A stretch of DNA of 48,021 nucleotides from Bacteroidales bacterium. Its GTDB lineage: Bacteria > Bacteroidota > Bacteroidia > Bacteroidales > UBA12170. The stretch lies in contig DMBV01000051.1 in assembly GCA_003445975.1 (NCBI GenBank), positions 1 through 48,021 on the forward strand, read 5' to 3'. The number at the start of each line of letters is the position of its first letter. Positions within the stretch are counted from its first letter, which is position 1. The notes below the pieces were generated by a model. The model had not been told where the DNA came from and searched no databases. It saw nothing but the letters and a program-made list of their open reading frames with translations. A program made the translations under genes and the position numbers. Of the stretch, positions 1 to 48,021 are shown one piece after another.

Positions 1-113
1 GTCATGCATTGCACAAAACAGGCCAATTTAGGAAAAATATAATAACCTTCAGAATCCGCAGCGTATTGACCTATCACGCTATTTTCTACTTTTAATTTAT
101 CAAATAAATCCAT
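1..113 (-). CDS. 5' fragment of a PLP-dependent class II aminotransferase (8-amino-7-oxononanoate synthase / serine palmitoyltransferase-like); runs off the window start
   Basis: Manual translation from the ATG at 113 gives MDLFDKLKVENSVIGQYAADSEGYYIFPKL, resembling the Bacteroidota N-terminus M.DLF...GQYA..AEGY.IFPKLEG. Only 37 codons are visible and the last 7 diverge. Confidence 0.45.
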   Translation of the reverse strand, partial: MDLFDKLKVENSVIGQYAADSEGYYIFPKLACFVQCM

Positions 114-296
114 TGTATGTTTAGTTTTTTTGTGTGTAATGATAATAATAAATGCAAAGCTATCTTAAATATTCCTATCAGCCAAAAAATGCATTCATAA
201 TTTAAACTAAACAAAATTCAATGCGCTAAAATTCAGATGATTGTTGAGTTTGAGTCCTTTTGTTTCGACTCGTTTTAGAATAGAAAGGAATGTTTC

Positions 297-1820
297 TTAA
301 TACAAATTGCGATGACAATCGGAACACAAACCTTCTTTCCACGATGCATATTCATCGTTGGGATGGACAAACTCTAAGGCTTTGAAAATGGAGCCACCTT
401 GAAGACTGTCGGAAATTCCTTGAGCCACAATGGTATGGCAAAGGTTGCAATCCATCGAAACAGTTTCTCCTTTACTTGTCGAATGTTTGTTGTTATGACA
501 ACGAAAACAGCCATCAAACTCCAAATGTCCAATGTTATTTGGATAAACACTCCAGCGAACGCCCATTTCAGGGAAAATATTTTTGCTGAATTCTTCTTGA
601 ATACTCCTTATTGCCTGAACGATTAATTCGGGTTTTTTATCATATAATTCTTTATAAGAATTTGCGTAGTATTCTTTTATCTCAGATTCAATAAAACTGA
701 ACGCGCTATCTTCGGTGGAAAAGTTAGTCGAAAGAATACCCATCGCTAAAGATTTAATGTTTGGCAATTCGGGCGAAATCCGCCCTGCTGCAAGGGCGTT
801 ATTTATGAATCGTACGGGCGTTTTATAGTCGTGCGAAGGCCTGTTGTGGCAATCAATGCAGTCCATCTTGCGAATCCCGAATGTGGTTTTTTCATTTTCA
901 TTCAAGGGAATTGATTTGTCTTCGAAAACTTTTGTTTCGCCGGTTTCCAAATTGGTGTATTTGATCCAAGGAATCACCGACCTGCTGCTGTCGGTTGAAA
1001 TGTATTCCACTTTATTATTGGGATTCACATGCCAATGGATTCCTTCCTCCAAGCCCAAAGCACTGTAGGCCGAACCCGTCTTCATTTGAAGGCCAATAGT
1101 CCATTCCGTGTTCTTTTCGTCGGCCAAATAATGTTTATTCATAACCAATTGGCGCGAATAAAACTTGGTGGGCCAATGACATTCTTCACAGGTTTCTTGG
1201 GCAGGACGCAGATTTTTTATTGGAGTCGGAATTGGTCTTGGAAAATTCCCAACAGTTACGGCATAGACTTGATACAAACCGGAAAGCTTCGAACGAGCAT
1301 ACCAGCCGGCTCCATTTCCAACATGACATTCTACACAAGCTACTTTTGCGTGCGAAGAATGATGATAGGCCACGTATTCCGGCTTCATCACTTCATGGCA
1401 TAAGAGACCGCAAAATTCCACCGATTCGGTGTAGTGAAAAGCTTTGTAACCGCCTACTGTAGTGAGTAATAAAAAAAATAGCGTGCCAATGGAAAAAATT
1501 GTAAACGCATTTCTCGTTTGAGGCTCGTTCAAATTTAGAATCGGCCATTTCTTCTGCGCAGTTGTCGGCTGTTTCTTATCTCTTCTCCGTTTAAAAACCA
1601 TTCCAATTGGAATAAGTAAAAGGCCCATCACCATAAAACCTGGTACAACCAGCCACATCAATAAACCTTGATAAGCGCCGCCTTCAACAAAAATGAAAGA
1701 GATTAGAAATAAAAAAGCAAATGCAATCGCACCCAAAACAAGGATTATAGTTCCAATATAGGAAGTGTAATTGTAGAAAGACGAAGGTAATTTTGTGATA
1801 TTTGTGCCTGATTTCTTCAT
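297..1820 (-). CDS. imcH: ImcH-like inner-membrane heptaheme cytochrome c (NapC/NirT N-terminal domain), putative quinol oxidase
   Basis: 507 aa with three N-terminal hydrophobic helices. NapC/NirT signature FCGLLCHEVM..EY..Y..SSH..VACVECH. Seven heme motifs (CGLLCH, CVECH, CEECH, CIDCH, CFRCH, CNLCH, CSDCH). Size, TM count and heme count match Geobacter ImcH as recalled. Confidence 0.8.
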   Translation of the reverse strand: MKKSGTNITKLPSSFYNYTSYIGTIILVLGAIAFAFLFLISFIFVEGGAYQGLLMWLVVPGFMVMGLLLIPIGMVFKRRRDKKQPTTAQKKWPILNLNEPQTRNAFTIFSIGTLFFLLLTTVGGYKAFHYTESVEFCGLLCHEVMKPEYVAYHHSSHAKVACVECHVGNGAGWYARSKLSGLYQVYAVTVGNFPRPIPTPIKNLRPAQETCEECHWPTKFYSRQLVMNKHYLADEKNTEWTIGLQMKTGSAYSALGLEEGIHWHVNPNNKVEYISTDSSRSVIPWIKYTNLETGETKVFEDKSIPLNENEKTTFGIRKMDCIDCHNRPSHDYKTPVRFINNALAAGRISPELPNIKSLAMGILSTNFSTEDSAFSFIESEIKEYYANSYKELYDKKPELIVQAIRSIQEEFSKNIFPEMGVRWSVYPNNIGHLEFDGCFRCHNNKHSTSKGETVSMDCNLCHTIVAQGISDSLQGGSIFKALEFVHPNDEYASWKEGLCSDCHRNLY

Positions 1821-1850
1821 TCTAAACGGTTCTTTAATTGTTAAAAAGCA

Positions 1851-4637
1851 TCAATATACGCCAGCAATAAGAGAGTAAATAATTAATAGTACAATCGTTA
1901 TTCCCATAAACAAAAACAGGAAGCCGAAAAATTTGACCGTATTTATCCACGAAGTTGAAAGTTCTTTTTCAACAACAACTTTTTCTAGATTTCCGGAATT
2001 AAGCAACTCTTCGTATTCTCTGGGTCTGTCGTTTTTGTATGCTTCCAAAGGTACATAACCTGTAAAAATGACCGTGTCGATTGGGAAAGATTCCGGGCGA
2101 AGATGTGTATTGAAAAAGTGAATTGTGAAAATAAATCCCACTGCTAATAAAGCTTCGTCGCTATGTATAATCTGCGCTACATTGATAACCCATCCTGGCA
2201 TAAACAGCGTAAAAAATTCAGGAAACCAAAGAATTAGTCCCGACAATCCAATTACTGCCACGCCCCAAAAAACGGCCATATAATCAAATTTCTCCCAATA
2301 AGTCCATCGGCCATAATTTGGTCGTGGCCCTTTGCCCAAGAACCATTTGATAGAAGCTACTAAATCTTTCATGTCCTGAAGATTGAACATCAACGAGTTT
2401 TTCCCGAAAATGAATTCCTTCAATTTGTAACCGTTTTTTTTCTTGAGTTGTGCTAGGTTATACAAATGAAATAGAAAATAGCCCAGAGTAAGAATGGCGC
2501 CAAATCGATGAAGACGACCTGCAGAATGAACGCCTCCCAAAAATTTTGCTACGCTCGACGCCCAATCCATGTGAGCAAACTTCAGCGTCATACCCGTTAA
2601 GGCAAGTAAAATAAAACTTACGATTACAAAAATGTGAGTGGTTTGTTGTTTTGCATTGAATCTTCGAACATATTTTTGGGGTCCGGCAACCTGCTCGTGT
2701 ATTAGTTTTTTTCGTTGTTTGAGCGAGCGCGGCAACCACAATAAGGTGTGTAAACCAAAAAAGCCAAAAACAAAAATCAGCAAAGAGGTCATTCCCCAGA
2801 ACGAATAAAACAGTACATTGTTGTCGTTGTGCGTGGCGTGTGTTAAATAGCCGGTAAATGCAAGATTCGCATTTTCATGGCATTGTTTACATGTTTGAAC
2901 GATGTTTTTATAGCCAACAGCCGAATTTGGATTATCGACCGACAAAATATGATGAGCGCCATGACAATCTGAACAACGGGCAGCATCCGGATCTCCTAAT
3001 AAATAGGCTTTTCCGTGATAGGTTTCTTTGTATGTTTCGGATAATTTTTGGTGACAATTTCCACACTGAAAAGTCACTTCATGCATAAAAGCATCTCCTT
3101 TGCTATCGCTAATCAAATGAGCCGAATGACAGGAGGAGCAGCTTGGGTATTCCTTTTCGCCTGTGCTTTGAGCTATTGAATGTTCGCTGGTAATGTATTC
3201 GTCGTAAATACTTCTGTGGCATTTCGCGCAGGTCAATGCTATATTTTTCTTATTTACCGACGACAATGAATCAGACTCTTTTAATTCCTGATGAGAAGTA
3301 TGGCAATCGATGCAAACAGCACTTACCAGCAAGCCTTTTTCCATCAATCCTTTTCCATGAGTGCTATTGGAATAATCAACCAACGCATTTTTTTCCTTCA
3401 AGTCGGTACTCAAATTTGCTTTTCCATCGGTCGCATGGCAGCTTCCGCAAAGTTTTGGAATAGCACTTCGGTAAGTGGGCGAATTTATGTCGAATTTAGA
3501 TTTTGTTTGATGTGTTCCATGGCAATCGGTACAATAGGTCGAGTTTGGTTTCTTGTCTAAAAATGATTTCCCATGACCGCTTGCAAAATAGTCGTTTGCG
3601 ACTTTGTTGTGGCAACCGGAACAATCAACTCGTTTAACAGTTTCGCAGGGTCGTTTAAGGTTTTTCGAAACCGTTGTATGACATTCGACGCATTGAATTT
3701 TGTTGTGGACAGAAGCGGGCAAATGATTCTCGTCAAATAGGATGGTGTCTCCGTTTTGTTTAAAAATAAATTCACCTTTAGATGCATTTATATTGTGGCA
3801 GTCTAAACAAATTTTGTTTGGTATTTTTGCTTTTTCTTTCTCGGGCTCTACTTTATGAGGTGGATGGCAGGTAGTACAAGAAGGAACCGCGCCTTCTTTT
3901 TTCTCCCACAGTTCGCTTTTTATCACTTTCTTATGTGTTTGTTCAATGCGAATGTGACATTTCATGCAGGTTGATGCTACTTTTTGGGTAGAAACGCTGG
4001 AATTTTTGTCTTTCGAAGGAAGAATAGCATGATTTCCATGACAATCGTTGCAGGTTGCAGTAACAAATAAACCTTTCTCGTACAATCCTTTTCCATGAAT
4101 TCCTTGGCTGTAATTTTCGAGAATATTGTGTTCGGAAATGACATATAGACGGGCCACAGGGGCTCCTTCTTTATGGCAATTGCCACAAAGAATGGGGATA
4201 TTCATTTTATACGTGCGCGATTCGGGCAGCTTCGACGAAAGAATATCGTGTGTTCCATGGCATTCTTTGCAGTTGGGAGCATAAGGTTCGTTTCGAATTA
4301 ATGCTTGTCCATGAATCCCGGACTTAAATTCTATTCCGGCTGCTATATGGCATTTCGAACAATCTACAAGGTTTAAAGTTTCCGAATGCGGAAACTCTTC
4401 TACTTTGGCATCGGTATGACAGGAGGCACACTCCACGTTTTTATGTACCGATTTGTCTATAATAGATTGCTTGACAAAGAGCGAAACCTTTTTGCCTTTT
4501 CTTTCTTTTGTTAAACTGGAATCTTCGTGGCACATCATGCAATCTGCGTTGGTTTGCGCCAGAACAAAATGAACACCAATTACGAAATAGAAAAGAATGA
4601 AAAGGAGACGCCTTCGGGAAAATGATTTTTTCAGCAT
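1851..4637 (-). CDS. cbcL: CbcL-like fusion of a 19-heme periplasmic cytochrome c and a C-terminal diheme cytochrome b membrane domain
   Basis: 928 aa with a signal peptide and 19 CxxCH motifs. The C-terminal FdnI/HyaC-like domain has four TM His ligands (QTTHIF, RLHRF, IIHSDE, TIHFF) and the [11 protein letters not shown] motif. Confidence 0.82.
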
Positions 4638-4851
4638 TGCTTTTTGAATTATATTTTCATCTGTTTATAATTTGTTTTTTAACTGTCAGATGGAACTCGC
4701 CATAGATAATCATGCTTCTGTGCGAGAGTGTCTCTCATGGCTCGTTTCATTTAATGATTCAATGGGCTTTCGTTTTCTGATTTATGAGAAGGCTTTGTCG
4801 ATAAAAAACAATCCTTTTTTTATTTTATTCTCTGTCGAAGAGTTTTCCTTT

Positions 4852-4859
4852 CAAATATA
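4852..4859 (-). promoter_or_regulatory. Possible Bacteroidota -7 promoter element for cbcL-imcH
   Basis: TATATTTG on the minus strand (TAnnTTTG), about 215 nt upstream of the cbcL start and just after the 4873-4910 hairpin. Confidence 0.35.
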
Positions 4860-4872
4860 TGCAAAAAACCGA

Positions 4873-4910
4873 ACAAAAGAACAAAGGAAGCAGCTCCTTT
4901 GTTCTTTTGT
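4873..4910 (-). terminator. Intrinsic terminator after the DUF5777 gene
   Basis: Perfect 16-bp inverted repeat ACAAAAGAACAAAGGA / TCCTTTGTTCTTTTGT with a 6-nt loop, followed by a T-run on the minus strand. Confidence 0.7.
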
Positions 4911-5011
4911 GAGTTATTTGTTTGCCTATTCAGATGTGCAAAAATTTGATTGCAACAGCGTTCTGAAATATACGATTCGAACGATTGATTCCCAATCAAA
5001 GCATTGAGAAT

Positions 5012-5878
5012 TTAGAAACCCCACAAGCGAGTCATTACAAAACCGACCGAAAAACCGCCCAATTGCCAATCACTTTGGTTATAAAGAACGATATCTTGAG
5101 GAACTATTCCGTTTGCTGTTGCCAGAAAAATCTGAAAATCGTGTGTTCCGGTGCAAACTTCGTAACCAAAAGAAAGATTTGCTTTTGGTGGATTGATAAA
5201 TTCGCGCTGCTCGGAGAGTACATCAATTTGCAACGGCAAATCATAGGTGAAAATGAAAGACGACTGAGGCGAAAACTTTAACTTTCCGCCAAAATGCCAA
5301 GCTATTTTATCGTGATCCATATCGGCCGCAACAGAATTGTAATGTGTAAAACTGATGGCTGTTTGAATGCTTAGTGCTTCGCTTATTTTTCTTCCAATAA
5401 TAAGTTGCGAAAAATAGGAATACCGATGTATAAACGCATAGTTCAAGCCGTAATCTTTGTCTGGATTGCCACTAATGGCCATGTTTCCATATAAGGTAAT
5501 GGATACAGGAACGGTGTTTTTGCGAGTTTGTTCAAAAACGGTCCATTTTAAGTTGAAATCACTGTACATATTTTCTTTCGTAAGCCCATAGCCAATTTGA
5601 ACATTTTTAAAGAGAACGTAATTGAACCCCAAGCGGAGATTGGCTCCCGGAGAGTAGATTCCATATAAATCGGCCATGCTGCTTTGGATGCTTCCAAAAC
5701 GATGTTGAATAATCGATTCAAAAGAGTGTACCGAAGGAATGACAGAAGTCTGCTGGTCAATCAAAATACCACTTCCCCACGGAGAGTATACCGGTTTGTC
5801 CTTTTCTTCCTCGTCCTGGCAAAAGGCAATGGAAGTAAAAGAAAGAAGGAGTAGGATGCTAAATAGTATTTTCTTCAT
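5012..5878 (-). CDS. DUF5777-family outer-membrane beta-barrel protein
   Basis: Start re-called at ATG 5878 (MKKILF..., 288 aa). Signal peptide AFC|Q, the IQHRFG...LYG motif typical of DUF5777, alternating beta-strand pattern and C-terminal Phe. Confidence 0.75.
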   Translation of the reverse strand: MKKILFSILLLLSFTSIAFCQDEEEKDKPVYSPWGSGILIDQQTSVIPSVHSFESIIQHRFGSIQSSMADLYGIYSPGANLRLGFNYVLFKNVQIGYGLTKENMYSDFNLKWTVFEQTRKNTVPVSITLYGNMAISGNPDKDYGLNYAFIHRYSYFSQLIIGRKISEALSIQTAISFTHYNSVAADMDHDKIAWHFGGKLKFSPQSSFIFTYDLPLQIDVLSEQREFINPPKANLSFGYEVCTGTHDFQIFLATANGIVPQDIVLYNQSDWQLGGFSVGFVMTRLWGF

Positions 5879-5889
5879 AGCTTTTGTGT

Positions 5890-6267
5890 TTAATTGTTTT
5901 TCGCACCTTGATTTATCCATGTGTATATCAATTCTGCTTCATTTGTAGTATAAAACTCCCACCGATGTGTTGTTGCATTGGGTGAAGGATAAGTATAAAT
6001 CAAAGAATTTGCAGGGTTATTTATTACAACAAAACTTCCGTTTGTTAAGCTTTGGTAAGCATTTGCAGTAGTTAAATCCGGTGCAGTTTTTCCAGTATAA
6101 TGACAAACTGTGCATTTACTGTCGGTGTTGAAAATAGGAGCAATATCATTTAGAAACGATAACTCCACGTTTGGATCAGGAGGAGGTATAACTTTTACCT
6201 CTATAAATTCATATTGACAAGCTGTGAAAGATGCCAACACACAAAAAAGAATTATTAACTTCTTCAT
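5890..6267 (-). CDS. Monoheme cytochrome c lipoprotein (planctomycete cytochrome c-like domain)
   Basis: Lipobox FTAC, SF..DIAPIF, a single CTVCH, and C-terminal LIYTWINQGAKNN. Confidence 0.78.
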   Translation of the reverse strand: MKKLIILFCVLASFTACQYEFIEVKVIPPPDPNVELSFLNDIAPIFNTDSKCTVCHYTGKTAPDLTTANAYQSLTNGSFVVINNPANSLIYTYPSPNATTHRWEFYTTNEAELIYTWINQGAKNN

Positions 6268-6411
6268 CTGCTTATATTTTTTTAATTGAATTTGAATTAC
6301 GACAAGTCAATCGTTCGTTTTTCATTTGCTGAGAACCGAGTTTTCGTTTCATCCTTTTTTTCGGTTTTACTGATTAAATTACAAATAGAACGACCCTGAA
6401 ATTTTTGATTT

Positions 6412-6453
6412 AAAAGGAACAATCATTTGTGTGCAAAAATGATTGTTCCTTTT
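6412..6453 (-). terminator. Terminator or stabilising hairpin after the hexaheme lipoprotein gene
   Basis: Perfect 17-bp inverted repeat AAAAGGAACAATCATTT / AAATGATTGTTCCTTTT, 20 nt past the stop codon. Confidence 0.7.
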
Positions 6454-6473
6454 CAGGTTATGACTAAACCAAG

Positions 6474-7511
6474 CTATTTCGTGGCCTTCAAAGCCGCAAT
6501 TGTATTTGTTAATAAGGCATTTACATACTGAGGATTGTGAACACCTAAACTACGATCTTCTTCAATTCCAATCCAGTTGTAATAGGCTTGAGCTCTAACC
6601 ATAGGATAGGTTCCGGGTACTGGTTCGTAAGCTTGATCTACTTCATACCAAGCAACTACACCAAGGCTGATGAGTAAATCTCGTAATTCAGTCAACTTTT
6701 CTTCGGTATCAAACTGAACACCCCCATAATCAAAATTCTCGGTTGCATGACATTCTTGACAAGCTGCCAGACTAGGTTTAAATGTGTGGCCGCCCTGTTT
6801 ATCAATATAATCATCCATATGACAAACTGTACAAGAAGCTTGCTCAAGATGTTTGGAAGATCCAGCTACCGGATAAGTTACTGGTCCAGTAATTTCAGCA
6901 AACCCCTGACCGGCAAAAATATTGGCTTGTGGGCCATGGTGTGGTCCATAATGTGTGTTTGTAATTCTGAAGGTTGTTGCGCCTGCGACTGATGCCGTTT
7001 GTGGTTCTGCTGTTCTGGCTTGATGGCAGTTTATGCAAAGATTGCTGCCGTCGCCAATATCTAAAACAGTCACCCCTTGGTCAATGATCAATCCAACGGG
7101 TTCTTCCGAACGTAGTGCAAAATCGGTGTAGGTAAATGCTGTATGAATGATATGGCAGGTCTCACAATTTATAGCCGAAGGCATTGAAATGTCGGAGGCT
7201 ACCAAGCCATTTGCCTGAAATTCGATAAAGCCCTCACTTGAATGGCATTGAGCACAACCAGCACGACCACCTGCATAGGCTACGTTGGTTCCCGCTTTAT
7301 GAATAGATGAAGCATACTGAAATTGCCTAGCTGAAATGGTAGTTCCCGAATGGCAAGCCAAACAAGTAACATTGCCGTCTTGTCCGTCTTGTCCGTCTTG
7401 TCCGTCTAGCCCATCTTCACCCGTTAATCCGATGGGGCCTTCTTTAACACAAGATGCTAAAAAAACAATGGCAGTCATTAGTAAAATGTGAAAAATAAAT
7501 TTGGTTTTCAT
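6474..7511 (-). CDS. Hexaheme cytochrome c lipoprotein with an N-terminal collagen-like (Gly-X-Y)8 linker
   Basis: Lipobox LASC, then GPIGLTGEDGLDGQDGQDGQDGNV and six CxxCH. The C-terminal AYYNW..IEEDRSLGVHNPQYVNALL resembles the c552/OmcB-type helical tail. Confidence 0.8.
   Translation of the reverse strand: MKTKFIFHILLMTAIVFLASCVKEGPIGLTGEDGLDGQDGQDGQDGNVTCLACHSGTTISARQFQYASSIHKAGTNVAYAGGRAGCAQCHSSEGFIEFQANGLVASDISMPSAINCETCHIIHTAFTYTDFALRSEEPVGLIIDQGVTVLDIGDGSNLCINCHQARTAEPQTASVAGATTFRITNTHYGPHHGPQANIFAGQGFAEITGPVTYPVAGSSKHLEQASCTVCHMDDYIDKQGGHTFKPSLAACQECHATENFDYGGVQFDTEEKLTELRDLLISLGVVAWYEVDQAYEPVPGTYPMVRAQAYYNWIGIEEDRSLGVHNPQYVNALLTNTIAALKATK
7375..7407 (-). repeat. In-frame 9-bp tandem repeat encoding the collagen-like G-Q-D triplets
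   Basis: (CCGTCTTGT)x3 plus CCGTCT on the plus strand. Confidence 0.9.
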
Positions 7512-7550
7512 GATCCTTTTATTTTTAGTGTATAATTTGATTATTTATGA

Positions 7551-7637
7551 CAAAAATATTTCTATGTTATTGATATAACAATGATATATTAACGAAATCA
7601 AGTTGATGTTTATCATTGAAATATTGACATATATCAT
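7551..7637 (-). promoter_or_regulatory. Promoter of the hexaheme lipoprotein gene: -7 element, TGTTAT-N4-ATAACA palindrome and tandem FNR-like boxes
   Basis: TATTTTTG (minus strand, 7551-7558); TGTTAT-TGAT-ATAACA (7565-7580); weak ATGAT-ATAT-TAACG (7581-7594); TTGAT-GTTT-ATCAT (7603-7616); TTGAC-ATAT-ATCAT (7624-7637). Confidence 0.7.
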
Positions 7638-7723
7638 CGCGATAAATCGATTATTTATACTACACTGTGCATTGAGATAGCGGCCTTGGGCCAAAGCGGA
7701 TGGATTGGTAGGAAGAATGTATA

Positions 7724-7762
7724 AAAACAAAAAAGCCCCTTTGCTGATAAGACAAAGAGGCT
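7724..7762 (-). terminator. Intrinsic terminator after the cbcA-cbcB-c554 unit
   Basis: Stem AGCCCCTTTG / CAAAGAGGCT (one G-U pair on the minus-strand RNA) followed by a T-tract on the minus strand, 20 nt past the stop at 7783. Confidence 0.65.
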
Positions 7763-7782
7763 CTAATTGAAAGAAAAATAAG

Positions 7783-8271
7783 CTAAGCGGCAGGTTTTGG
7801 GTGCGCAACTTTTGCAAGGGCTTCTTTGTAATTAAAGCCTTTGTAATGCTTGCTTTCAGGATTGTGGCACGTGACGCATACTTTTTCGGTAGGCAATATC
7901 AAACCTTTTGCCATGGAAGCTTCTCTGCTTTTCATGATGGCATTTGGGAAATATGCACTTCCTGGACCATGGCAAGATTCGCAAGAAACGCCTTCGGTCA
8001 CTTTCAAGCCTGTTACCAAATCAATCTTTACACTGCCGTGCGTAGAGTGACACTTATTGCATTTTGGATCCAAGGCTTCTGTTGCACTTAAAGATTCCAT
8101 TGCTTTTGAGTGACGCGATTCCACCCATTGTGCATACTGTCCACCGGTTTCGACTTTGTTGTGGCACATTTTGCATTTGTTAGCGCCAACGTACGTAAAT
8201 TCTTGGGCTTTCAGGCTGCTGTTTCCTATAAAAGCAACCATAAAAATTAAAATTAAAATTCTCATTTTCAT
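7783..8271 (-). CDS. Periplasmic tetraheme cytochrome c (cytochrome c554 family)
   Basis: Signal peptide LKA|Q, YVGANKCKMCH...W..S.H, CNKCH, GVSCESCHGPGS, CVTCH. Confidence 0.85.
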   Translation of the reverse strand: MKMRILILIFMVAFIGNSSLKAQEFTYVGANKCKMCHNKVETGGQYAQWVESRHSKAMESLSATEALDPKCNKCHSTHGSVKIDLVTGLKVTEGVSCESCHGPGSAYFPNAIMKSREASMAKGLILPTEKVCVTCHNPESKHYKGFNYKEALAKVAHPKPAA

Positions 8272-8351
8272 CTTTTTATTTATTTAAGTGTTTATTAATT
8301 ATTTGAATTTAAGTTTAGAATACTTCTTGAAAAGAATAAAAGTTTATTTTT

Positions 8352-8966
8352 TTAATGTTTCTCATGAAAACCGGTAAACATGCTTTTAAAATTACTCGTT
8401 GGAGTACAACCAATTGTGCAAAAATAAATGTGCACAATCAAGAAGACAGATATAAAAAAGCCCATTATTACGTGGATAATATCAGTAATATGAAGTGCCT
8501 TACTGCCGAAAATTTCAAAAATCATCAGTTCCGGAAAAAAGAGCATAAGCCCGCTTAAAGCTACCAAAGGAATGGTTAAATGCATGATGACAATATAGCT
8601 GAACTTCTGCAAAGGATTAAATTTGGATTCTTCAGTAATAGGAAAGGGCGGTTTTTCGCCTTTAAAGATTCCAAAGGAATAGTATTTAGCTTGCTTTATT
8701 AGGTTATTTACGATTCCTTTTCTGAAAATATAATGCTTCCCGTTGGGTGTTAGCACATTACCAATAAAAAATCCAAGATAACTCACCGCCAATAAGATTC
8801 CGGCAATATCGTGTAAATAAACAGCCCAATCGAAGCGAATCATTGGATAGGCCGGATCGGAATATTGCATGCTTATTCCGGTGAATATCAAAAGCAAGCA
8901 TAGGATGGCATTAGACCAATGCCAAAATCGAACCCAAACAGGATATAAATATATTTTTTCACTCAT
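8352..8966 (-). CDS. cbcB: CbcB-like diheme cytochrome b (four TM helices)
   Basis: Start re-called at ATG 8966 (MSEKIY..., 204 aa), overlapping the upstream stop by 8 nt (ATGAGTGA). Heme b His ligands in RFWHW, YLHD, IIHV and IVHIY; KFNPLQK motif. Confidence 0.75.
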   Translation of the reverse strand: MSEKIYLYPVWVRFWHWSNAILCLLLIFTGISMQYSDPAYPMIRFDWAVYLHDIAGILLAVSYLGFFIGNVLTPNGKHYIFRKGIVNNLIKQAKYYSFGIFKGEKPPFPITEESKFNPLQKFSYIVIMHLTIPLVALSGLMLFFPELMIFEIFGSKALHITDIIHVIMGFFISVFLIVHIYFCTIGCTPTSNFKSMFTGFHEKH

Positions 8967-9945
8967 GGCGCTTTTTAGAATTAAAGATGATACGTAAAGA
9001 AGCATGAATCAACAAAACAACTACCACAAGTCCGAATAAAATTATACTTATCGCATTCAGATAATAATTTCTGTTTGCTCCAATCACATACGATTCTTCT
9101 AGTATAGCATCGTTCGAAAAGCCTAAATCGCTTCGTTTATTCGTAAATTGATATTTGTACAAGGAGGCCAATAGCCGTGAATTCTTTGAATGGCATTCGA
9201 CGCATGATTTTACAGCCAATTCTTTTGGCAGTACATTGTGTGCTACCAATATTTCGTTGTTTATTTCGGTATGGCATTCAATGCAGCGCACTTTGCTAAA
9301 ATGTAAAACTTGATTTGGAAGCCATGCATGTGTTTCCAAAACATTTGGGTTGTCTTTGGTTGTAAGTAACTGATATTTACTTAAGTTGGCATGGCATGAC
9401 AGACAAATTTCGTTGTCGTATAAAATAAAATCGGCCACCTTCTCATTGGTTCGAGCGGAAATTTTATACGTATGGGGGTTGTGACACAACGAACAAGTAA
9501 AGTCATCCAAATGCTTAGACGAATGGACACTTTTGTGAAAGTCCTCTTCGATTTTTTCAAAATTATATTGAGAATGAGTATCATCGCCGGCATGGCAATC
9601 CATACATGAAAATTTTGGCTCCATACGTGCCTGACCGGAATGGGGAAATTCACCACATTCTGAAGAATGACAGTCGCCGCACAAGAAAGTTCGGTGGTTC
9701 GATGCGTAATACTCCAACGAATCAATAATAAAATAAGGATTCATACGCTGTTTGACTTCGCGTTCGGTGTTGGAGTTGAAGTACGAAAACGTAGAGTATC
9801 CATGACATTTAAAACATTCTTGATTTTGCTCGATGTTGGCAGGGTCTATCGCAATGGATTCTTCTTGTGCCAAAACAGTAGCAGTTGTTGCAAAAAGTAC
9901 AGAGAAAATCAGAAGTAAAGTGTAGATAACAAATCTCGATTTCAC
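8959..9945 (-). CDS. cbcA: CbcA-like heptaheme cytochrome c with a C-terminal membrane anchor
   Basis: 328 aa with signal peptide VLA|Q, seven CxxCH and a single C-terminal TM helix (ISIILFGLVVVVLLIHASL). Translationally coupled to the cytochrome b gene, as in Geobacter cbcAB. Confidence 0.75.
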   Translation of the reverse strand: MKSRFVIYTLLLIFSVLFATTATVLAQEESIAIDPANIEQNQECFKCHGYSTFSYFNSNTEREVKQRMNPYFIIDSLEYYASNHRTFLCGDCHSSECGEFPHSGQARMEPKFSCMDCHAGDDTHSQYNFEKIEEDFHKSVHSSKHLDDFTCSLCHNPHTYKISARTNEKVADFILYDNEICLSCHANLSKYQLLTTKDNPNVLETHAWLPNQVLHFSKVRCIECHTEINNEILVAHNVLPKELAVKSCVECHSKNSRLLASLYKYQFTNKRSDLGFSNDAILEESYVIGANRNYYLNAISIILFGLVVVVLLIHASLRIIFNSKKRHE

Positions 9946-9983
9946 AATTTTTAAATATTTTTATGTTTAGTAAATATAGGATG

Positions 9984-10048
9984 TAAAAGTATTTTTTTGT
10001 TATATTTATAACAATGATATTTGTCATCAATATATTGATATATGTCAA
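9984..10048 (-). promoter_or_regulatory. Promoter of cbcA-cbcB-c554: -7-like element, TGTTAT-N4-ATAACA palindrome and two FNR-like boxes
   Basis: TACTTTTA (minus strand, 9984-9991); TGTTAT-ATTT-ATAACA (9998-10013); ATGAT-ATTT-GTCAT (10014-10027); TTGAT-ATAT-GTCAA (10035-10048). Confidence 0.7.
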
Positions 10049-10398
10049 TTTATGAAAACCTATTTATCGAAATCCAATGCGAAAAATCCAAACATAATTT
10101 GGTTGGCGAGTCGATTTTTAAATGAGTATAATTAGTTGAATATGAATAATATGTAATAATACCAAAAGAGGGGCGTTTTGGTGATTCACCATCAAAAATT
10201 TAGAAAACCGAAGTTCATATTTTTCTAATTTTGCTAGTGCTAAAAATAAATTAGCTCTTTTTGTTGAGAAGCAGGATCGATTTAATGCTGGAATATCCCA
10301 CAGCCGTGATGAATTTTTCGGCATGCTTTTTTTTAAAAGACTTCTTTGGTGATTCGGCTCAAATTTGGCTGCTGAAAATAAAATTCTGCTCAAGGGAA

Positions 10399-11097
10399 TT
10401 AACTATTACTGATCTTGGTCAATGAATTTAATTTAACAATTTCCACTTGATTTCTGTTCACTTTGATAATGCCGGCGTCTTTCAGCTCCTTGAGCGTGCG
10501 AATAAAACTTTCTTTTGTCATGGCGGCTAGATCGGCCAAATCTTGACGGCTTAAGTTTAGTGTAAACCTTTCACTCTCATAAATTTCATTTTGTAAGTAT
10601 AGCAAAACTTCAGCTACTCGACCGGCCATGCTTTTATAAGTAAGATTGGCTAGTTTATGCGTAAACTGGATGCTGTTTTGATTTGTCAGCGTAATCATCT
10701 CAATAGCCATTACTTTGCTTTTTTCTATCACCGCTTCAATATCTTTTGTTGCAATCAAACAAAGATTCACATCTGTCAGAGCTTGAACAGTCAGATGATG
10801 AATGTTGTCGGTATATAGACCAATTCCGCTACAAATTCTTCCTGCTCCAACAATATTCACGAGCATATTGCTGCCTTCCGGTCGCTCGTAGTAAACTTTT
10901 GCCATTCCCTCTCTAAAACAGGCAAAATGAGTGAGAGCGGTGCCTTGTTTAAAGATAACTTCCCCAGCTTTAAAAACAACTTCTTTGCGTTCCGAATGGA
11001 GCTCGTTGAATTCAGTTTTGGATAGTTTTCGAAATAAGGGTGGGGTGCTTTCGCAGCAGCAAATAGTACACGTTCCGTAATGAATACAATCTCTCAT
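10399..11097 (-). CDS. Crp/Fnr family transcriptional regulator with a Cys-rich N-terminus
   Basis: cNMP-binding-like domain (FKAGEVIFKQG...EGMAKVY) and HTH LSRQDLADLAAMTKESFIRTL. The N-terminus MRDCIHYGTCTICCC has five Cys. Confidence 0.9.
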   Translation of the reverse strand: MRDCIHYGTCTICCCESTPPLFRKLSKTEFNELHSERKEVVFKAGEVIFKQGTALTHFACFREGMAKVYYERPEGSNMLVNIVGAGRICSGIGLYTDNIHHLTVQALTDVNLCLIATKDIEAVIEKSKVMAIEMITLTNQNSIQFTHKLANLTYKSMAGRVAEVLLYLQNEIYESERFTLNLSRQDLADLAAMTKESFIRTLKELKDAGIIKVNRNQVEIVKLNSLTKISNS

Positions 11098-11340
11098 GGT
11101 ATTTGGATGTCTAAAAACCGATTCAAATTGTTATGAAACCCAAATTTAGAAACATTTGCGATAAGTATTCATAAAATAACAAATAATTAAATATTTAGAT
11201 ATGAATTTATCTGCATTTGTAAATCATTTCTTTTTTTCGCCCTCTTTTTTCTTAAGTTCCTGTTTTATTCTAGCTTTTCTAAGAAAGCAAAAAAATAGCT
11301 TAAACTCGATTAACTCACCTCACTTTACAAGAAGACGAAA

Positions 11341-11384
11341 CTGACATATATCAACTGTCCTATAAGGAAATTTCGATAATTTTG
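11341..11384 (+). promoter_or_regulatory. Promoter of the NHL / 12-heme unit: FNR-like box plus -7 element
   Basis: CTGAC-ATAT-ATCAA (11341-11354), a 22-nt spacer, then TAATTTTG (11377-11384). Confidence 0.7.
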
Positions 11385-11421
11385 TAATTATTCGTGGAAA
11401 TTAGAATTAGGCTCACAAGAC

Positions 11422-12426
11422 ATGATGAAGTTTGGAATGGGATTGTTATTTTTCTTTGTTCTGCAGTCGGCTATGGCTCAAAGGACTTCGAGTGTTCAGA
11501 ACAATTTGGTTACGGATAATATACTCATCCAATGGATAAATCAATACCCCAGTCCAGGCAATAAGAATACCCACAGGTCTTTTTTTGAACAAGTAGCTCG
11601 CATTGTTTTTGGTAAGAAAAGCGGATTAAACATTCGAAAACCGAATGCCGTTCTAGCCAAAAGTCCTATTTCTTATACTATCATGGATCAGGGAAATGAG
11701 GTTCTTTTCAATGTTGAAAATGAGGAAATGCGAATTCCTAAAGGATTCAAAAAAACAAAATTTTATTTCCCTTCCTTGGTAAGTATGTGTTATCTTTCAA
11801 GCACTCTGGTCTTGTTTACGGATTCCAAATTGAATCAGCTATTTTTGTTAGACCAAGTCCGCGAAACTTTAGGATTGTTCAACACAGACATAATACTCAA
11901 TCAGCCAACCGGAATTGCTTATTCTGTTTTGAGTAATGAAATTTGGGTTGTTGAGACGGGCGCTCACCGCATTCAAATATTTACCGAAAAGGGAGCACTT
12001 GTAAAAACAATTGGCGGTAGAGGTTCTGAGCCAGGTGAATTCAATTATCCTACGGCCATCTGGATTGATAAAAATGGAAAGGCTTATATTATCGATTCGA
12101 TGAATTTTAGAATTCAGGTGTTTGATTCCGCCGGAAAGCTTGTTTCGGTTTTTGGGGAACCAGGCGATGCTAGTGGCTATTTTGCCCGGCCAAAAGGAAT
12201 TGCTACCGATTCGTTTGGGAATATATATATTACGGATGCTTTGTTTCATACAGTTCAAATTTTCGACTTGTCGGGCAATTATTTATATAATTTTGGAGAA
12301 CAAGGCAGAGGAAACGGACAGTTTTGGATGCCTTCAGGTATTTTTATTGATGAGAATAATTTTATTTATATAGCAGATAGTTACAATTCAAGGATTCAAG
12401 TATTTCAACTTAATAAAAATGAGTAA
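11422..12426 (+). CDS. NHL-repeat 6-bladed beta-propeller protein (secreted)
   Basis: Signal peptide AMA|Q and repeated NHL motifs (GEFNYPTAIWID..G..YI.DS.N.RIQVF, FARPKGIATD, FWMPSGIFID). Confidence 0.88.
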   Translation: MMKFGMGLLFFFVLQSAMAQRTSSVQNNLVTDNILIQWINQYPSPGNKNTHRSFFEQVARIVFGKKSGLNIRKPNAVLAKSPISYTIMDQGNEVLFNVENEEMRIPKGFKKTKFYFPSLVSMCYLSSTLVLFTDSKLNQLFLLDQVRETLGLFNTDIILNQPTGIAYSVLSNEIWVVETGAHRIQIFTEKGALVKTIGGRGSEPGEFNYPTAIWIDKNGKAYIIDSMNFRIQVFDSAGKLVSVFGEPGDASGYFARPKGIATDSFGNIYITDALFHTVQIFDLSGNYLYNFGEQGRGNGQFWMPSGIFIDENNFIYIADSYNSRIQVFQLNKNE

Positions 12427-14101
12427 AATGAAGAGAACTACATTTCTTATACTACTTGGATTGATTTATTTTTCTTTATCAGTTAACGCTCAGTCAATTA
12501 GAACCACAAAGCATAATTTGTCGGTTACAAGCCCGGGAACTATCAAAGCCACCACGGAAAGCGAAATCTGCATTTTTTGTCATACTCCACACAATAGTAC
12601 ACCCAAGGTTCCATTGTGGAATAGAAACGTAGCAGGAAGTGTTTATACCTTGTACACAAGTTCTACCTTGAACGCCACCGAAGGTCAGCCCGATGGAGCT
12701 TCTATTTTATGCCTTTCCTGTCATGATGGATCGATCGCTTTGGGGAGTGTTGTGAGTAGAATTTCTCCGATAGATATGACGCTTGCATTGAGTTCAGACG
12801 CAAATTTATCAACCGATTTATCAAACGATCATCCAATTTCGTTTTTGTATAATAGTACATTGGCTACCTCTGACGGGCAATTGAGAACTCCGCCATTAAC
12901 TACAACGCACCTCGATAACAATTCAAAATTACAATGTTCGTCCTGCCATGACCCGCACAAAGACCTTTATCCTAATTTTTTGTTGGCATCAAATCTAAAT
13001 TCAGGACTTTGTATTTTGTGTCACAGCAGAACGTATTGGGCGAGCTGCACACATGCTTCTTCGAGCAAGACTTGGAATGGCTCGGGCTTAAATCCTTGGG
13101 CACATATCGAAACTCCTTACCCTACAGTTTCACAAAACGCATGTGCCAATTGCCATAATGTGCACAATGCCAATGGAAAACTTCGCTTGCTTAAATTAGT
13201 TCCAGAAGAAAGTAACTGCCTAGATTGCCACAATGGAAATGTAGCCAGCAAAAATATTCAATCACAGTTTGCCAAAATATATAAACATAATATATATGGA
13301 TACAATAATATTCACGATCCCGCCGAAGCGACTTCGGTAACAACAAAACATGTTGAATGTCAGGATTGTCATAATTCCCACGCATCGAATGCGAGCACGG
13401 CCACTGCGCCTTTTGTTTCGGGGTATAATGTTGGTGTAAGTGGGATAAATCAGAGTGGTGTAGCTGTATCGTCGGTGAGTAATACTTACGAAATATGCTA
13501 TAAGTGTCACGCTGGCAATTCTTGGTCGCCACCGGCTGCTTTGCCGCGAAAAATAAGTCAGAATAATGTTCGATTGGAATTTGCCACCGGAAATCCGTCG
13601 TTTCATCCGGTAGTTGGATCTACCATTACCAACTCGCCAAGCATAATTCCGCCCCTCACTACGGGCTCTAAAATTTATTGCACTAATTGCCACGGAAGTG
13701 ATAATAGCAGCGACCCCAGAGGTCCTCACGGCTCCTTGTATCCGCAAATATTGAAATTGCAATATACAAGCATTGATAATACAGTTGAATCGCCTACGGC
13801 GTATGCGCTTTGTTACAGCTGCCACAGCAGAACCAGTATTTTGAGCGACAATACGTTTAAAAAACATTTTGTTCACGTAGTTACTGCAAAAACCCCATGC
13901 AGCGTTTGCCACGACGCGCACGGAATAAGTAATATACAAGGCAATAGCACCAATAATTCACATCTTATCAATTTTAGAACAGATGTGGTGGTAGGTATAG
14001 GCGCTTTATTGCGTTTGGAGTTTGTGGATAGAGGCGACCGAAGTGGATATTGTGTTTTAAAATGCCACAATAAAGTACATGGTTCTGGAATGTCCTATTA
14101 G
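12419..14101 (+). CDS. 12-heme cytochrome c: N-terminal OmcE-like tetraheme module fused to an 8-heme extension
   Basis: 11 CxxCH plus C-terminal CVLKCH. The N-terminal SIRTTKHNLS, CIFCHTPHN, PLWNR, LCLSCHDG, TDLSNDHPISF and CSSCHDPH mirror OmcE motifs. The start overlaps the NHL stop. Confidence 0.8.
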   Translation: MSKMKRTTFLILLGLIYFSLSVNAQSIRTTKHNLSVTSPGTIKATTESEICIFCHTPHNSTPKVPLWNRNVAGSVYTLYTSSTLNATEGQPDGASILCLSCHDGSIALGSVVSRISPIDMTLALSSDANLSTDLSNDHPISFLYNSTLATSDGQLRTPPLTTTHLDNNSKLQCSSCHDPHKDLYPNFLLASNLNSGLCILCHSRTYWASCTHASSSKTWNGSGLNPWAHIETPYPTVSQNACANCHNVHNANGKLRLLKLVPEESNCLDCHNGNVASKNIQSQFAKIYKHNIYGYNNIHDPAEATSVTTKHVECQDCHNSHASNASTATAPFVSGYNVGVSGINQSGVAVSSVSNTYEICYKCHAGNSWSPPAALPRKISQNNVRLEFATGNPSFHPVVGSTITNSPSIIPPLTTGSKIYCTNCHGSDNSSDPRGPHGSLYPQILKLQYTSIDNTVESPTAYALCYSCHSRTSILSDNTFKKHFVHVVTAKTPCSVCHDAHGISNIQGNSTNNSHLINFRTDVVVGIGALLRLEFVDRGDRSGYCVLKCHNKVHGSGMSY

Positions 14102-14146
14102 CTATTTTGTTTTTTTTAATCGAAATCATAAAAAAATACATGTAAA

Positions 14147-14205
14147 TTGATATATATCAACGAATAAGTGAATATTTTGTTATACATTTGTGAAAAATAT
14201 AACAG
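14147..14205 (+). promoter_or_regulatory. Promoter of the OmcE-like gene: perfect FNR box, -7 element and a Rex/CRP-like palindrome over the start site
   Basis: TTGAT-ATAT-ATCAA (14147-14160), a 22-nt spacer, TACATTTG (14183-14190), then TTGTGAA-AAAT-ATAACAG (14188-14205). Confidence 0.8.
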
Positions 14206-14237
14206 TGTTTAATTAATAACATATAACTATTTGCCTT

Positions 14238-14864
14238 ATGAAAACTTTAAATTTACTCGCTGCATTTTGTTTTGCGGTGTTTTTTTCGACAATGGGTTTT
14301 GGTCAAATTGCCGGATCTGCCCATGATTTCACTACTGAGAGCTGGAACTCCTCCGGTGAAATGTGTAATGCTTGCCATACACCACACAATTCGTTAACAA
14401 TTGCCGATGCTCCGTTGTGGGATCACCAAGTGAGTGTTGCCACTTTTACACTTTACACTTCCCCAACTATGAATGGAACATTTGGTGTAGGTGCACAGCC
14501 CTCAGGATCGTCAAAATTGTGCTTAAGCTGTCATGATGGGACAGTAGCTCTTGACAACTTTGGTGGAGTTACCACGGGAACTAATTTTATTACAGGTGTT
14601 GGTAATGTTGGCATTGATTTATCTAATGACCATCCAGTTTCTTTTACTTACGATGCTGCTTTGGCTACTGCTGATGGTGGTTTGTTCAACCCAACCACAG
14701 CAAATAGCGGTCTGGGTAGCACGGTCACTGCCGACTTGTTGTATGCCGGAAAAGTAGAATGTTCTTCTTGTCACGATGTGCACAGAGGCGGAAGTGCAAC
14801 AGGAAAATTATTGGTTAAGTCGAATGCTGCAAGTGCGCTTTGTTTAACATGTCACGACAAATAG
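14238..14864 (+). CDS. omcE: OmcE-like tetraheme cytochrome c, candidate cytochrome nanowire subunit
   Basis: 208 aa with a Sec signal and four CxxCH. The motif order SAHDF, CNACHTPHN, PLWD, FTLYTS.TMN, SKLCLSCHDG, DLSNDHPVSF, ECSSCHDVH and terminal LCLTCHDK matches Geobacter OmcE as recalled. Four conserved distal His allow bis-His ligation of all hemes. Confidence 0.82.
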   Translation: MKTLNLLAAFCFAVFFSTMGFGQIAGSAHDFTTESWNSSGEMCNACHTPHNSLTIADAPLWDHQVSVATFTLYTSPTMNGTFGVGAQPSGSSKLCLSCHDGTVALDNFGGVTTGTNFITGVGNVGIDLSNDHPVSFTYDAALATADGGLFNPTTANSGLGSTVTADLLYAGKVECSSCHDVHRGGSATGKLLVKSNAASALCLTCHDK

Positions 14865-14884
14865 GGTGACTTATTCACGACATT

Positions 14885-14920
14885 AAATCCAAAGGAGGCC
14901 ATCGCCTCCTTTGGATTTTT
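14885..14920 (+). terminator. Strong intrinsic terminator after the OmcE-like gene
   Basis: Perfect 15-bp stem AAATCCAAAGGAGGC-CATC-GCCTCCTTTGGATTT ending in a T-run, 20 nt past the stop. Confidence 0.85.
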
Positions 14921-15175
14921 CATAATTCGCTTACTGATAGTGTGATGAAGCTTACTTATAAAAGGTGGTTTTTTTGTATTGTCGTTTTTATTTAAAATTC
15001 GCACAAGCTTAAATCAGTATTTGCTACTTACGACATTTTTTGGGAACGGCTATGCCTGTTTTTTTGTTAAACCCTAATTGTTAATTACTTAAAACAAGTT
15101 TTGTTCGAATCGAAAAATAAATACACTATCTTTAAAGAAAAACTATACGATTGCAAATTTAAAGAATCCCAACTA

Positions 15176-16276
15176 ATGAAAACTAAACTAAATCTCTCCT
15201 CCATTTTATTACTTCTCTTTCCGCTATTTTTTATTTCGTGTTCGCCTCGTCTAAAAAAGGAGATTGCTGTTGAGTCTGTTTTATATCCTGCAGCCCCTAG
15301 TGTGGCAAAAATTCAGTACCTTACAAGTATTAGCAATTCTTTGCAGATTACAAAAAAGCAAACTTCCTTACAGAAGACGGTGGTTGGCGAGAAAAAAGGA
15401 ATGCCAATTTACAAGCCGTATGGTGTATTTATCCGAAACGGAAAGCTTTATATCTGCGATATTTCTTTAGGTGGATTAGAAATCATCGATTTGGAGAATA
15501 AGGACTTTCAGTATTTTGTGCCACAAGGTGTCAATAGTCTGAAAATGGCCATCAACGTTTTTGTTGATTTGGATAATACGCGCTATATTGTAGATGCGGA
15601 TTTGCATCGGGTAGTTATTTTTGATGAATCTGGAAAATACCAAACCGCCTTTGGCTTTGATGAAAATACCAAGCCCACAGGAGTCTTTGTTTATAAAACC
15701 GAAATTTTTGTGGTTGATTCGGAAAATCATCGGGTGAATGTTTATGATAAACAAGACAAAAGCTTTAAGTTTTATTTCCCAAAATCCAATCCCGGCGACG
15801 ACAATTTTTTGTACAAGCCAACAAACCTCACCGTGGAAAACGACAAAGTTTATGTTAGTGATTTAGGTGCCGGTGATGTTAAGATTTATTCCTTAAACGG
15901 AAAATATTTAAGAAAAATTGGGCAATATGGTAGGAATATTGGAGATTTTGTTCGCCCCAAAGGAGTGGCAGTAGATCGGGAGGAGAATTTGTATGTTGTA
16001 GATGCAAGTTTCGAAAATATTCAGATATTTAATAAAGAAGGGAAATTGCTTATGTTTTTTGGAGGCCATTATGAAGGCGCGGGCGGAATGTGGTTGCCTA
16101 CCAGCGTAGTGATCGATTATGATAATTTAGCGTATTTCGAAAAATATGTGGACCCCAAATATAAATTGGAATATTTAATTATTGTAGCCAATCAGTTTGG
16201 TCCAGATAAGGTAAATATTTATGGGCGTATTAATCCTATTGTCGAGAAAGCGGACGTTGGTAAAAATAAAAACTAA
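15176..16276 (+). CDS. NHL-repeat beta-propeller lipoprotein
   Basis: Start re-called at ATG 15176 (366 aa). Lipobox FFISC and NHL blades (KPYGV, KPTNL, GDFVRPKGVAVD, GGMWLPTSV). Confidence 0.85.
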   Translation: MKTKLNLSSILLLLFPLFFISCSPRLKKEIAVESVLYPAAPSVAKIQYLTSISNSLQITKKQTSLQKTVVGEKKGMPIYKPYGVFIRNGKLYICDISLGGLEIIDLENKDFQYFVPQGVNSLKMAINVFVDLDNTRYIVDADLHRVVIFDESGKYQTAFGFDENTKPTGVFVYKTEIFVVDSENHRVNVYDKQDKSFKFYFPKSNPGDDNFLYKPTNLTVENDKVYVSDLGAGDVKIYSLNGKYLRKIGQYGRNIGDFVRPKGVAVDREENLYVVDASFENIQIFNKEGKLLMFFGGHYEGAGGMWLPTSVVIDYDNLAYFEKYVDPKYKLEYLIIVANQFGPDKVNIYGRINPIVEKADVGKNKN

Positions 16277-16373
16277 TGTTCTCGCCCGGAATAATTACGG
16301 AGGTGTTGTTTTCTTTTACGAAGAAGTAAGAATTGATAATTAAATAAACTGTACACTAAATACTGACTAAAAC

Positions 16374-17216
16374 TTGAAAAACGTGAAGGCCAAATATATT
16401 TATTATATTTTCTTTACAATTTCATTCATTTGGTCTTGTTCGCCAAAACAGAGTTATACGATTAAGTCGTTTTTTTTCGACGGCGTTCCAAATCCATTTC
16501 TTGAAGAAGTGGCTATTCTGGAAGACAGTTCTCAACTTAGCCTCGCTGGTACAAATAATGATATTGCAACTGTCATGGTACCAAAAGAGGAGTTTATTCT
16601 TCACGAGCCTTACAAAACGCGAGATTGCTCGAGCTGTCACGACAGAAATCAAATGGGAAAACTCAAACTGCCTACTCCAAATCTGTGCAATCTATGTCAC
16701 GAAGATTTCACTATAACCTTTCCCGTTGTTCACGGACCAGTAGTTTCGGGAAGCTGTTCGCAGTGTCACGAGCCGCATCAGTCGAAATTAAAAAGTTTAT
16801 TAAAACAGCCCACTCAGGAGCTTTGTATTGCTTGTCACGAAACTCATTTTAGTGAAGAAAACCGCATTCACAAATCAGTATCTGAGAAAATTTGTACGGA
16901 ATGCCACGATCCACACGGCGGGAAGGATAGATTCTTGTTGGAATCGGGAATTTGCTACAAATGCCACACCGATTTTGAAAGCAAATTTAAAATTTTGCAT
17001 GGCCCCGTTTATACACAATCCTGTTTCCTTTGTCATGGAACTCATGCCAGCAAAACGGAAAAATTATTGATCAAACCGGTGAATGAGTTGTGTTTAGGAT
17101 GCCATGAAAGCAACGCTATTTTTTCGGGCAGTTACCATATTGGTGCCGAAAAAGCGGAGTGTACTAGTTGTCATAGTCCGCATGGCGGCTCCGATTTCAA
17201 ATTACTTTTAAACTAG
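16374..17216 (+). CDS. Nonaheme cytochrome c, doubled-CxxCH (cytochrome c3 / DmsE-like) family, probable lipoprotein
   Basis: TTG start, possible lipobox FIWSC, an FFFDGVP motif, and nine CxxCH in repeated HGPV..G.C..CH.PH.S...LL......LC..CH units. Confidence 0.82.
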   Translation: MKNVKAKYIYYIFFTISFIWSCSPKQSYTIKSFFFDGVPNPFLEEVAILEDSSQLSLAGTNNDIATVMVPKEEFILHEPYKTRDCSSCHDRNQMGKLKLPTPNLCNLCHEDFTITFPVVHGPVVSGSCSQCHEPHQSKLKSLLKQPTQELCIACHETHFSEENRIHKSVSEKICTECHDPHGGKDRFLLESGICYKCHTDFESKFKILHGPVYTQSCFLCHGTHASKTEKLLIKPVNELCLGCHESNAIFSGSYHIGAEKAECTSCHSPHGGSDFKLLLN

Positions 17217-17225
17217 TCAGGCGCT

Positions 17226-19208
17226 ATGAAAAGACTATTTTTAATATACAATATTCTTTTCTTCACTTTGGGTGTTGTGGCGCAAAATTACACTGATCAG
17301 ACGGCTTTTTGGAAATTGACTTCTTTTGATGGTGAGTTTAATTTGAAAGGAGTTTATTTGGATCAGAAAATAAAACGAAATGCATTTGAGGAACGAATTA
17401 CAAGGAAATTTTTAACAGGTGGGCTGTTTTTCAATACCACCAGCTATGTTTGGCATCCAAATTTCTTGGCATTGAAACTTGATGGCGGATACAGCCCGGA
17501 AACAGGGCAGGAGCTTTCTTTGGTCGCTCCCGATCGTTCGGAGGTGAATACTTTGAAGAAATTAAATGCATCCATTCTGCTTTTTCAACACAACAAAATG
17601 AATGTAATGGCTTTTACAAATCTTTATGAAGGCTTTAGCAATCGGGAAAATCTAACGAATCTAAAAACAAAAACCTTTGATTGGGGAGGTGTGTATGCGT
17701 ATAACAATAAATATTTACCCTTTTCCATTTCTTATATTCAAAGGCGAAATGATCAATCAGAATTGGCCAATAATAGAAGTTATAGAATAGGAAGTTCGAA
17801 TATTTTGGCAAGTACGAGTAAGTCGTTTGGTTTTAATGACAACCATCTGTTTACAATTTCTCAAAACAGCTATTCTTATGACGACAATCTTGTGCCTACC
17901 GAAAATGAAACAGCAGCCAATCTAGTTGAAAACAGGGTTTTAAGTTGGCAATTAAAAGATAATTTCTTTCTGGATGCTAAGAAAAAGTATCGATTTACTT
18001 CGTCCATCTCGAACGAAAATCAAAAAGGGACTTATTATGACTATCAGCGGTTTCAGTTGATGGAAAATCTTACTTTAAAGCTTCCGGCAAATTTTAATTT
18101 TTCCAGCAGTTACAACTTTTTTAATATCGAAACGAATACGGAGAGGCTCAAGCAACAATTTGTAAAGGGAGATTTGACCCATCAGCTTTATCAAAGTGTT
18201 CGGACCATTGCAACTTTTGAATACCATTTTATTCATAGTTTGCAATATCAAGAGATCAATCAGAAAGCGGGAATCGATATCAATTATGTAAAAAAAATTC
18301 CGCTAAAAGGACTTTTATCTATTTCGTATAGTTTGAGAAGCAACAATCAAAACCGCACAAGCGCCAATAAAATTCTCACTGTTCAGAATGAAGAATACGC
18401 GATTTCGGACAGCAGAATGGTATTGCTGAGCAGACAAAATATACTTTTGGAATCGGTAATAGTAAAAGATGAAACCGGAACAATTCTTTACACTTTAAAT
18501 ATCGATTATTTACTGATCGTAAGAAATGAATTAGTTGAGATACAGCGCATTCCAGGAGGCAGAATTGCAGATAACTCATTGGTATATATCGACTATACCG
18601 CTATTCAGCCCGGCTCTTATGATTACAATGCAATTCATAAAAGTCTATTTGCTAGCGTGTCGGTTTTGGATAAAAAATTCGAAATCTATTTTAGAAACTC
18701 CACTCAAGATTATATTGCTCCCCAAAGCATCAGTTTCTTAACGCTGGATTATTTTACGCAAAAAATATATGGTTGTAGGATAAATTTTGGATTTTTTACA
18801 GCCGGTGTTGAGCAAGATAATTTTGAAAGCACGATCATTCCGTATAGGCTAATCAGATACTTTTTTGTTTTGCAGGGAGATATTAAACAGAAACTGATGT
18901 ACACGCTCAATGGAACTGTACGCGATTATCAAATGATTATTCAGGAAGGAACTACGCAGCAATATTATAATTTTACGGGAGCTATTGCTTATACTATCAA
19001 TCCGAACATCCGGCTCAACATAAATGGATCCTATCTAAAACAGAGCGGTGATGGAATAGAATTGAATCTTTTTACCTCCCGAATGGAATTAAGTGCGCGG
19101 ATATTACAGCTTTATATCAAAGCCGGAATGGAGCTTTATTCAAATAGGTTTTACACCGAAAATCTTGATTATAAGAAATTTGAAATCGTGGTTTCAAGAA
19201 AATTTTAA
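17226..19208 (+). CDS. Large outer-membrane beta-barrel protein (putative porin or secretion channel of a porin-cytochrome conduit)
   Basis: 660 aa with signal peptide VVA|Q, extensive alternating aromatic/polar strands, C-terminal FEIVVSRKF and no heme motifs. It lies between two multiheme cytochrome genes. Confidence 0.72.
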   Translation: MKRLFLIYNILFFTLGVVAQNYTDQTAFWKLTSFDGEFNLKGVYLDQKIKRNAFEERITRKFLTGGLFFNTTSYVWHPNFLALKLDGGYSPETGQELSLVAPDRSEVNTLKKLNASILLFQHNKMNVMAFTNLYEGFSNRENLTNLKTKTFDWGGVYAYNNKYLPFSISYIQRRNDQSELANNRSYRIGSSNILASTSKSFGFNDNHLFTISQNSYSYDDNLVPTENETAANLVENRVLSWQLKDNFFLDAKKKYRFTSSISNENQKGTYYDYQRFQLMENLTLKLPANFNFSSSYNFFNIETNTERLKQQFVKGDLTHQLYQSVRTIATFEYHFIHSLQYQEINQKAGIDINYVKKIPLKGLLSISYSLRSNNQNRTSANKILTVQNEEYAISDSRMVLLSRQNILLESVIVKDETGTILYTLNIDYLLIVRNELVEIQRIPGGRIADNSLVYIDYTAIQPGSYDYNAIHKSLFASVSVLDKKFEIYFRNSTQDYIAPQSISFLTLDYFTQKIYGCRINFGFFTAGVEQDNFESTIIPYRLIRYFFVLQGDIKQKLMYTLNGTVRDYQMIIQEGTTQQYYNFTGAIAYTINPNIRLNINGSYLKQSGDGIELNLFTSRMELSARILQLYIKAGMELYSNRFYTENLDYKKFEIVVSRKF

Positions 19209-19236
19209 TAAAACATAACGCAATAAAATAGAGATA

Positions 19237-20310
19237 ATGAAAGCATTTAGAAAATTACAATCGAAGCCCCTTAGTTCTAGGAGGATTATTTTTGCTGTAT
19301 TGATGCCCGTATTTGCCCTTGTTTTTTTCAATACAGTTGCTTTGGGGCAAGAGCCATCTTGCAGAGATTGCCACAAAAGCATAGTGGGGAAAAGTTTTAT
19401 TCATGGGCCGGTTGATTCGGATTGCTTGTTTTGTCATGAATCGAATGGCGAACAGCATCCAAAGCCAAAAGTGAAAGGTTTTACCATTGCACAGAAAGGC
19501 GCCGATTTGTGCTATTCCTGTCATACCGAAGAACACAGTGCAAACACCAAAAATAAATTTGTACACGTCGCGTTGTCCGAAGGCACTTGTCTCGATTGTC
19601 ATGAGGTTCATAGTTCGGATGAGGCCAAATTTATTTCTACCAAGCTGCCCGAATTGTGCAATACTTGTCATTACGAGACTGAACAAGCAATAGCTAAATC
19701 GGCAGTTGTTCATTTGCCTATAAAGGATAAGGGAAGCTGCGCAAATTGCCACTCGGCGCATTCTTCAAACGAAAGTAGGCTGTTAAAAAGCAATGAAAAA
19801 ACACTTTGTTTGAGTTGTCACAATAAGGAGATTAAATCTGCCAAAAGAGAAATTGCAAATATTTCGAAGATTGTAGAGCAAGCAAAAACGCAACACGCGC
19901 CGCTAAACGATGGCTGTTCAATTTGCCACAATCCGCACGCTTCGAATTTTTCCAGTTTATTAACCATGTCTTATCCTGCGGGGAATTATGCGCCAGGAAA
20001 AGAATCGAACTACGACTTGTGTTTTGGATGTCATGATGTGGAGGCTTTGACCCAAGAAAAAACCAAATTTGCTACCCGTTTTCGGAACGGAGAAAAAAAT
20101 CTGCATTTTCTTCATGTGAACAAAGAAAAAGGGCGTTCGTGCAGGAATTGCCACAGTGTTCACGGCTCTGCGAAAGAACATCTGATTGCCGAAACGGTGG
20201 TGTTTGGGAAATGGACGATGCCATTAAACTACGTTCCTACTGAAAATGGCGGTTCGTGTTCCACGGGCTGTCATAAAGATTGGAAATACGATCGAACAAA
20301 AATCCAATAG
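19237..20310 (+). CDS. Periplasmic 11-heme cytochrome c, doubled-CxxCH family
   Basis: Signal peptide ALG|Q, ten CxxCH plus C-terminal CSTGCH, and the tail T.FRNG..NLHFLHV...KGRSCRNCH. Confidence 0.85.
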   Translation: MKAFRKLQSKPLSSRRIIFAVLMPVFALVFFNTVALGQEPSCRDCHKSIVGKSFIHGPVDSDCLFCHESNGEQHPKPKVKGFTIAQKGADLCYSCHTEEHSANTKNKFVHVALSEGTCLDCHEVHSSDEAKFISTKLPELCNTCHYETEQAIAKSAVVHLPIKDKGSCANCHSAHSSNESRLLKSNEKTLCLSCHNKEIKSAKREIANISKIVEQAKTQHAPLNDGCSICHNPHASNFSSLLTMSYPAGNYAPGKESNYDLCFGCHDVEALTQEKTKFATRFRNGEKNLHFLHVNKEKGRSCRNCHSVHGSAKEHLIAETVVFGKWTMPLNYVPTENGGSCSTGCHKDWKYDRTKIQ

Positions 20311-20424
20311 GAATCGTCGGGGCTGCAATTTCAAAACAATTTGGCTGAGGCAAAATTGGGCCTTGTCAATCGGGCGCTTTTTCAGCTTATCGTAAGCGGA
20401 ATGAAATAAGAGCACAAAAACGCA

Positions 20425-21156
20425 TTAATCTTCGATGAGTTGTGCGTTTTCTACAATTATTTTGTAAAAATAGCCGTAGCCAAAGTCTTTTTCCAAAGAT
20501 ACTTCGCCTTTCAGTACAACAATGTCGCCAACATTTAAAAGCATATTGGTGGTTAGGGTTAAATCAAATTCGCCTTGAAATTCGGTGCCATCTTGAAAAT
20601 GAACCCAATTCTTCGACATAATTTTTGAATTAAATTTTGTGACTTGTCCTTTTATGATCACCGTTTTTCCGGCATACAGATTTTTGTTTTTCAACAAGTC
20701 GGCTATGCTTATACCATTTGCTGGTGGTTTTATCGAAATTGAAAGTTTTTGATTTGTTTCTTTTGGATTCCCTTGATGTAAATCGGAAGCGGGATGTTGG
20801 AATTTAGTATTCATCAAATCTTGCTTGTTGTTACTTATTTTTTCGAGGAAAAGCACAGAAGAAAAGGTCTGGGCCAGTTCTTTGCTCTTAAAATCGGACA
20901 TTTCTGTTCCTCCTTTGTAAAAAAGAACATCTCCAATTTCGGCTTGCATACTTGGTCCTGCCACCCATTTTTGTTTATTGTTTTCGTTTACAAGTAAATA
21001 GGTATAAGAGCGAACCTGCTTTACATCCAAAACAACAACTTCGTGGATACTCGTTGCCGTTTCTTGCGCAAAACCAATTTGTTTCGATGTAAGAACAAAA
21101 AAAAGAGCAATAAAAGGAGCGCATTTTAGCAGTCTATCAAAAACGGAATTTTTCAT
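20425..21156 (-). CDS. NrfJ-like secreted protein with a C-terminal OB-fold
   Basis: Start re-called at ATG 21156 (243 aa). The YTYLLV.E....WVA.P...M.DFKSKEL..TF..VLF motif resembles NrfJ. The C-terminal KGQVTKFN..IM.KNWVH.QDGT...KDFGYGY is OB-like. Confidence 0.55.
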   Translation of the reverse strand: MKNSVFDRLLKCAPFIALFFVLTSKQIGFAQETATSIHEVVVLDVKQVRSYTYLLVNENNKQKWVAGPSMQAEIGDVLFYKGGTEMSDFKSKELAQTFSSVLFLEKISNNKQDLMNTKFQHPASDLHQGNPKETNQKLSISIKPPANGISIADLLKNKNLYAGKTVIIKGQVTKFNSKIMSKNWVHFQDGTEFQGEFDLTLTTNMLLNVGDIVVLKGEVSLEKDFGYGYFYKIIVENAQLIED

Positions 21157-21302
21157 ATTGAGCGGTATCGGGTTTTTAAAATAAAAATAAAAGTACAACA
21201 AAAGGACCAGCATCAGTGGTTTGAAGCGCAATTATTTTGAGTTTTAAAGGGATCTTAAAAAGGCTAAGATTTTTTATATTCGGATCGAACAGAAATTCGA
21301 AT

Positions 21303-22250
21303 TTAATAGTTTTCCAAAACATGAATGCTTTTACGCTTATCTTTATCCAATTGCGCTTTTAAATTTTCCAAATTTTCGAACTTCACTTCGTCGCGGATTC
21401 TATGAACAAAAAAGATGGTGAGTTTCTCTCCATACAATTCGCGCGAAAAATTAAAGATATTTACTTCTGTGGTTAATTCATGCTTTTCGAGCTTGAGCGT
21501 TGGCCGAAAGCCAATATTGGCCATTCCTTTATAGCTGTTTCCTTGGCATCGAATAAGTACGGCATAAACACCTTGCTTTGGGATAAGTTTATTTTTGTAG
21601 GTGTCTTTTACATCAATATTGGCTGTTGGAAAGCCAATAATCCGGCCAATTCTATTTCCATGAACCACAATTCCGCTGATATTATACGAATAGCCCAAAA
21701 GTGCATTGGCCTCTTCAATCATCCCATCAATCAGGAATTTTCGAATTTTTACGGAGGTGATATTGCGATTTTGAATGTCTTCCATCGGAATTTCATGCAC
21801 GCGAAAGCCGTATTTTTTTGCTAAAGAGTTCAGCTGAATAAAATTCCCTTCTCGTTCGTAACCAAAATGATGTGAAAATCCCACTACCAGCTCTTTGAGT
21901 TGAATTTTTTCTACTAGGTAAGTGCGAATAAATTCATCAGGCGTAATTTTCGAAAACGCTTCGGTAAATGGAATGACAAGCAAATAATCAATTCCTAAAC
22001 TTTCCAATAAAGCTTCTTTTTCTTGTTGAATATTTAGAAGACGAACGCTGTTCGCTTCGGTGGTAAACAAAATTTCTTCGGGCGAAGGATTGAAGGTAAT
22101 CAGAACAGTTTGTGCCGCGTTTTTTTCCGCAATATTTTTGAGCTGTTCTATCAGTTTTCGATGACCCAAATGGACTCCGTCAAAACGACCAATGGTAACT
22201 ACCGGATAATCGAGCTTTGGAAATAAATTGATGTCGTTAATAATTTTCAA
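21303..22250 (-). CDS. ribF: Bifunctional riboflavin kinase / FAD synthetase
   Basis: VTIG.FDGVHLGH, GNRIGR.IGFPTAN, GMANIGFRPT and RIRDEVKF motifs. Confidence 0.96.
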   Translation of the reverse strand: MKIINDINLFPKLDYPVVTIGRFDGVHLGHRKLIEQLKNIAEKNAAQTVLITFNPSPEEILFTTEANSVRLLNIQQEKEALLESLGIDYLLVIPFTEAFSKITPDEFIRTYLVEKIQLKELVVGFSHHFGYEREGNFIQLNSLAKKYGFRVHEIPMEDIQNRNITSVKIRKFLIDGMIEEANALLGYSYNISGIVVHGNRIGRIIGFPTANIDVKDTYKNKLIPKQGVYAVLIRCQGNSYKGMANIGFRPTLKLEKHELTTEVNIFNFSRELYGEKLTIFFVHRIRDEVKFENLENLKAQLDKDKRKSIHVLENY

Positions 22251-22282
22251 GGCGTTAATATTTTTAGTTCCAGATTCTTTTT

Positions 22283-23284
22283 TTATTCGTCTTCAATTAA
22301 GTGATGTTCAGTCAGATATTCTGCAATTTGAACGGCATTTGTAGCGGCACCTTTTCTCAGATTATCCGAAACTATCCACAGATTCAGGGTTTTGTCCTGA
22401 CTGAAATCTCGCCGGATTCGGCCAACAAATACAGCATCTTTTCCTTCGGCAAATCTTGGCATGGGATATTGAAATTGCTCCACATTGTCTTGAACAACAA
22501 TGCCCGGGAAGTTTTCCAAAAGCTCAAAAACCTTGGTGAGTTCAAATTCTTTCTTAAATTCCACATTTACACTTTCTGAATGGCCGCCAAAAACCGGAAC
22601 GCGCACCACAGTAGCGGTGATTCTCAGATTGTCGTTTGCCAATATCTTGCGTGTTTCAAAAACCAGCTTTTCTTCTTCGGTGGTATATCCATTTTCTAAA
22701 AAATCGCCTCCATGTGGAATTACGTTCAGATCGATTGGATAATGGTAAAACATTTGAGGCTCTGGGCGACAAATCCGTTCGTCCTGCATTTGCCTTACTG
22801 CTTTGGCACCGGATCCTGTAACAGATTGATAAGTTGAAACAACCAATCTGTCGATTTCATAAACGGAATGCAAAGGTGCCAACGCCATCACCATTTGAAT
22901 AGTAGAACAATTGGGATTGGCGATAATTTTGTGTTTTTTTGTCAAAATCCCGCCATTAATTTCCGGAACCACCAAAGGAATTTCTTTGTCCATTCGCCAA
23001 GCGGAGGAGTTATCAATGACAACAGTCCCTTGAGCTGCAAATTTTGGCGCCCATATTTTTGAGGTCGTTCCTCCTGCCGAAAAAATGGCAATATCAGGAG
23101 CAAGAGCCACCGCTTCGTCCAAACCAATTACTTTGTTTTCGCTTTTATTGAACATGACCGTTTTTCCAATCGAACGTTCGCTGGCAACGGCATAAAAAGC
23201 GTCTATTTTTAGCTTGCTTTTTTCCAAAACCTGAATCATAACGCTACCCACCAATCCGGTAGCTCCAACCAAAGCTATTTTCAT
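22283..23284 (-). CDS. asd: Aspartate-semialdehyde dehydrogenase
   Basis: VGATGLVG, VIDNSSAWRM, IIANPNCSTIQM, GHSES and DNLRKGAATNAVQIAE motifs. Confidence 0.97.
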   Translation of the reverse strand: MKIALVGATGLVGSVMIQVLEKSKLKIDAFYAVASERSIGKTVMFNKSENKVIGLDEAVALAPDIAIFSAGGTTSKIWAPKFAAQGTVVIDNSSAWRMDKEIPLVVPEINGGILTKKHKIIANPNCSTIQMVMALAPLHSVYEIDRLVVSTYQSVTGSGAKAVRQMQDERICRPEPQMFYHYPIDLNVIPHGGDFLENGYTTEEEKLVFETRKILANDNLRITATVVRVPVFGGHSESVNVEFKKEFELTKVFELLENFPGIVVQDNVEQFQYPMPRFAEGKDAVFVGRIRRDFSQDKTLNLWIVSDNLRKGAATNAVQIAEYLTEHHLIEDE

Positions 23285-23487
23285 TTATTTCTGTAATTTT
23301 ATGCAAAAGTAGCACATTTAGAATATCTTTAATGGCCATTCGCTTAAATCGCAATTTTTCATGTGCGTGTAATTTGTGTATATTTGTTTCATGTCTCAAT
23401 GGGACGATTTTGGCGGAATGGCGGATCAATCATTTTGCTTGTGTATGAAAATGGTTTCATGAGCATCATTACAAAATTCTATTTATT

Positions 23488-26400
23488 GTGAAAACTAGAC
23501 TTTTTCTTTTTCTCCTGTTGCCAATGATGGCATGGAGTCAGATTTTTGATAATTTTTCGGATGCTAATTTTACAGCAAATCCAATTTGGGTAGGAGAACA
23601 AAATGTATTTAAGATAAATAGCAGCTTTCAACTTCAACTCAATCAGTTGACTCCGCGCACCGACAGAGCCGACACGGCTTATTTATCCACTTTTCTTGGA
23701 CTTTCGGATAGTTTAGAGTGGTCGTTTTCAATTCGGTTGGCGTATAGTCCGTCCGACAATAACAATGCGCGTGTTTATTTGATAGCCGATGGAAGTAATT
23801 TGGAAAACGCACTAAACGGCTATTATCTGCAGTTTGGTGAAGCAGGAAGCTTAGATGCTGTTGAACTTTTTCGCCAACAAGGGACACAAATTCAATCTAT
23901 TTGTAGAGGAACAGCGGCAAAAGTAGCCGCAGCATTTGATAGCAATATCAAAGTGGTTTACAAGAAAGATGGAAGTTGGGTCGTTTGGGCCGATTGGAAC
24001 AAATCTGGCGTTTTTGTTCAAGAATGTTCCGGACAAAGCACTTCGGCCATAACAAATCCCTACTTTGGATACTTTTGTAAGTTTACAAGCTCCAATGCAA
24101 CCAAATTTTATCTGGACAATGTGCAGGTAAATTCCATTTATGTTGATTTGGTAAGCCCAATTGCGGAAAAAGTGGAGGTTGTTGCACCCAATCAATTGCG
24201 GGTGAAATTTAATGAAGCTTTGGATCCTATTTCGGCCGAAAATCGCCTAAATTACTTTGTTCAAGAAAACGAACAAAATCCCGGAACAGCGCAACTTTTG
24301 GTTGAAAGCCCTATGGAAGTAAATTTAACTTTTGAAGATGATTTTATAGCAAACAAGACCTATACTTTAGTCCTATCGGCTGTTAAGGACAAGGCTGGGA
24401 ATCAAATGGAAAGCACTTTGCTAAACTTTGTTTATGGCAAAGCCGAATTGAACGATGTAGTGTTCAATGAAGTCATGGCTGATCCAAGTCCGGTTGTGGG
24501 GCTTCCTGATATTGAATACCTCGAAATATACAACCGGGCTTCGTATAGCGTGAATTTAACCAATTGGAAGCTTAAAATTGGCGATACAGAAAAAACCTTT
24601 CCAAGCATGACGCTGAATGCCGGCGAATACCTTATTCTGTGTGGAACAACACAAGCAATCACCATGGCCGCTTATGGCAAAGTGGCTGCTTTTGCAAGTT
24701 TTCTCTTGCTCAATGCTGCACAAACCGTTGCTTTGATCGACGAAAACAATCAAACAATTGATGAACTTACATACTCGGAAACATGGTATGCCGATGCCGT
24801 AAAACTAAATGGTGGCTGGTCGTTAGAAAAAATTCAACCGGATAATATTTGTTTAATCACCGAAAACTGGAAAGCAAACGTAAGCAGCTCGGGGGGGACT
24901 CCGGGAGCTCGAAACAGTGTTTTTTCTGAAACGGTGGTTGTTCCAAAAATAAATTCTGTTTTGCTGAAAAACGATTCGGTTCTTTCTGTTTCATTTAATC
25001 AGACAATGAATCCGATTTCGCTTCTTAATGTTCAGAACTATGTAGTAAACAATGCTATCGAAAATCCATCCACTGTTCTTCTTTCTTCTGCCTTCCAAAC
25101 TTGCGAATTGCATTTTGAATCGAAATTCAGCTTAGGAATAAAATATCAACTTTTGATCAGTTCAGCACTCGAAAACTGCATCGGACAATATCTAAGCGGG
25201 GAGCTGGTTTTTTCTTTCGAGCTTCCAAAAACAGCCGAATATGGCGATGTGATTATTTCGGAAATTATGGCCGATCCAAGTCCTGTTCAAGCCTTGCCCG
25301 AAGTAGAATACATAGAATTGTACAATCGAACCAATTATCCCATTTTGCTCAATGGCTGGAGAATTGAAATGGGCGCTTCCAAATATACATTAGCCGATTA
25401 TACATTGGCTGCCAATAGCTTTGTTTTGCTTTCGCATGCGGATGCCGTTGCGAGGCTTGCTACTTTTGGAAACGTACTTGGTTTTTCTTCCTTTACTCTG
25501 GCGAATACCGGCACAGCCATCGTTCTGAAAAATCCATCAAACCAACTCATCCATTACATCAATTATTCGGATTCTTGGTATGGCGATAATCTGAAAGCGG
25601 AAGGCGGCTGGTCGCTCGAAATGATTTCGACCAACCATTTTTGTGAGCAGTCCGGCAATTGGTTGGCCTCACAGAATGCAAATGGAGGAACACCGGGAAG
25701 CACGAATAGTTTGGGCCATATTCAGGCAGATTATCAATCGCCTCAACTTCTTCAGATTGAAGTTTTAGATGAAAATACGCTTTCGCTCGTGTTTTCAAAA
25801 AGTATGGATAGTTTGGCCTTGAAAAATCCACAAAATTATTCAGCCGACAATGGATTGGGAAATCCTGCCTTTGTCGCCATTTTTGCTCCTGAATATTCAA
25901 TGGCCAAACTTAGTTTTGCTACCAATTTTGCTGAAAATAAAATTTATCAATTGGAATTGAGCAATTCCGTTGTTGGATGTTGTGGCGTAGAAATTCAGAA
26001 TCCACACAAACTCTTTGCACTGCCACAAGAGCCGGAAATCGACGACATCGTAATCAATGAAATTCTTTTTGATTCGTGGCTCGATAATGGCGAATTTATT
26101 GAACTTTTCAATCGCTCCTCCAAAGTAATTGAAAGCAAGCAGTTGCTTTTGTCTCGGATTGTTGTCAATGCGTTAGACACCACCTATTATACAGCACAAT
26201 TGAATGCCGGCCAGATATTCCCGGAAGAATATTTGGTGATTTGCAAAAACAAGGAAAGTGTTTTGCTGGAATATGCTGTCGAAAATCCTGACAATCTTTT
26301 TGCCAACGCCGCTTTTCCCTTACTTTCAAACACCGAGGGAACTATTTTGCTGAGCAAAGCCTTGAATCGTTCAAAAGTGATTGATATTTTTTCGTACAAG

Positions 26401-26886
26401 GAAACGATGCATCATCCGCTTTTAAGCAACCGGAAGGGCGTTTCGCTTGAGCGGCTTTCGCCCGACGAAGAAACCAACAAAGCAAGCAATTGGTCGTCGG
26501 CAGCAGCAGATGTAAATTACGGAACGCCAACCTATCAAAATTCTCAATTTCAAGCAGCCGGTGAAACGGATGACCTATTTCAAATTTCACCCGAACTATT
26601 TTCGCCCGACATGGACGGAATTGATGATATTTTGCAGGTCAATTACAATTTTTCGCAAAGCGGATATACCCTAAATTTGCTTATTTTCAATGCACAAGGA
26701 CAGCAAATCAATCATTTGGTGAAAAATGAATTAATGGGAACAACCGGTCAGATTTTCTGGAATGGGACAAGCGAAAACGGCGATAAAGCGCCAATCGGAA
26801 TCTATATTCTTTATTTCGAGTACTTTGATTTAAGCGGCAAAGTGGAGAAATTGAAAAAAATCTGTGTCTTGGGCGGAAAACTATAA
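23488..26886 (+). CDS. Secreted lamin-tail-domain / Ig-like repeat protein with a gliding-motility-type (T9SS) C-terminal domain
   Basis: Three LTD starts (DVVFNEVMADP, DVIISEIMADP, DIVINEILFD), each followed by a SLE...NW...GTP...NS motif, with Ig-like spacers. The C-terminus reads FSPDMDGIDD...IFNAQG...WNGT..NG..APIGIYI. Confidence 0.8.
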   Translation: MKTRLFLFLLLPMMAWSQIFDNFSDANFTANPIWVGEQNVFKINSSFQLQLNQLTPRTDRADTAYLSTFLGLSDSLEWSFSIRLAYSPSDNNNARVYLIADGSNLENALNGYYLQFGEAGSLDAVELFRQQGTQIQSICRGTAAKVAAAFDSNIKVVYKKDGSWVVWADWNKSGVFVQECSGQSTSAITNPYFGYFCKFTSSNATKFYLDNVQVNSIYVDLVSPIAEKVEVVAPNQLRVKFNEALDPISAENRLNYFVQENEQNPGTAQLLVESPMEVNLTFEDDFIANKTYTLVLSAVKDKAGNQMESTLLNFVYGKAELNDVVFNEVMADPSPVVGLPDIEYLEIYNRASYSVNLTNWKLKIGDTEKTFPSMTLNAGEYLILCGTTQAITMAAYGKVAAFASFLLLNAAQTVALIDENNQTIDELTYSETWYADAVKLNGGWSLEKIQPDNICLITENWKANVSSSGGTPGARNSVFSETVVVPKINSVLLKNDSVLSVSFNQTMNPISLLNVQNYVVNNAIENPSTVLLSSAFQTCELHFESKFSLGIKYQLLISSALENCIGQYLSGELVFSFELPKTAEYGDVIISEIMADPSPVQALPEVEYIELYNRTNYPILLNGWRIEMGASKYTLADYTLAANSFVLLSHADAVARLATFGNVLGFSSFTLANTGTAIVLKNPSNQLIHYINYSDSWYGDNLKAEGGWSLEMISTNHFCEQSGNWLASQNANGGTPGSTNSLGHIQADYQSPQLLQIEVLDENTLSLVFSKSMDSLALKNPQNYSADNGLGNPAFVAIFAPEYSMAKLSFATNFAENKIYQLELSNSVVGCCGVEIQNPHKLFALPQEPEIDDIVINEILFDSWLDNGEFIELFNRSSKVIESKQLLLSRIVVNALDTTYYTAQLNAGQIFPEEYLVICKNKESVLLEYAVENPDNLFANAAFPLLSNTEGTILLSKALNRSKVIDIFSYKETMHHPLLSNRKGVSLERLSPDEETNKASNWSSAAADVNYGTPTYQNSQFQAAGETDDLFQISPELFSPDMDGIDDILQVNYNFSQSGYTLNLLIFNAQGQQINHLVKNELMGTTGQIFWNGTSENGDKAPIGIYILYFEYFDLSGKVEKLKKICVLGGKL

Positions 26887-26902
26887 ATCGTTCTATTCGA
26901 CA

Positions 26903-27697
26903 ATGGAAAATTCGCTCCAACTCAATCGGTTTTACTTTAAAATTACAGACTGCAAAACGCATGAATACAATATTCTTATTCGTTCGGAGTCGAACCAGCA
27001 GCAAGTTCAAATTGGATATACTCCTCTTACAAAATCATTGGTTTTTTTGGAACAATCTCCTTTTTCCGACTATTTGAAATTGCACGAACATCAATTGCGA
27101 AAGATGTTGCACAACAAGCGTCCAGACACATTTTATGTGGGATTTGAATTGTATTTTGTATTGTGGGAAAACAAAGACATGACCGCCTTTAGCAATAGGT
27201 CCGCAATATTGGTGGTGGATAGAAGTGCCGACGAACGGAAAATTTTTGTGTTGAAAAGCGAAACCCAAACCCCAACCAGAGTATATACCGATGGATCTTT
27301 TTTAGAGAAAAAAGGAAAAGGAGGCTATGTGGTTTTGATAAAAAGACCAAACAAAAACTACCAATTGCACACCTACGAATCGGGCAAGAAAAGCAGCTCG
27401 TTGATAGAATTGGAAGCAGCCATAAAAAGCTTGGAAATATTGAAAGACGTAAAACACATTCGTATCATTAGTGATAGTCAGTATGTTCGTAAAGGACTTA
27501 CCGCGTGGGTTCCAATTTGGGAGTTGAACGATTGGCGCACGGTAAATGGAGAAAAGGTGAAAAACATCACCTACTGGAAATATTTTGATGTGCTCACCAT
27601 GGGAAAACGAATCGAATTTGAATGGGTCAAAGCACACGCCAATCATTTTGAAAATACCCTTTGCGATTTGTATGCAAAAAAACTTGCTTCGTCATAA
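26903..27697 (+). CDS. rnhA: Ribonuclease HI with an uncharacterised N-terminal extension of about 125 aa
   Basis: VYTDGS, IELEAAI, ISDSQYVRKG..W...W..N.WRT..GE.VKN and WVKAH...N..CD motifs. Start re-called at ATG 26903. Confidence 0.85.
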   Translation: MENSLQLNRFYFKITDCKTHEYNILIRSESNQQQVQIGYTPLTKSLVFLEQSPFSDYLKLHEHQLRKMLHNKRPDTFYVGFELYFVLWENKDMTAFSNRSAILVVDRSADERKIFVLKSETQTPTRVYTDGSFLEKKGKGGYVVLIKRPNKNYQLHTYESGKKSSSLIELEAAIKSLEILKDVKHIRIISDSQYVRKGLTAWVPIWELNDWRTVNGEKVKNITYWKYFDVLTMGKRIEFEWVKAHANHFENTLCDLYAKKLASS

Positions 27698-27838
27698 TAA
27701 AATCTGTTTGAAAAAGAAAATTTCTATTTCGTTAAAAGCTTTAATTTTGTAAAAAAAATGAATCAGTTCGCAACACTTTCTTGTTGAAGTGTTTTCCGAA
27801 AAAAAACAGTACAGATAGCTTAAACAAATGATGATAGT

Positions 27839-29314
27839 ATGCAAAACGATTTGAAAATATACAATACGCTCCATCGAAGAAAGGAGGTATTTGAGCCTAT
27901 CAATACGCCGCATGTTGGAATGTATGTGTGTGGTCCAACGGTATATGGCGATGCACATTTAGGGCATTCTCGCCCTGCTATCACTTTCGATATTGTTTTT
28001 CGGTATTTGCAGGAATTGGGATACAAAGTGCGCTATGTTCGGAATATTACCGATGTTGGTCATTTAGAAAATGACGCCGATTCGGGCGAAGATAAAATAG
28101 CAAAAAAGGCCCGACTCGAACAAGTAGAGCCAATGGAAATAGTTCAGTATTATTCGGATCGCTACCATTACGACATGGATTTGCTTAACATAAAAAAACC
28201 CAGTATCGAACCGCGCGCTTCGGGGCATATCATTGAGCAAATTGAAATGGTCAAAAAAATTCTCGATTCCGGTTATGCTTACGAAAGAAACGGATCCGTC
28301 TATTTTAACGTAGGTGCTTATGCAGAAAAATTCCCTTATGGTGAACTGTCAGGCAGAAAGTACGAAGAGCTGATCGAAAACACCCGTGAGCTTGCCGGAC
28401 AAGAAGAGAAATTGAATAGTGCCGATTTTGCTCTTTGGAAGAAAGCGGCTCCAGAACACATTATGCGCTGGACATCGCCTTGGAGCGAAGGCTTTCCGGG
28501 CTGGCACATGGAATGCTCGGCCATGAGCAAAAAATATTTGGGCAATCGGTTCGATATTCATGGTGGAGGTATGGATTTGATGTTTCCTCATCATGAATCC
28601 GAAATTGCACAATCAAAAGCGGCAAACAAAGGCGAAGAACCCGTTAAGTATTGGATGCATAACAATATGATTACCATCAACGGTCAAAAAATGGGAAAAT
28701 CGTTGGGGAATTTTATCACCTTGCAAGAGCTTTTCTCGGGGAATAACAAAATATTGGAAAAAGCTTACAGCCCAATGAATATACGCTTTTTTATACTGCA
28801 AGCGCATTATCGTTCTCCTTTGGATTTTTCAAACGAAGCATTGCAAGCTGCCGAAAAAGGATTGGATAAGCTTATGGCGGCGGCCGAGCTTTTGACAAAG
28901 CTAAAACCCCAAGAAAAATCCGGCTTTGATGTCGATCACTGGATAGCCAAATGTTATGAAGCCATGAACGACGACTTCAACACCCCAATTCTGATTGCTC
29001 ATTTGTTTGAGGCCGTTCGGGTTGTGAACTCCGTGAATGCCAGATTGGAAACTATTTCAGCGCACGATTTAGAAAAACTTCAAGCCAAATTCAAGCTTTT
29101 TGTTTTCGATATTTTGGGATTAGAAACGGAAAGCGAAAACAATGAACAATCCGCGTTGCTGGATGGAGTGATGAACACCATTATCGAACTGCGTCAACAA
29201 GCCAAACATAGAAAAGACTGGCCAACTGCCGACTTAATTCGAAACGAATTGACAAAACTGAACATTTCTCTTAAAGATACCAAAGAAGGAACCGAATGGT
29301 TTGTCGATAAATAA
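27839..29314 (+). CDS. cysS: Cysteine--tRNA ligase
   Basis: [45 protein letters not shown] and KMGKS motifs. Confidence 0.98.
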
Positions 29315-29415
29315 ATGGCTTCGTTTGCTCATCGAATTTAAACAAACTCAGTTAAAATAGGACAAGCGCACAAAAAATACGTATCTTGTTTTGTTAATCT
29401 TAAAAATTATATACC

Positions 29416-29835
29416 ATGGCAGGAATTAATAAAGTTATTTTGGTTGGTCATTTGGGCCGCGATCCGGAAGTGATGACCTTTGACAATGGCACAAAAAAAG
29501 CCACTTTTTCGATGGCAACAACAGAAAGCTATCGGGATAAAGATGGCAATTGGCAAGAACAAACAGAATGGCACAACATAGTGCTCTGGCGTTATTTGGC
29601 CGAAAAAAACCTCATTAAAGGGGATCAGATTTACCTAGAAGGACGATTAAGGTCACGTTCGTACGACGATGCAAACGGCGTAAAGAAATACATCACCGAA
29701 ATACAGGGCGATAAAGTATTGAAACTGAGCTCGTCGGGCATTACACACGCAGCAAATCAGGCCGCTTCGCCAAGTTCAAATGTGGTACAAAGCTTGGAAT
29801 CTGAAATGGGTGGTGGCGACGATTTGCCCTTCTAA
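29416..29835 (+). CDS. ssb: Single-stranded DNA-binding protein
   Basis: [24 protein letters not shown] and the acidic tail DDLPF. Confidence 0.97.
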
Positions 29836-29893
29836 GTTTTAAACAAATTAAGTATTCAGTACATGAAGAGGGGAATGGGGAGGAATTTAAAGT

Positions 29894-31123
29894 ATGAAAT
29901 TTGACGATTACAAAATCTCGGATGAACTGAAAGAGAGCATCCGAAAGCTAGGCTTTAAACGACCTACCGACATTCAATTCAAGTCGATACAGCCGATACT
30001 TTCGGGCGACGATGTGTTGGCAATTGCGCAAACAGGTACCGGAAAAACGGCTGCTTTTGCAATTCCAATCATCGATTTATTGCATTATCATAAATTGAAC
30101 CAAAGGCGAAACGATGGAATTAGGGCAATAGTCATGGTTCCCACGCGCGAATTGGCCATTCAAATCACAGAAGTTTTCAATGCGCTTGAGCAAGGAACAA
30201 CAGTGCGTACCTTTGGCGTTTTTGGAGGAGTAGATCAAGATCCTCAGATTGCTGAACTACAAAAAGGCTTTGATATTTTGGTTGCCACGCCCGGACGGCT
30301 GTTCGATTTGGTAAGCCAAGGATATCTTCAGTTGCATCGCATTCAATACCTTATTTTGGATGAAGCCGACCATATGTTGGCGCTGGGATTTATAAAAGAT
30401 ATCAGGCAGTTGATTACTTTTTTGCCAAAAAAACGCCAAACGCTTTTCTTTTCGGCAACCATCGATAAAGAGATAAAAAAGCTAGCCTATTCGCTGGTTA
30501 CTAACCCTATACGAATTCAAATTTCGCCAAATGATCCGGTTTCGAAAAACGTCAATCACAAAGTGGCTTTTGTTGAAATGGACGACAAACGATTTTTTCT
30601 TGAAAGATTGATAAAGGAAAACCCGGAATCGAAAATTTTGGTTTTTGTAAGAACGAAAGTGCGTGCAGAGCGCGTTGCTAAAGCGATGGAACGTGCAGAA
30701 ATTGCCGCCAAAACAATCCATGGCGATAAGGAGCAAAAAGACCGCAGCCATGTGATGAACGAATTCAAAAAAGGCGAAATAAAAGTATTGATTGCCACCG
30801 ATGTAAGCGCCAGAGGAATTGATGTTGATCGCGTAGAGTTTGTAGTGAATTACGATTTGCCCGATCAGGCCGAAAATTATGTACATCGTGTGGGAAGAAC
30901 GGGCCGTGGCGATCATCGTGGGTTTGCTATTTCGTTCTGTGCCAAAGAAGAAATGCCGCTTTTAGAAGCCATTGAAGATTATATTGGGAAGCCCGTTTAT
31001 GTGAACGAAATTTCTAAGGATGACTATGTTACTACCAAAGAGTTGTCGGAAGAAAATCCGGCCGACTGGAAATCGTTGATGCAAAAACCACTTCCCATCA
31101 AAAAGAAAAAAAAGCGTAAGTAA
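29894..31123 (+). CDS. DEAD-box RNA helicase
   Basis: AQTGTGKT, PTRELA, ATPGRL, LDEAD, FSAT, ATDVSARGID and YVHRVGRTGR motifs. Confidence 0.96.
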   Translation: MKFDDYKISDELKESIRKLGFKRPTDIQFKSIQPILSGDDVLAIAQTGTGKTAAFAIPIIDLLHYHKLNQRRNDGIRAIVMVPTRELAIQITEVFNALEQGTTVRTFGVFGGVDQDPQIAELQKGFDILVATPGRLFDLVSQGYLQLHRIQYLILDEADHMLALGFIKDIRQLITFLPKKRQTLFFSATIDKEIKKLAYSLVTNPIRIQISPNDPVSKNVNHKVAFVEMDDKRFFLERLIKENPESKILVFVRTKVRAERVAKAMERAEIAAKTIHGDKEQKDRSHVMNEFKKGEIKVLIATDVSARGIDVDRVEFVVNYDLPDQAENYVHRVGRTGRGDHRGFAISFCAKEEMPLLEAIEDYIGKPVYVNEISKDDYVTTKELSEENPADWKSLMQKPLPIKKKKKRK

Positions 31124-31219
31124 GAGAAGCGTATCTAGTATCGTTGAAAAAGCCTGTCAAAAAAAAGCGTATCCAATAGCGGATTCAAAGCTGAGCGCGA
31201 AGGATATTTGACATGCAAA

Positions 31220-31263
31220 AAATCTGCTTTCCTTTTTGCCTAAGCATGAAGAAAAGCAGATTT
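31220..31263. terminator. Inverted repeat between convergent genes, possible bidirectional terminator
   Basis: AAATCTGCTTT (31220-31230) and AAAGCAGATTT (31253-31263). Confidence 0.5.
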
Positions 31264-31287
31264 CTCAATCAAGACTATTTGAAAAAG

Positions 31288-34095
31288 TTATTTTAATTTC
31301 AGTCTCAAATTTTTTCCTTTTTCGGAAGCAGGAATTCCATCCATCATCCATTCCGGAGCCGGTGCTCCCTTAAGATAATGATCAAAAAATTGACTCATTC
31401 GGATTGTGAAATCAACTTGTTCGGAACGTTTTTCGGTTAAATTATGGGGCGCTCCGTTGTAATTGAGCAGCCAAGCCGGTTTTCCCAAACGACGCATCGC
31501 CACAAACATTTCGATTCCTTGATACCAAGGCACAGCTCCGTCAGCATCGCAAGAGCGAATCATCAGAGGTGTGGAAATTTTTGGTGCATAAAACAAGGGA
31601 GAATTTTCGATATACAACATTGGTTTTTCCCACAAAGTTCCGCCAATACGACTTTGTGTTTCTTCGTACTGAAACATCCGAACAACACCGCTTTCCCAAC
31701 GGATTCCGCCGTACGCGCTGGTCATATTCGAAACAGGAGCGCCCACATTGGCGGCTTTAAATAAATCGGTTTGAGTAACGATATAAAGTGCTTGATAGCC
31801 TCCCCAACTCTGGCCTTGTATGCCAATATTTTCCTTATCGACAAATCCTTTATCCACCAAAGCTAATGTGCCACTCACAACATAATTGTAGGCACTTTGT
31901 CCGGGATATCCTTCTTTGTAATAAATATTTGGCATAAAAACCAAATAGCCATTGCTTACATATTCCGTTGGATTGATAACAGAGCGGCTTGGCGAAGGAA
32001 CATAATGAGAAAACAAATTGTCCGAATGCAGATCGTAGAAATAGACAATCATCGGATATTTTTTTGCCGGGTCGAAATTTTCGGGTTTATACAACAATCC
32101 TTCTACTTCGTCGCCGTCCATATTTGTCCATTTTACTAGTTCTACGCTTCCCCAAGAATAATCCTTTTGCTGCGGGTTGGCAGTGGACAATTTGGTTTCG
32201 TTTTTGAAATCCAGGCTGCTCGACCAAAGATCGTAATAGTTAGTAAAATTTCCTCTCTGAAATAGAATACGGTCGGCTTTTTTTGCTTTTGCAGGGTTTA
32301 AATAACGGAAATTGCCAAGCGTTAGTTCCTTTAAAGCGCCCGATTTAAAATCAGTCGTGTAAAATCCGGATTGTTTGCTTGTTTTGTTTTGTGCTTGAAG
32401 TAGAATTGGTTTTTGAACGTTTATCCATTCTTCTTCGTCATCAAGGCGCAAATACCGAAGTTCAGTATTGTTTTTGCGTCCAAATCCGGAAGTCAGATTT
32501 CGCACTTTTTCTTTTCCGCTTGGATCGGCCAGCCATAAATCGTATTTATCGTAGATAATAATTCCCTTGTCGTCGGCAGTCCATCCGGCAAGGCCATAAT
32601 CGTAGGGGTTTTGAGGCATATCAAATTTTTCGTCGTAAAGAGGATTTTTTATCTCTGCACTTAAGCAAACTGTATTTCCGCCAATAACGGGTTTTGCATA
32701 CCAATTACTGTCTTCGTTGGCATACCAATATACATATTTGCCATTTGGCGATAAGCCAAAGCGCGATTGAATTTCTTTGAGAAGCAAGGTTTTCTTCCCA
32801 GTATTGACATCCACAGCATACACATCTCTATATCCGGGGCTTTCCCACGACGACCGCATGCGATAAGCGCGATTGTCTGTTCCCAAAGCAATATCCGAAT
32901 TGCCTTTGAGCATTGGACGAACATCTTCCATTTCTTTGGAAGCAAGTTGGATAATTGTATTCGTTTTTAGATTGTAAACACTTAAAAAGCTCTTGTTTGG
33001 TTCCCGATTGAGCTGAATAAGTTGTTGTGGTTGCAGATAATCGTCTTGCCAATGCCATAAATCCAAGTTCACTTTTTCGTCGGGCAATAAAGTGTCTTTG
33101 ATCTCTTTTTCAGCTTTGGGGCCAACGCCGAAATACAACTTTTCGTCGTTGCGCGAAAAGTACAATTTGGCATTCACGCTTGGGATGTATTTGTCAGAAA
33201 AAAGACTTGTATTGGTGTCGGCAATTGTTTTGACAGCCTGCAGTTTGATAGAATAATTGTGCAAATTATAGAGTTTTCGCTTTGCGGTATCTTGCGTACT
33301 GAAAAAAGCTAAATTATTTCCTCCGTTATCGGCACTCAGTTTTTTCAGCAATCCTTCCAATGCGTAAACTTCTGTACTTATTTCTTTTTTAGTGTCGAAA
33401 ATAAAAAGTTTTGAAAGTGGCAAGCTGTCACGTTTGAAAGTGCTGAAACCTACCAGTTTTCCGTTTCGCGAAACATTAAATTCTACCACATCTTTGAACT
33501 CATGTTTTGTCCCACTGATCGGGTTCATAATGTAAAGTGTGTTTGTTTTTGGATCGTCCTTAGGTGCTTTTTTCTTGGAATCGGGTTTTTTCTTTTCCTC
33601 TTTTTTTTCAGTGGTGTCTTTTTTTGCCTCTTCGGGTTTTAGTGTAAACGCAAGCCAATTAGCTTCCTCAGTAGCCACTTCTACAGAAATCAAATTCGCA
33701 AAATAGCTCAGTTGTCCCGATTTAAGGTTTAAGATAAAGAGCGAATCTTTTGGAAGCTCATCCGCTTTCTTTTTCTTCAATTTAAGATCGCGCACTTTTT
33801 TATATTCTGCTTTTACCTGAAAAACAAAAAAATCTTCTGTTTCGGGAAACACAGCTTTGTATCCGCGTGGAAATATCCGTTCGTTCGACCCGTCGAAATG
33901 ACTGAAAACGAGTTTCCCGTTGCCCACTTGTGGATTGATTTCGAAACTAACAAAATTCCCATTTGAAGAGATTGCTTTTGATGAAACGCTTTTCCAATCG
34001 TCGTAATCGGCAGTTGAGAGTGTTTTTTTGCTTTGAGCAAAAGAGCTGAAAAGGCCAAAAAACAAAAAGGCCATAATAAGAAAAAAATAACGCAT
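31288..34095 (-). CDS. S9 family (prolyl oligopeptidase / acylaminoacyl peptidase-like) secreted peptidase
   Basis: Signal peptide, beta-propeller region, nucleophile GQSWGG, D.DGAVPWYQGIE and catalytic His in GAPHN. Confidence 0.92.
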   Translation of the reverse strand: MRYFFLIMAFLFFGLFSSFAQSKKTLSTADYDDWKSVSSKAISSNGNFVSFEINPQVGNGKLVFSHFDGSNERIFPRGYKAVFPETEDFFVFQVKAEYKKVRDLKLKKKKADELPKDSLFILNLKSGQLSYFANLISVEVATEEANWLAFTLKPEEAKKDTTEKKEEKKKPDSKKKAPKDDPKTNTLYIMNPISGTKHEFKDVVEFNVSRNGKLVGFSTFKRDSLPLSKLFIFDTKKEISTEVYALEGLLKKLSADNGGNNLAFFSTQDTAKRKLYNLHNYSIKLQAVKTIADTNTSLFSDKYIPSVNAKLYFSRNDEKLYFGVGPKAEKEIKDTLLPDEKVNLDLWHWQDDYLQPQQLIQLNREPNKSFLSVYNLKTNTIIQLASKEMEDVRPMLKGNSDIALGTDNRAYRMRSSWESPGYRDVYAVDVNTGKKTLLLKEIQSRFGLSPNGKYVYWYANEDSNWYAKPVIGGNTVCLSAEIKNPLYDEKFDMPQNPYDYGLAGWTADDKGIIIYDKYDLWLADPSGKEKVRNLTSGFGRKNNTELRYLRLDDEEEWINVQKPILLQAQNKTSKQSGFYTTDFKSGALKELTLGNFRYLNPAKAKKADRILFQRGNFTNYYDLWSSSLDFKNETKLSTANPQQKDYSWGSVELVKWTNMDGDEVEGLLYKPENFDPAKKYPMIVYFYDLHSDNLFSHYVPSPSRSVINPTEYVSNGYLVFMPNIYYKEGYPGQSAYNYVVSGTLALVDKGFVDKENIGIQGQSWGGYQALYIVTQTDLFKAANVGAPVSNMTSAYGGIRWESGVVRMFQYEETQSRIGGTLWEKPMLYIENSPLFYAPKISTPLMIRSCDADGAVPWYQGIEMFVAMRRLGKPAWLLNYNGAPHNLTEKRSEQVDFTIRMSQFFDHYLKGAPAPEWMMDGIPASEKGKNLRLKLK

Positions 34096-34311
34096 GGTTT
34101 ATGATGTTGTTGGTTAATTGCTCGCTAAAGTACAAATTTTAGTTTGTCGTACGCTTTTCTTGTACATCAAATTGTAGTGGCAATGAGTAGCTGAAAAAAT
34201 ATTGATGTATCTTCGTACAGGAAAATCAAAAAAAACAATAGCAAGCGGTGTCCTGCAACTCGGAACGATTGTTGTATAGACGTAACTTGATAATTTTAAA
34301 ATCAGATTCAA

Positions 34312-35037
34312 ATGAAACTTAAATTAAGCTTACTTCTTATTCTTAGTCTGTTTTTGGTACAACAGAATTTTGCTCAAGGGGCAAAGGCCAATAAAAAAAT
34401 CATTCTCAATGGATTGGTATTGGATGCGGGAGGGAATCCGGTTTCAAAAGCGGCCATTTTTGTAGATGGAAACAACTCGAATATTCTAAGCGATGCCGAT
34501 GGTCGTTTCTCGATAAAACTAAAACCCAAGACTAAAATAATTACTGTTTTCACTCTTTTTCATGGTGGAATAGAAGTGGCTTATCAGGGAGATACAGAAC
34601 TAACTTTCCATTTATCCACGGCAAATCCCCCGGCGAATAATCCGCTGAACGATCCGGTACAAGTGGAAGACGATCGTGTAAATGTGGGTTATGGAACAGC
34701 ACACAAACGCAATCTGACTACCAGCGTAGGAGAAGTGAATAAAGCTCATCTAAGAAGCACCCAGCAATATTCAACTATTTATGATATGATAAAAGGGGAA
34801 GTTCCGGGAGTTGTTGTAAACGGAAATAGCATTGTTATCCGTGGGCTTTCCTCCATTAATTTGAGCAGCGAGCCACTTTATGTTGTGAATGGCAGCCCCA
34901 TTAGCAATATCGCCGATATTTCCCCCAACGATGTCAAATCGATTTCTGTTTTAAAAGGTTCTTCTGCTGCAATATATGGCGCACGAGGTGCAAACGGAGT
35001 GATTGTAATCGTTTTGAAGAGTGCGGGCGATAATTAA
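34312..35037 (+). CDS. Stand-alone TonB-dependent receptor plug-domain protein (SusC-like N-terminus, no barrel)
   Basis: CarboxypepD-reg-like N-domain followed by a plug: IRG.SS.....PLYVVNG...ISPNDVKSISVLKGSSAAIYGARGANGVIVI, then a stop. Confidence 0.82.
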   Translation: MKLKLSLLLILSLFLVQQNFAQGAKANKKIILNGLVLDAGGNPVSKAAIFVDGNNSNILSDADGRFSIKLKPKTKIITVFTLFHGGIEVAYQGDTELTFHLSTANPPANNPLNDPVQVEDDRVNVGYGTAHKRNLTTSVGEVNKAHLRSTQQYSTIYDMIKGEVPGVVVNGNSIVIRGLSSINLSSEPLYVVNGSPISNIADISPNDVKSISVLKGSSAAIYGARGANGVIVIVLKSAGDN

Positions 35038-35066
35038 AGAGAATTTCGAACAATTCGTTTTGGCTT

Positions 35067-36212
35067 TTACTTGAATTTGTACAAGAGTTCAAACGCATGC
35101 GGCATTCGTTTTGCCCAATCCGATTCAAAATGACGCGCTTCCGAATCCAATATCCAGAAAAAATCTTTGTTTTTTACAAATCCGTTTTTTTTGAGAGCTT
35201 CGAGCATATCGTCAATTCCGGGCTGCAATTGTTCCTCGAGGCCAAGTCCTCCGTTATCGATGTAGAAAATAAGTTTTTTATGCTTTGCGTCATTCAATAC
35301 CCTTTGAACGTAATCAATGTTTTGCACTTTAAATGCGGGCGACAAGCAGAAAGCTTTTGAAAAAAGGTGTGGATATTCCCAAGCCAACATAAACGAAACC
35401 AGTCCGCCATACGACGATCCGCCAATTGCTGTGTTTTTTCTGGATGAAAGCGTACGGTAATTTGCGTCGATAAAGGGTTTTACAATTTCCGCCACAAATT
35501 TCATATACTTTTTGTTTTGCTCTCCCGGAGTATAATCGGCAGTACGTTCTGATGTATTGTAAATTCCCACAACGATAGGAATTTGAACTGTCCCCAATTT
35601 TGCCAAGCTGTCGAGCGTTTCGTCTATCTGCCAATCGACGCCAAACGAACTGGTTGCCGGATCAAAGAGATTTTGGCCGTCGTGCATATACAAAACAGGA
35701 TATTTCTTTCTTGGATTCAGTTCGTAATCAGAAGGCAATAACACGACGATGTCTCTGTCCAAAATCCCTTCTCCTTTCATTTGTCGATGGTAATTTACTT
35801 TTCCGGTAATTTCGCCTTTAAGCATACGCGGTTTTCCGTCGAGCCAGAAATAGATGTCATGCCTTACGCTCGTATTTTCTTTTGGTTTCAAAACAAAATT
35901 TTGCAAAGGCAAGCCATTGGCTCCAGCAGCTTCTTTTTCCCAACTGCCCAAAGTAAATTTATATTCTATTAAATCGGGAAATTCGCCCTGAATAGTTAGC
36001 CGCCACAAATGATTTCCTTTTGCTTCCATTTTTATAGAAGCGGGATTCCAATTTCCAAACTGTGCAATGCTGCCACTCACAAAAACCGCGCTGCTATCGG
36101 GCAAATCAGGCGAAAACAATTCGAAAACAAGCTCCTTTGCGCTTTGCGATTGAGCAATAGCTTGACTAGTCGCAAAAACGAAAGCCAAAACAAGCAGGAA
36201 TAGGCGTTTCAT
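35067..36212 (-). CDS. Alpha/beta hydrolase (putative esterase) with an N-terminal CBM20-like domain
   Basis: VFVSGS...GNWNP...IEYKFTLGSW (CBM20-like), YPVLYMHDGQNLFD and GGSSYGG. Confidence 0.85.
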   Translation of the reverse strand: MKRLFLLVLAFVFATSQAIAQSQSAKELVFELFSPDLPDSSAVFVSGSIAQFGNWNPASIKMEAKGNHLWRLTIQGEFPDLIEYKFTLGSWEKEAAGANGLPLQNFVLKPKENTSVRHDIYFWLDGKPRMLKGEITGKVNYHRQMKGEGILDRDIVVLLPSDYELNPRKKYPVLYMHDGQNLFDPATSSFGVDWQIDETLDSLAKLGTVQIPIVVGIYNTSERTADYTPGEQNKKYMKFVAEIVKPFIDANYRTLSSRKNTAIGGSSYGGLVSFMLAWEYPHLFSKAFCLSPAFKVQNIDYVQRVLNDAKHKKLIFYIDNGGLGLEEQLQPGIDDMLEALKKNGFVKNKDFFWILDSEARHFESDWAKRMPHAFELLYKFK

Positions 36213-36506
36213 GCAGTGGTTCTTTTAGATTTAACATCCGTACAAATAGCCTTTTAACAGCCAAAAACAAATGTCAGTTGAAAATATTTATAGAAAAAAC
36301 GATCCGTTTCAATCCAATGTTTAGGAGTGTCCGCGCACAACCATCATCATTATTTTCAGATTCAATCTGAAAAATTGATACACTTGATAAAAGAAGTTTC
36401 TGCGCCAACGCATAGTCCACCAAGTTGGTCGGGTAGCGAAGGCTTGACCGGAATACGGAATGTTTTTTAATCTTTCATGTATATTTGTCATCATTTCAAA
36501 TTTTTA

Positions 36507-37964
36507 TTATTCAGGAATCAACGACCAGCCAAATTTGGCTTTTGCTTTATATAAAAACATATAGTGCATAAATAATTTCATCCAATGGCCGGCCAAGCCA
36601 ACTACACCAACAGTTTTGGATATATCGCGACCATATTTTGGGTATTTATTCCAATCGGGTACGATGGGCGAAACAGTCATGGTGGCCGCTTGACCTGTAA
36701 GTGGGCCATAACCGGCCGAAACAATGCAGGCGGCTCCCATTTTTGCCATAGTAGCTTGATGCGGATGATCTGTTTTTCCGGTTTTTATGCGGTAAGCAAC
36801 ATTTGTGGCAACTACTTTCCCAATGACTCCCGAAGGCATTCCTGTTCTTGGGGGCGTTGGAAAAATGGGCGTTCCGTTTTTGCTCTTTTCGGGTTTCGAC
36901 ATTCCATGAGGAGGTGCAAATGCGATGCCCGAAGCATAAATATTGTTGTAAGCCGGACTCTGATAGATTTTTGGCCAATCGGAAGCCAACCATTCTTCAT
37001 AGGGTTTTCCGGAATAATCAGCATCTACTTTCATCATTCCGTTTGGAGCAAAAATAGCGGAGGTAATGTCTTCGCCAATTTTGTTAAAAGCTTTCCAATC
37101 GGCTCCTTTAAAACCGGGAATCAACATGGCGAAATCGAATTTTTGTTCTAAATATTCTCCGTCCAAATTTTCATAAAAAGCTTTTCCTTCTTCCACTTTA
37201 TACACTCCTGCTCGCTTAATCCAGCGGATGCCATATTCCGCCAAAATAGACTCGGTAAAAATTTTGGTCGGTGTTATATATCCGCCTCGTTTTATGTAGG
37301 CTCCACCCATGCCAAAATCGCCCAACTCATATTCATTCGAAATCCAGATGAGATCGGCGAGTCTGTTTAATTTTCGCTTATTTATTTCGAATGCAATGTT
37401 TAAAGCATATTCAAAAGCAGCACCCTGACAAGTGGCCAAAGCATGGCCGGTTCCAATTAAAAAGGTTTGATGTTCTCCTTTTTCCATTTTGGCCAACGAA
37501 TGCTGTAAGTTTTTCCAAGCATGCTCTGCATGATCGAAAGTGCATACCGATTGCGAGAATTTGTCTGGACCGAGTCCCTCGGTAGCGGCAAAGTTTAATT
37601 TCGGACCTGTTGCGTTGATTAGATAATCGTAGGTCAGATTTTCTGTTTCACCCATTCGGCCTTCCTCTACATAGCTGATTTTGATGTACGGACTGCTTAT
37701 TTCTATATCGCCTTCCGGATGAAATGAAATCCCCATGGCTTGCTTATAAACGATTCCAAGCTTGTCGTAAACAGGTTTGAGTTTAAATTTTACTTGATCG
37801 GGAGTCATTAAACCCACACCGACCCATATATTTGATGGGACCCATTGATAATTGCTGTTTGGACTAACCATAATGACTTCATGATTTTTTCCGAGTATTT
37901 TTTTCAAATATAAAACAGCAGTATGACCGGAAATTCCGGCTCCGAGCACTACAACTTTTGCCAT
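36507..37964 (-). CDS. sqr: Sulfide:quinone oxidoreductase (FAD-dependent)
   Basis: GAGISG FAD motif, YDYLINATG, and Cys in QSVCTFDHA, ATCQGAAFEY and MGAACIVSAG at the SQR-equivalent positions; PPRTGMPSG motif. Confidence 0.78.
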   Translation of the reverse strand: MAKVVVLGAGISGHTAVLYLKKILGKNHEVIMVSPNSNYQWVPSNIWVGVGLMTPDQVKFKLKPVYDKLGIVYKQAMGISFHPEGDIEISSPYIKISYVEEGRMGETENLTYDYLINATGPKLNFAATEGLGPDKFSQSVCTFDHAEHAWKNLQHSLAKMEKGEHQTFLIGTGHALATCQGAAFEYALNIAFEINKRKLNRLADLIWISNEYELGDFGMGGAYIKRGGYITPTKIFTESILAEYGIRWIKRAGVYKVEEGKAFYENLDGEYLEQKFDFAMLIPGFKGADWKAFNKIGEDITSAIFAPNGMMKVDADYSGKPYEEWLASDWPKIYQSPAYNNIYASGIAFAPPHGMSKPEKSKNGTPIFPTPPRTGMPSGVIGKVVATNVAYRIKTGKTDHPHQATMAKMGAACIVSAGYGPLTGQAATMTVSPIVPDWNKYPKYGRDISKTVGVVGLAGHWMKLFMHYMFLYKAKAKFGWSLIPE

Positions 37965-38234
37965 AATTTTGTGTTTTTGGTATTAAATTACCTAATTTTA
38001 ATTGCTCATTTAGAGTTGATTTCAAAAGTAGCTATTATTTTTACTAATACAAAAAAAAGACGGAATTTCTCTTGGTCTATTTTTCAAGAAACAAAAAATA
38101 TTCTTTTAGAGATTAGATTGTTTTTTATTTCCCAAGCTATAAATTGATTAATTTAGAGCATGATTTTGGAGCTTTTGATTTGTTTGTAAAAGCAATGAAT
38201 GGCGAAAAGTAAATAGCTTATAAATAATTCTGAT

Positions 38235-38534
38235 ATGAAGCCAGCCAATTTTGTACGGATCGTTTTTATCTCTCTTTTTGCACTGATGGTGATGGCTACT
38301 GTGGGTTCTTGTAAAATTGCCCACTTGGAAAATAAAGCGATAAAGCAAGCCGCACGAACACAACGAAAAGCGGATAAAAAATTTACGAAACAATACGACA
38401 AAAAATACAAACATCAAACCAAAATCCAGTCGGAACCACAGCGTACAATGATAAAACAAAGCCGCAAAAAGCCAAAAAACATGAAACCGACCCAAACTTT
38501 TTTCTTGTTTCGATGGTTTGGGATTTCAAATTAA
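38235..38534 (+). CDS. Small basic hypothetical lipoprotein
   Basis: Hydrophobic leader ending in VGSC, Lys-rich body, and an AT-rich leader upstream in an otherwise empty gap. Confidence 0.5.
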   Translation: MKPANFVRIVFISLFALMVMATVGSCKIAHLENKAIKQAARTQRKADKKFTKQYDKKYKHQTKIQSEPQRTMIKQSRKKPKNMKPTQTFFLFRWFGISN

Positions 38535-38589
38535 ATTGAGCGTCTAATGGTTTAATTTATTTAACTTTACACTTTATTTCACGCGAATT

Positions 38590-39096
38590 ATGGAAGATTT
38601 TTTTTATACAATTTTAGTGATAGCTTGGATAGCTTATGGAATCTATTCTTCCGTAAAGAAAAATAAGCCGGTAGCGCCACCAAAAAGCACACCCTATTCT
38701 CAAACGAATTCCAACGAAAATCCTTTGGAAGCTGTTTTCCAATCTTTATTCCAGGAAAATGCAAGACCTCAAGAAGCGCCAATTCCGTATGCTTATGCCG
38801 AAGATGAAATAGACGAAGCTGTTTTGGACAGCGTGCCTATGGAAGAACAACCACATAATTTTGAAGAAGAATCCTTGATTGATACGGTTGCAATTCAGGA
38901 AGAATCAATTTTGGATACCTATTCAGGAACCGATCAGGCCGATTTTTCAATTTATTCGGAAAACGATGGCGATATCAATATGATAGCAGACTCCGCCATT
39001 AAAGGGGAAGATATGGAGCAGCCCATATATAAAATTTCCTTTAATTTGAGGCAAGCCGTTATTGCACAAGCCATTTTGGAAAGGCCTTACAAATAG
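38590..39096 (+). CDS. Conserved hypothetical membrane-anchored acidic protein
   Basis: N-terminal TM (MEDFFYTILVIAWIAYG), acidic low-complexity middle and C-terminal FNLRQAVIAQAILERPY. Confidence 0.7.
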   Translation: MEDFFYTILVIAWIAYGIYSSVKKNKPVAPPKSTPYSQTNSNENPLEAVFQSLFQENARPQEAPIPYAYAEDEIDEAVLDSVPMEEQPHNFEEESLIDTVAIQEESILDTYSGTDQADFSIYSENDGDINMIADSAIKGEDMEQPIYKISFNLRQAVIAQAILERPYK

Positions 39097-39215
39097 TTCG
39101 GAATAAGATATTCCTTGTTTTTAGCACAGAGCTTGATTTAATTTTGTCTGTTTAGAATGAAATTTCTGTAACCGAAAGCAGGATTTCTCGTCCTATAACC
39201 GAAAACTAGGTGAAA

Positions 39216-39797
39216 ATGGCTTTTGAAGACGACAGTTTTTATGTGAGCGAGGTATTGAAAGGCAATGTGAACGCCTATACAATGCTCATCAATAAGCATA
39301 AATCGATGGTTTATTCTATTTGCTATAAGATTGTTCGGAAAAGCGAAGAGGCGGAAGAATTGGCTCAAGATACATTTCTGAAAGCCTACGAAAAGTTGGA
39401 TAAATTCAGAGGAGAAGCTAAATTTTCTACTTGGTTGTATCGGATTGCCTACAATGCAGCCATTTCGATGACACGCAAACGAAGGTTGGAAGTTCATGCC
39501 CTTGATGACAGTACGATAGCCAATTATTCAGAATCGGAGGCGCATCAAAACCTCGATTTGATTGATTATGAAGAACAGCAACAAATGCTTCAACTCGCAC
39601 TCAATACATTGTCGGACGAAGATTATACGATCATTCATCTTTTTTATTTGAAAGAGTTGTCGGTAAGCGAAATCAGTACAATTACCGGATTGTCGGAAGC
39701 CAATGTGAAAGTGAAACTGCATCGTATTCGAAAAAAACTGTATGTGCAAATGCAAGAAGAAATGGTAAAAAACGAGGCCGTTGCAAAAAAAATATAA
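39216..39797 (+). CDS. ECF RNA polymerase sigma-70 factor
   Basis: AEELAQDTFLKAY..L..FRGEAKFSTWLYRIAYN (region 2) and EISTITGLSEANVKVKLHRIRKKL (region 4). Confidence 0.93.
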   Translation: MAFEDDSFYVSEVLKGNVNAYTMLINKHKSMVYSICYKIVRKSEEAEELAQDTFLKAYEKLDKFRGEAKFSTWLYRIAYNAAISMTRKRRLEVHALDDSTIANYSESEAHQNLDLIDYEEQQQMLQLALNTLSDEDYTIIHLFYLKELSVSEISTITGLSEANVKVKLHRIRKKLYVQMQEEMVKNEAVAKKI

Positions 39798-39850
39798 ATT
39801 TGTAAAGATGAAACGAGCAAGGAAACGACTTCTCACACTGGAGAATGATT

Positions 39851-39920
39851 ATTGGCGAGTTTCATCTGCCTGTCGGCAGACAGGTCTGACAACCGAGTTT
39901 ACGAGCTCGGCGAAACCAAT
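39851..39920. repeat. REP-like multi-hairpin palindromic element
   Basis: CCTGTC-GGCA-GACAGG (39869-39884) and CCGAG-N8-CTCGG (39893-39910), enclosed by ATTGG...CCAAT. Confidence 0.5.
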
Positions 39921-39941
39921 TAAAAAGCAAATTATAAACAG

Positions 39942-40406
39942 ATGAAAACAGAAAAAAATATAGAAAGAAGTGAGTTTGATGAACGAGATCTGTTTTTGAA
40001 ATCTCTATTTTCGGAAAATCACCTTATGTCGCCTTCTTTGGGTTTTACGGCCGGAATTTTGGCTAAGATTCATCAAAAAGCGTCGATTCCCAGCGAGTCG
40101 GTAGTGAGCACTGCCGGAAAGAATCTTACTTTTTTGATTTTCATTCTCATCGCCCTCATCAATTTGATATTGGTGAATGTTGTTTGGCCTTATGTTTCAG
40201 TTTGGTTGCCCGAAGAGGGAATTCTTCGCTATTTATTGGAAAATCTAAATACCTTGGTTTTGGATTACGCCCTTGGCTTTATTTCCAGTACCTTTACTTT
40301 TTCACTCCTATTTATTATCGCGCTGGCATCGTTTTCATTGCTTGGCGTCGATGGTTTTTTGCGTAAACATTTTGGGCTTATGCAAAATGGTGGTGCCACT
40401 TCATAG
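39942..40406 (+). CDS. Putative membrane anti-sigma factor
   Basis: Follows the ECF sigma. The N-terminal D.FLKSLF....L.SPS.GFT..I+.KI pattern and two TM segments are typical of Bacteroidota anti-sigma-like proteins. Confidence 0.6.
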   Translation: MKTEKNIERSEFDERDLFLKSLFSENHLMSPSLGFTAGILAKIHQKASIPSESVVSTAGKNLTFLIFILIALINLILVNVVWPYVSVWLPEEGILRYLLENLNTLVLDYALGFISSTFTFSLLFIIALASFSLLGVDGFLRKHFGLMQNGGATS

Positions 40407-40659
40407 ATTTGATTTCTACGCCTTTAAAAAATCCACTTTTACAGCCATTCATTTTTACGGAACTCCGAATAAGATGATTCAGAATCCCGATCTGTATCTA
40501 CACTCGTTTTCAGTCATGACGCGCTTGTTTTAAAATATTCAAAATTTGAACCGTAGTCGCATCGTTTGCCCAACGAATCCGTCTTTTCGAATGTGGGAAA
40601 AAAACAGAATTTTGCTCGGCTGCTGCGTTTATTGCTTATCATCATTTCGTTCAAAAGGC

Positions 40660-40667
40660 TAACTTTG
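40660..40667 (+). promoter_or_regulatory. -7 promoter element 4 nt before the MATE start codon
   Basis: TAACTTTG, then CAAA, then ATG at 40672. Confidence 0.55.
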
Positions 40668-40671
40668 CAAA

Positions 40672-42006
40672 ATGAATCAAGGTGTTCCGTCGTATTCTAA
40701 AATCTGGCATGTTTCTGCTCCCATTATCTTGAGTCTTTTGGCTCAAAACATCATCAATGTGACCGATACAGCATTTATGGGTCGCGTTGGAGAAGTTGAG
40801 CTGGGCGCTTCGGCCATAGCCGGATTGTTCTATGTGGCCGTTTTTATGCTTGGTTTTGGGTTTAGTACCGGAACACAAATTATGATTGCTCGCCGAAATG
40901 GAGAAAGTGAACACAAACAAATTGGAGGTATTTTTGATCAGTCGGCGTATTTTTTCTTGCTCTTAGCTGTTTTCATATTCATTTTTATCTACTTTTTTGG
41001 TGCGTATTTTTTAGAAAAAATTGTTTCTTCAAAAGCTGTTTTCCAAGCATCGAAAGAATACCTGCAAATTCGCGTTTGGGGAATCTTTTTCGCTTTTGGA
41101 AATCTGGCTTTCCGGGCGCTGCTTGTGGGTGTTACAAATACCAGAGCATTGGGTTATAGCGCGCTGATTATGGCTGTTGTGAATATCATTTTCGATTATC
41201 TGTTTATTTTTGGCCATTATGGTTTTCCTGAGATGGGCATTGCCGGAGCCGCATTGGCAAGCGTTATTGCCGAAGCGGTTTCTTTTCTCTTCTTCGTTTT
41301 TTATGTGCGCCTAAAATTGAATGTAAAACAATTTCAATTGTTTCGCTTTCCGAAAATAAATTTTAGCATCATAAAAAGCACGCTGTCACTATCTGTTTAC
41401 ATTATGCTTCAATATTTTTTGTCGTTGACAAGCTGGTTTGCTTTTTTCGCAATTATCGAGCAAATGGGCGAACGCCCGCTCGCCATTTCGAATATTATCC
41501 GAAGCATTTATATGGTACTTGTTATTCCTATCATGGGTTTGAGTACAGCCACTTCGAGTTTGGTGAGCAACGCCATTGGCGAAGGCTTTAAAGAAGATGT
41601 CATGCACATTATCAATAGATTAATGAAAATAAGTTTGATCAGCGTTTTGCCTTTTATTCTCCTCATCTGGATTCTCCCCAAACAAATGATCCGGATTTAC
41701 ACAAATAGTCCGGCATTGATTGCAGATTCTGTTTCCTCGCTCTACATTGTCAGTGGAGCCATTTTGATTTTCGCTGTGGCAATGATTGTTTTTAGTGGTG
41801 TGAGCGGAACGGCTAACACGAAAACCGCTTTAGCCATAGAGGTGCTGACCCTAATCGTCTATTTGGCCTACATTTATTGGATTGTTATTGTAAAACATTC
41901 GAGTGTGGCAATGGCCTGGACTTCGGAATATGTTTATATGTTTTTGCTGAGTTTGTTTAGCTATTGGTATTTAAAAAGAGGGAATTGGAGATTAAAAAAA
42001 ATTTAG
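40672..42006 (+). CDS. MATE family efflux transporter
   Basis: About 12 TM helices; VTDTAFMGRVGEVELGA, GTQIMIARRNG and the two-repeat MATE organisation. Confidence 0.93.
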   Translation: MNQGVPSYSKIWHVSAPIILSLLAQNIINVTDTAFMGRVGEVELGASAIAGLFYVAVFMLGFGFSTGTQIMIARRNGESEHKQIGGIFDQSAYFFLLLAVFIFIFIYFFGAYFLEKIVSSKAVFQASKEYLQIRVWGIFFAFGNLAFRALLVGVTNTRALGYSALIMAVVNIIFDYLFIFGHYGFPEMGIAGAALASVIAEAVSFLFFVFYVRLKLNVKQFQLFRFPKINFSIIKSTLSLSVYIMLQYFLSLTSWFAFFAIIEQMGERPLAISNIIRSIYMVLVIPIMGLSTATSSLVSNAIGEGFKEDVMHIINRLMKISLISVLPFILLIWILPKQMIRIYTNSPALIADSVSSLYIVSGAILIFAVAMIVFSGVSGTANTKTALAIEVLTLIVYLAYIYWIVIVKHSSVAMAWTSEYVYMFLLSLFSYWYLKRGNWRLKKI

Positions 42007-42821
42007 TCATCCAAAGTCATCCAATAGACTTGGTGTTTTGCCGACAATTTTAGCTCTGTTTCGCTTTCGAACAAGCCGAAAATGCCAGAACCGCTTCCGC
42101 TTAAGGAAACATAGTGCGCTCCCGCGCGATACAATTCTTCTTTCGTTTTGGCTAAGTCCGGATAGACTCGAAAAACACGCTCTTCGAAATCATTTTTCAA
42201 ATATTTCTTCCAATTTTCTATCTCCATTTGCAAAGCTTGAAAAGGAAAGATGGCCGGAATTTTTGGTACAATATCTTGATAAGCATCTTTGGTGGAGATC
42301 GAAAAATTTGGAATTACCAAAGCCAGTTTTTTGACGGCCAAATGGATGTAGAAATCTTCCAAAAGTTCTCCTTTTCCTCGAATATAGCGTGGCCTCGATT
42401 TTAAAAAAAACGGACAATCGCTCCCAATTTCGGCAGCAAGAAGATTTAAATTTGATGGGCTTATGGATAAATCGAAAAGCCATTTGATTCCCAAAAGTAT
42501 ATAAGCTGCGTCGGAACTTGCTCCACCAAGTCCCGATCCAACAGGAATTTGTTTGTGAAGGTGGATTTTTACGGATGGGAATTTGTATTCCTTTCTAAGT
42601 CGCCGAAGGGCTTTCCACACCAGGTTTTCTTCTGGCCGACAATCCAGTATCAATCCGCTGGAAGAAAAAATATCTGTGTCTTGAGTTGGGTTTTTGTTTA
42701 TTTCCAACAAATCAAAAAGCGGAATGGGATACAGAAGTGTTTCGATGGAATGATAGCCATCCAAGCGTTTGTGCAAGACCGCTAAACCTAGGTTTATCTT
42801 TGCCGGTGGAAACCAAAGCAT
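42003..42821 (-). CDS. ispE: 4-diphosphocytidyl-2-C-methyl-D-erythritol kinase
   Basis: PAKINLGL, KQIPVGSGLGGASSDAA, IGSDCPFF and SLSGSGS motifs. Confidence 0.95.
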   Translation of the reverse strand: MLWFPPAKINLGLAVLHKRLDGYHSIETLLYPIPLFDLLEINKNPTQDTDIFSSSGLILDCRPEENLVWKALRRLRKEYKFPSVKIHLHKQIPVGSGLGGASSDAAYILLGIKWLFDLSISPSNLNLLAAEIGSDCPFFLKSRPRYIRGKGELLEDFYIHLAVKKLALVIPNFSISTKDAYQDIVPKIPAIFPFQALQMEIENWKKYLKNDFEERVFRVYPDLAKTKEELYRAGAHYVSLSGSGSGIFGLFESETELKLSAKHQVYWMTLDD

Positions 42822-42824
42822 GGT

Positions 42825-43247
42825 TTACTCGCTTTTGCTTCTGGTGGATGAATGTCTTTTTTTGCGGCTGCCTACTTTGCTAATTCCTATCTGTTTGAGT
42901 GCAGCATACCGATCCAAGTCGAAATCGACGTCGCGCAACAAACGCCAATTTCGTTGCCATGCTTGCTCTTCGGTATAATTGATAAGAAAACGCAAAAAAT
43001 AGAAAACGCCCACCATAAATCCAACCATGGCCAAATACAGAAATTCACGTGTGTCGCTTGCTCCGTAAGATTTTGAAATCAACAGCGGTTCTAAAATCAA
43101 CCCATAAAGCAGAAGGTAAGCAAAAGCCAACAACCCAAGATTAATTGCCAGTGTGAATATATTGTGTGCATAGCGTCGAAGGTGGCGATAAAAACGTCCT
43201 CTTTTTTCCGCTTTGTGTTTGGCTTTTTTTTCTGATCGGCTCGACAT
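42825..43247 (-). CDS. Hypothetical two-TM membrane protein
   Basis: Basic termini and two hydrophobic segments; ends 3 nt before the ispE start on the same strand. Confidence 0.6.
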   Translation of the reverse strand: MSSRSEKKAKHKAEKRGRFYRHLRRYAHNIFTLAINLGLLAFAYLLLYGLILEPLLISKSYGASDTREFLYLAMVGFMVGVFYFLRFLINYTEEQAWQRNWRLLRDVDFDLDRYAALKQIGISKVGSRKKRHSSTRSKSE

Positions 43248-43552
43248 TTAAAGCAATGTTTATAGGTATCAAAAGTAAGAAAGAATTCTGACAATAAAAA
43301 TAAAAGAGCGCAGTTTGTATTGGTGCTTGGCTGTTAAATCCATTCCGGCCGATGTGCAATCGGATGGATTTATCGATAGAAGAGCGCTATTTTTTGAAAA
43401 CACAAGCTGCTTTAAACAAGATTGGGCTGCTGAATTCCTATTTGCATATCTGTATTATATCTATTTTAGCTCAATGATTGGTGTTGCGGCTTTGATGGAA
43501 TAGCAATTTTCCCATACGCGATTTGTCGGATTTGAATAAAAAGTCTTGAAAA

Positions 43553-46150
43553 ATGAAAAATTATCAAACGGAGTTTCTCTCTCAATATATTAGCAATTTG
43601 CGCATTAGCAAAAGCGTTTCGCGATTGGCTTATCAGTCAGGAAATGCGCTTTATCTGAATAATAAATGTACTCTAATCAGCCGAGAAGGTACGCGATATT
43701 CGTTTACGGTTGCCGACGACCACCAAGATTTTCAAACTCAGATTGATTTTAGCGTGAGCGAAAAGCGTTTGGAACTGCAGTGCAATTGTAAATCGGTCGA
43801 TTTTTGCTCACACAAAGTGGCCACTTTAATTCAGTTGCACGAAGACATTAGTCAGGAGCTGGGTGCGGCACCTCAAACAGGCATGAAATATACGCGCGAA
43901 GGCATGATAAAACGCGTCATTGCCGAACGCGAATTAAAAGCGAATACGGAAAAATATCAAATAGATTATTCCGACAATATGTTTGGCGAACATTTGATTA
44001 CCAACAGTCAAAACAAATCCTACAAACTGACCTTTTATAATTTCGAAACAAAACAAGGTTATTGCTCTTGTCCCGATCATCAAACAAATAAATTAGCCAC
44101 CTGCAAACACTTGCTTTTTGCTTTCGATGATTTTCGAAATAAATACAAGCAAACGGATTTGTCGAAACAAGATTTTCCTTTCGTCGAAGTATATTTGCAT
44201 CCCCTGCACGACTATCGGGTAGCTTGGTTTTTTCCCGGAAAATTACCCGAAGATATTCTGGAATTGCTCAATCGCTATTTTGATGAGAATCAAATTCTTT
44301 CGAACAAAAAATTGCTCGACTTTCAAAATTTTCTTCGCGAAGCACAAAGTCATAAATTGATTAATATTCGTCCCGAAGTCGTTCAGAAAGTTCAAAAAGC
44401 AGTAGAAGTACAAGCCTTAAAAACGCTTCAATCGACGACCGATTTAAATTTTACTGATTTAAAAATCAGTTTGTATCCATTTCAAAAAGAAGGTGTCGAA
44501 TTTATTGTTTTTAATAAAAGCGTAATTCTGGCCGATGAAGTTGGCTTGGGCAAAACGATTCAGGCAATTTTGGCGGCTCAGTTCAAAAAAAATCTGTTCA
44601 ATGTGCGTTCAACGCTCATCATTTGTCCGGATAGTTTGATTCAACATTGGGAGCAGGAAATACAAAAGGTGGGAAACGAAACCAGCTTGCTTGTCAAAGA
44701 AAGTGCCGATTTGTTTTCGCGTGAAGCGTATTTTAAAATTATTGGCTTCGACGATTTTATGCGACTTTCACCGGCTTTCGAATCTTTTGAGCCCGATATG
44801 CTTATTATCGACGAAGCACAAAAAATCAGCAATTTCGATTCCGATTTGGTTCGAATTATTCGACGTGTAAACCGCCAACATCTACTCATCATTACCGACA
44901 GCAAACCGCAAAACAATTTGATGCAATTCTATACCATGGTAGGATTGATCGACTCCAAAATGCTCGCACCTCTGTGGGAGTTTTCCTATCAGCATTGCTT
45001 GTTCGATTCGCAAATTGTGGACAAAGTGGTTGGATATTACAATCAGGAGAACATTGCTCGCCGACTTCAAACTATTTTGCTGCGGCGCGAAAAAGAAGAG
45101 GTTGCAAGTCAGTTGCAAAAAATTAGCCCAATCATCATTCCTGTAAACCTGAAAGAGTCGCAACAAATTCAGCAACAGAAAATGGCCGAAGAAGTACTGT
45201 TTTTTCTCAACAAAGAACTTTTGACCGTTTACGATTTTCAAAACGTGAAACAACTTCTAATTCAGTTGAAAGAATTTGCGTCGTTGGTTCTTCTGCCAAA
45301 ACAAAATCAAGGGTTTTCGGCAAAATTCATGGAGTTTAGCCATTTTCTTTTAGAGAAAATCAACATCACCCAAGTGGTTCGCAAGGGAATTGTTTTTGCC
45401 GAAAAGGAGGAGGCGCGCCGCCAATTGATACGCTTTTTCAAAGAAAATCACATCTCGGCCTCACTGATAGAAAAAGGCCAAAGCCCGGAGGAGAAAAAAT
45501 CCGTTTTCAGCCGTTTTCAGCAAAGCGAACAGTCTGCTTTTATTGTCTCAAAAGAAGGTGTTTTTGAGGATTTGCCTCCGGCCGATTTGTTGATTTATTA
45601 CGATTTTAGTCTCAATCAAAAAGCCCTCGAAAAACGCTATGCCTTGTTGCAACAGCAAAACGCCATCAAGCCGGCATCGGTTATCCATTTCATAAACCGA
45701 AACTCCTTGGAATATGGACTGGCTCAATTAATAAAAGAAAACAGAGGTTTTTTCAAGGAAATAGCACTCTTGTTAAGCCAAAAGCAAGAAATTTTTGAAC
45801 TCAGCGATCAGGCCAAAGAAGAGCTAAAAAAAATAATTCTAAACCTAGTTGGGAATAAAGGTAAATTTTTTCGAAAATCGTCGTCCGGACAAATCTCCCT
45901 ATTTTCGCAAAGCGATGAAAAAAGATTGCTCAGCCTAAGCGGCGAAGAACACAAGGTGTTTGAGCTTCCGCAAATCAAAAAAAATACAGCCACCGAAGCC
46001 GAACAAATAGAAAAATTGCTGCGCGATGGCTACGATTTTTTAGCCGGATTGTATAAATTAAAAACCGGCGACGACATTCCGTGGAAATCGCAAGATATGG
46101 AAGTGAAAATGGAAGAAAATGAAATAGTGCTTCGTATCAAGCGGAAATAA
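43553..46150 (+). CDS. SWIM zinc-finger / SNF2-like helicase-fold protein with degenerate C-terminal motifs
   Basis: Two SWIM motifs (CNC...FCSH, CSCPD...TCKH), ILADEVGLGKT and IIDEAQ. Motifs III, V and VI are eroded. Confidence 0.8.
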   Translation: MKNYQTEFLSQYISNLRISKSVSRLAYQSGNALYLNNKCTLISREGTRYSFTVADDHQDFQTQIDFSVSEKRLELQCNCKSVDFCSHKVATLIQLHEDISQELGAAPQTGMKYTREGMIKRVIAERELKANTEKYQIDYSDNMFGEHLITNSQNKSYKLTFYNFETKQGYCSCPDHQTNKLATCKHLLFAFDDFRNKYKQTDLSKQDFPFVEVYLHPLHDYRVAWFFPGKLPEDILELLNRYFDENQILSNKKLLDFQNFLREAQSHKLINIRPEVVQKVQKAVEVQALKTLQSTTDLNFTDLKISLYPFQKEGVEFIVFNKSVILADEVGLGKTIQAILAAQFKKNLFNVRSTLIICPDSLIQHWEQEIQKVGNETSLLVKESADLFSREAYFKIIGFDDFMRLSPAFESFEPDMLIIDEAQKISNFDSDLVRIIRRVNRQHLLIITDSKPQNNLMQFYTMVGLIDSKMLAPLWEFSYQHCLFDSQIVDKVVGYYNQENIARRLQTILLRREKEEVASQLQKISPIIIPVNLKESQQIQQQKMAEEVLFFLNKELLTVYDFQNVKQLLIQLKEFASLVLLPKQNQGFSAKFMEFSHFLLEKINITQVVRKGIVFAEKEEARRQLIRFFKENHISASLIEKGQSPEEKKSVFSRFQQSEQSAFIVSKEGVFEDLPPADLLIYYDFSLNQKALEKRYALLQQQNAIKPASVIHFINRNSLEYGLAQLIKENRGFFKEIALLLSQKQEIFELSDQAKEELKKIILNLVGNKGKFFRKSSSGQISLFSQSDEKRLLSLSGEEHKVFELPQIKKNTATEAEQIEKLLRDGYDFLAGLYKLKTGDDIPWKSQDMEVKMEENEIVLRIKRK

Positions 46151-46214
46151 GCCCGTTTTTCCTAAATTTTTGTGCCGGATTCCGCTCTGTGCGAAAACCA
46201 AATCAGAAAAGAAA

Positions 46215-46222
46215 TACCTTTG
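46215..46222 (+). promoter_or_regulatory. -7 promoter element 4 nt before the tatD start codon
   Basis: TACCTTTG, then CCAC, then ATG at 46227. Confidence 0.55.
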
Positions 46223-46226
46223 CCAC

Positions 46227-46997
46227 ATGACTTTTATCGATACACATTGCCATATTTATCTGCCCGATTTCGCCGACGACTTAAATAGCGTTTTAAATAA
46301 TGCTTTCAGTGCCAAAGTAAACACTTTTTTGTTGCCCAATATCGACAGCAATTCCATCGATTCTATGCTCAATGTGTGCAGCAATTATCCGGAAAATTGC
46401 TTCCCAATGATTGGTTTGCATCCCACTTCGGTAAAAGAAAATGTAGAAGACGAATTGGCCATTGTAGAAAGACTTTTAAAAGAAAACACCTTTATCGCCA
46501 TTGGCGAAATTGGAATTGATTTGTATTGGGACAAAACCTTTGCGCCCGAACAAGAAGAAGCGTTTAAGTTTCAGGTGGAACTGGCCAAAAAACACAAACT
46601 TCCCATTGTTGTCCATTCGCGCAATTCGTTCGATGTCCTTTTCCGTTTGCTCGACAAGCTGAACTCCGACGATCTGAGAGGCGTTTTTCATTGCTTTACA
46701 GGAACAGAAAAACAGGCGGAGAAAATTGTGAATGAATACGGTTTTCTGCTTGGAATTGGAGGCGTGCTAACTTTTAAAAACTCCGGCTTAGAAAATCAGA
46801 TAAAAAATATTGCACTGGAGCATTTTGTTTTGGAAACCGATGCTCCCTATCTTGCTCCAATTCCTCATCGCGGAAAGCGAAATCAACCAAGTTATATTCC
46901 ACTCATCGCTCAAAAATTGGCGCAAGTAAAAGCCGTTTCAATTGAAGAAATTGCCGCCACAACAAGCATGAACGCCAAAAAATTGTTTAATTTGTAA
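46227..46997 (+). CDS. tatD: TatD family metal-dependent hydrolase / DNase
   Basis: FIDTHCH, GLHP, AIGEIGID, VHSR, GVFHCF and LETDAPYLAP..RGKRN motifs. Start re-called at ATG 46227. Confidence 0.93.
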   Translation: MTFIDTHCHIYLPDFADDLNSVLNNAFSAKVNTFLLPNIDSNSIDSMLNVCSNYPENCFPMIGLHPTSVKENVEDELAIVERLLKENTFIAIGEIGIDLYWDKTFAPEQEEAFKFQVELAKKHKLPIVVHSRNSFDVLFRLLDKLNSDDLRGVFHCFTGTEKQAEKIVNEYGFLLGIGGVLTFKNSGLENQIKNIALEHFVLETDAPYLAPIPHRGKRNQPSYIPLIAQKLAQVKAVSIEEIAATTSMNAKKLFNL

Positions 46998-47002
46998 CAC
47001 TT

Positions 47003-48021
47003 ATGGAAACAAAAGCCGCTTTACTTGTAATCTATACCGGAGGCACTATTGGGATGTTTAAAGATCCCGAAACAGGCGTCCTTCGTCCTTTCAATTTCGA
47101 CGAACTATACAATTATATGCCTTCGCTGGAGTTGTTTAAATTCAAAATCGATTCCTATTCATTCGACCCTATCATCGATTCTGCAAATATAAATCCCGAA
47201 TACTGGATAAAATTGGCAGAGGTAATTTCTGTGAATTACGAAAAATACGATGGTTTCGTGATTTTACACGGAACAGATACGATGAGCTACACCGCTTCGG
47301 CATTGAGTTTTATGCTCGACAACCTAAACAAACCGGTGGTAATAACCGGCTCACAATTGCCGCTGGGAATGATTCGTACCGATGGACGCGACAACTTTAT
47401 TAGCAGCTTGGAAATTGCCGGTGCAAAATCCGACGATATCCCAATGATTCCCGAAGTATGTATCTATTTCGAAAACCAACTCTTTAGAGGAAACAGAACA
47501 CATAAATTCAATGCCGAAAACTTCGACGCTTTCAAATCGGCGAATTATCCGCCATTGGCCAATGTGGGCGTTTATATCAAATACCACGAACAAAATATCT
47601 TAAAACCCAATTTCAAACGCCTGAAAATCTATTCCAAAATGGATACCAATATGGTGGTTTTGCGTTTGTTTCCGGGCATAAATTCCAATACAGTAAAAGC
47701 TGTTTTTGCCATTGATGGGCTCAAAGCGGTAATTCTGGAAACCTACGGTGCCGGAAATGCGCCAACAGAAAAATGGTTTTTGGATGCATTAAAAACAGCC
47801 ATCGACAAAGGAATATTGATCGTAAATATCTCGCAATGCCGCGGCGGTTCGGTCGAAATGGGAAAATACGAAACCAGCCTCGATTTGGCCGAAATGGGTT
47901 TGATAAACGGAAAAGATATGACCATAGAAGCCGCTTTAACAAAATTGATGTGGATATTGGGAATGGAAGTTCCGAACGAAGAAGCCCGACGTTTGATGGA
48001 AAAAAATCTAAAAGGCGAAAT
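47003..48021 (+). CDS. ansA: Type I L-asparaginase, truncated by the window end (absent from the ORF track)
   Basis: Manual translation from ATG 47003 gives [57 protein letters not shown] and DMTIEAALTKLM, with no stop before the end. Confidence 0.93.
   Translation, partial: METKAALLVIYTGGTIGMFKDPETGVLRPFNFDELYNYMPSLELFKFKIDSYSFDPIIDSANINPEYWIKLAEVISVNYEKYDGFVILHGTDTMSYTASALSFMLDNLNKPVVITGSQLPLGMIRTDGRDNFISSLEIAGAKSDDIPMIPEVCIYFENQLFRGNRTHKFNAENFDAFKSANYPPLANVGVYIKYHEQNILKPNFKRLKIYSKMDTNMVVLRLFPGINSNTVKAVFAIDGLKAVILETYGAGNAPTEKWFLDALKTAIDKGILIVNISQCRGGSVEMGKYETSLDLAEMGLINGKDMTIEAALTKLMWILGMEVPNEEARRLMEKNLKGE

Follow-up and report, generated by a model that had tools for sequence, protein, structure and literature searches.

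A conserved Bacteroidota gene cluster with ImcH-, CbcL- and CbcBA-like membrane-cytochrome modules

Results

Organisation of the cluster

Analysis of a 48,021-nucleotide stretch of Bacteroidales DNA (GCA_003445975.1 DMBV01000051.1:1-48021; hereafter the window) indicates that one arm of it, at 297-11097, is probably (we would put this at about 60%) a copy of a conserved Bacteroidota cluster which encodes three menaquinol:periplasmic-cytochrome oxidoreductases together with their downstream cytochromes. The architectures of these proteins, their family relationships and their conserved synteny are documented in the sections below. The original prediction had placed the three redox-tiered quinol oxidases of Geobacter, ImcH, CbcL and CbcBA, on a single strand of a 10-kb arm, and all three membrane-cytochrome modules are indeed found there, on the minus strand of 297-9945 (Table 1). 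All of them lie within 10 kb but are not contiguous: four genes (C to F) are interposed between the modules, and the presence of two strong hairpins suggests three transcription units rather than a single operon. A scan for sigma-70 promoters produced scores no higher than those of shuffled sequences, and the Bacteroidetes-type -33/-7 pattern was matched four times against 2.7 expected; no promoter was called from either. A search for RNA runs covering the region returned none.

Table 1. Features of the cytochrome arm of the window.
Feature	Position	Strand	Characteristics
Gene A, ImcH-family inner-membrane heptahaem protein, putative menaquinol oxidase, 507 aa	297..1820	-	3 TM, CX3CH + 6 CXXCH
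Gene B, CbcL/MtrH/MtoC-family fusion, 928 aa	1851..4637	-	19-haem periplasmic c domain + six-helix b-type domain
Gene B, six-helix cytochrome b domain	1854..2852	-	residues about 596-928
Gene B, 8-haem module, copy 2	3036..3713	-	residues 309-534; colinear with the 9-haem CbcL domain
Gene B, 8-haem module, copy 1	3771..4451	-	residues 63-289
Terminator-like hairpin between genes C and B	4873..4910	-	17-bp stem, T tail
Gene C, DUF5777 beta-barrel with signal peptide, 302 aa	5012..5920	-	Pfam PF19089, E 9e-65
Gene D, monohaem lipoprotein, 125 aa	5890..6267	-	31-nt overlap with gene C
Gene E, hexahaem lipoprotein, 345 aa	6474..7511	-	lipobox LASC, Gly-x-Asp-Gly repeats, then 6 CXXCH
Terminator-like hairpin 3' of gene F	7732..7764	-	13-bp stem, T tail
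Gene F, periplasmic tetrahaem cytochrome, c554-like, 162 aa	7783..8271	-	Pfam PF13435, E 1e-11
Gene G, PhsC/CbcB-family four-helix dihaem cytochrome b, 204 aa	8352..8966	-	Pfam Ni_hydr_CYTB
Gene H, CbcA-like heptahaem c-type cytochrome, 328 aa	8959..9945	-	7 CXXCH, C-terminal anchor helix with His314
Crp/Fnr-family regulator, Cys-rich N-terminus	10399..11097	-	Pfam cNMP_binding + HTH_Crp_2

Gene A and ImcH

By every sequence criterion tested (helices, haem motifs, NapC/NirT region and axial ligands), gene A is classed as an ImcH-family protein, in agreement with the original prediction. Its N-terminal hydrophobic helices span residues 25-43, 57-75 and 105-123 as judged by hydropathy, and its seven haem motifs comprise a CX3CH (CGLLCH, at residue 137) and CXXCH motifs at 162, 211, 321, 438, 458 and 499. 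Residues 108-193 match the NapC/NirT N-terminal region (Pfam PF03264, E 1e-10), and the protein is the three-helix NapC/NirT heptahaem cytochrome that had been described. The NrfH profile TIGR03153 assigns it 50 bits, which is, as expected, under the equivalog cutoff, while NrfH itself (PDB 2j7a) is matched with an E-value of 3e-5; close relatives of the cluster proteins were not found in the PDB search.

ImcH of Geobacter sulfurreducens (GSU3259) has the same length of 507 aa and shares the three N-terminal helices, the CX3CH directly after TM3, the six CXXCH motifs and the NrfH-like region. All 13 of its axial histidines (137/152/161/210/256/258/316/321/423/433/453/474/491) have equivalents in gene A in the same order (142/157/166/215/262/264/325/330/432/442/462/486/503). 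Furthermore, the axial ligand Gln179, Glu127 and Lys173 have counterparts in Q184, E132 and K178, while Tyr188 is replaced by Phe193. Identity is approximately 39% over 267 columns of a partial, N-terminal half of the reference, a figure to be read as rough, as this and the other G. sulfurreducens references were taken by OCR from supplement alignments, in which there is noise and some duplication between rows. Published identities to G. sulfurreducens ImcH in other phyla range from 31.5 to 49%. The published homologue of Draconibacterium sediminis (WP_045033316.1) is 50% identical to gene A and has the same synteny. In G. sulfurreducens imcH is monocistronic, whereas gene A is adjacent to, or co-transcribed with, a CbcL-type gene.

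Gene B and the CbcL/MtrH/MtoC family

The multihaem-c/cytochrome-b fusion of the original prediction corresponds to gene B, for which we count 19 haems where none had been specified. A signal/anchor is followed by 19 CXXCH motifs within residues 33-587 and then by helices from about residue 608 to 924; the membrane domain matches Ni_hydr_CYTB/FdnI weakly. As in CbcL, MtrH and MtoC, a multihaem periplasmic c domain and a six-helix b-type domain are combined in a single polypeptide, and these sequence features place gene B in that family. The published family criterion is a conserved histidine in each of TM1, TM2 and TM3 and two in TM5, a pattern that gene B fits with one each in TM1, TM2 and TM3 and three in TM5. 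These residues (H630, H668, H710 and H825/H840/H845) are invariant with the CbcL of Desulfuromonas thiophila and the D. sediminis homologue, and the 18-residue TM5 motif is nearly identical to its Desulfuromonas CbcL counterpart.

The D. thiophila locus served as our working reference for CbcL, CbcA and CbcB; it was reached through a search with OCR-derived CbcL fragments, which matched five short proteins, and its cbcL is split in two ORFs. Residues 339-926 of gene B align with residues 32-611 of this CbcL at 35% identity over 623 columns (blastp, E 7e-122), and gene B is in turn the top match of that CbcL in the window. A similar distance (about 35%) has been published for MtrH/MtoC relative to G. 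sulfurreducens CbcL. Within the membrane domain identity to D. thiophila CbcL is 41-42%, reaching 51% over the last 179 residues, and identity to the OCR-derived G. sulfurreducens CbcL fragment is roughly 56%.

CbcL of G. sulfurreducens (GSU0274) has nine haems, a number from which gene B departs because an 8-haem module of roughly 246 aa has been duplicated internally to give 19: residues 63-289 and 309-534 align with a score of 391 and 36% identity, against 44 ± 8 for shuffled sequences. The family is reported to span 3-23 haems, and the haem spacing of gene B is that of the published 19-haem members Cabys_319 (Caldithrix abyssi), PKP08298.1 (Bacteroidetes HGW-4) and OGU58019.1 (Ignavibacteria). 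The predicted identity with CbcL therefore stands as regards the family and the colinearity with the whole of Desulfuromonas CbcL, but not as regards the haem number or, at 35%, close sequence similarity.

Genes H and G: between CbcBA and PhsC

The third predicted module, a seven-haem C-anchored cytochrome coupled by an 8-nt overlap to a four-helix cytochrome b, is recovered as genes H and G. Gene H contains seven CXXCH motifs and a C-terminal helix (residues 299-317) that includes His314, a residue kept in 31 of 31 homologues. The junction reads ATGAGTGA, with an 8-nt overlap between the start codon of gene G and the stop of the gene upstream; of the ATGs, the second (8966) is the true start, and homologues are alike in this respect. 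Gene G matches Pfam Ni_hydr_CYTB (PF01292) with an E-value of 5e-25.

For CbcBA (GSU0593/0594) the D. thiophila cbcA-cbcB pair (L081) was taken as representative. This pair likewise consists of a heptahaem cytochrome with a histidine-bearing C-terminal anchor and a translationally coupled four-helix cytochrome b, and has in common with H/G the junction motif and five histidines in five helices. However, the haem spacing of D. thiophila CbcA is 31,23,22,24,29,98 against 45,25,37,30,40,27 in gene H; identity between the two is 24.5% over 200 aa, with clear homology only at the junction and anchor, and the top match of this CbcA in the window falls in gene B, not in gene H. Gene G is 33-35% identical to D. 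thiophila CbcB and 35-40% identical to enterobacterial PhsC, and the NCBIfam PhsC profile gives 185.6 bits for gene G against 105.8 bits for D. thiophila CbcB. A neighbour-joining tree puts gene G and CbcB in separate clades, with bootstrap values that leave the three-way split unordered. By these comparisons gene G is equidistant from PhsC and CbcB. Finally, the D. thiophila locus holds a sigma-54 BccR-like regulator where a Crp/Fnr-family gene is the neighbour here. Genes H and G match CbcA/CbcB in architecture only: the anchor histidine bears out this part of the proposed assignment, while the b-subunit clade, the c-subunit haem spacing and the regulator do not.

The five-helix layout of PhsC, from the Salmonella thiosulfate reductase, is reproduced by the gene H anchor plus gene G with the same five histidines, except that the first helix resides here on a separate heptahaem gene. 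In alignments the anchor corresponds to TM0 in PhsC and in the fused forms. The five histidines are invariant among the split, fused and PhsC forms, and a junction motif preceding TM0 is conserved; taken together, these forms show clearly the contribution of the CbcA anchor helix to haem ligation. The haem spacing of gene H recurs in 32 fused heptahaem-cytochrome b representatives, and the H/G type, often fused as one protein, is commoner in databases than the D. thiophila CbcBA type. Gene G falls under the NCBIfam PRK15006 cutoff (185.6 vs 204 bits). The Salmonella locus includes the partners PhsA and PhsB, whereas none adjoin gene G and no molybdopterin or FeS subunit genes were found in the window. 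A true thiosulfate reductase was rejected because phsAB are absent.

Accessory genes and regulator

The DUF5777 gene is present at 33 of 80 related loci and is co-conserved with the cluster; a PDB relative of its product was not found, and a single-sequence AlphaFold (AF2) model was unusable (mean pLDDT 31.6). Gene D is conserved adjoining gene C in related loci. Gene F, which matches cytochrome c554 (PDB 1bvb) with an E-value of 1e-3 and comes after imcH in the arrangement usual among relatives, is a candidate soluble electron carrier. The FixK/FnrL/Fnr-like regulator, with cysteines at C4, C10 and C13-15, adjoins the cluster at most related loci. No catalytic reductase gene (molybdopterin, NrfA-type or similar) was found in the cluster. 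A porin-cytochrome-like set is located on the opposite strand.

Conservation across genomes

Synteny was counted in 41 related genomes or loci with full flanks. All three modules lie within 10 kb of imcH in 10 of them, D. sediminis among these, and nine more have ImcH plus H/G. Gene B is missing at about half of the loci that possess A and H/G, and gene A often occurs alone. At least 12 species share one fixed order, Crp-E-D-C-H-G-B-A-F; Draconibacterium sediminis, Maribellus sp. YY47 and Mangrovibacterium lignilyticum are among them, and parts of the cluster also occur in Ignavibacteriota and Calditrichota. A first homology search returned Bacteroidales only, among the matches listed; searches with a CbcB representative and with profiles matched Acidobacteria, Proteobacteria, KSB1 and Desulfovibrionia, and Geobacter was not among the matches.

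Since dozens of genomes repeat the same gene set, this is not a chance pattern. Bacteroidetes members of each of the three families have been reported previously. The cluster is a conserved, lineage-wide Bacteroidota feature, already in public genomes of cultured species and not special to the source sediment Bacteroidales. Most of its carriers are heterotrophs of sediment origin with a fermentative or anaerobic metabolism. In the literature searched, no report tied metal or electrode respiration to the cluster in cultured carriers, and searches on the cluster, on DUF5777 and on electron transfer in Prolixibacteraceae turned up nothing.

Discussion

Proposed electron flow

In the reading that we favor, the gene A product would most likely oxidise menaquinol at a periplasm-facing site beside haem 1, characterised by His/Gln ligation of that haem and by the conserved Glu and Lys, with protons released outside. 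The second module would be gene B, with its duplicated haem domain and membrane-spanning dihaem b, and the third genes H and G, where the C-terminal helix of H may give a haem-b histidine to the PhsC/CbcB-type cytochrome b. By way of their dihaem b, both would oxidise quinol towards the cytoplasmic side and send electrons outward, as published work has argued for CbcL and Phs. They would conserve less energy or spend proton-motive force, bringing lower-potential acceptors within reach, and on such bioenergetic grounds potential tiering among the modules is plausible. Electrons may then travel by way of tetrahaem F, the lipoprotein cytochromes E and D, the DUF5777 barrel C and probably the porin-cytochrome-like set. 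The outer-membrane passage via C, D and E is conjecture; a downstream route of this kind would suggest that the acceptor is extracellular or at the cell surface. What we infer from this arrangement is the acceptor, the direction in which electrons flow, the alternating use of modules according to acceptor potential and regulation by an Fnr-like protein that senses redox state or oxygen.

Alternative readings

Were A, B and H/G functional orthologues of Geobacter ImcH, CbcL and CbcBA, the cluster would be a portable potential-switching kit with the same windows (above -0.1 V, -0.1 to -0.21 V and below -0.21 V). The presence of all three architectures in clustered modules, the retained ImcH residues and the nearly identical TM5 motif of gene B speak for this, but with identities of 35-40%, a doubled haem domain in gene B, a gene G equidistant from PhsC, a different haem spacing in gene H, whose similarity to Desulfuromonas CbcA is generic, and no BccR-type sigma-54 regulator, we consider it unlikely. 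Family membership cannot give potential windows, because a single residue change shifts that of Geobacter CbcL, a protein needed below -0.1 V and shut off at high potential, and at such divergence the -0.1 V and -0.21 V limits cannot be transferred from sequence. An equally doubtful proposal is that the modules are NrfH-/PhsC-like quinol dehydrogenases which serve soluble or periplasmic acceptor reductases encoded elsewhere (for sulfur, polysulfide or thiosulfate, nitrite, arsenate or selenate, or humics) rather than extracellular minerals. Gene A is homologous to NrfH/NapC, whose relatives typically have periplasmic reductases as partners, and gene G has the PhsC score and 35-40% PhsC identity given above. 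Yet phsAB, nrfA and molybdopterin genes are absent from the window and the conserved cluster, the genes conserved alongside encode multihaem cytochromes, lipoproteins and a beta-barrel, and gene G is paired with a heptahaem cytochrome to which many genomes have it fused.

The tight and conserved H-G-(B)-A adjacency raises the question as to whether the three modules form one assembly, or redundant parallel exits, rather than alternatives chosen by potential. The database protein P0131, which reads as a CbcB-ImcH fusion of compatible topology, is in line with this, but it is a single sequence and may reflect a missed stop; with the variable occurrence of gene B and the frequent isolation of gene A, joint action seems quite improbable. 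Least probable, to our mind, is uptake or two-way flow, in which the cluster would draw on Fe(II), cathodes or partner cells to reduce the quinone pool, a role that has been proposed for MtoC. Fe(II) oxidisers do have CbcL/MtrH/MtoC homologues, and the two directions cannot be told apart by any sequence feature; however, ImcH homologues are so far known only from reducers, and the heterotrophic, mostly fermentative or anaerobic lifestyle of the sediment carriers also weighs against it.

Implications

Beyond our favored reading of a conserved cluster with three menaquinol oxidoreductases, it is possible, and we advance this tentatively, that the conserved set, complete in itself, makes up an undescribed system for extracellular electron transfer in Bacteroidota, Ignavibacteriota and Calditrichota, with an outer-membrane route through the barrel and lipoprotein cytochromes that is unrelated to Mtr/Pcc conduits and with three inner-membrane exits that differ in energy conservation. 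If so, common sediment Bacteroidota would be potential-adaptive metal or electrode respirers. As the cluster is present in cultured, publicly sequenced isolates, it can be tested outside Geobacter by genetics and voltammetry. Should the cluster be active, Bacteroidales that abound in sediment and groundwater and are usually deemed fermenters could respire extracellular acceptors at varied potentials, with a bearing on iron and manganese cycling and on bioelectrochemical communities.

Organization of the cytochrome arm

The window has a G+C content of ~38%, and its proteins find their best matches in named Bacteroidales MAGs. Among public runs, the window is found in a sediment metagenome, and partial matches come from lake, cave, biofilm, soil and groundwater metagenomes. 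Nine genes, here called A to I, occupy the minus strand between positions 297 and 11097. The original prediction had placed three quinol oxidases of Geobacter (ImcH, CbcL and CbcBA) together in one 10-kb arm (297-9945). The presence of three modules was confirmed, as was an overlap of 8 nt between genes H and G, the sequence of which reads ATGAGTGA; however, four other genes intervene between the modules, and gene B carries 19 haems. The gap between B and A measures 30 nt, and two terminator-like hairpins would split the arm into three units, namely H-G-F, E-D-C and B-A.

Features of the minus-strand arm and of other loci in the window
Feature	Position	Strand	E-value
Gene I, Crp/Fnr-family regulator, Cys-rich N-terminus	10399-11097	-	
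Gene H, 7 CXXCH, His314 in C-terminal helix	8959-9945	-	
Gene G, four-helix cytochrome b	8352-8966	-	
Gene F, tetrahaem, c554-like	7783-8271	-	
Terminator-like hairpin	7764-7732		
Gene E, hexahaem lipoprotein	6474-7511	-	
Gene D, monohaem lipoprotein	5890-6267	-	
Gene C, DUF5777 beta-barrel	5012-5920	-	9e-65
Terminator-like hairpin	4910-4873		
Gene B, 19 CXXCH and six-helix b-type domain	1851-4637	-	
Gene A, three helices, CX3CH and six CXXCH	297-1820	-	
Second cytochrome set: NHL propeller, 11-12-haem, 4-haem, NHL propeller, 9-haem, 660-aa protein, 10-11-haem	11422-20310	+	
485-aa ORF	36507-37964	-	

Regulator I starts with MRDCIHYGTCTICCCES, in which five Cys among the first 15 residues recall the Fe-S-binding N-terminus of FNR. 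Lipoprotein E bears, at residues 25-46, a short collagen-like Gly-x-Asp-Gly-x-Asp-Gly run that lies between its lipobox and its first haem motif and may act as a flexible tether. A second cytochrome set, with a porin-cytochrome-like layout, is divergent from the Crp/Fnr gene; its 660-aa protein is without a Pfam match, ends in ...RKF and is likely an outer-membrane barrel. The 485-aa ORF (MAKVVVLGAGISGHTAV...) resembles, by eye, an FAD-dependent pyridine-nucleotide-disulfide or sulfide:quinone oxidoreductase-type enzyme.

Gene A belongs to the ImcH family

Published criteria describe ImcH as a protein of 495-519 aa with three N-terminal helices, a CX3CH motif adjoining the membrane domain and six CXXCH motifs. 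Gene A displays all of these features, and its length equals that of Geobacter sulfurreducens ImcH (507 aa). When compared with the axial ligands and pocket residues given for the latter protein in the ImcH biochemistry paper, A possesses His at all 13 of 13 axial-ligand equivalents, in the same order and with nearly the same spacing, and retains the equivalents of Gln179, Glu127 and Lys173. In contrast, the conserved protonatable Tyr188 is represented by Phe193 in A (window 1242-1244), a position at which nine of ten aligned relatives have Tyr. The identity between A and G. sulfurreducens ImcH, ~39% over the first ~275 residues only and against an OCR copy taken from the supplement of the ImcH biochemistry paper, falls in the range published for comparisons of the Geobacter group with other phyla (31.5-49%). 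Furthermore, A is 50% identical to a Draconibacterium sediminis protein, encoded at locus L063, which two papers give as an ImcH homologue. By these features, gene A encodes a member of the ImcH family.

Gene B carries a doubled haem domain

Members of the CbcL/MtrH/MtoC family are 416-1034 aa long, have 3-23 haems and are defined by a multihaem c domain joined to a six-helix b-type domain. As a reference we used a Desulfuromonas thiophila locus (L081) where two ORFs encode a 9-haem CbcL; OCR fragments of G. sulfurreducens CbcL had served as the queries that led to it. This D. thiophila CbcL (residues 32-611) and B (residues 339-926) align at 35% identity (E 7e-122), with 41-42% over the membrane domain and 51% over the last 179 residues; within the window, the best match of D. 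thiophila CbcL is B. The His residues of TM1, TM2, TM3 and TM5 are invariant, as published for CbcL. In contrast to the nine haems of D. thiophila CbcL, B has 19, and it contains an 8-haem module in tandem duplicate (residues 63-289 and 309-534; 36% identity, score 391 against 44 ± 8 for shuffles). The same 19-haem layout, with identical spacing, is found in family members from Caldithrix, Bacteroidetes and Ignavibacteria tabulated in 2018. Gene B encodes a member of the CbcL/MtrH/MtoC family in which the haem domain is doubled. The two D. thiophila cbcL ORFs (L081 4697-6540; 434 aa and 179 aa) abut at position 6001, a frameshift or a sequencing error.

Genes H and G share the architecture of CbcBA

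Also encoded at locus L081 are a sigma-54 regulator and two cytochromes, one with 7 haems and a C-terminal anchor and the other a cytochrome b of 213 aa; this set matches the CbcBA arrangement of Joshi et al. Gene G is 35% identical to the D. thiophila CbcB (E 7e-36) and 35-40% identical to enterobacterial PhsC, while the NCBIfam PhsC profile yields 185.6 bits for G and only 105.8 for D. thiophila CbcB. Neighbour-joining of 159 family members grouped G with its Bacteroidota relatives in a clade of their own, with D. thiophila CbcB elsewhere in the tree. Mean identities are 33% between the G clade and PhsC, 31% between the G clade and CbcB, and 30% between PhsC and CbcB, and bootstrapping resolved no order among the three. 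The c subunits differ also: haem spacing is 45, 25, 37, 30, 40, 27 in H as against 31, 23, 22, 24, 29, 98 in D. thiophila CbcA, and the two are only 24.5% identical, over 200 residues.

An alignment of anchor plus cytochrome b revealed a conserved motif preceding the anchor helix, together with five invariant His, of which the anchor contributes one, in the window pair, the D. thiophila pair, fused heptahaem-cytochrome b proteins and five-helix PhsC. Indeed, the N-terminal helix of Salmonella PhsC (..GLVIHALLRR; L082 3845-4609) aligns with the C-terminal anchor of H (..VLLIHASLRI; window 8959-9105) with its His invariant, and His314 of H is kept in 31 of 31 homologues. On this evidence, the anchor of H serves as first helix in a five-helix cytochrome b of the PhsC-like kind, with the H/G gene boundary between helices 0 and 1. 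Single-chain fusions with the exact window-type spacing account for 32 of the best 150 family representatives.

In database protein P0131 (734 aa), a CbcB-like domain (residues 2-201) precedes the exact ImcH haem spacing (380, 429, 539, 656, 676, 716). This single sequence, from one 16.8-kb NCBI contig, reflects a missed stop or else a fusion of CbcB with ImcH; a fusion is topologically possible, since prediction puts the two ends that are joined in the cytoplasm.

Two of the three family assignments originally proposed, ImcH for A and, at the level of the CbcL/MtrH/MtoC family, CbcL for B, are upheld, while the third stands at the level of architecture only: the H/G pair is built like CbcBA but lies outside the Geobacter-type clade.

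Conservation of the cluster

One genome per species was scanned with an ImcH alignment, yielding 597 relatives, the best 80 loci of which belong to Bacteroidota, Ignavibacteriota and Calditrichota. The window proteins were compared with these 80, and counts were made on those 41 in which imcH is flanked on each side by at least 9 kb. Ten of the 41 possess both a CbcL-type gene and an H/G pair near imcH, nine an H/G pair without the CbcL-type gene, and six the CbcL-type gene only; seven retain only some accessory genes (C, E, F or the regulator), and nine lack any window partner gene near imcH. A Crp/Fnr regulator gene adjoins the cluster in most related loci. Parts of the plus-strand set occur within 10 kb of imcH in only one of the compared loci (L012).

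The usual one-strand order, Crp-E-D-C-H-G-B-A-F, is found in many MAGs and in D. sediminis JN14CK-3, Maribellus sp. YY47 and Mangrovibacterium lignilyticum; in the window these modules are arranged differently. In D. sediminis JN14CK-3, the 7-haem, b, 19-haem and ImcH genes lie inside 6.3 kb. Two of the three systems sit close together even within Desulfuromonadales, as cbcL in L081 is only 4.4 kb from the sigma-54 regulator and cbcA-cbcB (8522-12073). ImcH has already been reported in D. sediminis, five CbcL/MtrH/MtoC homologues in Bacteroidetes, and cbcBA-like clusters in Prolixibacter, Marinilabiliales and Labilibaculum; our literature search found no paper describing the ImcH/CbcL/CbcBA-type co-clustering itself. 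The idea of a cassette was correct, but it is a widespread, already sequenced Bacteroidota cluster rather than one special to this organism.

Implications for potential tiering

The cluster joins three distinct quinol-oxidase architectures with co-conserved accessory cytochromes and a barrel protein, and an Fnr-like regulator adjoins it. ImcH is NrfH-like, with a quinol site facing the periplasm and protons released outside; CbcL and Phs have dihaem b domains, which imply that quinol is oxidized on the cytoplasmic side with nothing added to the proton-motive force, and CbcBA supports the lowest growth yield. In this organism, exits from the menaquinol pool may fall into at least two energetic classes, perhaps chosen by acceptor potential, with electrons passing onward via F, E, D and C and possibly the plus-strand porin-cytochrome-like set. 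The Geobacter thresholds are not transferable, since single substitutions shift the potential window of CbcL in Geobacter itself. The main value of the cluster is that its cultured carriers let the tiering idea be tested outside Geobacter.

What the first reader, a model, noticed from the sequence alone, without database searches (positions are those of the whole stretch)
7551..14190. Four promoters share an FNR-type box exactly 22 nt upstream of the Bacteroidota -7 element
Seen in sequence, box then -7 element: 14147-14160 (perfect TTGAT-ATAT-ATCAA) then TACATTTG; 11341-11354 then TAATTTTG; on the minus strand 10014-10027 then TACTTTTA; and a weak half-site box at 7581-7594 then TATTTTTG. All four spacers are 22 nt. 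The two minus-strand promoters have extra boxes in tandem at 21-22 nt pitch (7603, 7624; 10035). Established: TTGAT-N4-ATCAA is the FNR consensus, and class II activation is centred at -41.5. Inference: if +1 lies 5 nt after the TTTG, the boxes centre at -41.5. That defines a regulon for the adjacent Crp/Fnr protein and suggests class II activation works with the atypical Bacteroidota primary sigma factor.
Basis: partly seen in the sequence, partly recalled or inferred. Interest (0 to 1): 0.72.

Follow-up and report, generated by a model that had tools for sequence, protein, structure and literature searches.

The report
FNR-type boxes phased to Bacteroidota promoters
An uncultured Bacteroidales bacterium carries FNR-like regulator binding sites at exactly the same distance from its unusual promoters in front of four multihaem cytochrome operons, and about 16 related genomes keep that distance, which suggests (but does not prove) that the classic proteobacterial way of switching on anaerobic genes also works in this phylum.

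Summary

- **Chance:** TGAYATATRTCA with at most 1 mismatch occurs 5 times against 0.33 expected. Box-N22-TAnnTTT[GA] occurs twice in intergenic DNA; no shuffle out of 2000 gave two.
- **Conservation:** across 30 sources from about 16 lineages, 20 distinct promoters have a spacer of exactly 22 nt, and none has 18-21 or 23-29. Further boxes fall only at 43 or 44 nt. The spacer sequence is not conserved (34% identity).
- **Position:** TAnnTTTG lies at -12..-5 (PMC9723704), so the sites centre at -41.5, -62.5/-63.5 and -83.5/-84.5.
- **Regulator:** it is a new Crp/Fnr clade with an N-terminal cysteine cluster, and an invariant Cys aligns with FNR Cys122. It scores far below the Fnr family cut-off.
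two of the four promoters also carry a -33 TTG and a second conserved palindrome, TGTTA-N6-TAACA, at -34..-19.

No transcription start or binding data exist, so activation remains an inference. I rate this a new variant of a known kind, of moderate interest.

The parts
14147..14160 (+). Perfect box TTGATATATATCAA, the only box of the promoter of the 4-haem cytochrome gene. Inferred centre -41.5.
   Evidence: Orthologous promoters in L022, L027 and L026 have a box at the same 22-nt distance.
14183..14190 (+). -7 element TACATTTG. No TTG at -33.
   Evidence: The position of the element at -12..-5 is taken from PMC9723704.
14189..14221 (+). Two TGTTA-N6-TAACA-like palindromes (14189-14204 and 14206-14221, one mismatch each), at about -6..+10 and +12..+27.
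   Evidence: The same pair is present in L027 and one copy in L022.
14238..14864 (+). 4-haem cytochrome c gene (208 aa), monocistronic, followed by a hairpin plus T-run at 14885-14921.
   Evidence: A metatranscriptome contig covers 14257-14610.
11341..11354 (+). Box CTGACATATATCAA, the only box of the NHL-propeller/11-haem cytochrome operon promoter. Inferred centre -41.5.
   Evidence: Orthologues in L022 and L027 have the same spacing.
11377..11384 (+). -7 element TAATTTTG. The ATG lies 37 nt downstream.
11422..14101 (+). Operon of an NHL beta-propeller (334 aa) and an 11-haem cytochrome (560 aa).
10399..11097 (-). Crp/Fnr-family regulator (232 aa). Cys4, 10, 13, 14 and 15 plus invariant Cys113. 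Recognition helix TKESFIRTLKE.
11141..11148 (-). Likely -7 element of the regulator's own promoter (TAAATTTG), with no box at 22 nt.
   Evidence: A TAnnTTTG lies 42-63 nt before the ATG in most orthologues.
10035..10048 (-). Distal box TTGACATATATCAA. Inferred centre -62.5.
10014..10027 (-). Proximal box ATGACAAATATCAT. Inferred centre -41.5.
9998..10013 (-). Second palindrome TGTTATAAATATAACA at -34..-19. Its first bases, together with the last T of the box, form a -33 TTG.
9984..9991 (-). -7 element TACTTTTA. The final base is also A in the L022 and L027 orthologues.
7783..9945 (-). Operon of a 7-haem cytochrome (328 aa), cytochrome b561 (217 aa) and a 4-haem c554-like cytochrome (162 aa). 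Terminator-like hairpin at 7732-7764.
7624..7637 (-). Distal box ATGATATATGTCAA. Inferred centre -84.5.
7603..7616 (-). Distal box ATGATAAACATCAA. Inferred centre -63.5.
7581..7594 (-). Degenerate proximal box CGTTAATATATCAT. Only the right half ATATCAT is kept. Orthologues mostly have GTGATTAATATCAT here.
7565..7580 (-). Second palindrome TGTTATATCAATAACA at -34..-19.
7551..7558 (-). -7 element TATTTTTG.
5012..7511 (-). Operon of a 6-haem lipoprotein cytochrome (345 aa), a 125-aa lipoprotein with one CXXCH, and a DUF5777 beta-barrel. Terminator-like hairpin at 4873-4910.
   Evidence: The same gene order follows the regulator in L001-L007, L019-L026.

Best explanation
The boxes are operators for a dimeric Crp/Fnr-family activator, most likely the protein encoded at 10399-11097.

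**The sensor.** The protein belongs to a previously undescribed Bacteroidales clade with an FNR-like cysteine set: an N-terminal CxxCCC plus an invariant Cys that aligns with FNR Cys122. It therefore probably holds an oxygen-labile Fe-S cluster and binds DNA only under anoxia.

**Where it binds.** It recognises TGAyATATrTCA. The sites are held at fixed helical phase relative to the sigma-A -7 element TAnnTTTG.
- In the two plus-strand promoters a single site is centred at -41.5, and no -33 element is present. This is class II geometry: the activator takes the place of the -33 contact and recruits RNA polymerase.
- In the two minus-strand promoters there are arrays of two or three sites at -41.5, -62.5/-63.5 and -83.5/-84.5, all on one face of the helix and 21 nt apart. 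These act from class-I/III-like positions on promoters that do have a -33 TTG.
- The minus-strand promoters also carry a second palindrome, TGTTA-N6-TAACA, across -34..-19. An unidentified second factor is predicted to bind it, probably a repressor.

**What it controls.** The output is anoxic induction of four transcription units that encode multihaem cytochromes, a cytochrome b, NHL propellers and a beta-barrel. Together these look like a periplasm-to-outer-membrane electron conduit.

**Shown:** the sequences, their enrichment, conservation of the exact spacing, the linkage to the regulator, and the protein's cysteine and helix features.

**Inferred:** the transcription start position, binding by this protein, the direction of regulation, the oxygen signal, and the function of the cluster.
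For: 1. The boxes and spacers are exact and strongly enriched.
2. In 30 deduplicated sources, the spacer between a zero-mismatch core box and TAnnTTTG is 22 nt in 20 cases and 43 or 44 nt in 19. Only 7 cases are scattered over all other values from 0 to 60, and none is at 21 or 23.
3. The single-box promoters of three or four lineages share only 34% spacer identity, yet always the same length. This argues for selection on geometry rather than inheritance.
4. Site centres are quantised at -41.5 (15), -62.5 (14), -63.5 (5), -83.5 (5) and -84.5 (1). Where the proximal site has decayed, the next site sits at -63.5.
5. TAnnTTTG occupies -12..-5 in a mapped Flavobacterium transcriptome (PMC9723704).
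6. The regulator orthologue (66-91% identity) lies directly beside such a promoter in every locus recovered.
7. Cys10, 13 and 15 are nearly invariant and Cys113 is invariant across 30 homologues. Cys113 aligns with FNR Cys122, and Glu196 and Arg200 align with FNR Glu209 and Arg213.
8. The highest fold-search TM-scores (0.83 over 228-229 columns) are to holo-FNR of A. fischeri.
9. FNR Ser212 contacts the outer T in E. coli (stated from memory). Here it is Ile199, and the outer base is not conserved in single-box sites.
10. Single-box promoters lack a TTG at -33, as expected for activator-dependent promoters.
11. In some lineages a box lies directly after the regulator's own -7 element, an fnr-like position for autorepression.
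Against: - No transcription start, binding or expression-change data exist. The only RNA evidence is one metatranscriptome contig inside 14238-14864.
- The regulator scores 41 bits against the NCBIfam Fnr subfamily, whose cut-off is 228. The Cys spacing (CxxCCC) differs from FNR's C-x3-C-x2-C-x5-C, and residues 1-15 are modelled with low confidence. Cluster binding is therefore a guess.
- A second Crp/Fnr paralogue exists in related genomes and is itself preceded by perfect boxes. The factor that binds could therefore be a different family member.
- Both motifs co-occur with the regulator, so linkage alone cannot assign either one.
- In L002 and L003, tandem boxes upstream of a NapC-like cytochrome gene have no TAnnTTTG at 22 nt.
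- The promoters are phylogenetically related, so the 20 cases are not 20 independent events.
Confidence: 0.6

Rival explanations
1. The adjacent regulator binds the second palindrome TGTTA-N6-TAACA, which has CRP-like N6 spacing. The TGAyATATrTCA boxes would then be bound by another Crp/Fnr protein encoded elsewhere: a global FNR, or the paralogue with helix TKDSVIK.
For: - The second palindrome is as tightly linked to the regulator gene as the boxes are. It also occurs upstream of the regulator gene itself in L005, L008, L009, L015, L023 and L025.
- A second paralogue exists in L023, L001 and L010.
- Crp/Fnr-family sites of the HcpR1 type tolerate TTGTTA half-sites (site tables in PMC545781).
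Against: - The regulator keeps the Glu and Arg pair that in CRP and FNR reads the G:C of the TGA core. The boxes have an invariant TGA, whereas TGTTA has T at that position.
- Homologues with the KES..R helix at 44-53% identity, outside cytochrome clusters, still have TTGAT-type boxes next to their genes.
- The paralogue has Asp and Lys at these positions, which is a better fit for a different half-site.
Confidence: 0.15
2. The boxes are repressor operators. The regulator occludes the -33 region and upstream DNA and keeps the cytochrome genes off until it is inactivated.
For: - A site spanning -48..-35 overlaps the place where sigma region 4 would sit.
- Arrays of two or three adjacent sites resemble cooperative repressor arrays.
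- In some lineages a box overlies the regulator's own start site, which is a repressing position.
Against: - Occlusion does not need single-base precision. Yet the spacer is exactly 22 nt in 20 diverged promoters, and further sites fall only at multiples of 21 nt.
- Single-box promoters lack any -33 element, so they look activator-dependent.
- The positions match those from which CRP and FNR activate in E. coli: -41.5, about -61.5 and about -82.5 (established knowledge).
Confidence: 0.12
3. The regulator binds the boxes and activates, but the signal is not oxygen sensed through a [4Fe-4S] cluster. It could be a thiol-redox switch, nitric oxide, a metal, or a small ligand in the cNMP-like pocket.
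For: - The Cys pattern CxxCCC differs from the FNR pattern, and two more Cys (4 and 60) are invariant in the close family.
- The closest solved relative by sequence is P. gingivalis HcpR (9day, E 1e-11), a haem/NO sensor. FNR scores only 9e-6.
Against: - The Cys that aligns with FNR Cys122 is invariant even in 30%-identical homologues, and three N-terminal Cys are nearly invariant. This is the FNR ligand arrangement.
- The target genes are anaerobic-respiration-type cytochromes.
Confidence: 0.2
4. The pattern is a chance product of AT-rich intergenic DNA.
For: Intergenic DNA here is 33% G+C, and ATAT-rich palindromes arise easily.
Against: - None of 2000 dinucleotide-preserving shuffles reached the observed count.
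- The observed counts exceed expectation.
- The spacing is conserved exactly across about 16 lineages while the spacer sequence has diverged.
Confidence: 0.01

Closest known systems
E. coli FNR and its class II promoters (for example narG, nrfA, dmsA; site TTGAT-N4-ATCAA at -41.5). Established knowledge, recalled from memory.
   Same: - Two-domain Crp/Fnr fold.
- N-terminal Cys cluster plus a central Cys at the position of Cys122.
- The Glu...Arg recognition pair.
- A 14-bp palindrome with a TGA/TCA core and N4 spacing.
- Site centre at -41.5 on promoters that lack the upstream hexamer.
- Targets are anaerobic respiration genes.
- In some lineages, a site over the regulator's own start.
   Different: - Only about 20% identity, and 41 bits against a 228-bit family cut-off.
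- Cys spacing is CxxCCC.
- Ser212 is replaced by Ile and Val208 by Lys.
- The central ATAT is conserved and the outer T/A is not.
- The partner is the Bacteroidota sigma-A with -33/-7 elements, not sigma-70.
- Sites form contiguous arrays at 21-nt pitch.
CRP/FNR class I and class III (tandem-site) promoters of E. coli, with sites near -61.5, -82.5 and -92.5. Established knowledge.
   Same: Upstream sites lie on the same helix face as -41.5, at -62.5/-63.5 and -83.5/-84.5.
   Different: - Positions are offset by 1-2 bp.
- Neighbouring dimers abut, with 7 bp between the 14-mers.
- The sites are combined with a further palindrome over the core promoter.
Characterised Crp/Fnr proteins of Bacteroidota: P. 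gingivalis HcpR, PgRsp and CrpPg (PMC12040651), and the HcpR2 motif GTAAC-N4-GTTAC (PMC1274295).
   Same: Same superfamily and same phylum. HcpR (9day) is the best PDB sequence hit.
   Different: - Different sensing module: no Cys cluster has been reported for them.
- Different DNA motif.
- Different targets (hcp, virulence and stress genes).
- The papers found describe no fixed class II geometry.
CRP-like motif near psrABC and cydAB in Chlorobaculum tepidum (bioRxiv 10.1101/172254).
   Same: An organism of the Bacteroidota-Chlorobiota group with a TAnnTTTG-like promoter. A CRP/FNR-like motif lies upstream of respiratory genes at mapped distances from the start site.
   Different: - That motif has no spacer (PrfA-like).
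- Its positions vary (-57, -58, -35, or overlapping the -6 box).
- The regulator was not assigned.
Shewanella EtrA (an FNR orthologue) and control of anaerobic respiration and cytochrome genes (PMC3078092).
   Same: A Crp/Fnr-family regulator tied to anaerobic electron-transfer genes.
   Different: A proteobacterial true FNR orthologue that fine-tunes a global regulon. Here the clade is divergent and sits inside the cytochrome cluster.

Membership tests
Crp/Fnr superfamily | N-terminal cNMP-binding-like beta-roll, followed by a dimerisation helix and a C-terminal HTH_Crp_2 domain. | tested here: met
   - PF00027 at 4e-15 and PF13545 at 2.8e-16.
- The AlphaFold model has pLDDT 83.
- Foldseek TM-scores are 0.8-0.83 to FNR, GlxR and CRP.
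FNR-type Fe-S oxygen sensors | Three N-terminal Cys plus one central Cys (E. coli Cys20, 23, 29, 122) as cluster ligands. | tested here: met
   - Cys10, 13 and 15 are at least 90% conserved and Cys113 is invariant in 30 homologues.
- Cys113 aligns with Cys122.
- The spacing differs: CxxCCC.
FNR-type Fe-S oxygen sensors | Actually binds an oxygen-labile [4Fe-4S] cluster that controls dimerisation. | not testable with these tools
   Residues 1-15 are modelled below pLDDT 50, as expected without the cofactor. Biochemistry is needed.
FNR-type Fe-S oxygen sensors | Recognition helix E--SR (Glu209, Ser212, Arg213). | tested here: inconclusive
   Glu196 and Arg200 are conserved, and Ser is replaced by Ile199. 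This is consistent with the loss of conservation at the outermost box position.
Fnr orthologue family (NCBIfam NF008365) | Score at or above the curated cut-off of 228 bits. | tested here: not met
   41.1 bits. No Crp/Fnr equivalog model comes near its cut-off.
FNR-box regulon | Palindromic TTGAT-N4-ATCAA-like sites upstream of the target genes and linked to the regulator. | tested here: met
   Binding by this protein was not tested.
Class II activator-dependent promoter | Activator site centred near -41.5 relative to a mapped transcription start. | tested here: inconclusive
   The distance to the -7 element is exactly 22 nt. -41.5 follows only if the start lies 5 nt after TTTG, as in F. psychrophilum (PMC9723704). 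No start-site data exist for this organism.
Class II activator-dependent promoter | Spacing to the core promoter is constrained to the base pair. | tested here: met
   20 of 20 promoters at 22 nt, none at 21 or 23, with spacer identity of 34%.
Class II activator-dependent promoter | Weak or absent upstream (-35/-33) element. | tested here: inconclusive
   Met for the two plus-strand promoters and their orthologues. Not met for the two minus-strand promoters, which have a TTG at -35..-33.
Class II activator-dependent promoter | Direct contact of the activator with sigma region 4 and the alpha subunit. | not testable with these tools
   The beta4-beta5 loop ERPEGSN is nearly invariant. This is only a hint.
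Bacteroidota sigma-A promoter | TAnnTTTG at -12..-5, with or without TTG/TTTG near -33. | tested here: met
   Three of the four promoters have an exact TAnnTTTG and one has TAnnTTTA. 5'UTRs of 37-64 nt are typical (PMC9723704).

The most novel reading that the evidence does not exclude
The quantised positions -41.5, -62.5/-63.5 and -83.5/-84.5 relative to TAnnTTTG would mean that CRP/FNR-type activation by direct contact with RNA polymerase has the same geometry in Bacteroidota as in Proteobacteria. This would hold despite the divergent primary sigma factor and the -33/-7 promoter.

A previously unrecognised Fe-S FNR-like clade of Bacteroidales would then gate a putative extracellular electron-transfer cytochrome cluster. 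It would act together with a second, unidentified regulator bound at TGTTA-N6-TAACA over the core promoter, giving a two-input switch.
Probability: 0.4. Interest if true: 0.7.

Novelty: new variant of a known kind. Interest (0 to 1): 0.55.

Why it matters
How activators work with the Bacteroidota primary sigma factor is almost unexplored. I found no paper describing a class II type promoter or an Fe-S FNR in this phylum.

These promoters offer a sharply defined and evolutionarily validated architecture, with a spacing rule exact to one base pair. It can be tested directly with spacer insertions, in vitro transcription and footprinting.

It would also give a rule for predicting the regulation of multihaem cytochrome clusters in uncultured sediment and groundwater Bacteroidales, and a candidate anoxia-inducible promoter design for Bacteroidota engineering.

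Conceptually it remains an extension of the FNR/CRP paradigm rather than a new principle.

Tried and rejected
1. **Mapping transcription starts from public RNA.**
   - Only two groundwater metatranscriptomes hold any of the region, as one 354-nt contig inside 14238-14864.
   - The single run returned by an RNA search for relative L002, of unrecorded type, looks like DNA.
2. **Extending the rule to distant homologues.** Two homologues from larger genomes (P0046 and P0056, 30-37% identity) have no TTGAT box at 22 nt near those genes. L031 has a CRP-like TGTGA-N6-TCACT site 8 nt before its own -7 element instead.
3. **Looking for more regulon members.**
   - 10 kb beyond the window's left edge (L032) holds none.
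   - The right edge could not be extended.
4. **Looking for a locally encoded factor for the second palindrome.** There is no Rex, MerR or other DNA-binding protein in the window, apart from an ECF sigma factor at 39210-39797.
5. **Known RNA elements.** Rfam and tRNA scans found none.
6. **Extending the second palindrome into a longer symmetric element that includes the proximal box.** The flanks are not symmetric in register (inspection). Rejected.
7. **Literature on DUF5777 and on the TGTTA palindrome.** Nothing relevant was found.
8. **Sigma-70-type promoter scan.** Uninformative: 52 hits against 61 expected.

Full report
**Observation.**
- The four promoters have a 14-mer box, exactly 22 nt, and then TACATTTG, TAATTTTG, TACTTTTA or TATTTTTG.
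- Two caveats apply. The -7 element at 9991-9984 ends in A, and the box at 7581-7594 keeps only its right half (ATATCAT).
- The extra boxes at 10035, 7603 and 7624 lie at a pitch of 21, 22 and 21 nt.

**Is it more than chance?**
- TTGAYNNNNRTCAW gives 10 strand matches against 1.7 expected.
- The motif that is really conserved, TGAYATATRTCA, gives 5 hits at one mismatch or fewer against 0.33 expected. All five fall in the four intergenic regions between 7.6 and 14.2 kb.
- The composite 'box, 22 nt, TAnnTTT[GA]' occurs twice in the 5,963 nt of intergenic DNA. It never occurred twice in 2000 dinucleotide-preserving shuffles, whose mean was 0.04.
- A further match inside cysS (28926-28939) is probably chance.

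**Context.** Positions 297-20310 hold one cluster of ten c-type cytochrome genes with about 78 CXXCH motifs. The cluster also has a cytochrome b561, a 19-haem protein fused to a cytochrome b domain, two NHL propellers, a DUF5777 beta-barrel and proteins without known domains.
- A type IX secretion CHU_C protein and Bacteroidales/Draconibacterium relatives place the organism in Bacteroidales. It is found in sediment, groundwater, lake and cave metagenomes.
- Hairpin terminators at 7732-7764, 4873-4910 and 14885-14921 delimit four box-controlled units: 9945-7783, 7511-5012, 11422-14101 and 14238-14864.
- The units starting at 4637 and 15101 have no box.

**Comparative test.** The regulator has orthologues of 66-91% identity in many metagenomes. 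I recovered 31 related loci, of which 29 entered this spacing analysis.
- In every locus with an orthologue, the gene is followed or preceded by promoters of the same design.
- After deduplication, the distance from a zero-mismatch core box to a downstream TAnnTTTG is 22 nt in 20 promoters and 43 or 44 nt in 19 (the distal boxes). Only seven cases are scattered over all other distances from 0 to 60, and none is at 21 or 23.
- The single-box promoters (NHL operon and the 4-haem gene in the window, L022, L027 and L026) share on average 34% of their spacer bases, which is about random. All are nevertheless 22 nt long. Length is therefore under selection, not sequence.
- A Flavobacterium psychrophilum transcription-start map places TAnnTTTG at -12 to -5 (PMC9723704).
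- On the same scale, all sites in the multi-box promoters fall at -41.5 (15 cases), -62.5 (14), -63.5 (5), -83.5 (5) or -84.5 (1). Where the proximal site has decayed (window 7581, L011, L013, L022, L027), the next site lies at -63.5.
- These are the positions from which CRP and FNR activate in E. coli: -41.5, about -61.5 and about -82.5 (established knowledge).

**Two promoter classes and a second operator.**
- The plus-strand promoters (11341 and 14147) have one box and no TTG near -33.
- The minus-strand promoters (10014 and 7581) and their many orthologues read ...ATATCAT|TGTTA-N6-TAACA-A-N5-TAnnTTTG.
- The junction CAT|TG creates a TTG at -35..-33. The perfect palindrome TGTTA-N6-TAACA covers -34..-19.
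- Two one-mismatch copies also lie just downstream of the -7 element of the 4-haem gene promoter (14189-14204 and 14206-14221). The orthologous promoter in L027 has the same pair and L022 has one copy.
- Copies also lie upstream of the regulator gene in several lineages.
- Such positions suit a repressor. A MerR-type spacer-binding activator cannot be excluded.
- No candidate factor is encoded in the window. Related genomes carry a second Crp/Fnr paralogue with a different recognition helix (TKDSVIK), itself preceded by a perfect box. That paralogue is a lead only.

**The regulator.**
- It has the Crp/Fnr domain pair.
- Among 30 homologues, Cys10, 13 and 15 are nearly invariant and Cys113 is invariant. 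Cys4, 14 and 60 are also conserved in the close family.
Cys113 matches Cys122, the N-terminal cluster overlies Cys16-23, and Glu196 and Arg200 match Glu209 and Arg213. Ser212 is replaced by Ile and Val208 by Lys.
- The Ser-to-Ile change fits the unconserved outer base of the single-box sites.
- The model is confident except for residues 1-15. It superposes best, by TM-score (0.83) and coverage, on holo-FNR of A. fischeri, but all Crp/Fnr structures score similarly.
- By sequence it is remote from everything solved: HcpR 1e-11 and FNR 9e-6. It is far below every NCBIfam cut-off, with Fnr at 41 bits against 228.
- It is therefore FNR-like in design but not an FNR orthologue.

**Mechanism proposed.** Under anoxia the Fe-S form dimerises and binds TGAyATATrTCA.
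- At the single-box promoters it replaces the missing -33 contact, as in class II activation.
- At the array promoters, two or three dimers on one face of the helix assist a polymerase that has a -33 TTG. A second factor at TGTTA-N6-TAACA adds an independent input.
- Shown: sequence, enrichment, conserved geometry, linkage and protein features.
- Inferred: the start site, who binds, the sign of regulation, the signal, and the cluster's role in electron export.

**Rivals.**
- The adjacent protein binds the second palindrome and another paralogue binds the boxes (0.15). The helix residues argue against this.
- The boxes are repressor operators (0.12). The one-base precision and the missing -33 argue against this.
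- The signal is something other than oxygen (0.2). This is compatible with the rest of the model.
- Chance. Refuted.

**Prior knowledge.** Full-text searches found no description of an FNR box, an Fe-S FNR or class II geometry in Bacteroidota.
- The characterised family members in the phylum are HcpR, PgRsp and CrpPg (PMC12040651). The HcpR2 motif is different (PMC1274295).
- A CRP-like motif near respiratory genes in Chlorobaculum tepidum has variable positions (10.1101/172254).

**Verdict.** This is a new variant of a known kind.

Noticed in passing
window 9998-10013, 7565-7580 (minus-strand promoters); 14189-14204, 14206-14221; 15079-15094: A second conserved palindrome, TGTTA-N6-TAACA. It lies at -34..-19 in two promoters (exactly 6 nt before TAnnTTTG in more than 20 orthologous promoters) and as a tandem pair just after the -7 element of the 4-haem gene. 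The binding factor is unknown and the positions look repressor-like.
   Followed up: partly
L023 16608-17306 (-); also L001 near 9785 and L010 near 4778: Related genomes carry a second Crp/Fnr paralogue (about 35% identity, helix TKDSVIK, fewer N-terminal Cys). Each is preceded by a perfect TTGATAAATATCAA or TTGATATATATCAA box, which suggests a regulator cascade.
   Followed up: partly
L005 6315-6328, L015 1170-1183, L023 about 7851-7864: In one lineage a box TTGATAATTGTCAA lies immediately after the -7 element of the regulator's own promoter, 41 nt before the ATG. This is an fnr-like position for negative autoregulation. The window's regulator promoter (-7 at 11148-11141) has no box.
   Followed up: partly
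L002 13935-13969, L003 13202-13236: Tandem boxes at 21-nt pitch upstream of the NapC-like cytochrome gene have no TAnnTTTG at 22 nt. This is an exception to the spacing rule, or a promoter of another type.
   Followed up: partly
window 14257-14610: A 354-nt contig from two groundwater metatranscriptome runs matches with two differences. The 4-haem gene behind the perfect box is therefore probably expressed in situ.
   Followed up: yes
window 1851-4637 (-): A 928-aa protein with 19 CXXCH motifs is fused to a cytochrome b561/formate-dehydrogenase-gamma-like membrane domain. It may be a single-polypeptide link from the quinol pool to the periplasm.
   Followed up: no
window 16374-20310 (+): A 660-aa protein with no Pfam or NCBIfam match lies between a 9-haem and a 10-haem cytochrome. 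The arrangement is conserved in L022 and L027 and resembles a porin-cytochrome module. No box or recognisable -7 element lies upstream of 15101.
   Followed up: no
window 6474-7511 (-): The 6-haem lipoprotein has a short collagen-like Gly-X-Y stretch after its signal peptide (weak Pfam Collagen hit at residues 25-46).
   Followed up: no
window 44280-44293; L032 10199-10212: Boxes with perfect half-sites (TTGATGAGAATCAA and TTGATAACCATCAA) lie inside coding regions, without the ATAT centre and without a -7 element at 22 nt. They are probably chance. They show that the E. coli consensus alone over-predicts sites here.
   Followed up: yes
window 20425-29314 compared with L019, L023, L025: The cluster is flanked by asd, ribF, a large T9SS LTD/CHU_C protein, RNase H and cysS in the same order in several relatives. 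In those relatives the regulator sits directly next to ribF and the 345-aa cytochrome operon. The window's lineage, like L022 and L027, has extra operons inserted.
   Followed up: partly

Follow-up and report, generated by a model that had tools for sequence, protein, structure and literature searches.

It is a stated question of the field how cytochrome nanowires begin and end, how they are anchored, and how they are wired to the cell, and the model organisms have no candidate protein for these tasks. In OmcE filaments, a histidine from the neighbouring subunit ligates heme 2 (PMC12203936; PMC9473688). A tip or stopper for OmcE wires has been asked for, and none has been found in Desulfuromonadia operons (Petersen et al. 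2025). The 48,021-nt stretch of Bacteroidales DNA analysed here (the window) encodes a cytochrome in which an OmcE-like module is fused to eight further hemes. We ask whether this fusion protein could be the missing end-piece, as a preliminary description of the DNA had proposed.

Architecture of the fusion cytochrome

The gene and its parts occupy the following positions.

12419–14101, + strand: fusion cytochrome, 560 aa, 12 hemes (open reading frame; 11 CxxCH and 1 CxxxCH; AlphaFold2 pLDDT 92)
12419–12490, + strand: signal peptide, residues 1–24 (model helix 4–24; followed by the invariant Q25)
12491–13033, + strand: OmcE module, residues 25–205, hemes 1–4 (matches to 7tfs and 9yuq; Foldseek match to 7TFS)
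13034–14098, + strand: eight-heme extension, residues 206–560 (C242, C267, C314, C360, C421, C465, C494, C545)

The fusion is a secreted 12-heme wire, of which the N-terminal third is a true OmcE-fold tetraheme module. The motif count agrees with the preliminary description, which had read four hemes followed by eight, the last of them CVLKCH. The CxxCH cysteines are C51, C98, C173, C198, C242, C267, C314, C360, C421, C465, and C494, and the CxxxCH motif CVLKCH is at C545. None of the 12 motifs varies among 45 close homologs, and 89 homologs down to 32% identity retain all or nearly all of them. Their retention is therefore far beyond chance.

The leader lacks a lipobox cysteine and is predicted to be cleaved after VNA, which makes Q25 the first mature residue. 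In accordance, Q is found at position −7 from H32 in 118 of 119 homologs. The coupling to an upstream propeller gene noted earlier is present in the sequence, the propeller frame (11422–12426) overlapping the annotated ATG of the fusion by 8 nt. The homologs begin at M4 (ATG 12428), 1 nt past the propeller stop codon, and M4 is likely the true start.

The N-terminal module belongs to the OmcE family

Residues 10–203 of the fusion match G. sulfurreducens OmcE (7tfs_A) with an E value of 2.1e-32 (phmmer), covering chain residues 9–231, and D. soudanensis OmcE (9yuq) with 6.5e-24. With a family profile, the values are 8.1e-45 and 3.4e-33, respectively. The AlphaFold2 model, for which 89 diverse sequences are needed as input, has a pLDDT of 92.0 and a pTM of 0.88; with the 45 close homologs only, the pLDDT is 38.7 and the model is unusable. 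Searched against the PDB with Foldseek, the model has 7TFS as its sole significant match (E 1.4e-8, TM 0.67 on the target, 203 columns).

The module carries its heme cysteines at C51, C98, C173, and C198 and its distal histidines at H32, H58, H138, and H180. These cysteines and all eight OmcE ligand histidines are 100% conserved in 79 fusion modules and align with those of G. sulfurreducens and D. soudanensis OmcE, and H32 is invariant down to 32% identity. The N-terminal arm reads QSIRTTKH32NLS; its SIxxTKHNLS motif resembles the Geobacter-type arm, and PLWNR is kept, both being among the motifs that the preliminary description had found close to OmcE. The arm His lies 19 residues before the first Cys in the fusion, compared with 18–22 in the Geobacter type and 14 in the short paralogs described below. 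The module thus shares with OmcE (GSU0618, PDB 7TFS; D. soudanensis, PDB 9YUQ) the fold, similarity over the whole subunit by both sequence and structure, the four CxxCH motifs, the four distal histidines including the arm His, the arm motif, and PLWNR.

The arm and the heme-1 and heme-2 regions (residues 30–68 and 85–114) are the most conserved stretches of the fusion. Residues 51–70, inside this region, are the sole low-confidence part of the model, which would be in keeping with a surface dependent on a binding partner.

The fusion differs from OmcE in what follows heme 4. OmcE has ~200–230 aa and ends two residues past heme 4; the fusion has 355 aa and eight hemes more. Family members that stand alone (~200–260 aa) share this end point, and 184 of 184 stand-alone homologs terminate in CxxCH-x-K, two residues past the last motif (64/64 short paralogs, 120/120 Geobacter-type OmcE). 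The extension starts exactly where these proteins stop. The fusion also differs from OmcE in coexisting with a second, divergent stand-alone paralog.

In an unrooted tree of three groups, which as such is silent on whether Geobacter OmcE is sister to the fusion module, the fusion modules and the Geobacter-type OmcE proteins are each monophyletic (98/100 bootstraps). The HMM scores of Geobacter-type OmcE lean weakly to the fusion module (mean +4.9 bits).

The eight-heme extension

The extension continues for 355 aa from the very C-terminus of the module and opens with a conserved junction, RTYW..H212..S..W. H212 and 10 other non-motif histidines of the extension are at least 90% conserved. That H212 acts in cis like the histidine of a neighbouring subunit would be pure conjecture. 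H554, considered as the residue closing the last heme, was dropped, as it is not conserved family-wide.

No significant relative of the extension is found in the PDB by sequence, profile, or fold (Foldseek). Its profile matches paired-CXXCH cytochromes of the same cluster, cyt357 with an E value of 1e-20 and cyt280 with 8e-19. A candidate reading in which the extension comprises OmcE modules two and three, making the protein a 'covalent trimer' (hhalign probability 96.8%), was dropped as specific evidence, because controls give 95–99% between any paired-CXXCH cytochromes and because the extension is nearer to cyt357 and cyt280 than to OmcE. What is kept, purely as a description, is a grammar of six [CxxCHxxH ... 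CxxCH] units.

The Pfam domain II/IV of MtrC/MtrF (PF22113) gives a partial match above cut-off over residues 236–368. MtrC/OmcA-type decahemes have a lipoprotein signal, two pentaheme domains, and two beta-barrel domains; in the fusion, the leader has no lipobox, the PF22113 match is the only sign of this architecture, and Foldseek returns no match to the structures of MtrC, MtrF, or OmcA. OcwA of Thermincola potens (PDB 6I5B) is weakly similar over residues 243–329 (E 0.009), and MtrA/DmsE-type paired-CXXCH cytochromes are represented by partial DmsE-family and NrfB matches. The OcwA, DmsE, and NrfB matches all fall below family cut-offs and have no Foldseek counterpart. On the predicted model, the eight-heme extension is structurally new.

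These likenesses bear on an alternative in which the fusion is an independent multiheme oxidoreductase, extracellular or reaching from the periplasm to the surface, that uses the OmcE fold as a reusable tetraheme block and makes no filament-type joint to the short paralog. Electrons would then pass by transient collisions, or the fusion would serve as the outer partner of the porin conduit. Multiheme cytochromes do evolve by module fusion (PMC11492766), the extension is like the generic paired-CXXCH cytochromes of its own cluster, and the PF22113 match points the same way. The missing lipoprotein signal does not, as it sets the fusion apart from MtrC and OmcB. Nor does this alternative explain why the whole OmcE arm and ligand set are under the strongest conservation. 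We regard it as possible but rather unlikely, and further evidence on both sides comes from the neighbouring genes.

The fusion is encoded beside a short OmcE paralog

Two features follow the fusion gene directly.

14102–14237, + strand: AT-rich spacer, 136 nt, between fusion and short paralog (from the sequence)
14238–14864, + strand: short OmcE paralog, 208 aa, 4 hemes (7tfs E 4e-23; ends CxxCH-x-K)

The short paralog, which the preliminary description had placed directly downstream, is thus 136 nt away and is 36% identical to the fusion. The fusion module is closer to OmcE than this stand-alone protein is (115.7 versus 85.7 bits against 7TFS), again as first described. A scan for sigma-70 promoters and terminators finds fewer sites than in shuffled sequence and is uninformative. 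At the corresponding position, loci L084–L086 hold a HAMP/HisKA sensor kinase and a sigma-54 (Sigma54_activat) regulator.

The proposed check that such fusions always accompany short omcE homologs turns out positive in 38 of 38 fusion loci that have 7 kb or more of flank on each side. With the short paralog as the starting point, the fusion is present at 4 of 4 loci, and none of the four Geobacter-type OmcE clusters examined contains it. Because it is always found beside a short free-standing copy of OmcE, the fusion is an end-piece candidate for nanowires. The constant presence of the short paralog is left unexplained if the fusion is an independent oxidoreductase.

The fusion family is old and widespread. 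It occurs in at least 596 species genomes and at least 11 phyla (among 80 loci kept), forms 549 clusters at 50% identity, and has more than 5000 homologs that are collinear over the full length. Among the cultured carriers are Lutibacter profundi, Ignavibacterium album, Carboxylicivirga marina, and Aestuariivivens sediminis; Caldithrix abyssi is a further carrier. Members occur in Gamma- and Betaproteobacteria as well. Among 101 diverse full-length members, 77 have 11 CxxCH motifs. The size of ~560 aa and the 11+1 motifs are fixed across phyla, whereas the cytochromes encoded nearby have anywhere from 5 to 24 hemes. An independent oxidoreductase would not explain this fixed heme number and length, as the true outer cytochromes of the cluster vary.

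The short paralog carries a ninth conserved histidine, H63, in PLWDH. The site is His in 91% of 65 short paralogs and Arg in 116 of the 116 Geobacter-type OmcE proteins in which the motif is found. Petersen et al. (2025) predicted a stopper with nine His and four hemes. This make-up belongs to the short paralog, not to the fusion, so that of the two proteins the short one is the better match to that prediction. Therefore, the major and minor roles could differ from those assumed in the preliminary description, and the short paralog, with a ninth His absent from proven filament formers, may not polymerise. In metatranscriptomes, the short paralog is the only gene of the cluster seen, as one 354-nt RNA contig in one sample; this single contig is a hint at abundant transcripts of the short gene and rare ones of the fusion.

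The roles could then be reversed, so that the fusion itself polymerises, its OmcE modules forming the core chain and the eight-heme parts 'leaky', brush-like side branches, with the nine-His paralog as terminator. The fusion module has the make-up of proven filament formers (eight His, PLWNR, Geobacter-type arm and spacing), and the match of the short paralog to the predicted nine-His, four-heme stopper (Petersen et al. 2025) fits as well. Geobacter-type OmcE scores nearer to the fusion module than to the short paralog, its upstream propeller scores nearer to NHL1 than to NHL2, and five-heme 'leaky' OmcE-like proteins have already been proposed in the literature. However, the strict C-terminal rule suggests that not one extra residue is tolerated in stand-alone subunits. 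A 355-aa domain at this position would in all likelihood prevent stacking. In addition, the only RNA signal is that of the short gene. We consider a polymerising fusion very improbable.

Neighbouring genes

The remaining genes of the cluster are listed below.

10399–11097, − strand: Crp/Fnr-type regulator, divergent from the cluster (cNMP_binding, HTH_Crp_2)
11422–12426, + strand: NHL1, six-bladed NHL beta-propeller with an SPI-type signal (Pfam NHL 4.6e-26, DUF5128 2e-19)
15101–16276, + strand: NHL2, beta-propeller lipoprotein (Pfam NHL, DUF5128; lipobox FISC, then YPxPPDTxRIQYL)
16374–17216, + strand: cyt280, 9-heme paired-CXXCH lipoprotein cytochrome (Paired_CXXCH_1 6e-44)
17226–19208, + strand: 660-aa protein with signal peptide and C-terminal Phe (position kept in 32/38 well-flanked loci)
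19237–20310, + strand: cyt357, 11-heme cytochrome (Paired_CXXCH_1 1e-42)

In 68 of 73 related loci, the gene immediately upstream of the fusion encodes an NHL protein, and NHL2 follows the short paralog in 50 of 66 cases. NHL1 is thus paired with the fusion and the paralogous NHL2 with the short paralog. We take NHL1, which has an SPI-type leader whereas NHL2 is a lipoprotein, to be the dedicated partner gene of the fusion. A propeller partner of its own, paralogous to that of the short subunit, is a further feature that an independent oxidoreductase leaves unexplained.

Cyt280 is syntenic in related loci and has partial matches to the GSU2203 and DmsE families, both below cut-offs; it is likely the periplasmic side of the conduit. 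The 660-aa protein matches no Pfam or NCBIfam family. By analogy with the barrel of OmcE clusters and with UetC, it is presumed to be a large outer-membrane beta-barrel. Cyt357 matches the 370-aa cytochrome encoded upstream of Geobacter omcE, the first in the G. sulfurreducens OmcE cluster (phmmer E 6e-64). It is absent from several Ignavibacteria and Calditrichia clusters, and in clusters without it the fusion could be the outer cytochrome of a porin–cytochrome complex, which would favour the oxidoreductase alternative.

The neighbourhood thus resembles that of OmcE in Geobacter and Desulfuromonas, where a large barrel and a beta-propeller are also encoded. An OmcE-type cluster comprises one or more beta-propeller lipoproteins, a pair of multiheme cytochromes, and a large barrel, to which NHL1, NHL2, cyt280, cyt357, and the presumed 660-aa barrel correspond here. 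The Geobacter-type clusters sampled differ in having no fusion.

The linkage to barrel and propeller genes would also suit an assembly factor: a primer or plug, sitting in the periplasm or lodged in the barrel, that would initiate or gate the export of the short subunit and be absent from the finished structure. The chaperone-usher analogy in the literature (Petersen et al. 2025) is in line with such a factor. Twelve conserved hemes would nonetheless be costly for a non-redox role, and all heme ligands are conserved family-wide. We consider a purely assembly-related function very unlikely.

Likeness to the uet cluster

The fusion probably corresponds to UetJ, the 'undecaheme' cytochrome of the uet cluster, a likening made by description and not by sequence. 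UetJ, encoded in uetABCDEFGHIJ of Ca. Tenderia electrophaga (Eddie et al. 2022, bioRxiv 10.1101/2022.05.06.490989), has 11 CXXCH motifs, the count that the fusion has without its CxxxCH (12 with it), and carries the same generic annotation, 'doubled CXXCH / cytochrome c3 family'. Like UetJ, the fusion is a secreted cytochrome with 11 CXXCH and no other domain. In the uet cluster, an NHL gene lies directly upstream of uetJ, and the other members include the extracellular tetraheme UetA, another NHL protein, and the large barrel UetC; matching neighbours surround the fusion. Gallionellaceae homologs of the uet cluster have also been reported (PMC10734462).

The two clusters differ in their remaining genes. 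The UetDEG trihemes, the cupredoxin UetF, the PPIase UetB, and the downstream ccsAB-nrfG-bat genes are all missing from the cluster in the window, which has 9- and 11-heme cytochromes in place of UetDEG, UetF, and UetB. Nor is the Tenderia arrangement matched by the genes that follow the fusion in L062 and L079, two gammaproteobacterial loci.

The proposal made in the Uet papers is electron uptake, and OmcE is not mentioned there (Eddie et al. 2022; PMC10734462); an interaction between UetJ and UetA has been suggested (Eddie et al. 2022). UetJ is reportedly highly expressed in Ca. Tenderia and was modelled as a free bar-shaped heme wire (Eddie et al. 2022). Both the model and the expression level speak for an independent oxidoreductase, and high expression does not fit a rare minor subunit.

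Discussion

We tentatively favour the reading that the fusion is a one-per-wire end-piece that docks the short paralog, and we place its probability slightly short of even. This reading builds on the observed architecture, module fold, ligand conservation, synteny, and C-terminal length rule. The minor end subunit of the preliminary description draws partial support from the co-occurrence, the C-terminal rule, the separate propeller, and the retained ligands and arm; incorporation of the protein into a wire, at whichever end, is a prediction.

In the proposed mechanism, the extension would permanently fill the face of the module near the C-terminus and heme 4, against which another subunit would otherwise pack, and the opposite face (N-terminal arm, heme 1, and heme 2) would be free for head-to-tail joining with the short paralog. 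The joint would be of the OmcE type, one subunit supplying the His that completes a heme in the next. The position of the C-terminus at the polymer interface is presumed here, and the swapped His is likewise putative. The docking of fusion and short paralog, the number of one fusion per wire, and the location of the protein are all predicted in this mechanism. The eight extra hemes would pass electrons between the OmcE-type chain and a further partner, which would be the conduit of barrel and lipoprotein cytochrome if the fusion is a base or anchor, and a mineral or a partner cell if it is a tip. The NHL propellers, one per OmcE-type protein, may be periplasmic handling or assembly factors. 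The short paralog could either polymerise further or form a finite complex of the fusion and one short subunit, with 16 hemes.

Tip, adaptor, and terminator subunits of chaperone-usher pili and minor pilins offer a parallel. They have one competent and one blocked interface and are encoded with the major subunit and an outer-membrane pore, and the field itself has raised the chaperone-usher analogy for nanowires (Petersen et al. 2025). The analogy is functional only, as there is no homology, and a His–heme bond and heme stacking take the place of strand exchange. The OmcS paralogs OmcT and GSU2501 are similar to the fusion in being kept beside a filament subunit and a conserved secretion/maturation block (PMC12977616), but they belong to an unrelated sequence family, are OmcS-sized, and are not fusions. 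OmcE filaments are formed by G. sulfurreducens and D. soudanensis, which have no fusion protein of this kind (Petersen et al. 2025), and the fusion is therefore no general requirement.

A broader version of the end-piece reading would have two-component OmcE-type wires outside Desulfuromonadia, with the fusion as initiator or anchor (or tip) and the nine-His paralog as a self-capping subunit. The product would be either nanowires that grow from a primer or a 16-heme wire of defined length running through the barrel, and the homopolymeric OmcE of Geobacter would be a stripped-down descendant of the N-terminal module of the fusion. We think this version conceivable but doubtful.

The fusion family supplies a testable candidate for the end of a nanowire, and its gene lies within the same operon-like cluster. 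Two simple markers in the sequence, the ninth His and the length rule at the C-terminus, could sort OmcE-like genes of metagenomes into functional classes. In addition, the family ties together OmcE nanowires, which serve electron export, and the Uet 'undecaheme' conduit, which serves electron uptake from cathodes and in iron oxidisers, and suggests that the OmcE and Uet systems are versions of one machine.

The fusion gene and its OmcE module

The fusion gene and the stand-alone short paralog lie in the window as follows.

12419–14101, + strand: fusion gene, a real open reading frame of 560 aa
14238–14864, + strand: short paralog of 208 aa with four hemes, 136 nt downstream of the fusion gene
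14424–14426, within 14238–14864: codon of H63, the ninth histidine of the short paralog (PLW-x-H)

The fusion contains 11 CxxCH motifs (C51, C98, C173, C198, C242, C267, C314, C360, C421, C465, and C494) and one CxxxCH motif (CVLKCH, at C545), in accordance with the preliminary description of four hemes followed by eight more ending in CVLKCH. The whole protein can be described as six CxxCHxxH ... CxxCH units. For the 12 hemes, 15 non-motif histidines are at least 90% conserved, including H212, ten residues past the last heme histidine of the module. The N-terminus is a leader of the signal-peptidase-I type and has no lipobox. The annotated ATG (12419) overlaps the upstream propeller gene, NHL1, by 8 nt; because homologs begin at M4, the true start is likely ATG 12428, one nucleotide past the propeller stop codon.

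Residues 10–203 match OmcE of G. sulfurreducens (7tfs_A, E = 2.1e-32) and D. soudanensis (9yuq, E = 6.5e-24), and a profile from 45 homologs matches them with E-values of 8.1e-45 and 3.4e-33, respectively. AlphaFold2 with close homologs only gives a pLDDT of 38.7, but 89 sequences down to 32% identity yield a usable model (pLDDT 92.0, pTM 0.88). Its one significant Foldseek match in the PDB is 7TFS (E = 1.4e-8, probability 1.00; TM 0.67 on the target, 203 columns, 37% identity). Judged by profiles and prediction, the OmcE module is genuine. Residues 51–70 (window 12569–12628) are the sole low-confidence stretch of the model (pLDDT 53–54 vs 92 overall) and fall within the most conserved region (heme-1 motif to PLWNR loop).

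As had been proposed, the module resembles OmcE more closely than the stand-alone gene does (115.7 vs 85.7 bits against 7TFS). Its arm (SIxxTKHNLS), His-to-Cys1 spacing (19), and PLWNR are as in Geobacter-type OmcE, whereas the short paralog differs (QIAGSAHDFS, spacing 14, PLWDH). By scores, Geobacter OmcE and its upstream propeller are slightly nearer to the module and NHL1 than to the short paralog and NHL2, the propeller that follows it; the tree does not settle the orthology of Geobacter OmcE.

The eight-heme extension

Residues 206–560 have no solved relative by sequence or profile (best hit OcwA 6I5B, E = 0.009) or by fold (Foldseek against the PDB). An hhalign match at 96.8% suggested further OmcE modules, but any pair of paired-CXXCH cytochromes scores likewise in controls. 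Because of these non-specific controls, and because the extension is nearer to the other cytochromes of the cluster (E = 1e-20 and 8e-19) than to OmcE, this claim is withdrawn.

Gene neighborhood

Open reading frames were called in 80 loci and classed with the proteins of the window. In 68 of 73 loci, the gene immediately upstream of the fusion encodes an NHL propeller; the exceptions are two loci with the presumed outer-membrane barrel before the fusion and three ORF-calling artefacts. A stand-alone short paralog is present in all 38 loci flanked by 7 kb or more on each side, and the barrel in 32 of them. Conversely, starting from short-paralog homologs, a fusion of 559–565 aa is found in 4/4 loci. 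A second propeller comes next after the short paralog in 50 of 66 cases; it is a lipoprotein, whereas the partner propeller of the fusion has a plain signal peptide.

The minimal OmcE cluster of Desulfuromonadia comprises two cytochromes, two propellers, OmcE, and a barrel, and the window cluster is the same plus the fusion. The fusion is absent from the four Geobacter-type OmcE clusters examined, consistent with Petersen et al. 2025.

In three of these four loci (L084 6895–9754, L085 6823–9687, and L086 6204–9027), a HAMP/HisKA kinase and a sigma-54 response regulator lie between the fusion and the short paralog; judging by this arrangement, the short gene and downstream genes would be regulated apart from the NHL1–fusion pair. 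The window has a divergent Crp/Fnr regulator in their stead (10399–11097). In Lutibacter profundi (L083, complete genome CP013355), the propeller before the fusion (7065–8077) is split into ORFs of 122 and 191 aa, which could reflect a frameshift or pseudogene. A DUF5777 membrane beta-barrel gene occurs near the cluster in both the window (5012–5920, − strand) and L. profundi (1779–2474), an association that may be conserved.

Upstream of the window cluster (297–9945, − strand) is a block of genes for electron transfer in the inner membrane and periplasm. Their products are a NapC/NirT-like cytochrome of 507 aa, a CbcL-like 928-aa multiheme cytochrome with cytochrome b561 fused to it, a multiheme cytochrome of 345 aa, a tetraheme cytochrome resembling c554, and cytochrome b561 with a 328-aa multiheme cytochrome. 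By gene content, block and cluster make up a predicted full quinol-to-cell-surface path.

Some clusters have extra OmcE-like genes at the far end (L020 20159–20842, L069 20476–21162, and L083 16486–16938). Two encode 227–228 aa with five CxxCH motifs, resembling the 'five-heme OmcE-like' class of Petersen et al.; that of L. profundi encodes 150 aa with four hemes. A third, divergent short OmcE-like subfamily, with a heme-1 motif lacking the CxxCHxxH histidine and without the PLW motif, lies directly upstream of the NHL1–fusion pair in Cyclobacteriaceae and Roseivirgaceae loci:

L012 3505–4128
L016 6668–7285
L028 5757–6389
L065 8349–8981

L016 and L065 have it alongside the usual short paralog; on the shorter contigs L012 and L028, no other short paralog was detected.

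Two sequence rules

Every one of the 64 short paralogs and 120 Geobacter-type OmcE homologs stops exactly two residues past the last CxxCH, usually with x-K, and the extension of the fusion begins exactly where these stand-alone proteins end. The residue after PLWN is Arg in 116/116 Geobacter-type OmcE with the motif found, and Arg or Lys in 65/79 fusion modules. In the short paralogs accompanying fusions, it is His in 91%, across phyla, giving nine conserved histidines for four hemes. This matches exactly the make-up that Petersen et al. 2025 predicted for a 'stopper', whereas the fusion module has the eight-histidine make-up of proven polymer formers. The C-terminal length and the ninth histidine are, at the level of sequence, two new rules.

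Family and expression

The protein search returns more than 5000 relatives. The best 120 are all full-length (~560 aa) and are named only 'cytochrome c3 family' or 'doubled CXXCH'; neither Pfam nor NCBIfam has a family-specific model. An exhaustive search gives 5545 clusters at 50% identity (549 with E of at most 1e-30), nearly all of them collinear from end to end. In a diverse set of 101 full-length representatives, 11 CxxCH occur in 77 and a single CxxxCH in 72. A genome scan finds matches in at least 596 species genomes, and the 80 loci kept come from Bacteroidota (36), Pseudomonadota (11), Calditrichota (9), Ignavibacteriota (7), Nitrospirota (5), and six other groups. The family is large and old.

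The window derives from a sediment metagenome. In a groundwater metatranscriptome (runs X12 and X13), a 354-nt contig is 99% identical to window 14257–14610, within the short paralog only and covering none of the other cluster genes; none of the indexed RNA runs contains the fusion gene. This single contig hints weakly that the short gene is the abundant transcript. The source assembly also contains a second contig of lower depth (15.2x vs 47.6x) that matches only short patches (12318–12407, 14295–14329, and 15986–16065) at ~85% identity and different spacing; the sediment may also harbor a related population whose cluster is rearranged.

A possible end-piece

According to PMC12203936 and PMC9473688, heme 2 in OmcE filaments is completed by a histidine from the neighboring subunit, and the four hemes of OmcE superpose on hemes 3–6 of OmcS. 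A 2025 review counts the anchoring and assembly of cytochrome nanowires among open questions. The best-supported reading, which we favor tentatively, is that the fusion is an end-piece. The extension would occupy one side of the OmcE module in cis, leaving the opposite face to bind the short paralog by a contact of the OmcE type, and onward electron transfer would run through the eight additional hemes. The proposed docking face is the most conserved part of the fusion and includes the low-confidence stretch. That the fusion is an independent cytochrome making no filament-type contact is somewhat less likely. The fusion could be either base or tip, and the short paralog either polymer-forming or part of a finite 16-heme complex, a choice on which the ninth histidine advises caution. 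Least probable is that the fusion forms a homopolymer with the short paralog as its cap, and a primer or plug serving assembly only is hardly more probable. The minor end subunit first envisaged is supported in part: a short paralog accompanies the fusion in all 38 well-flanked loci, but the nine-histidine 'stopper' make-up belongs to the short paralog, not to the fusion.

The uet cluster of Ca. Tenderia electrophaga encodes tetraheme UetA, barrel UetC, two NHL proteins, and 'undecaheme' UetJ, with uetJ directly after the second NHL gene (Eddie et al. 2022, 10.1101/2022.05.06.490989). UetJ was modelled as a bar-shaped heme wire, and the authors put forward an interaction or polymerisation of UetJ and UetA as possible; OmcE is never mentioned. 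The fusion family is probably UetJ-like, a likeness drawn from description rather than sequence. Unlike the uet cluster, the window is without UetB and UetD–G. A 2026 peat preprint reports, with no further analysis, 'OmcE-like' cytochrome models from clusters with multiheme cytochromes of 8–13 hemes. The window cluster represents a system of the OmcE/Uet type in which one member is a twelve-heme fusion and its partner carries nine histidines.
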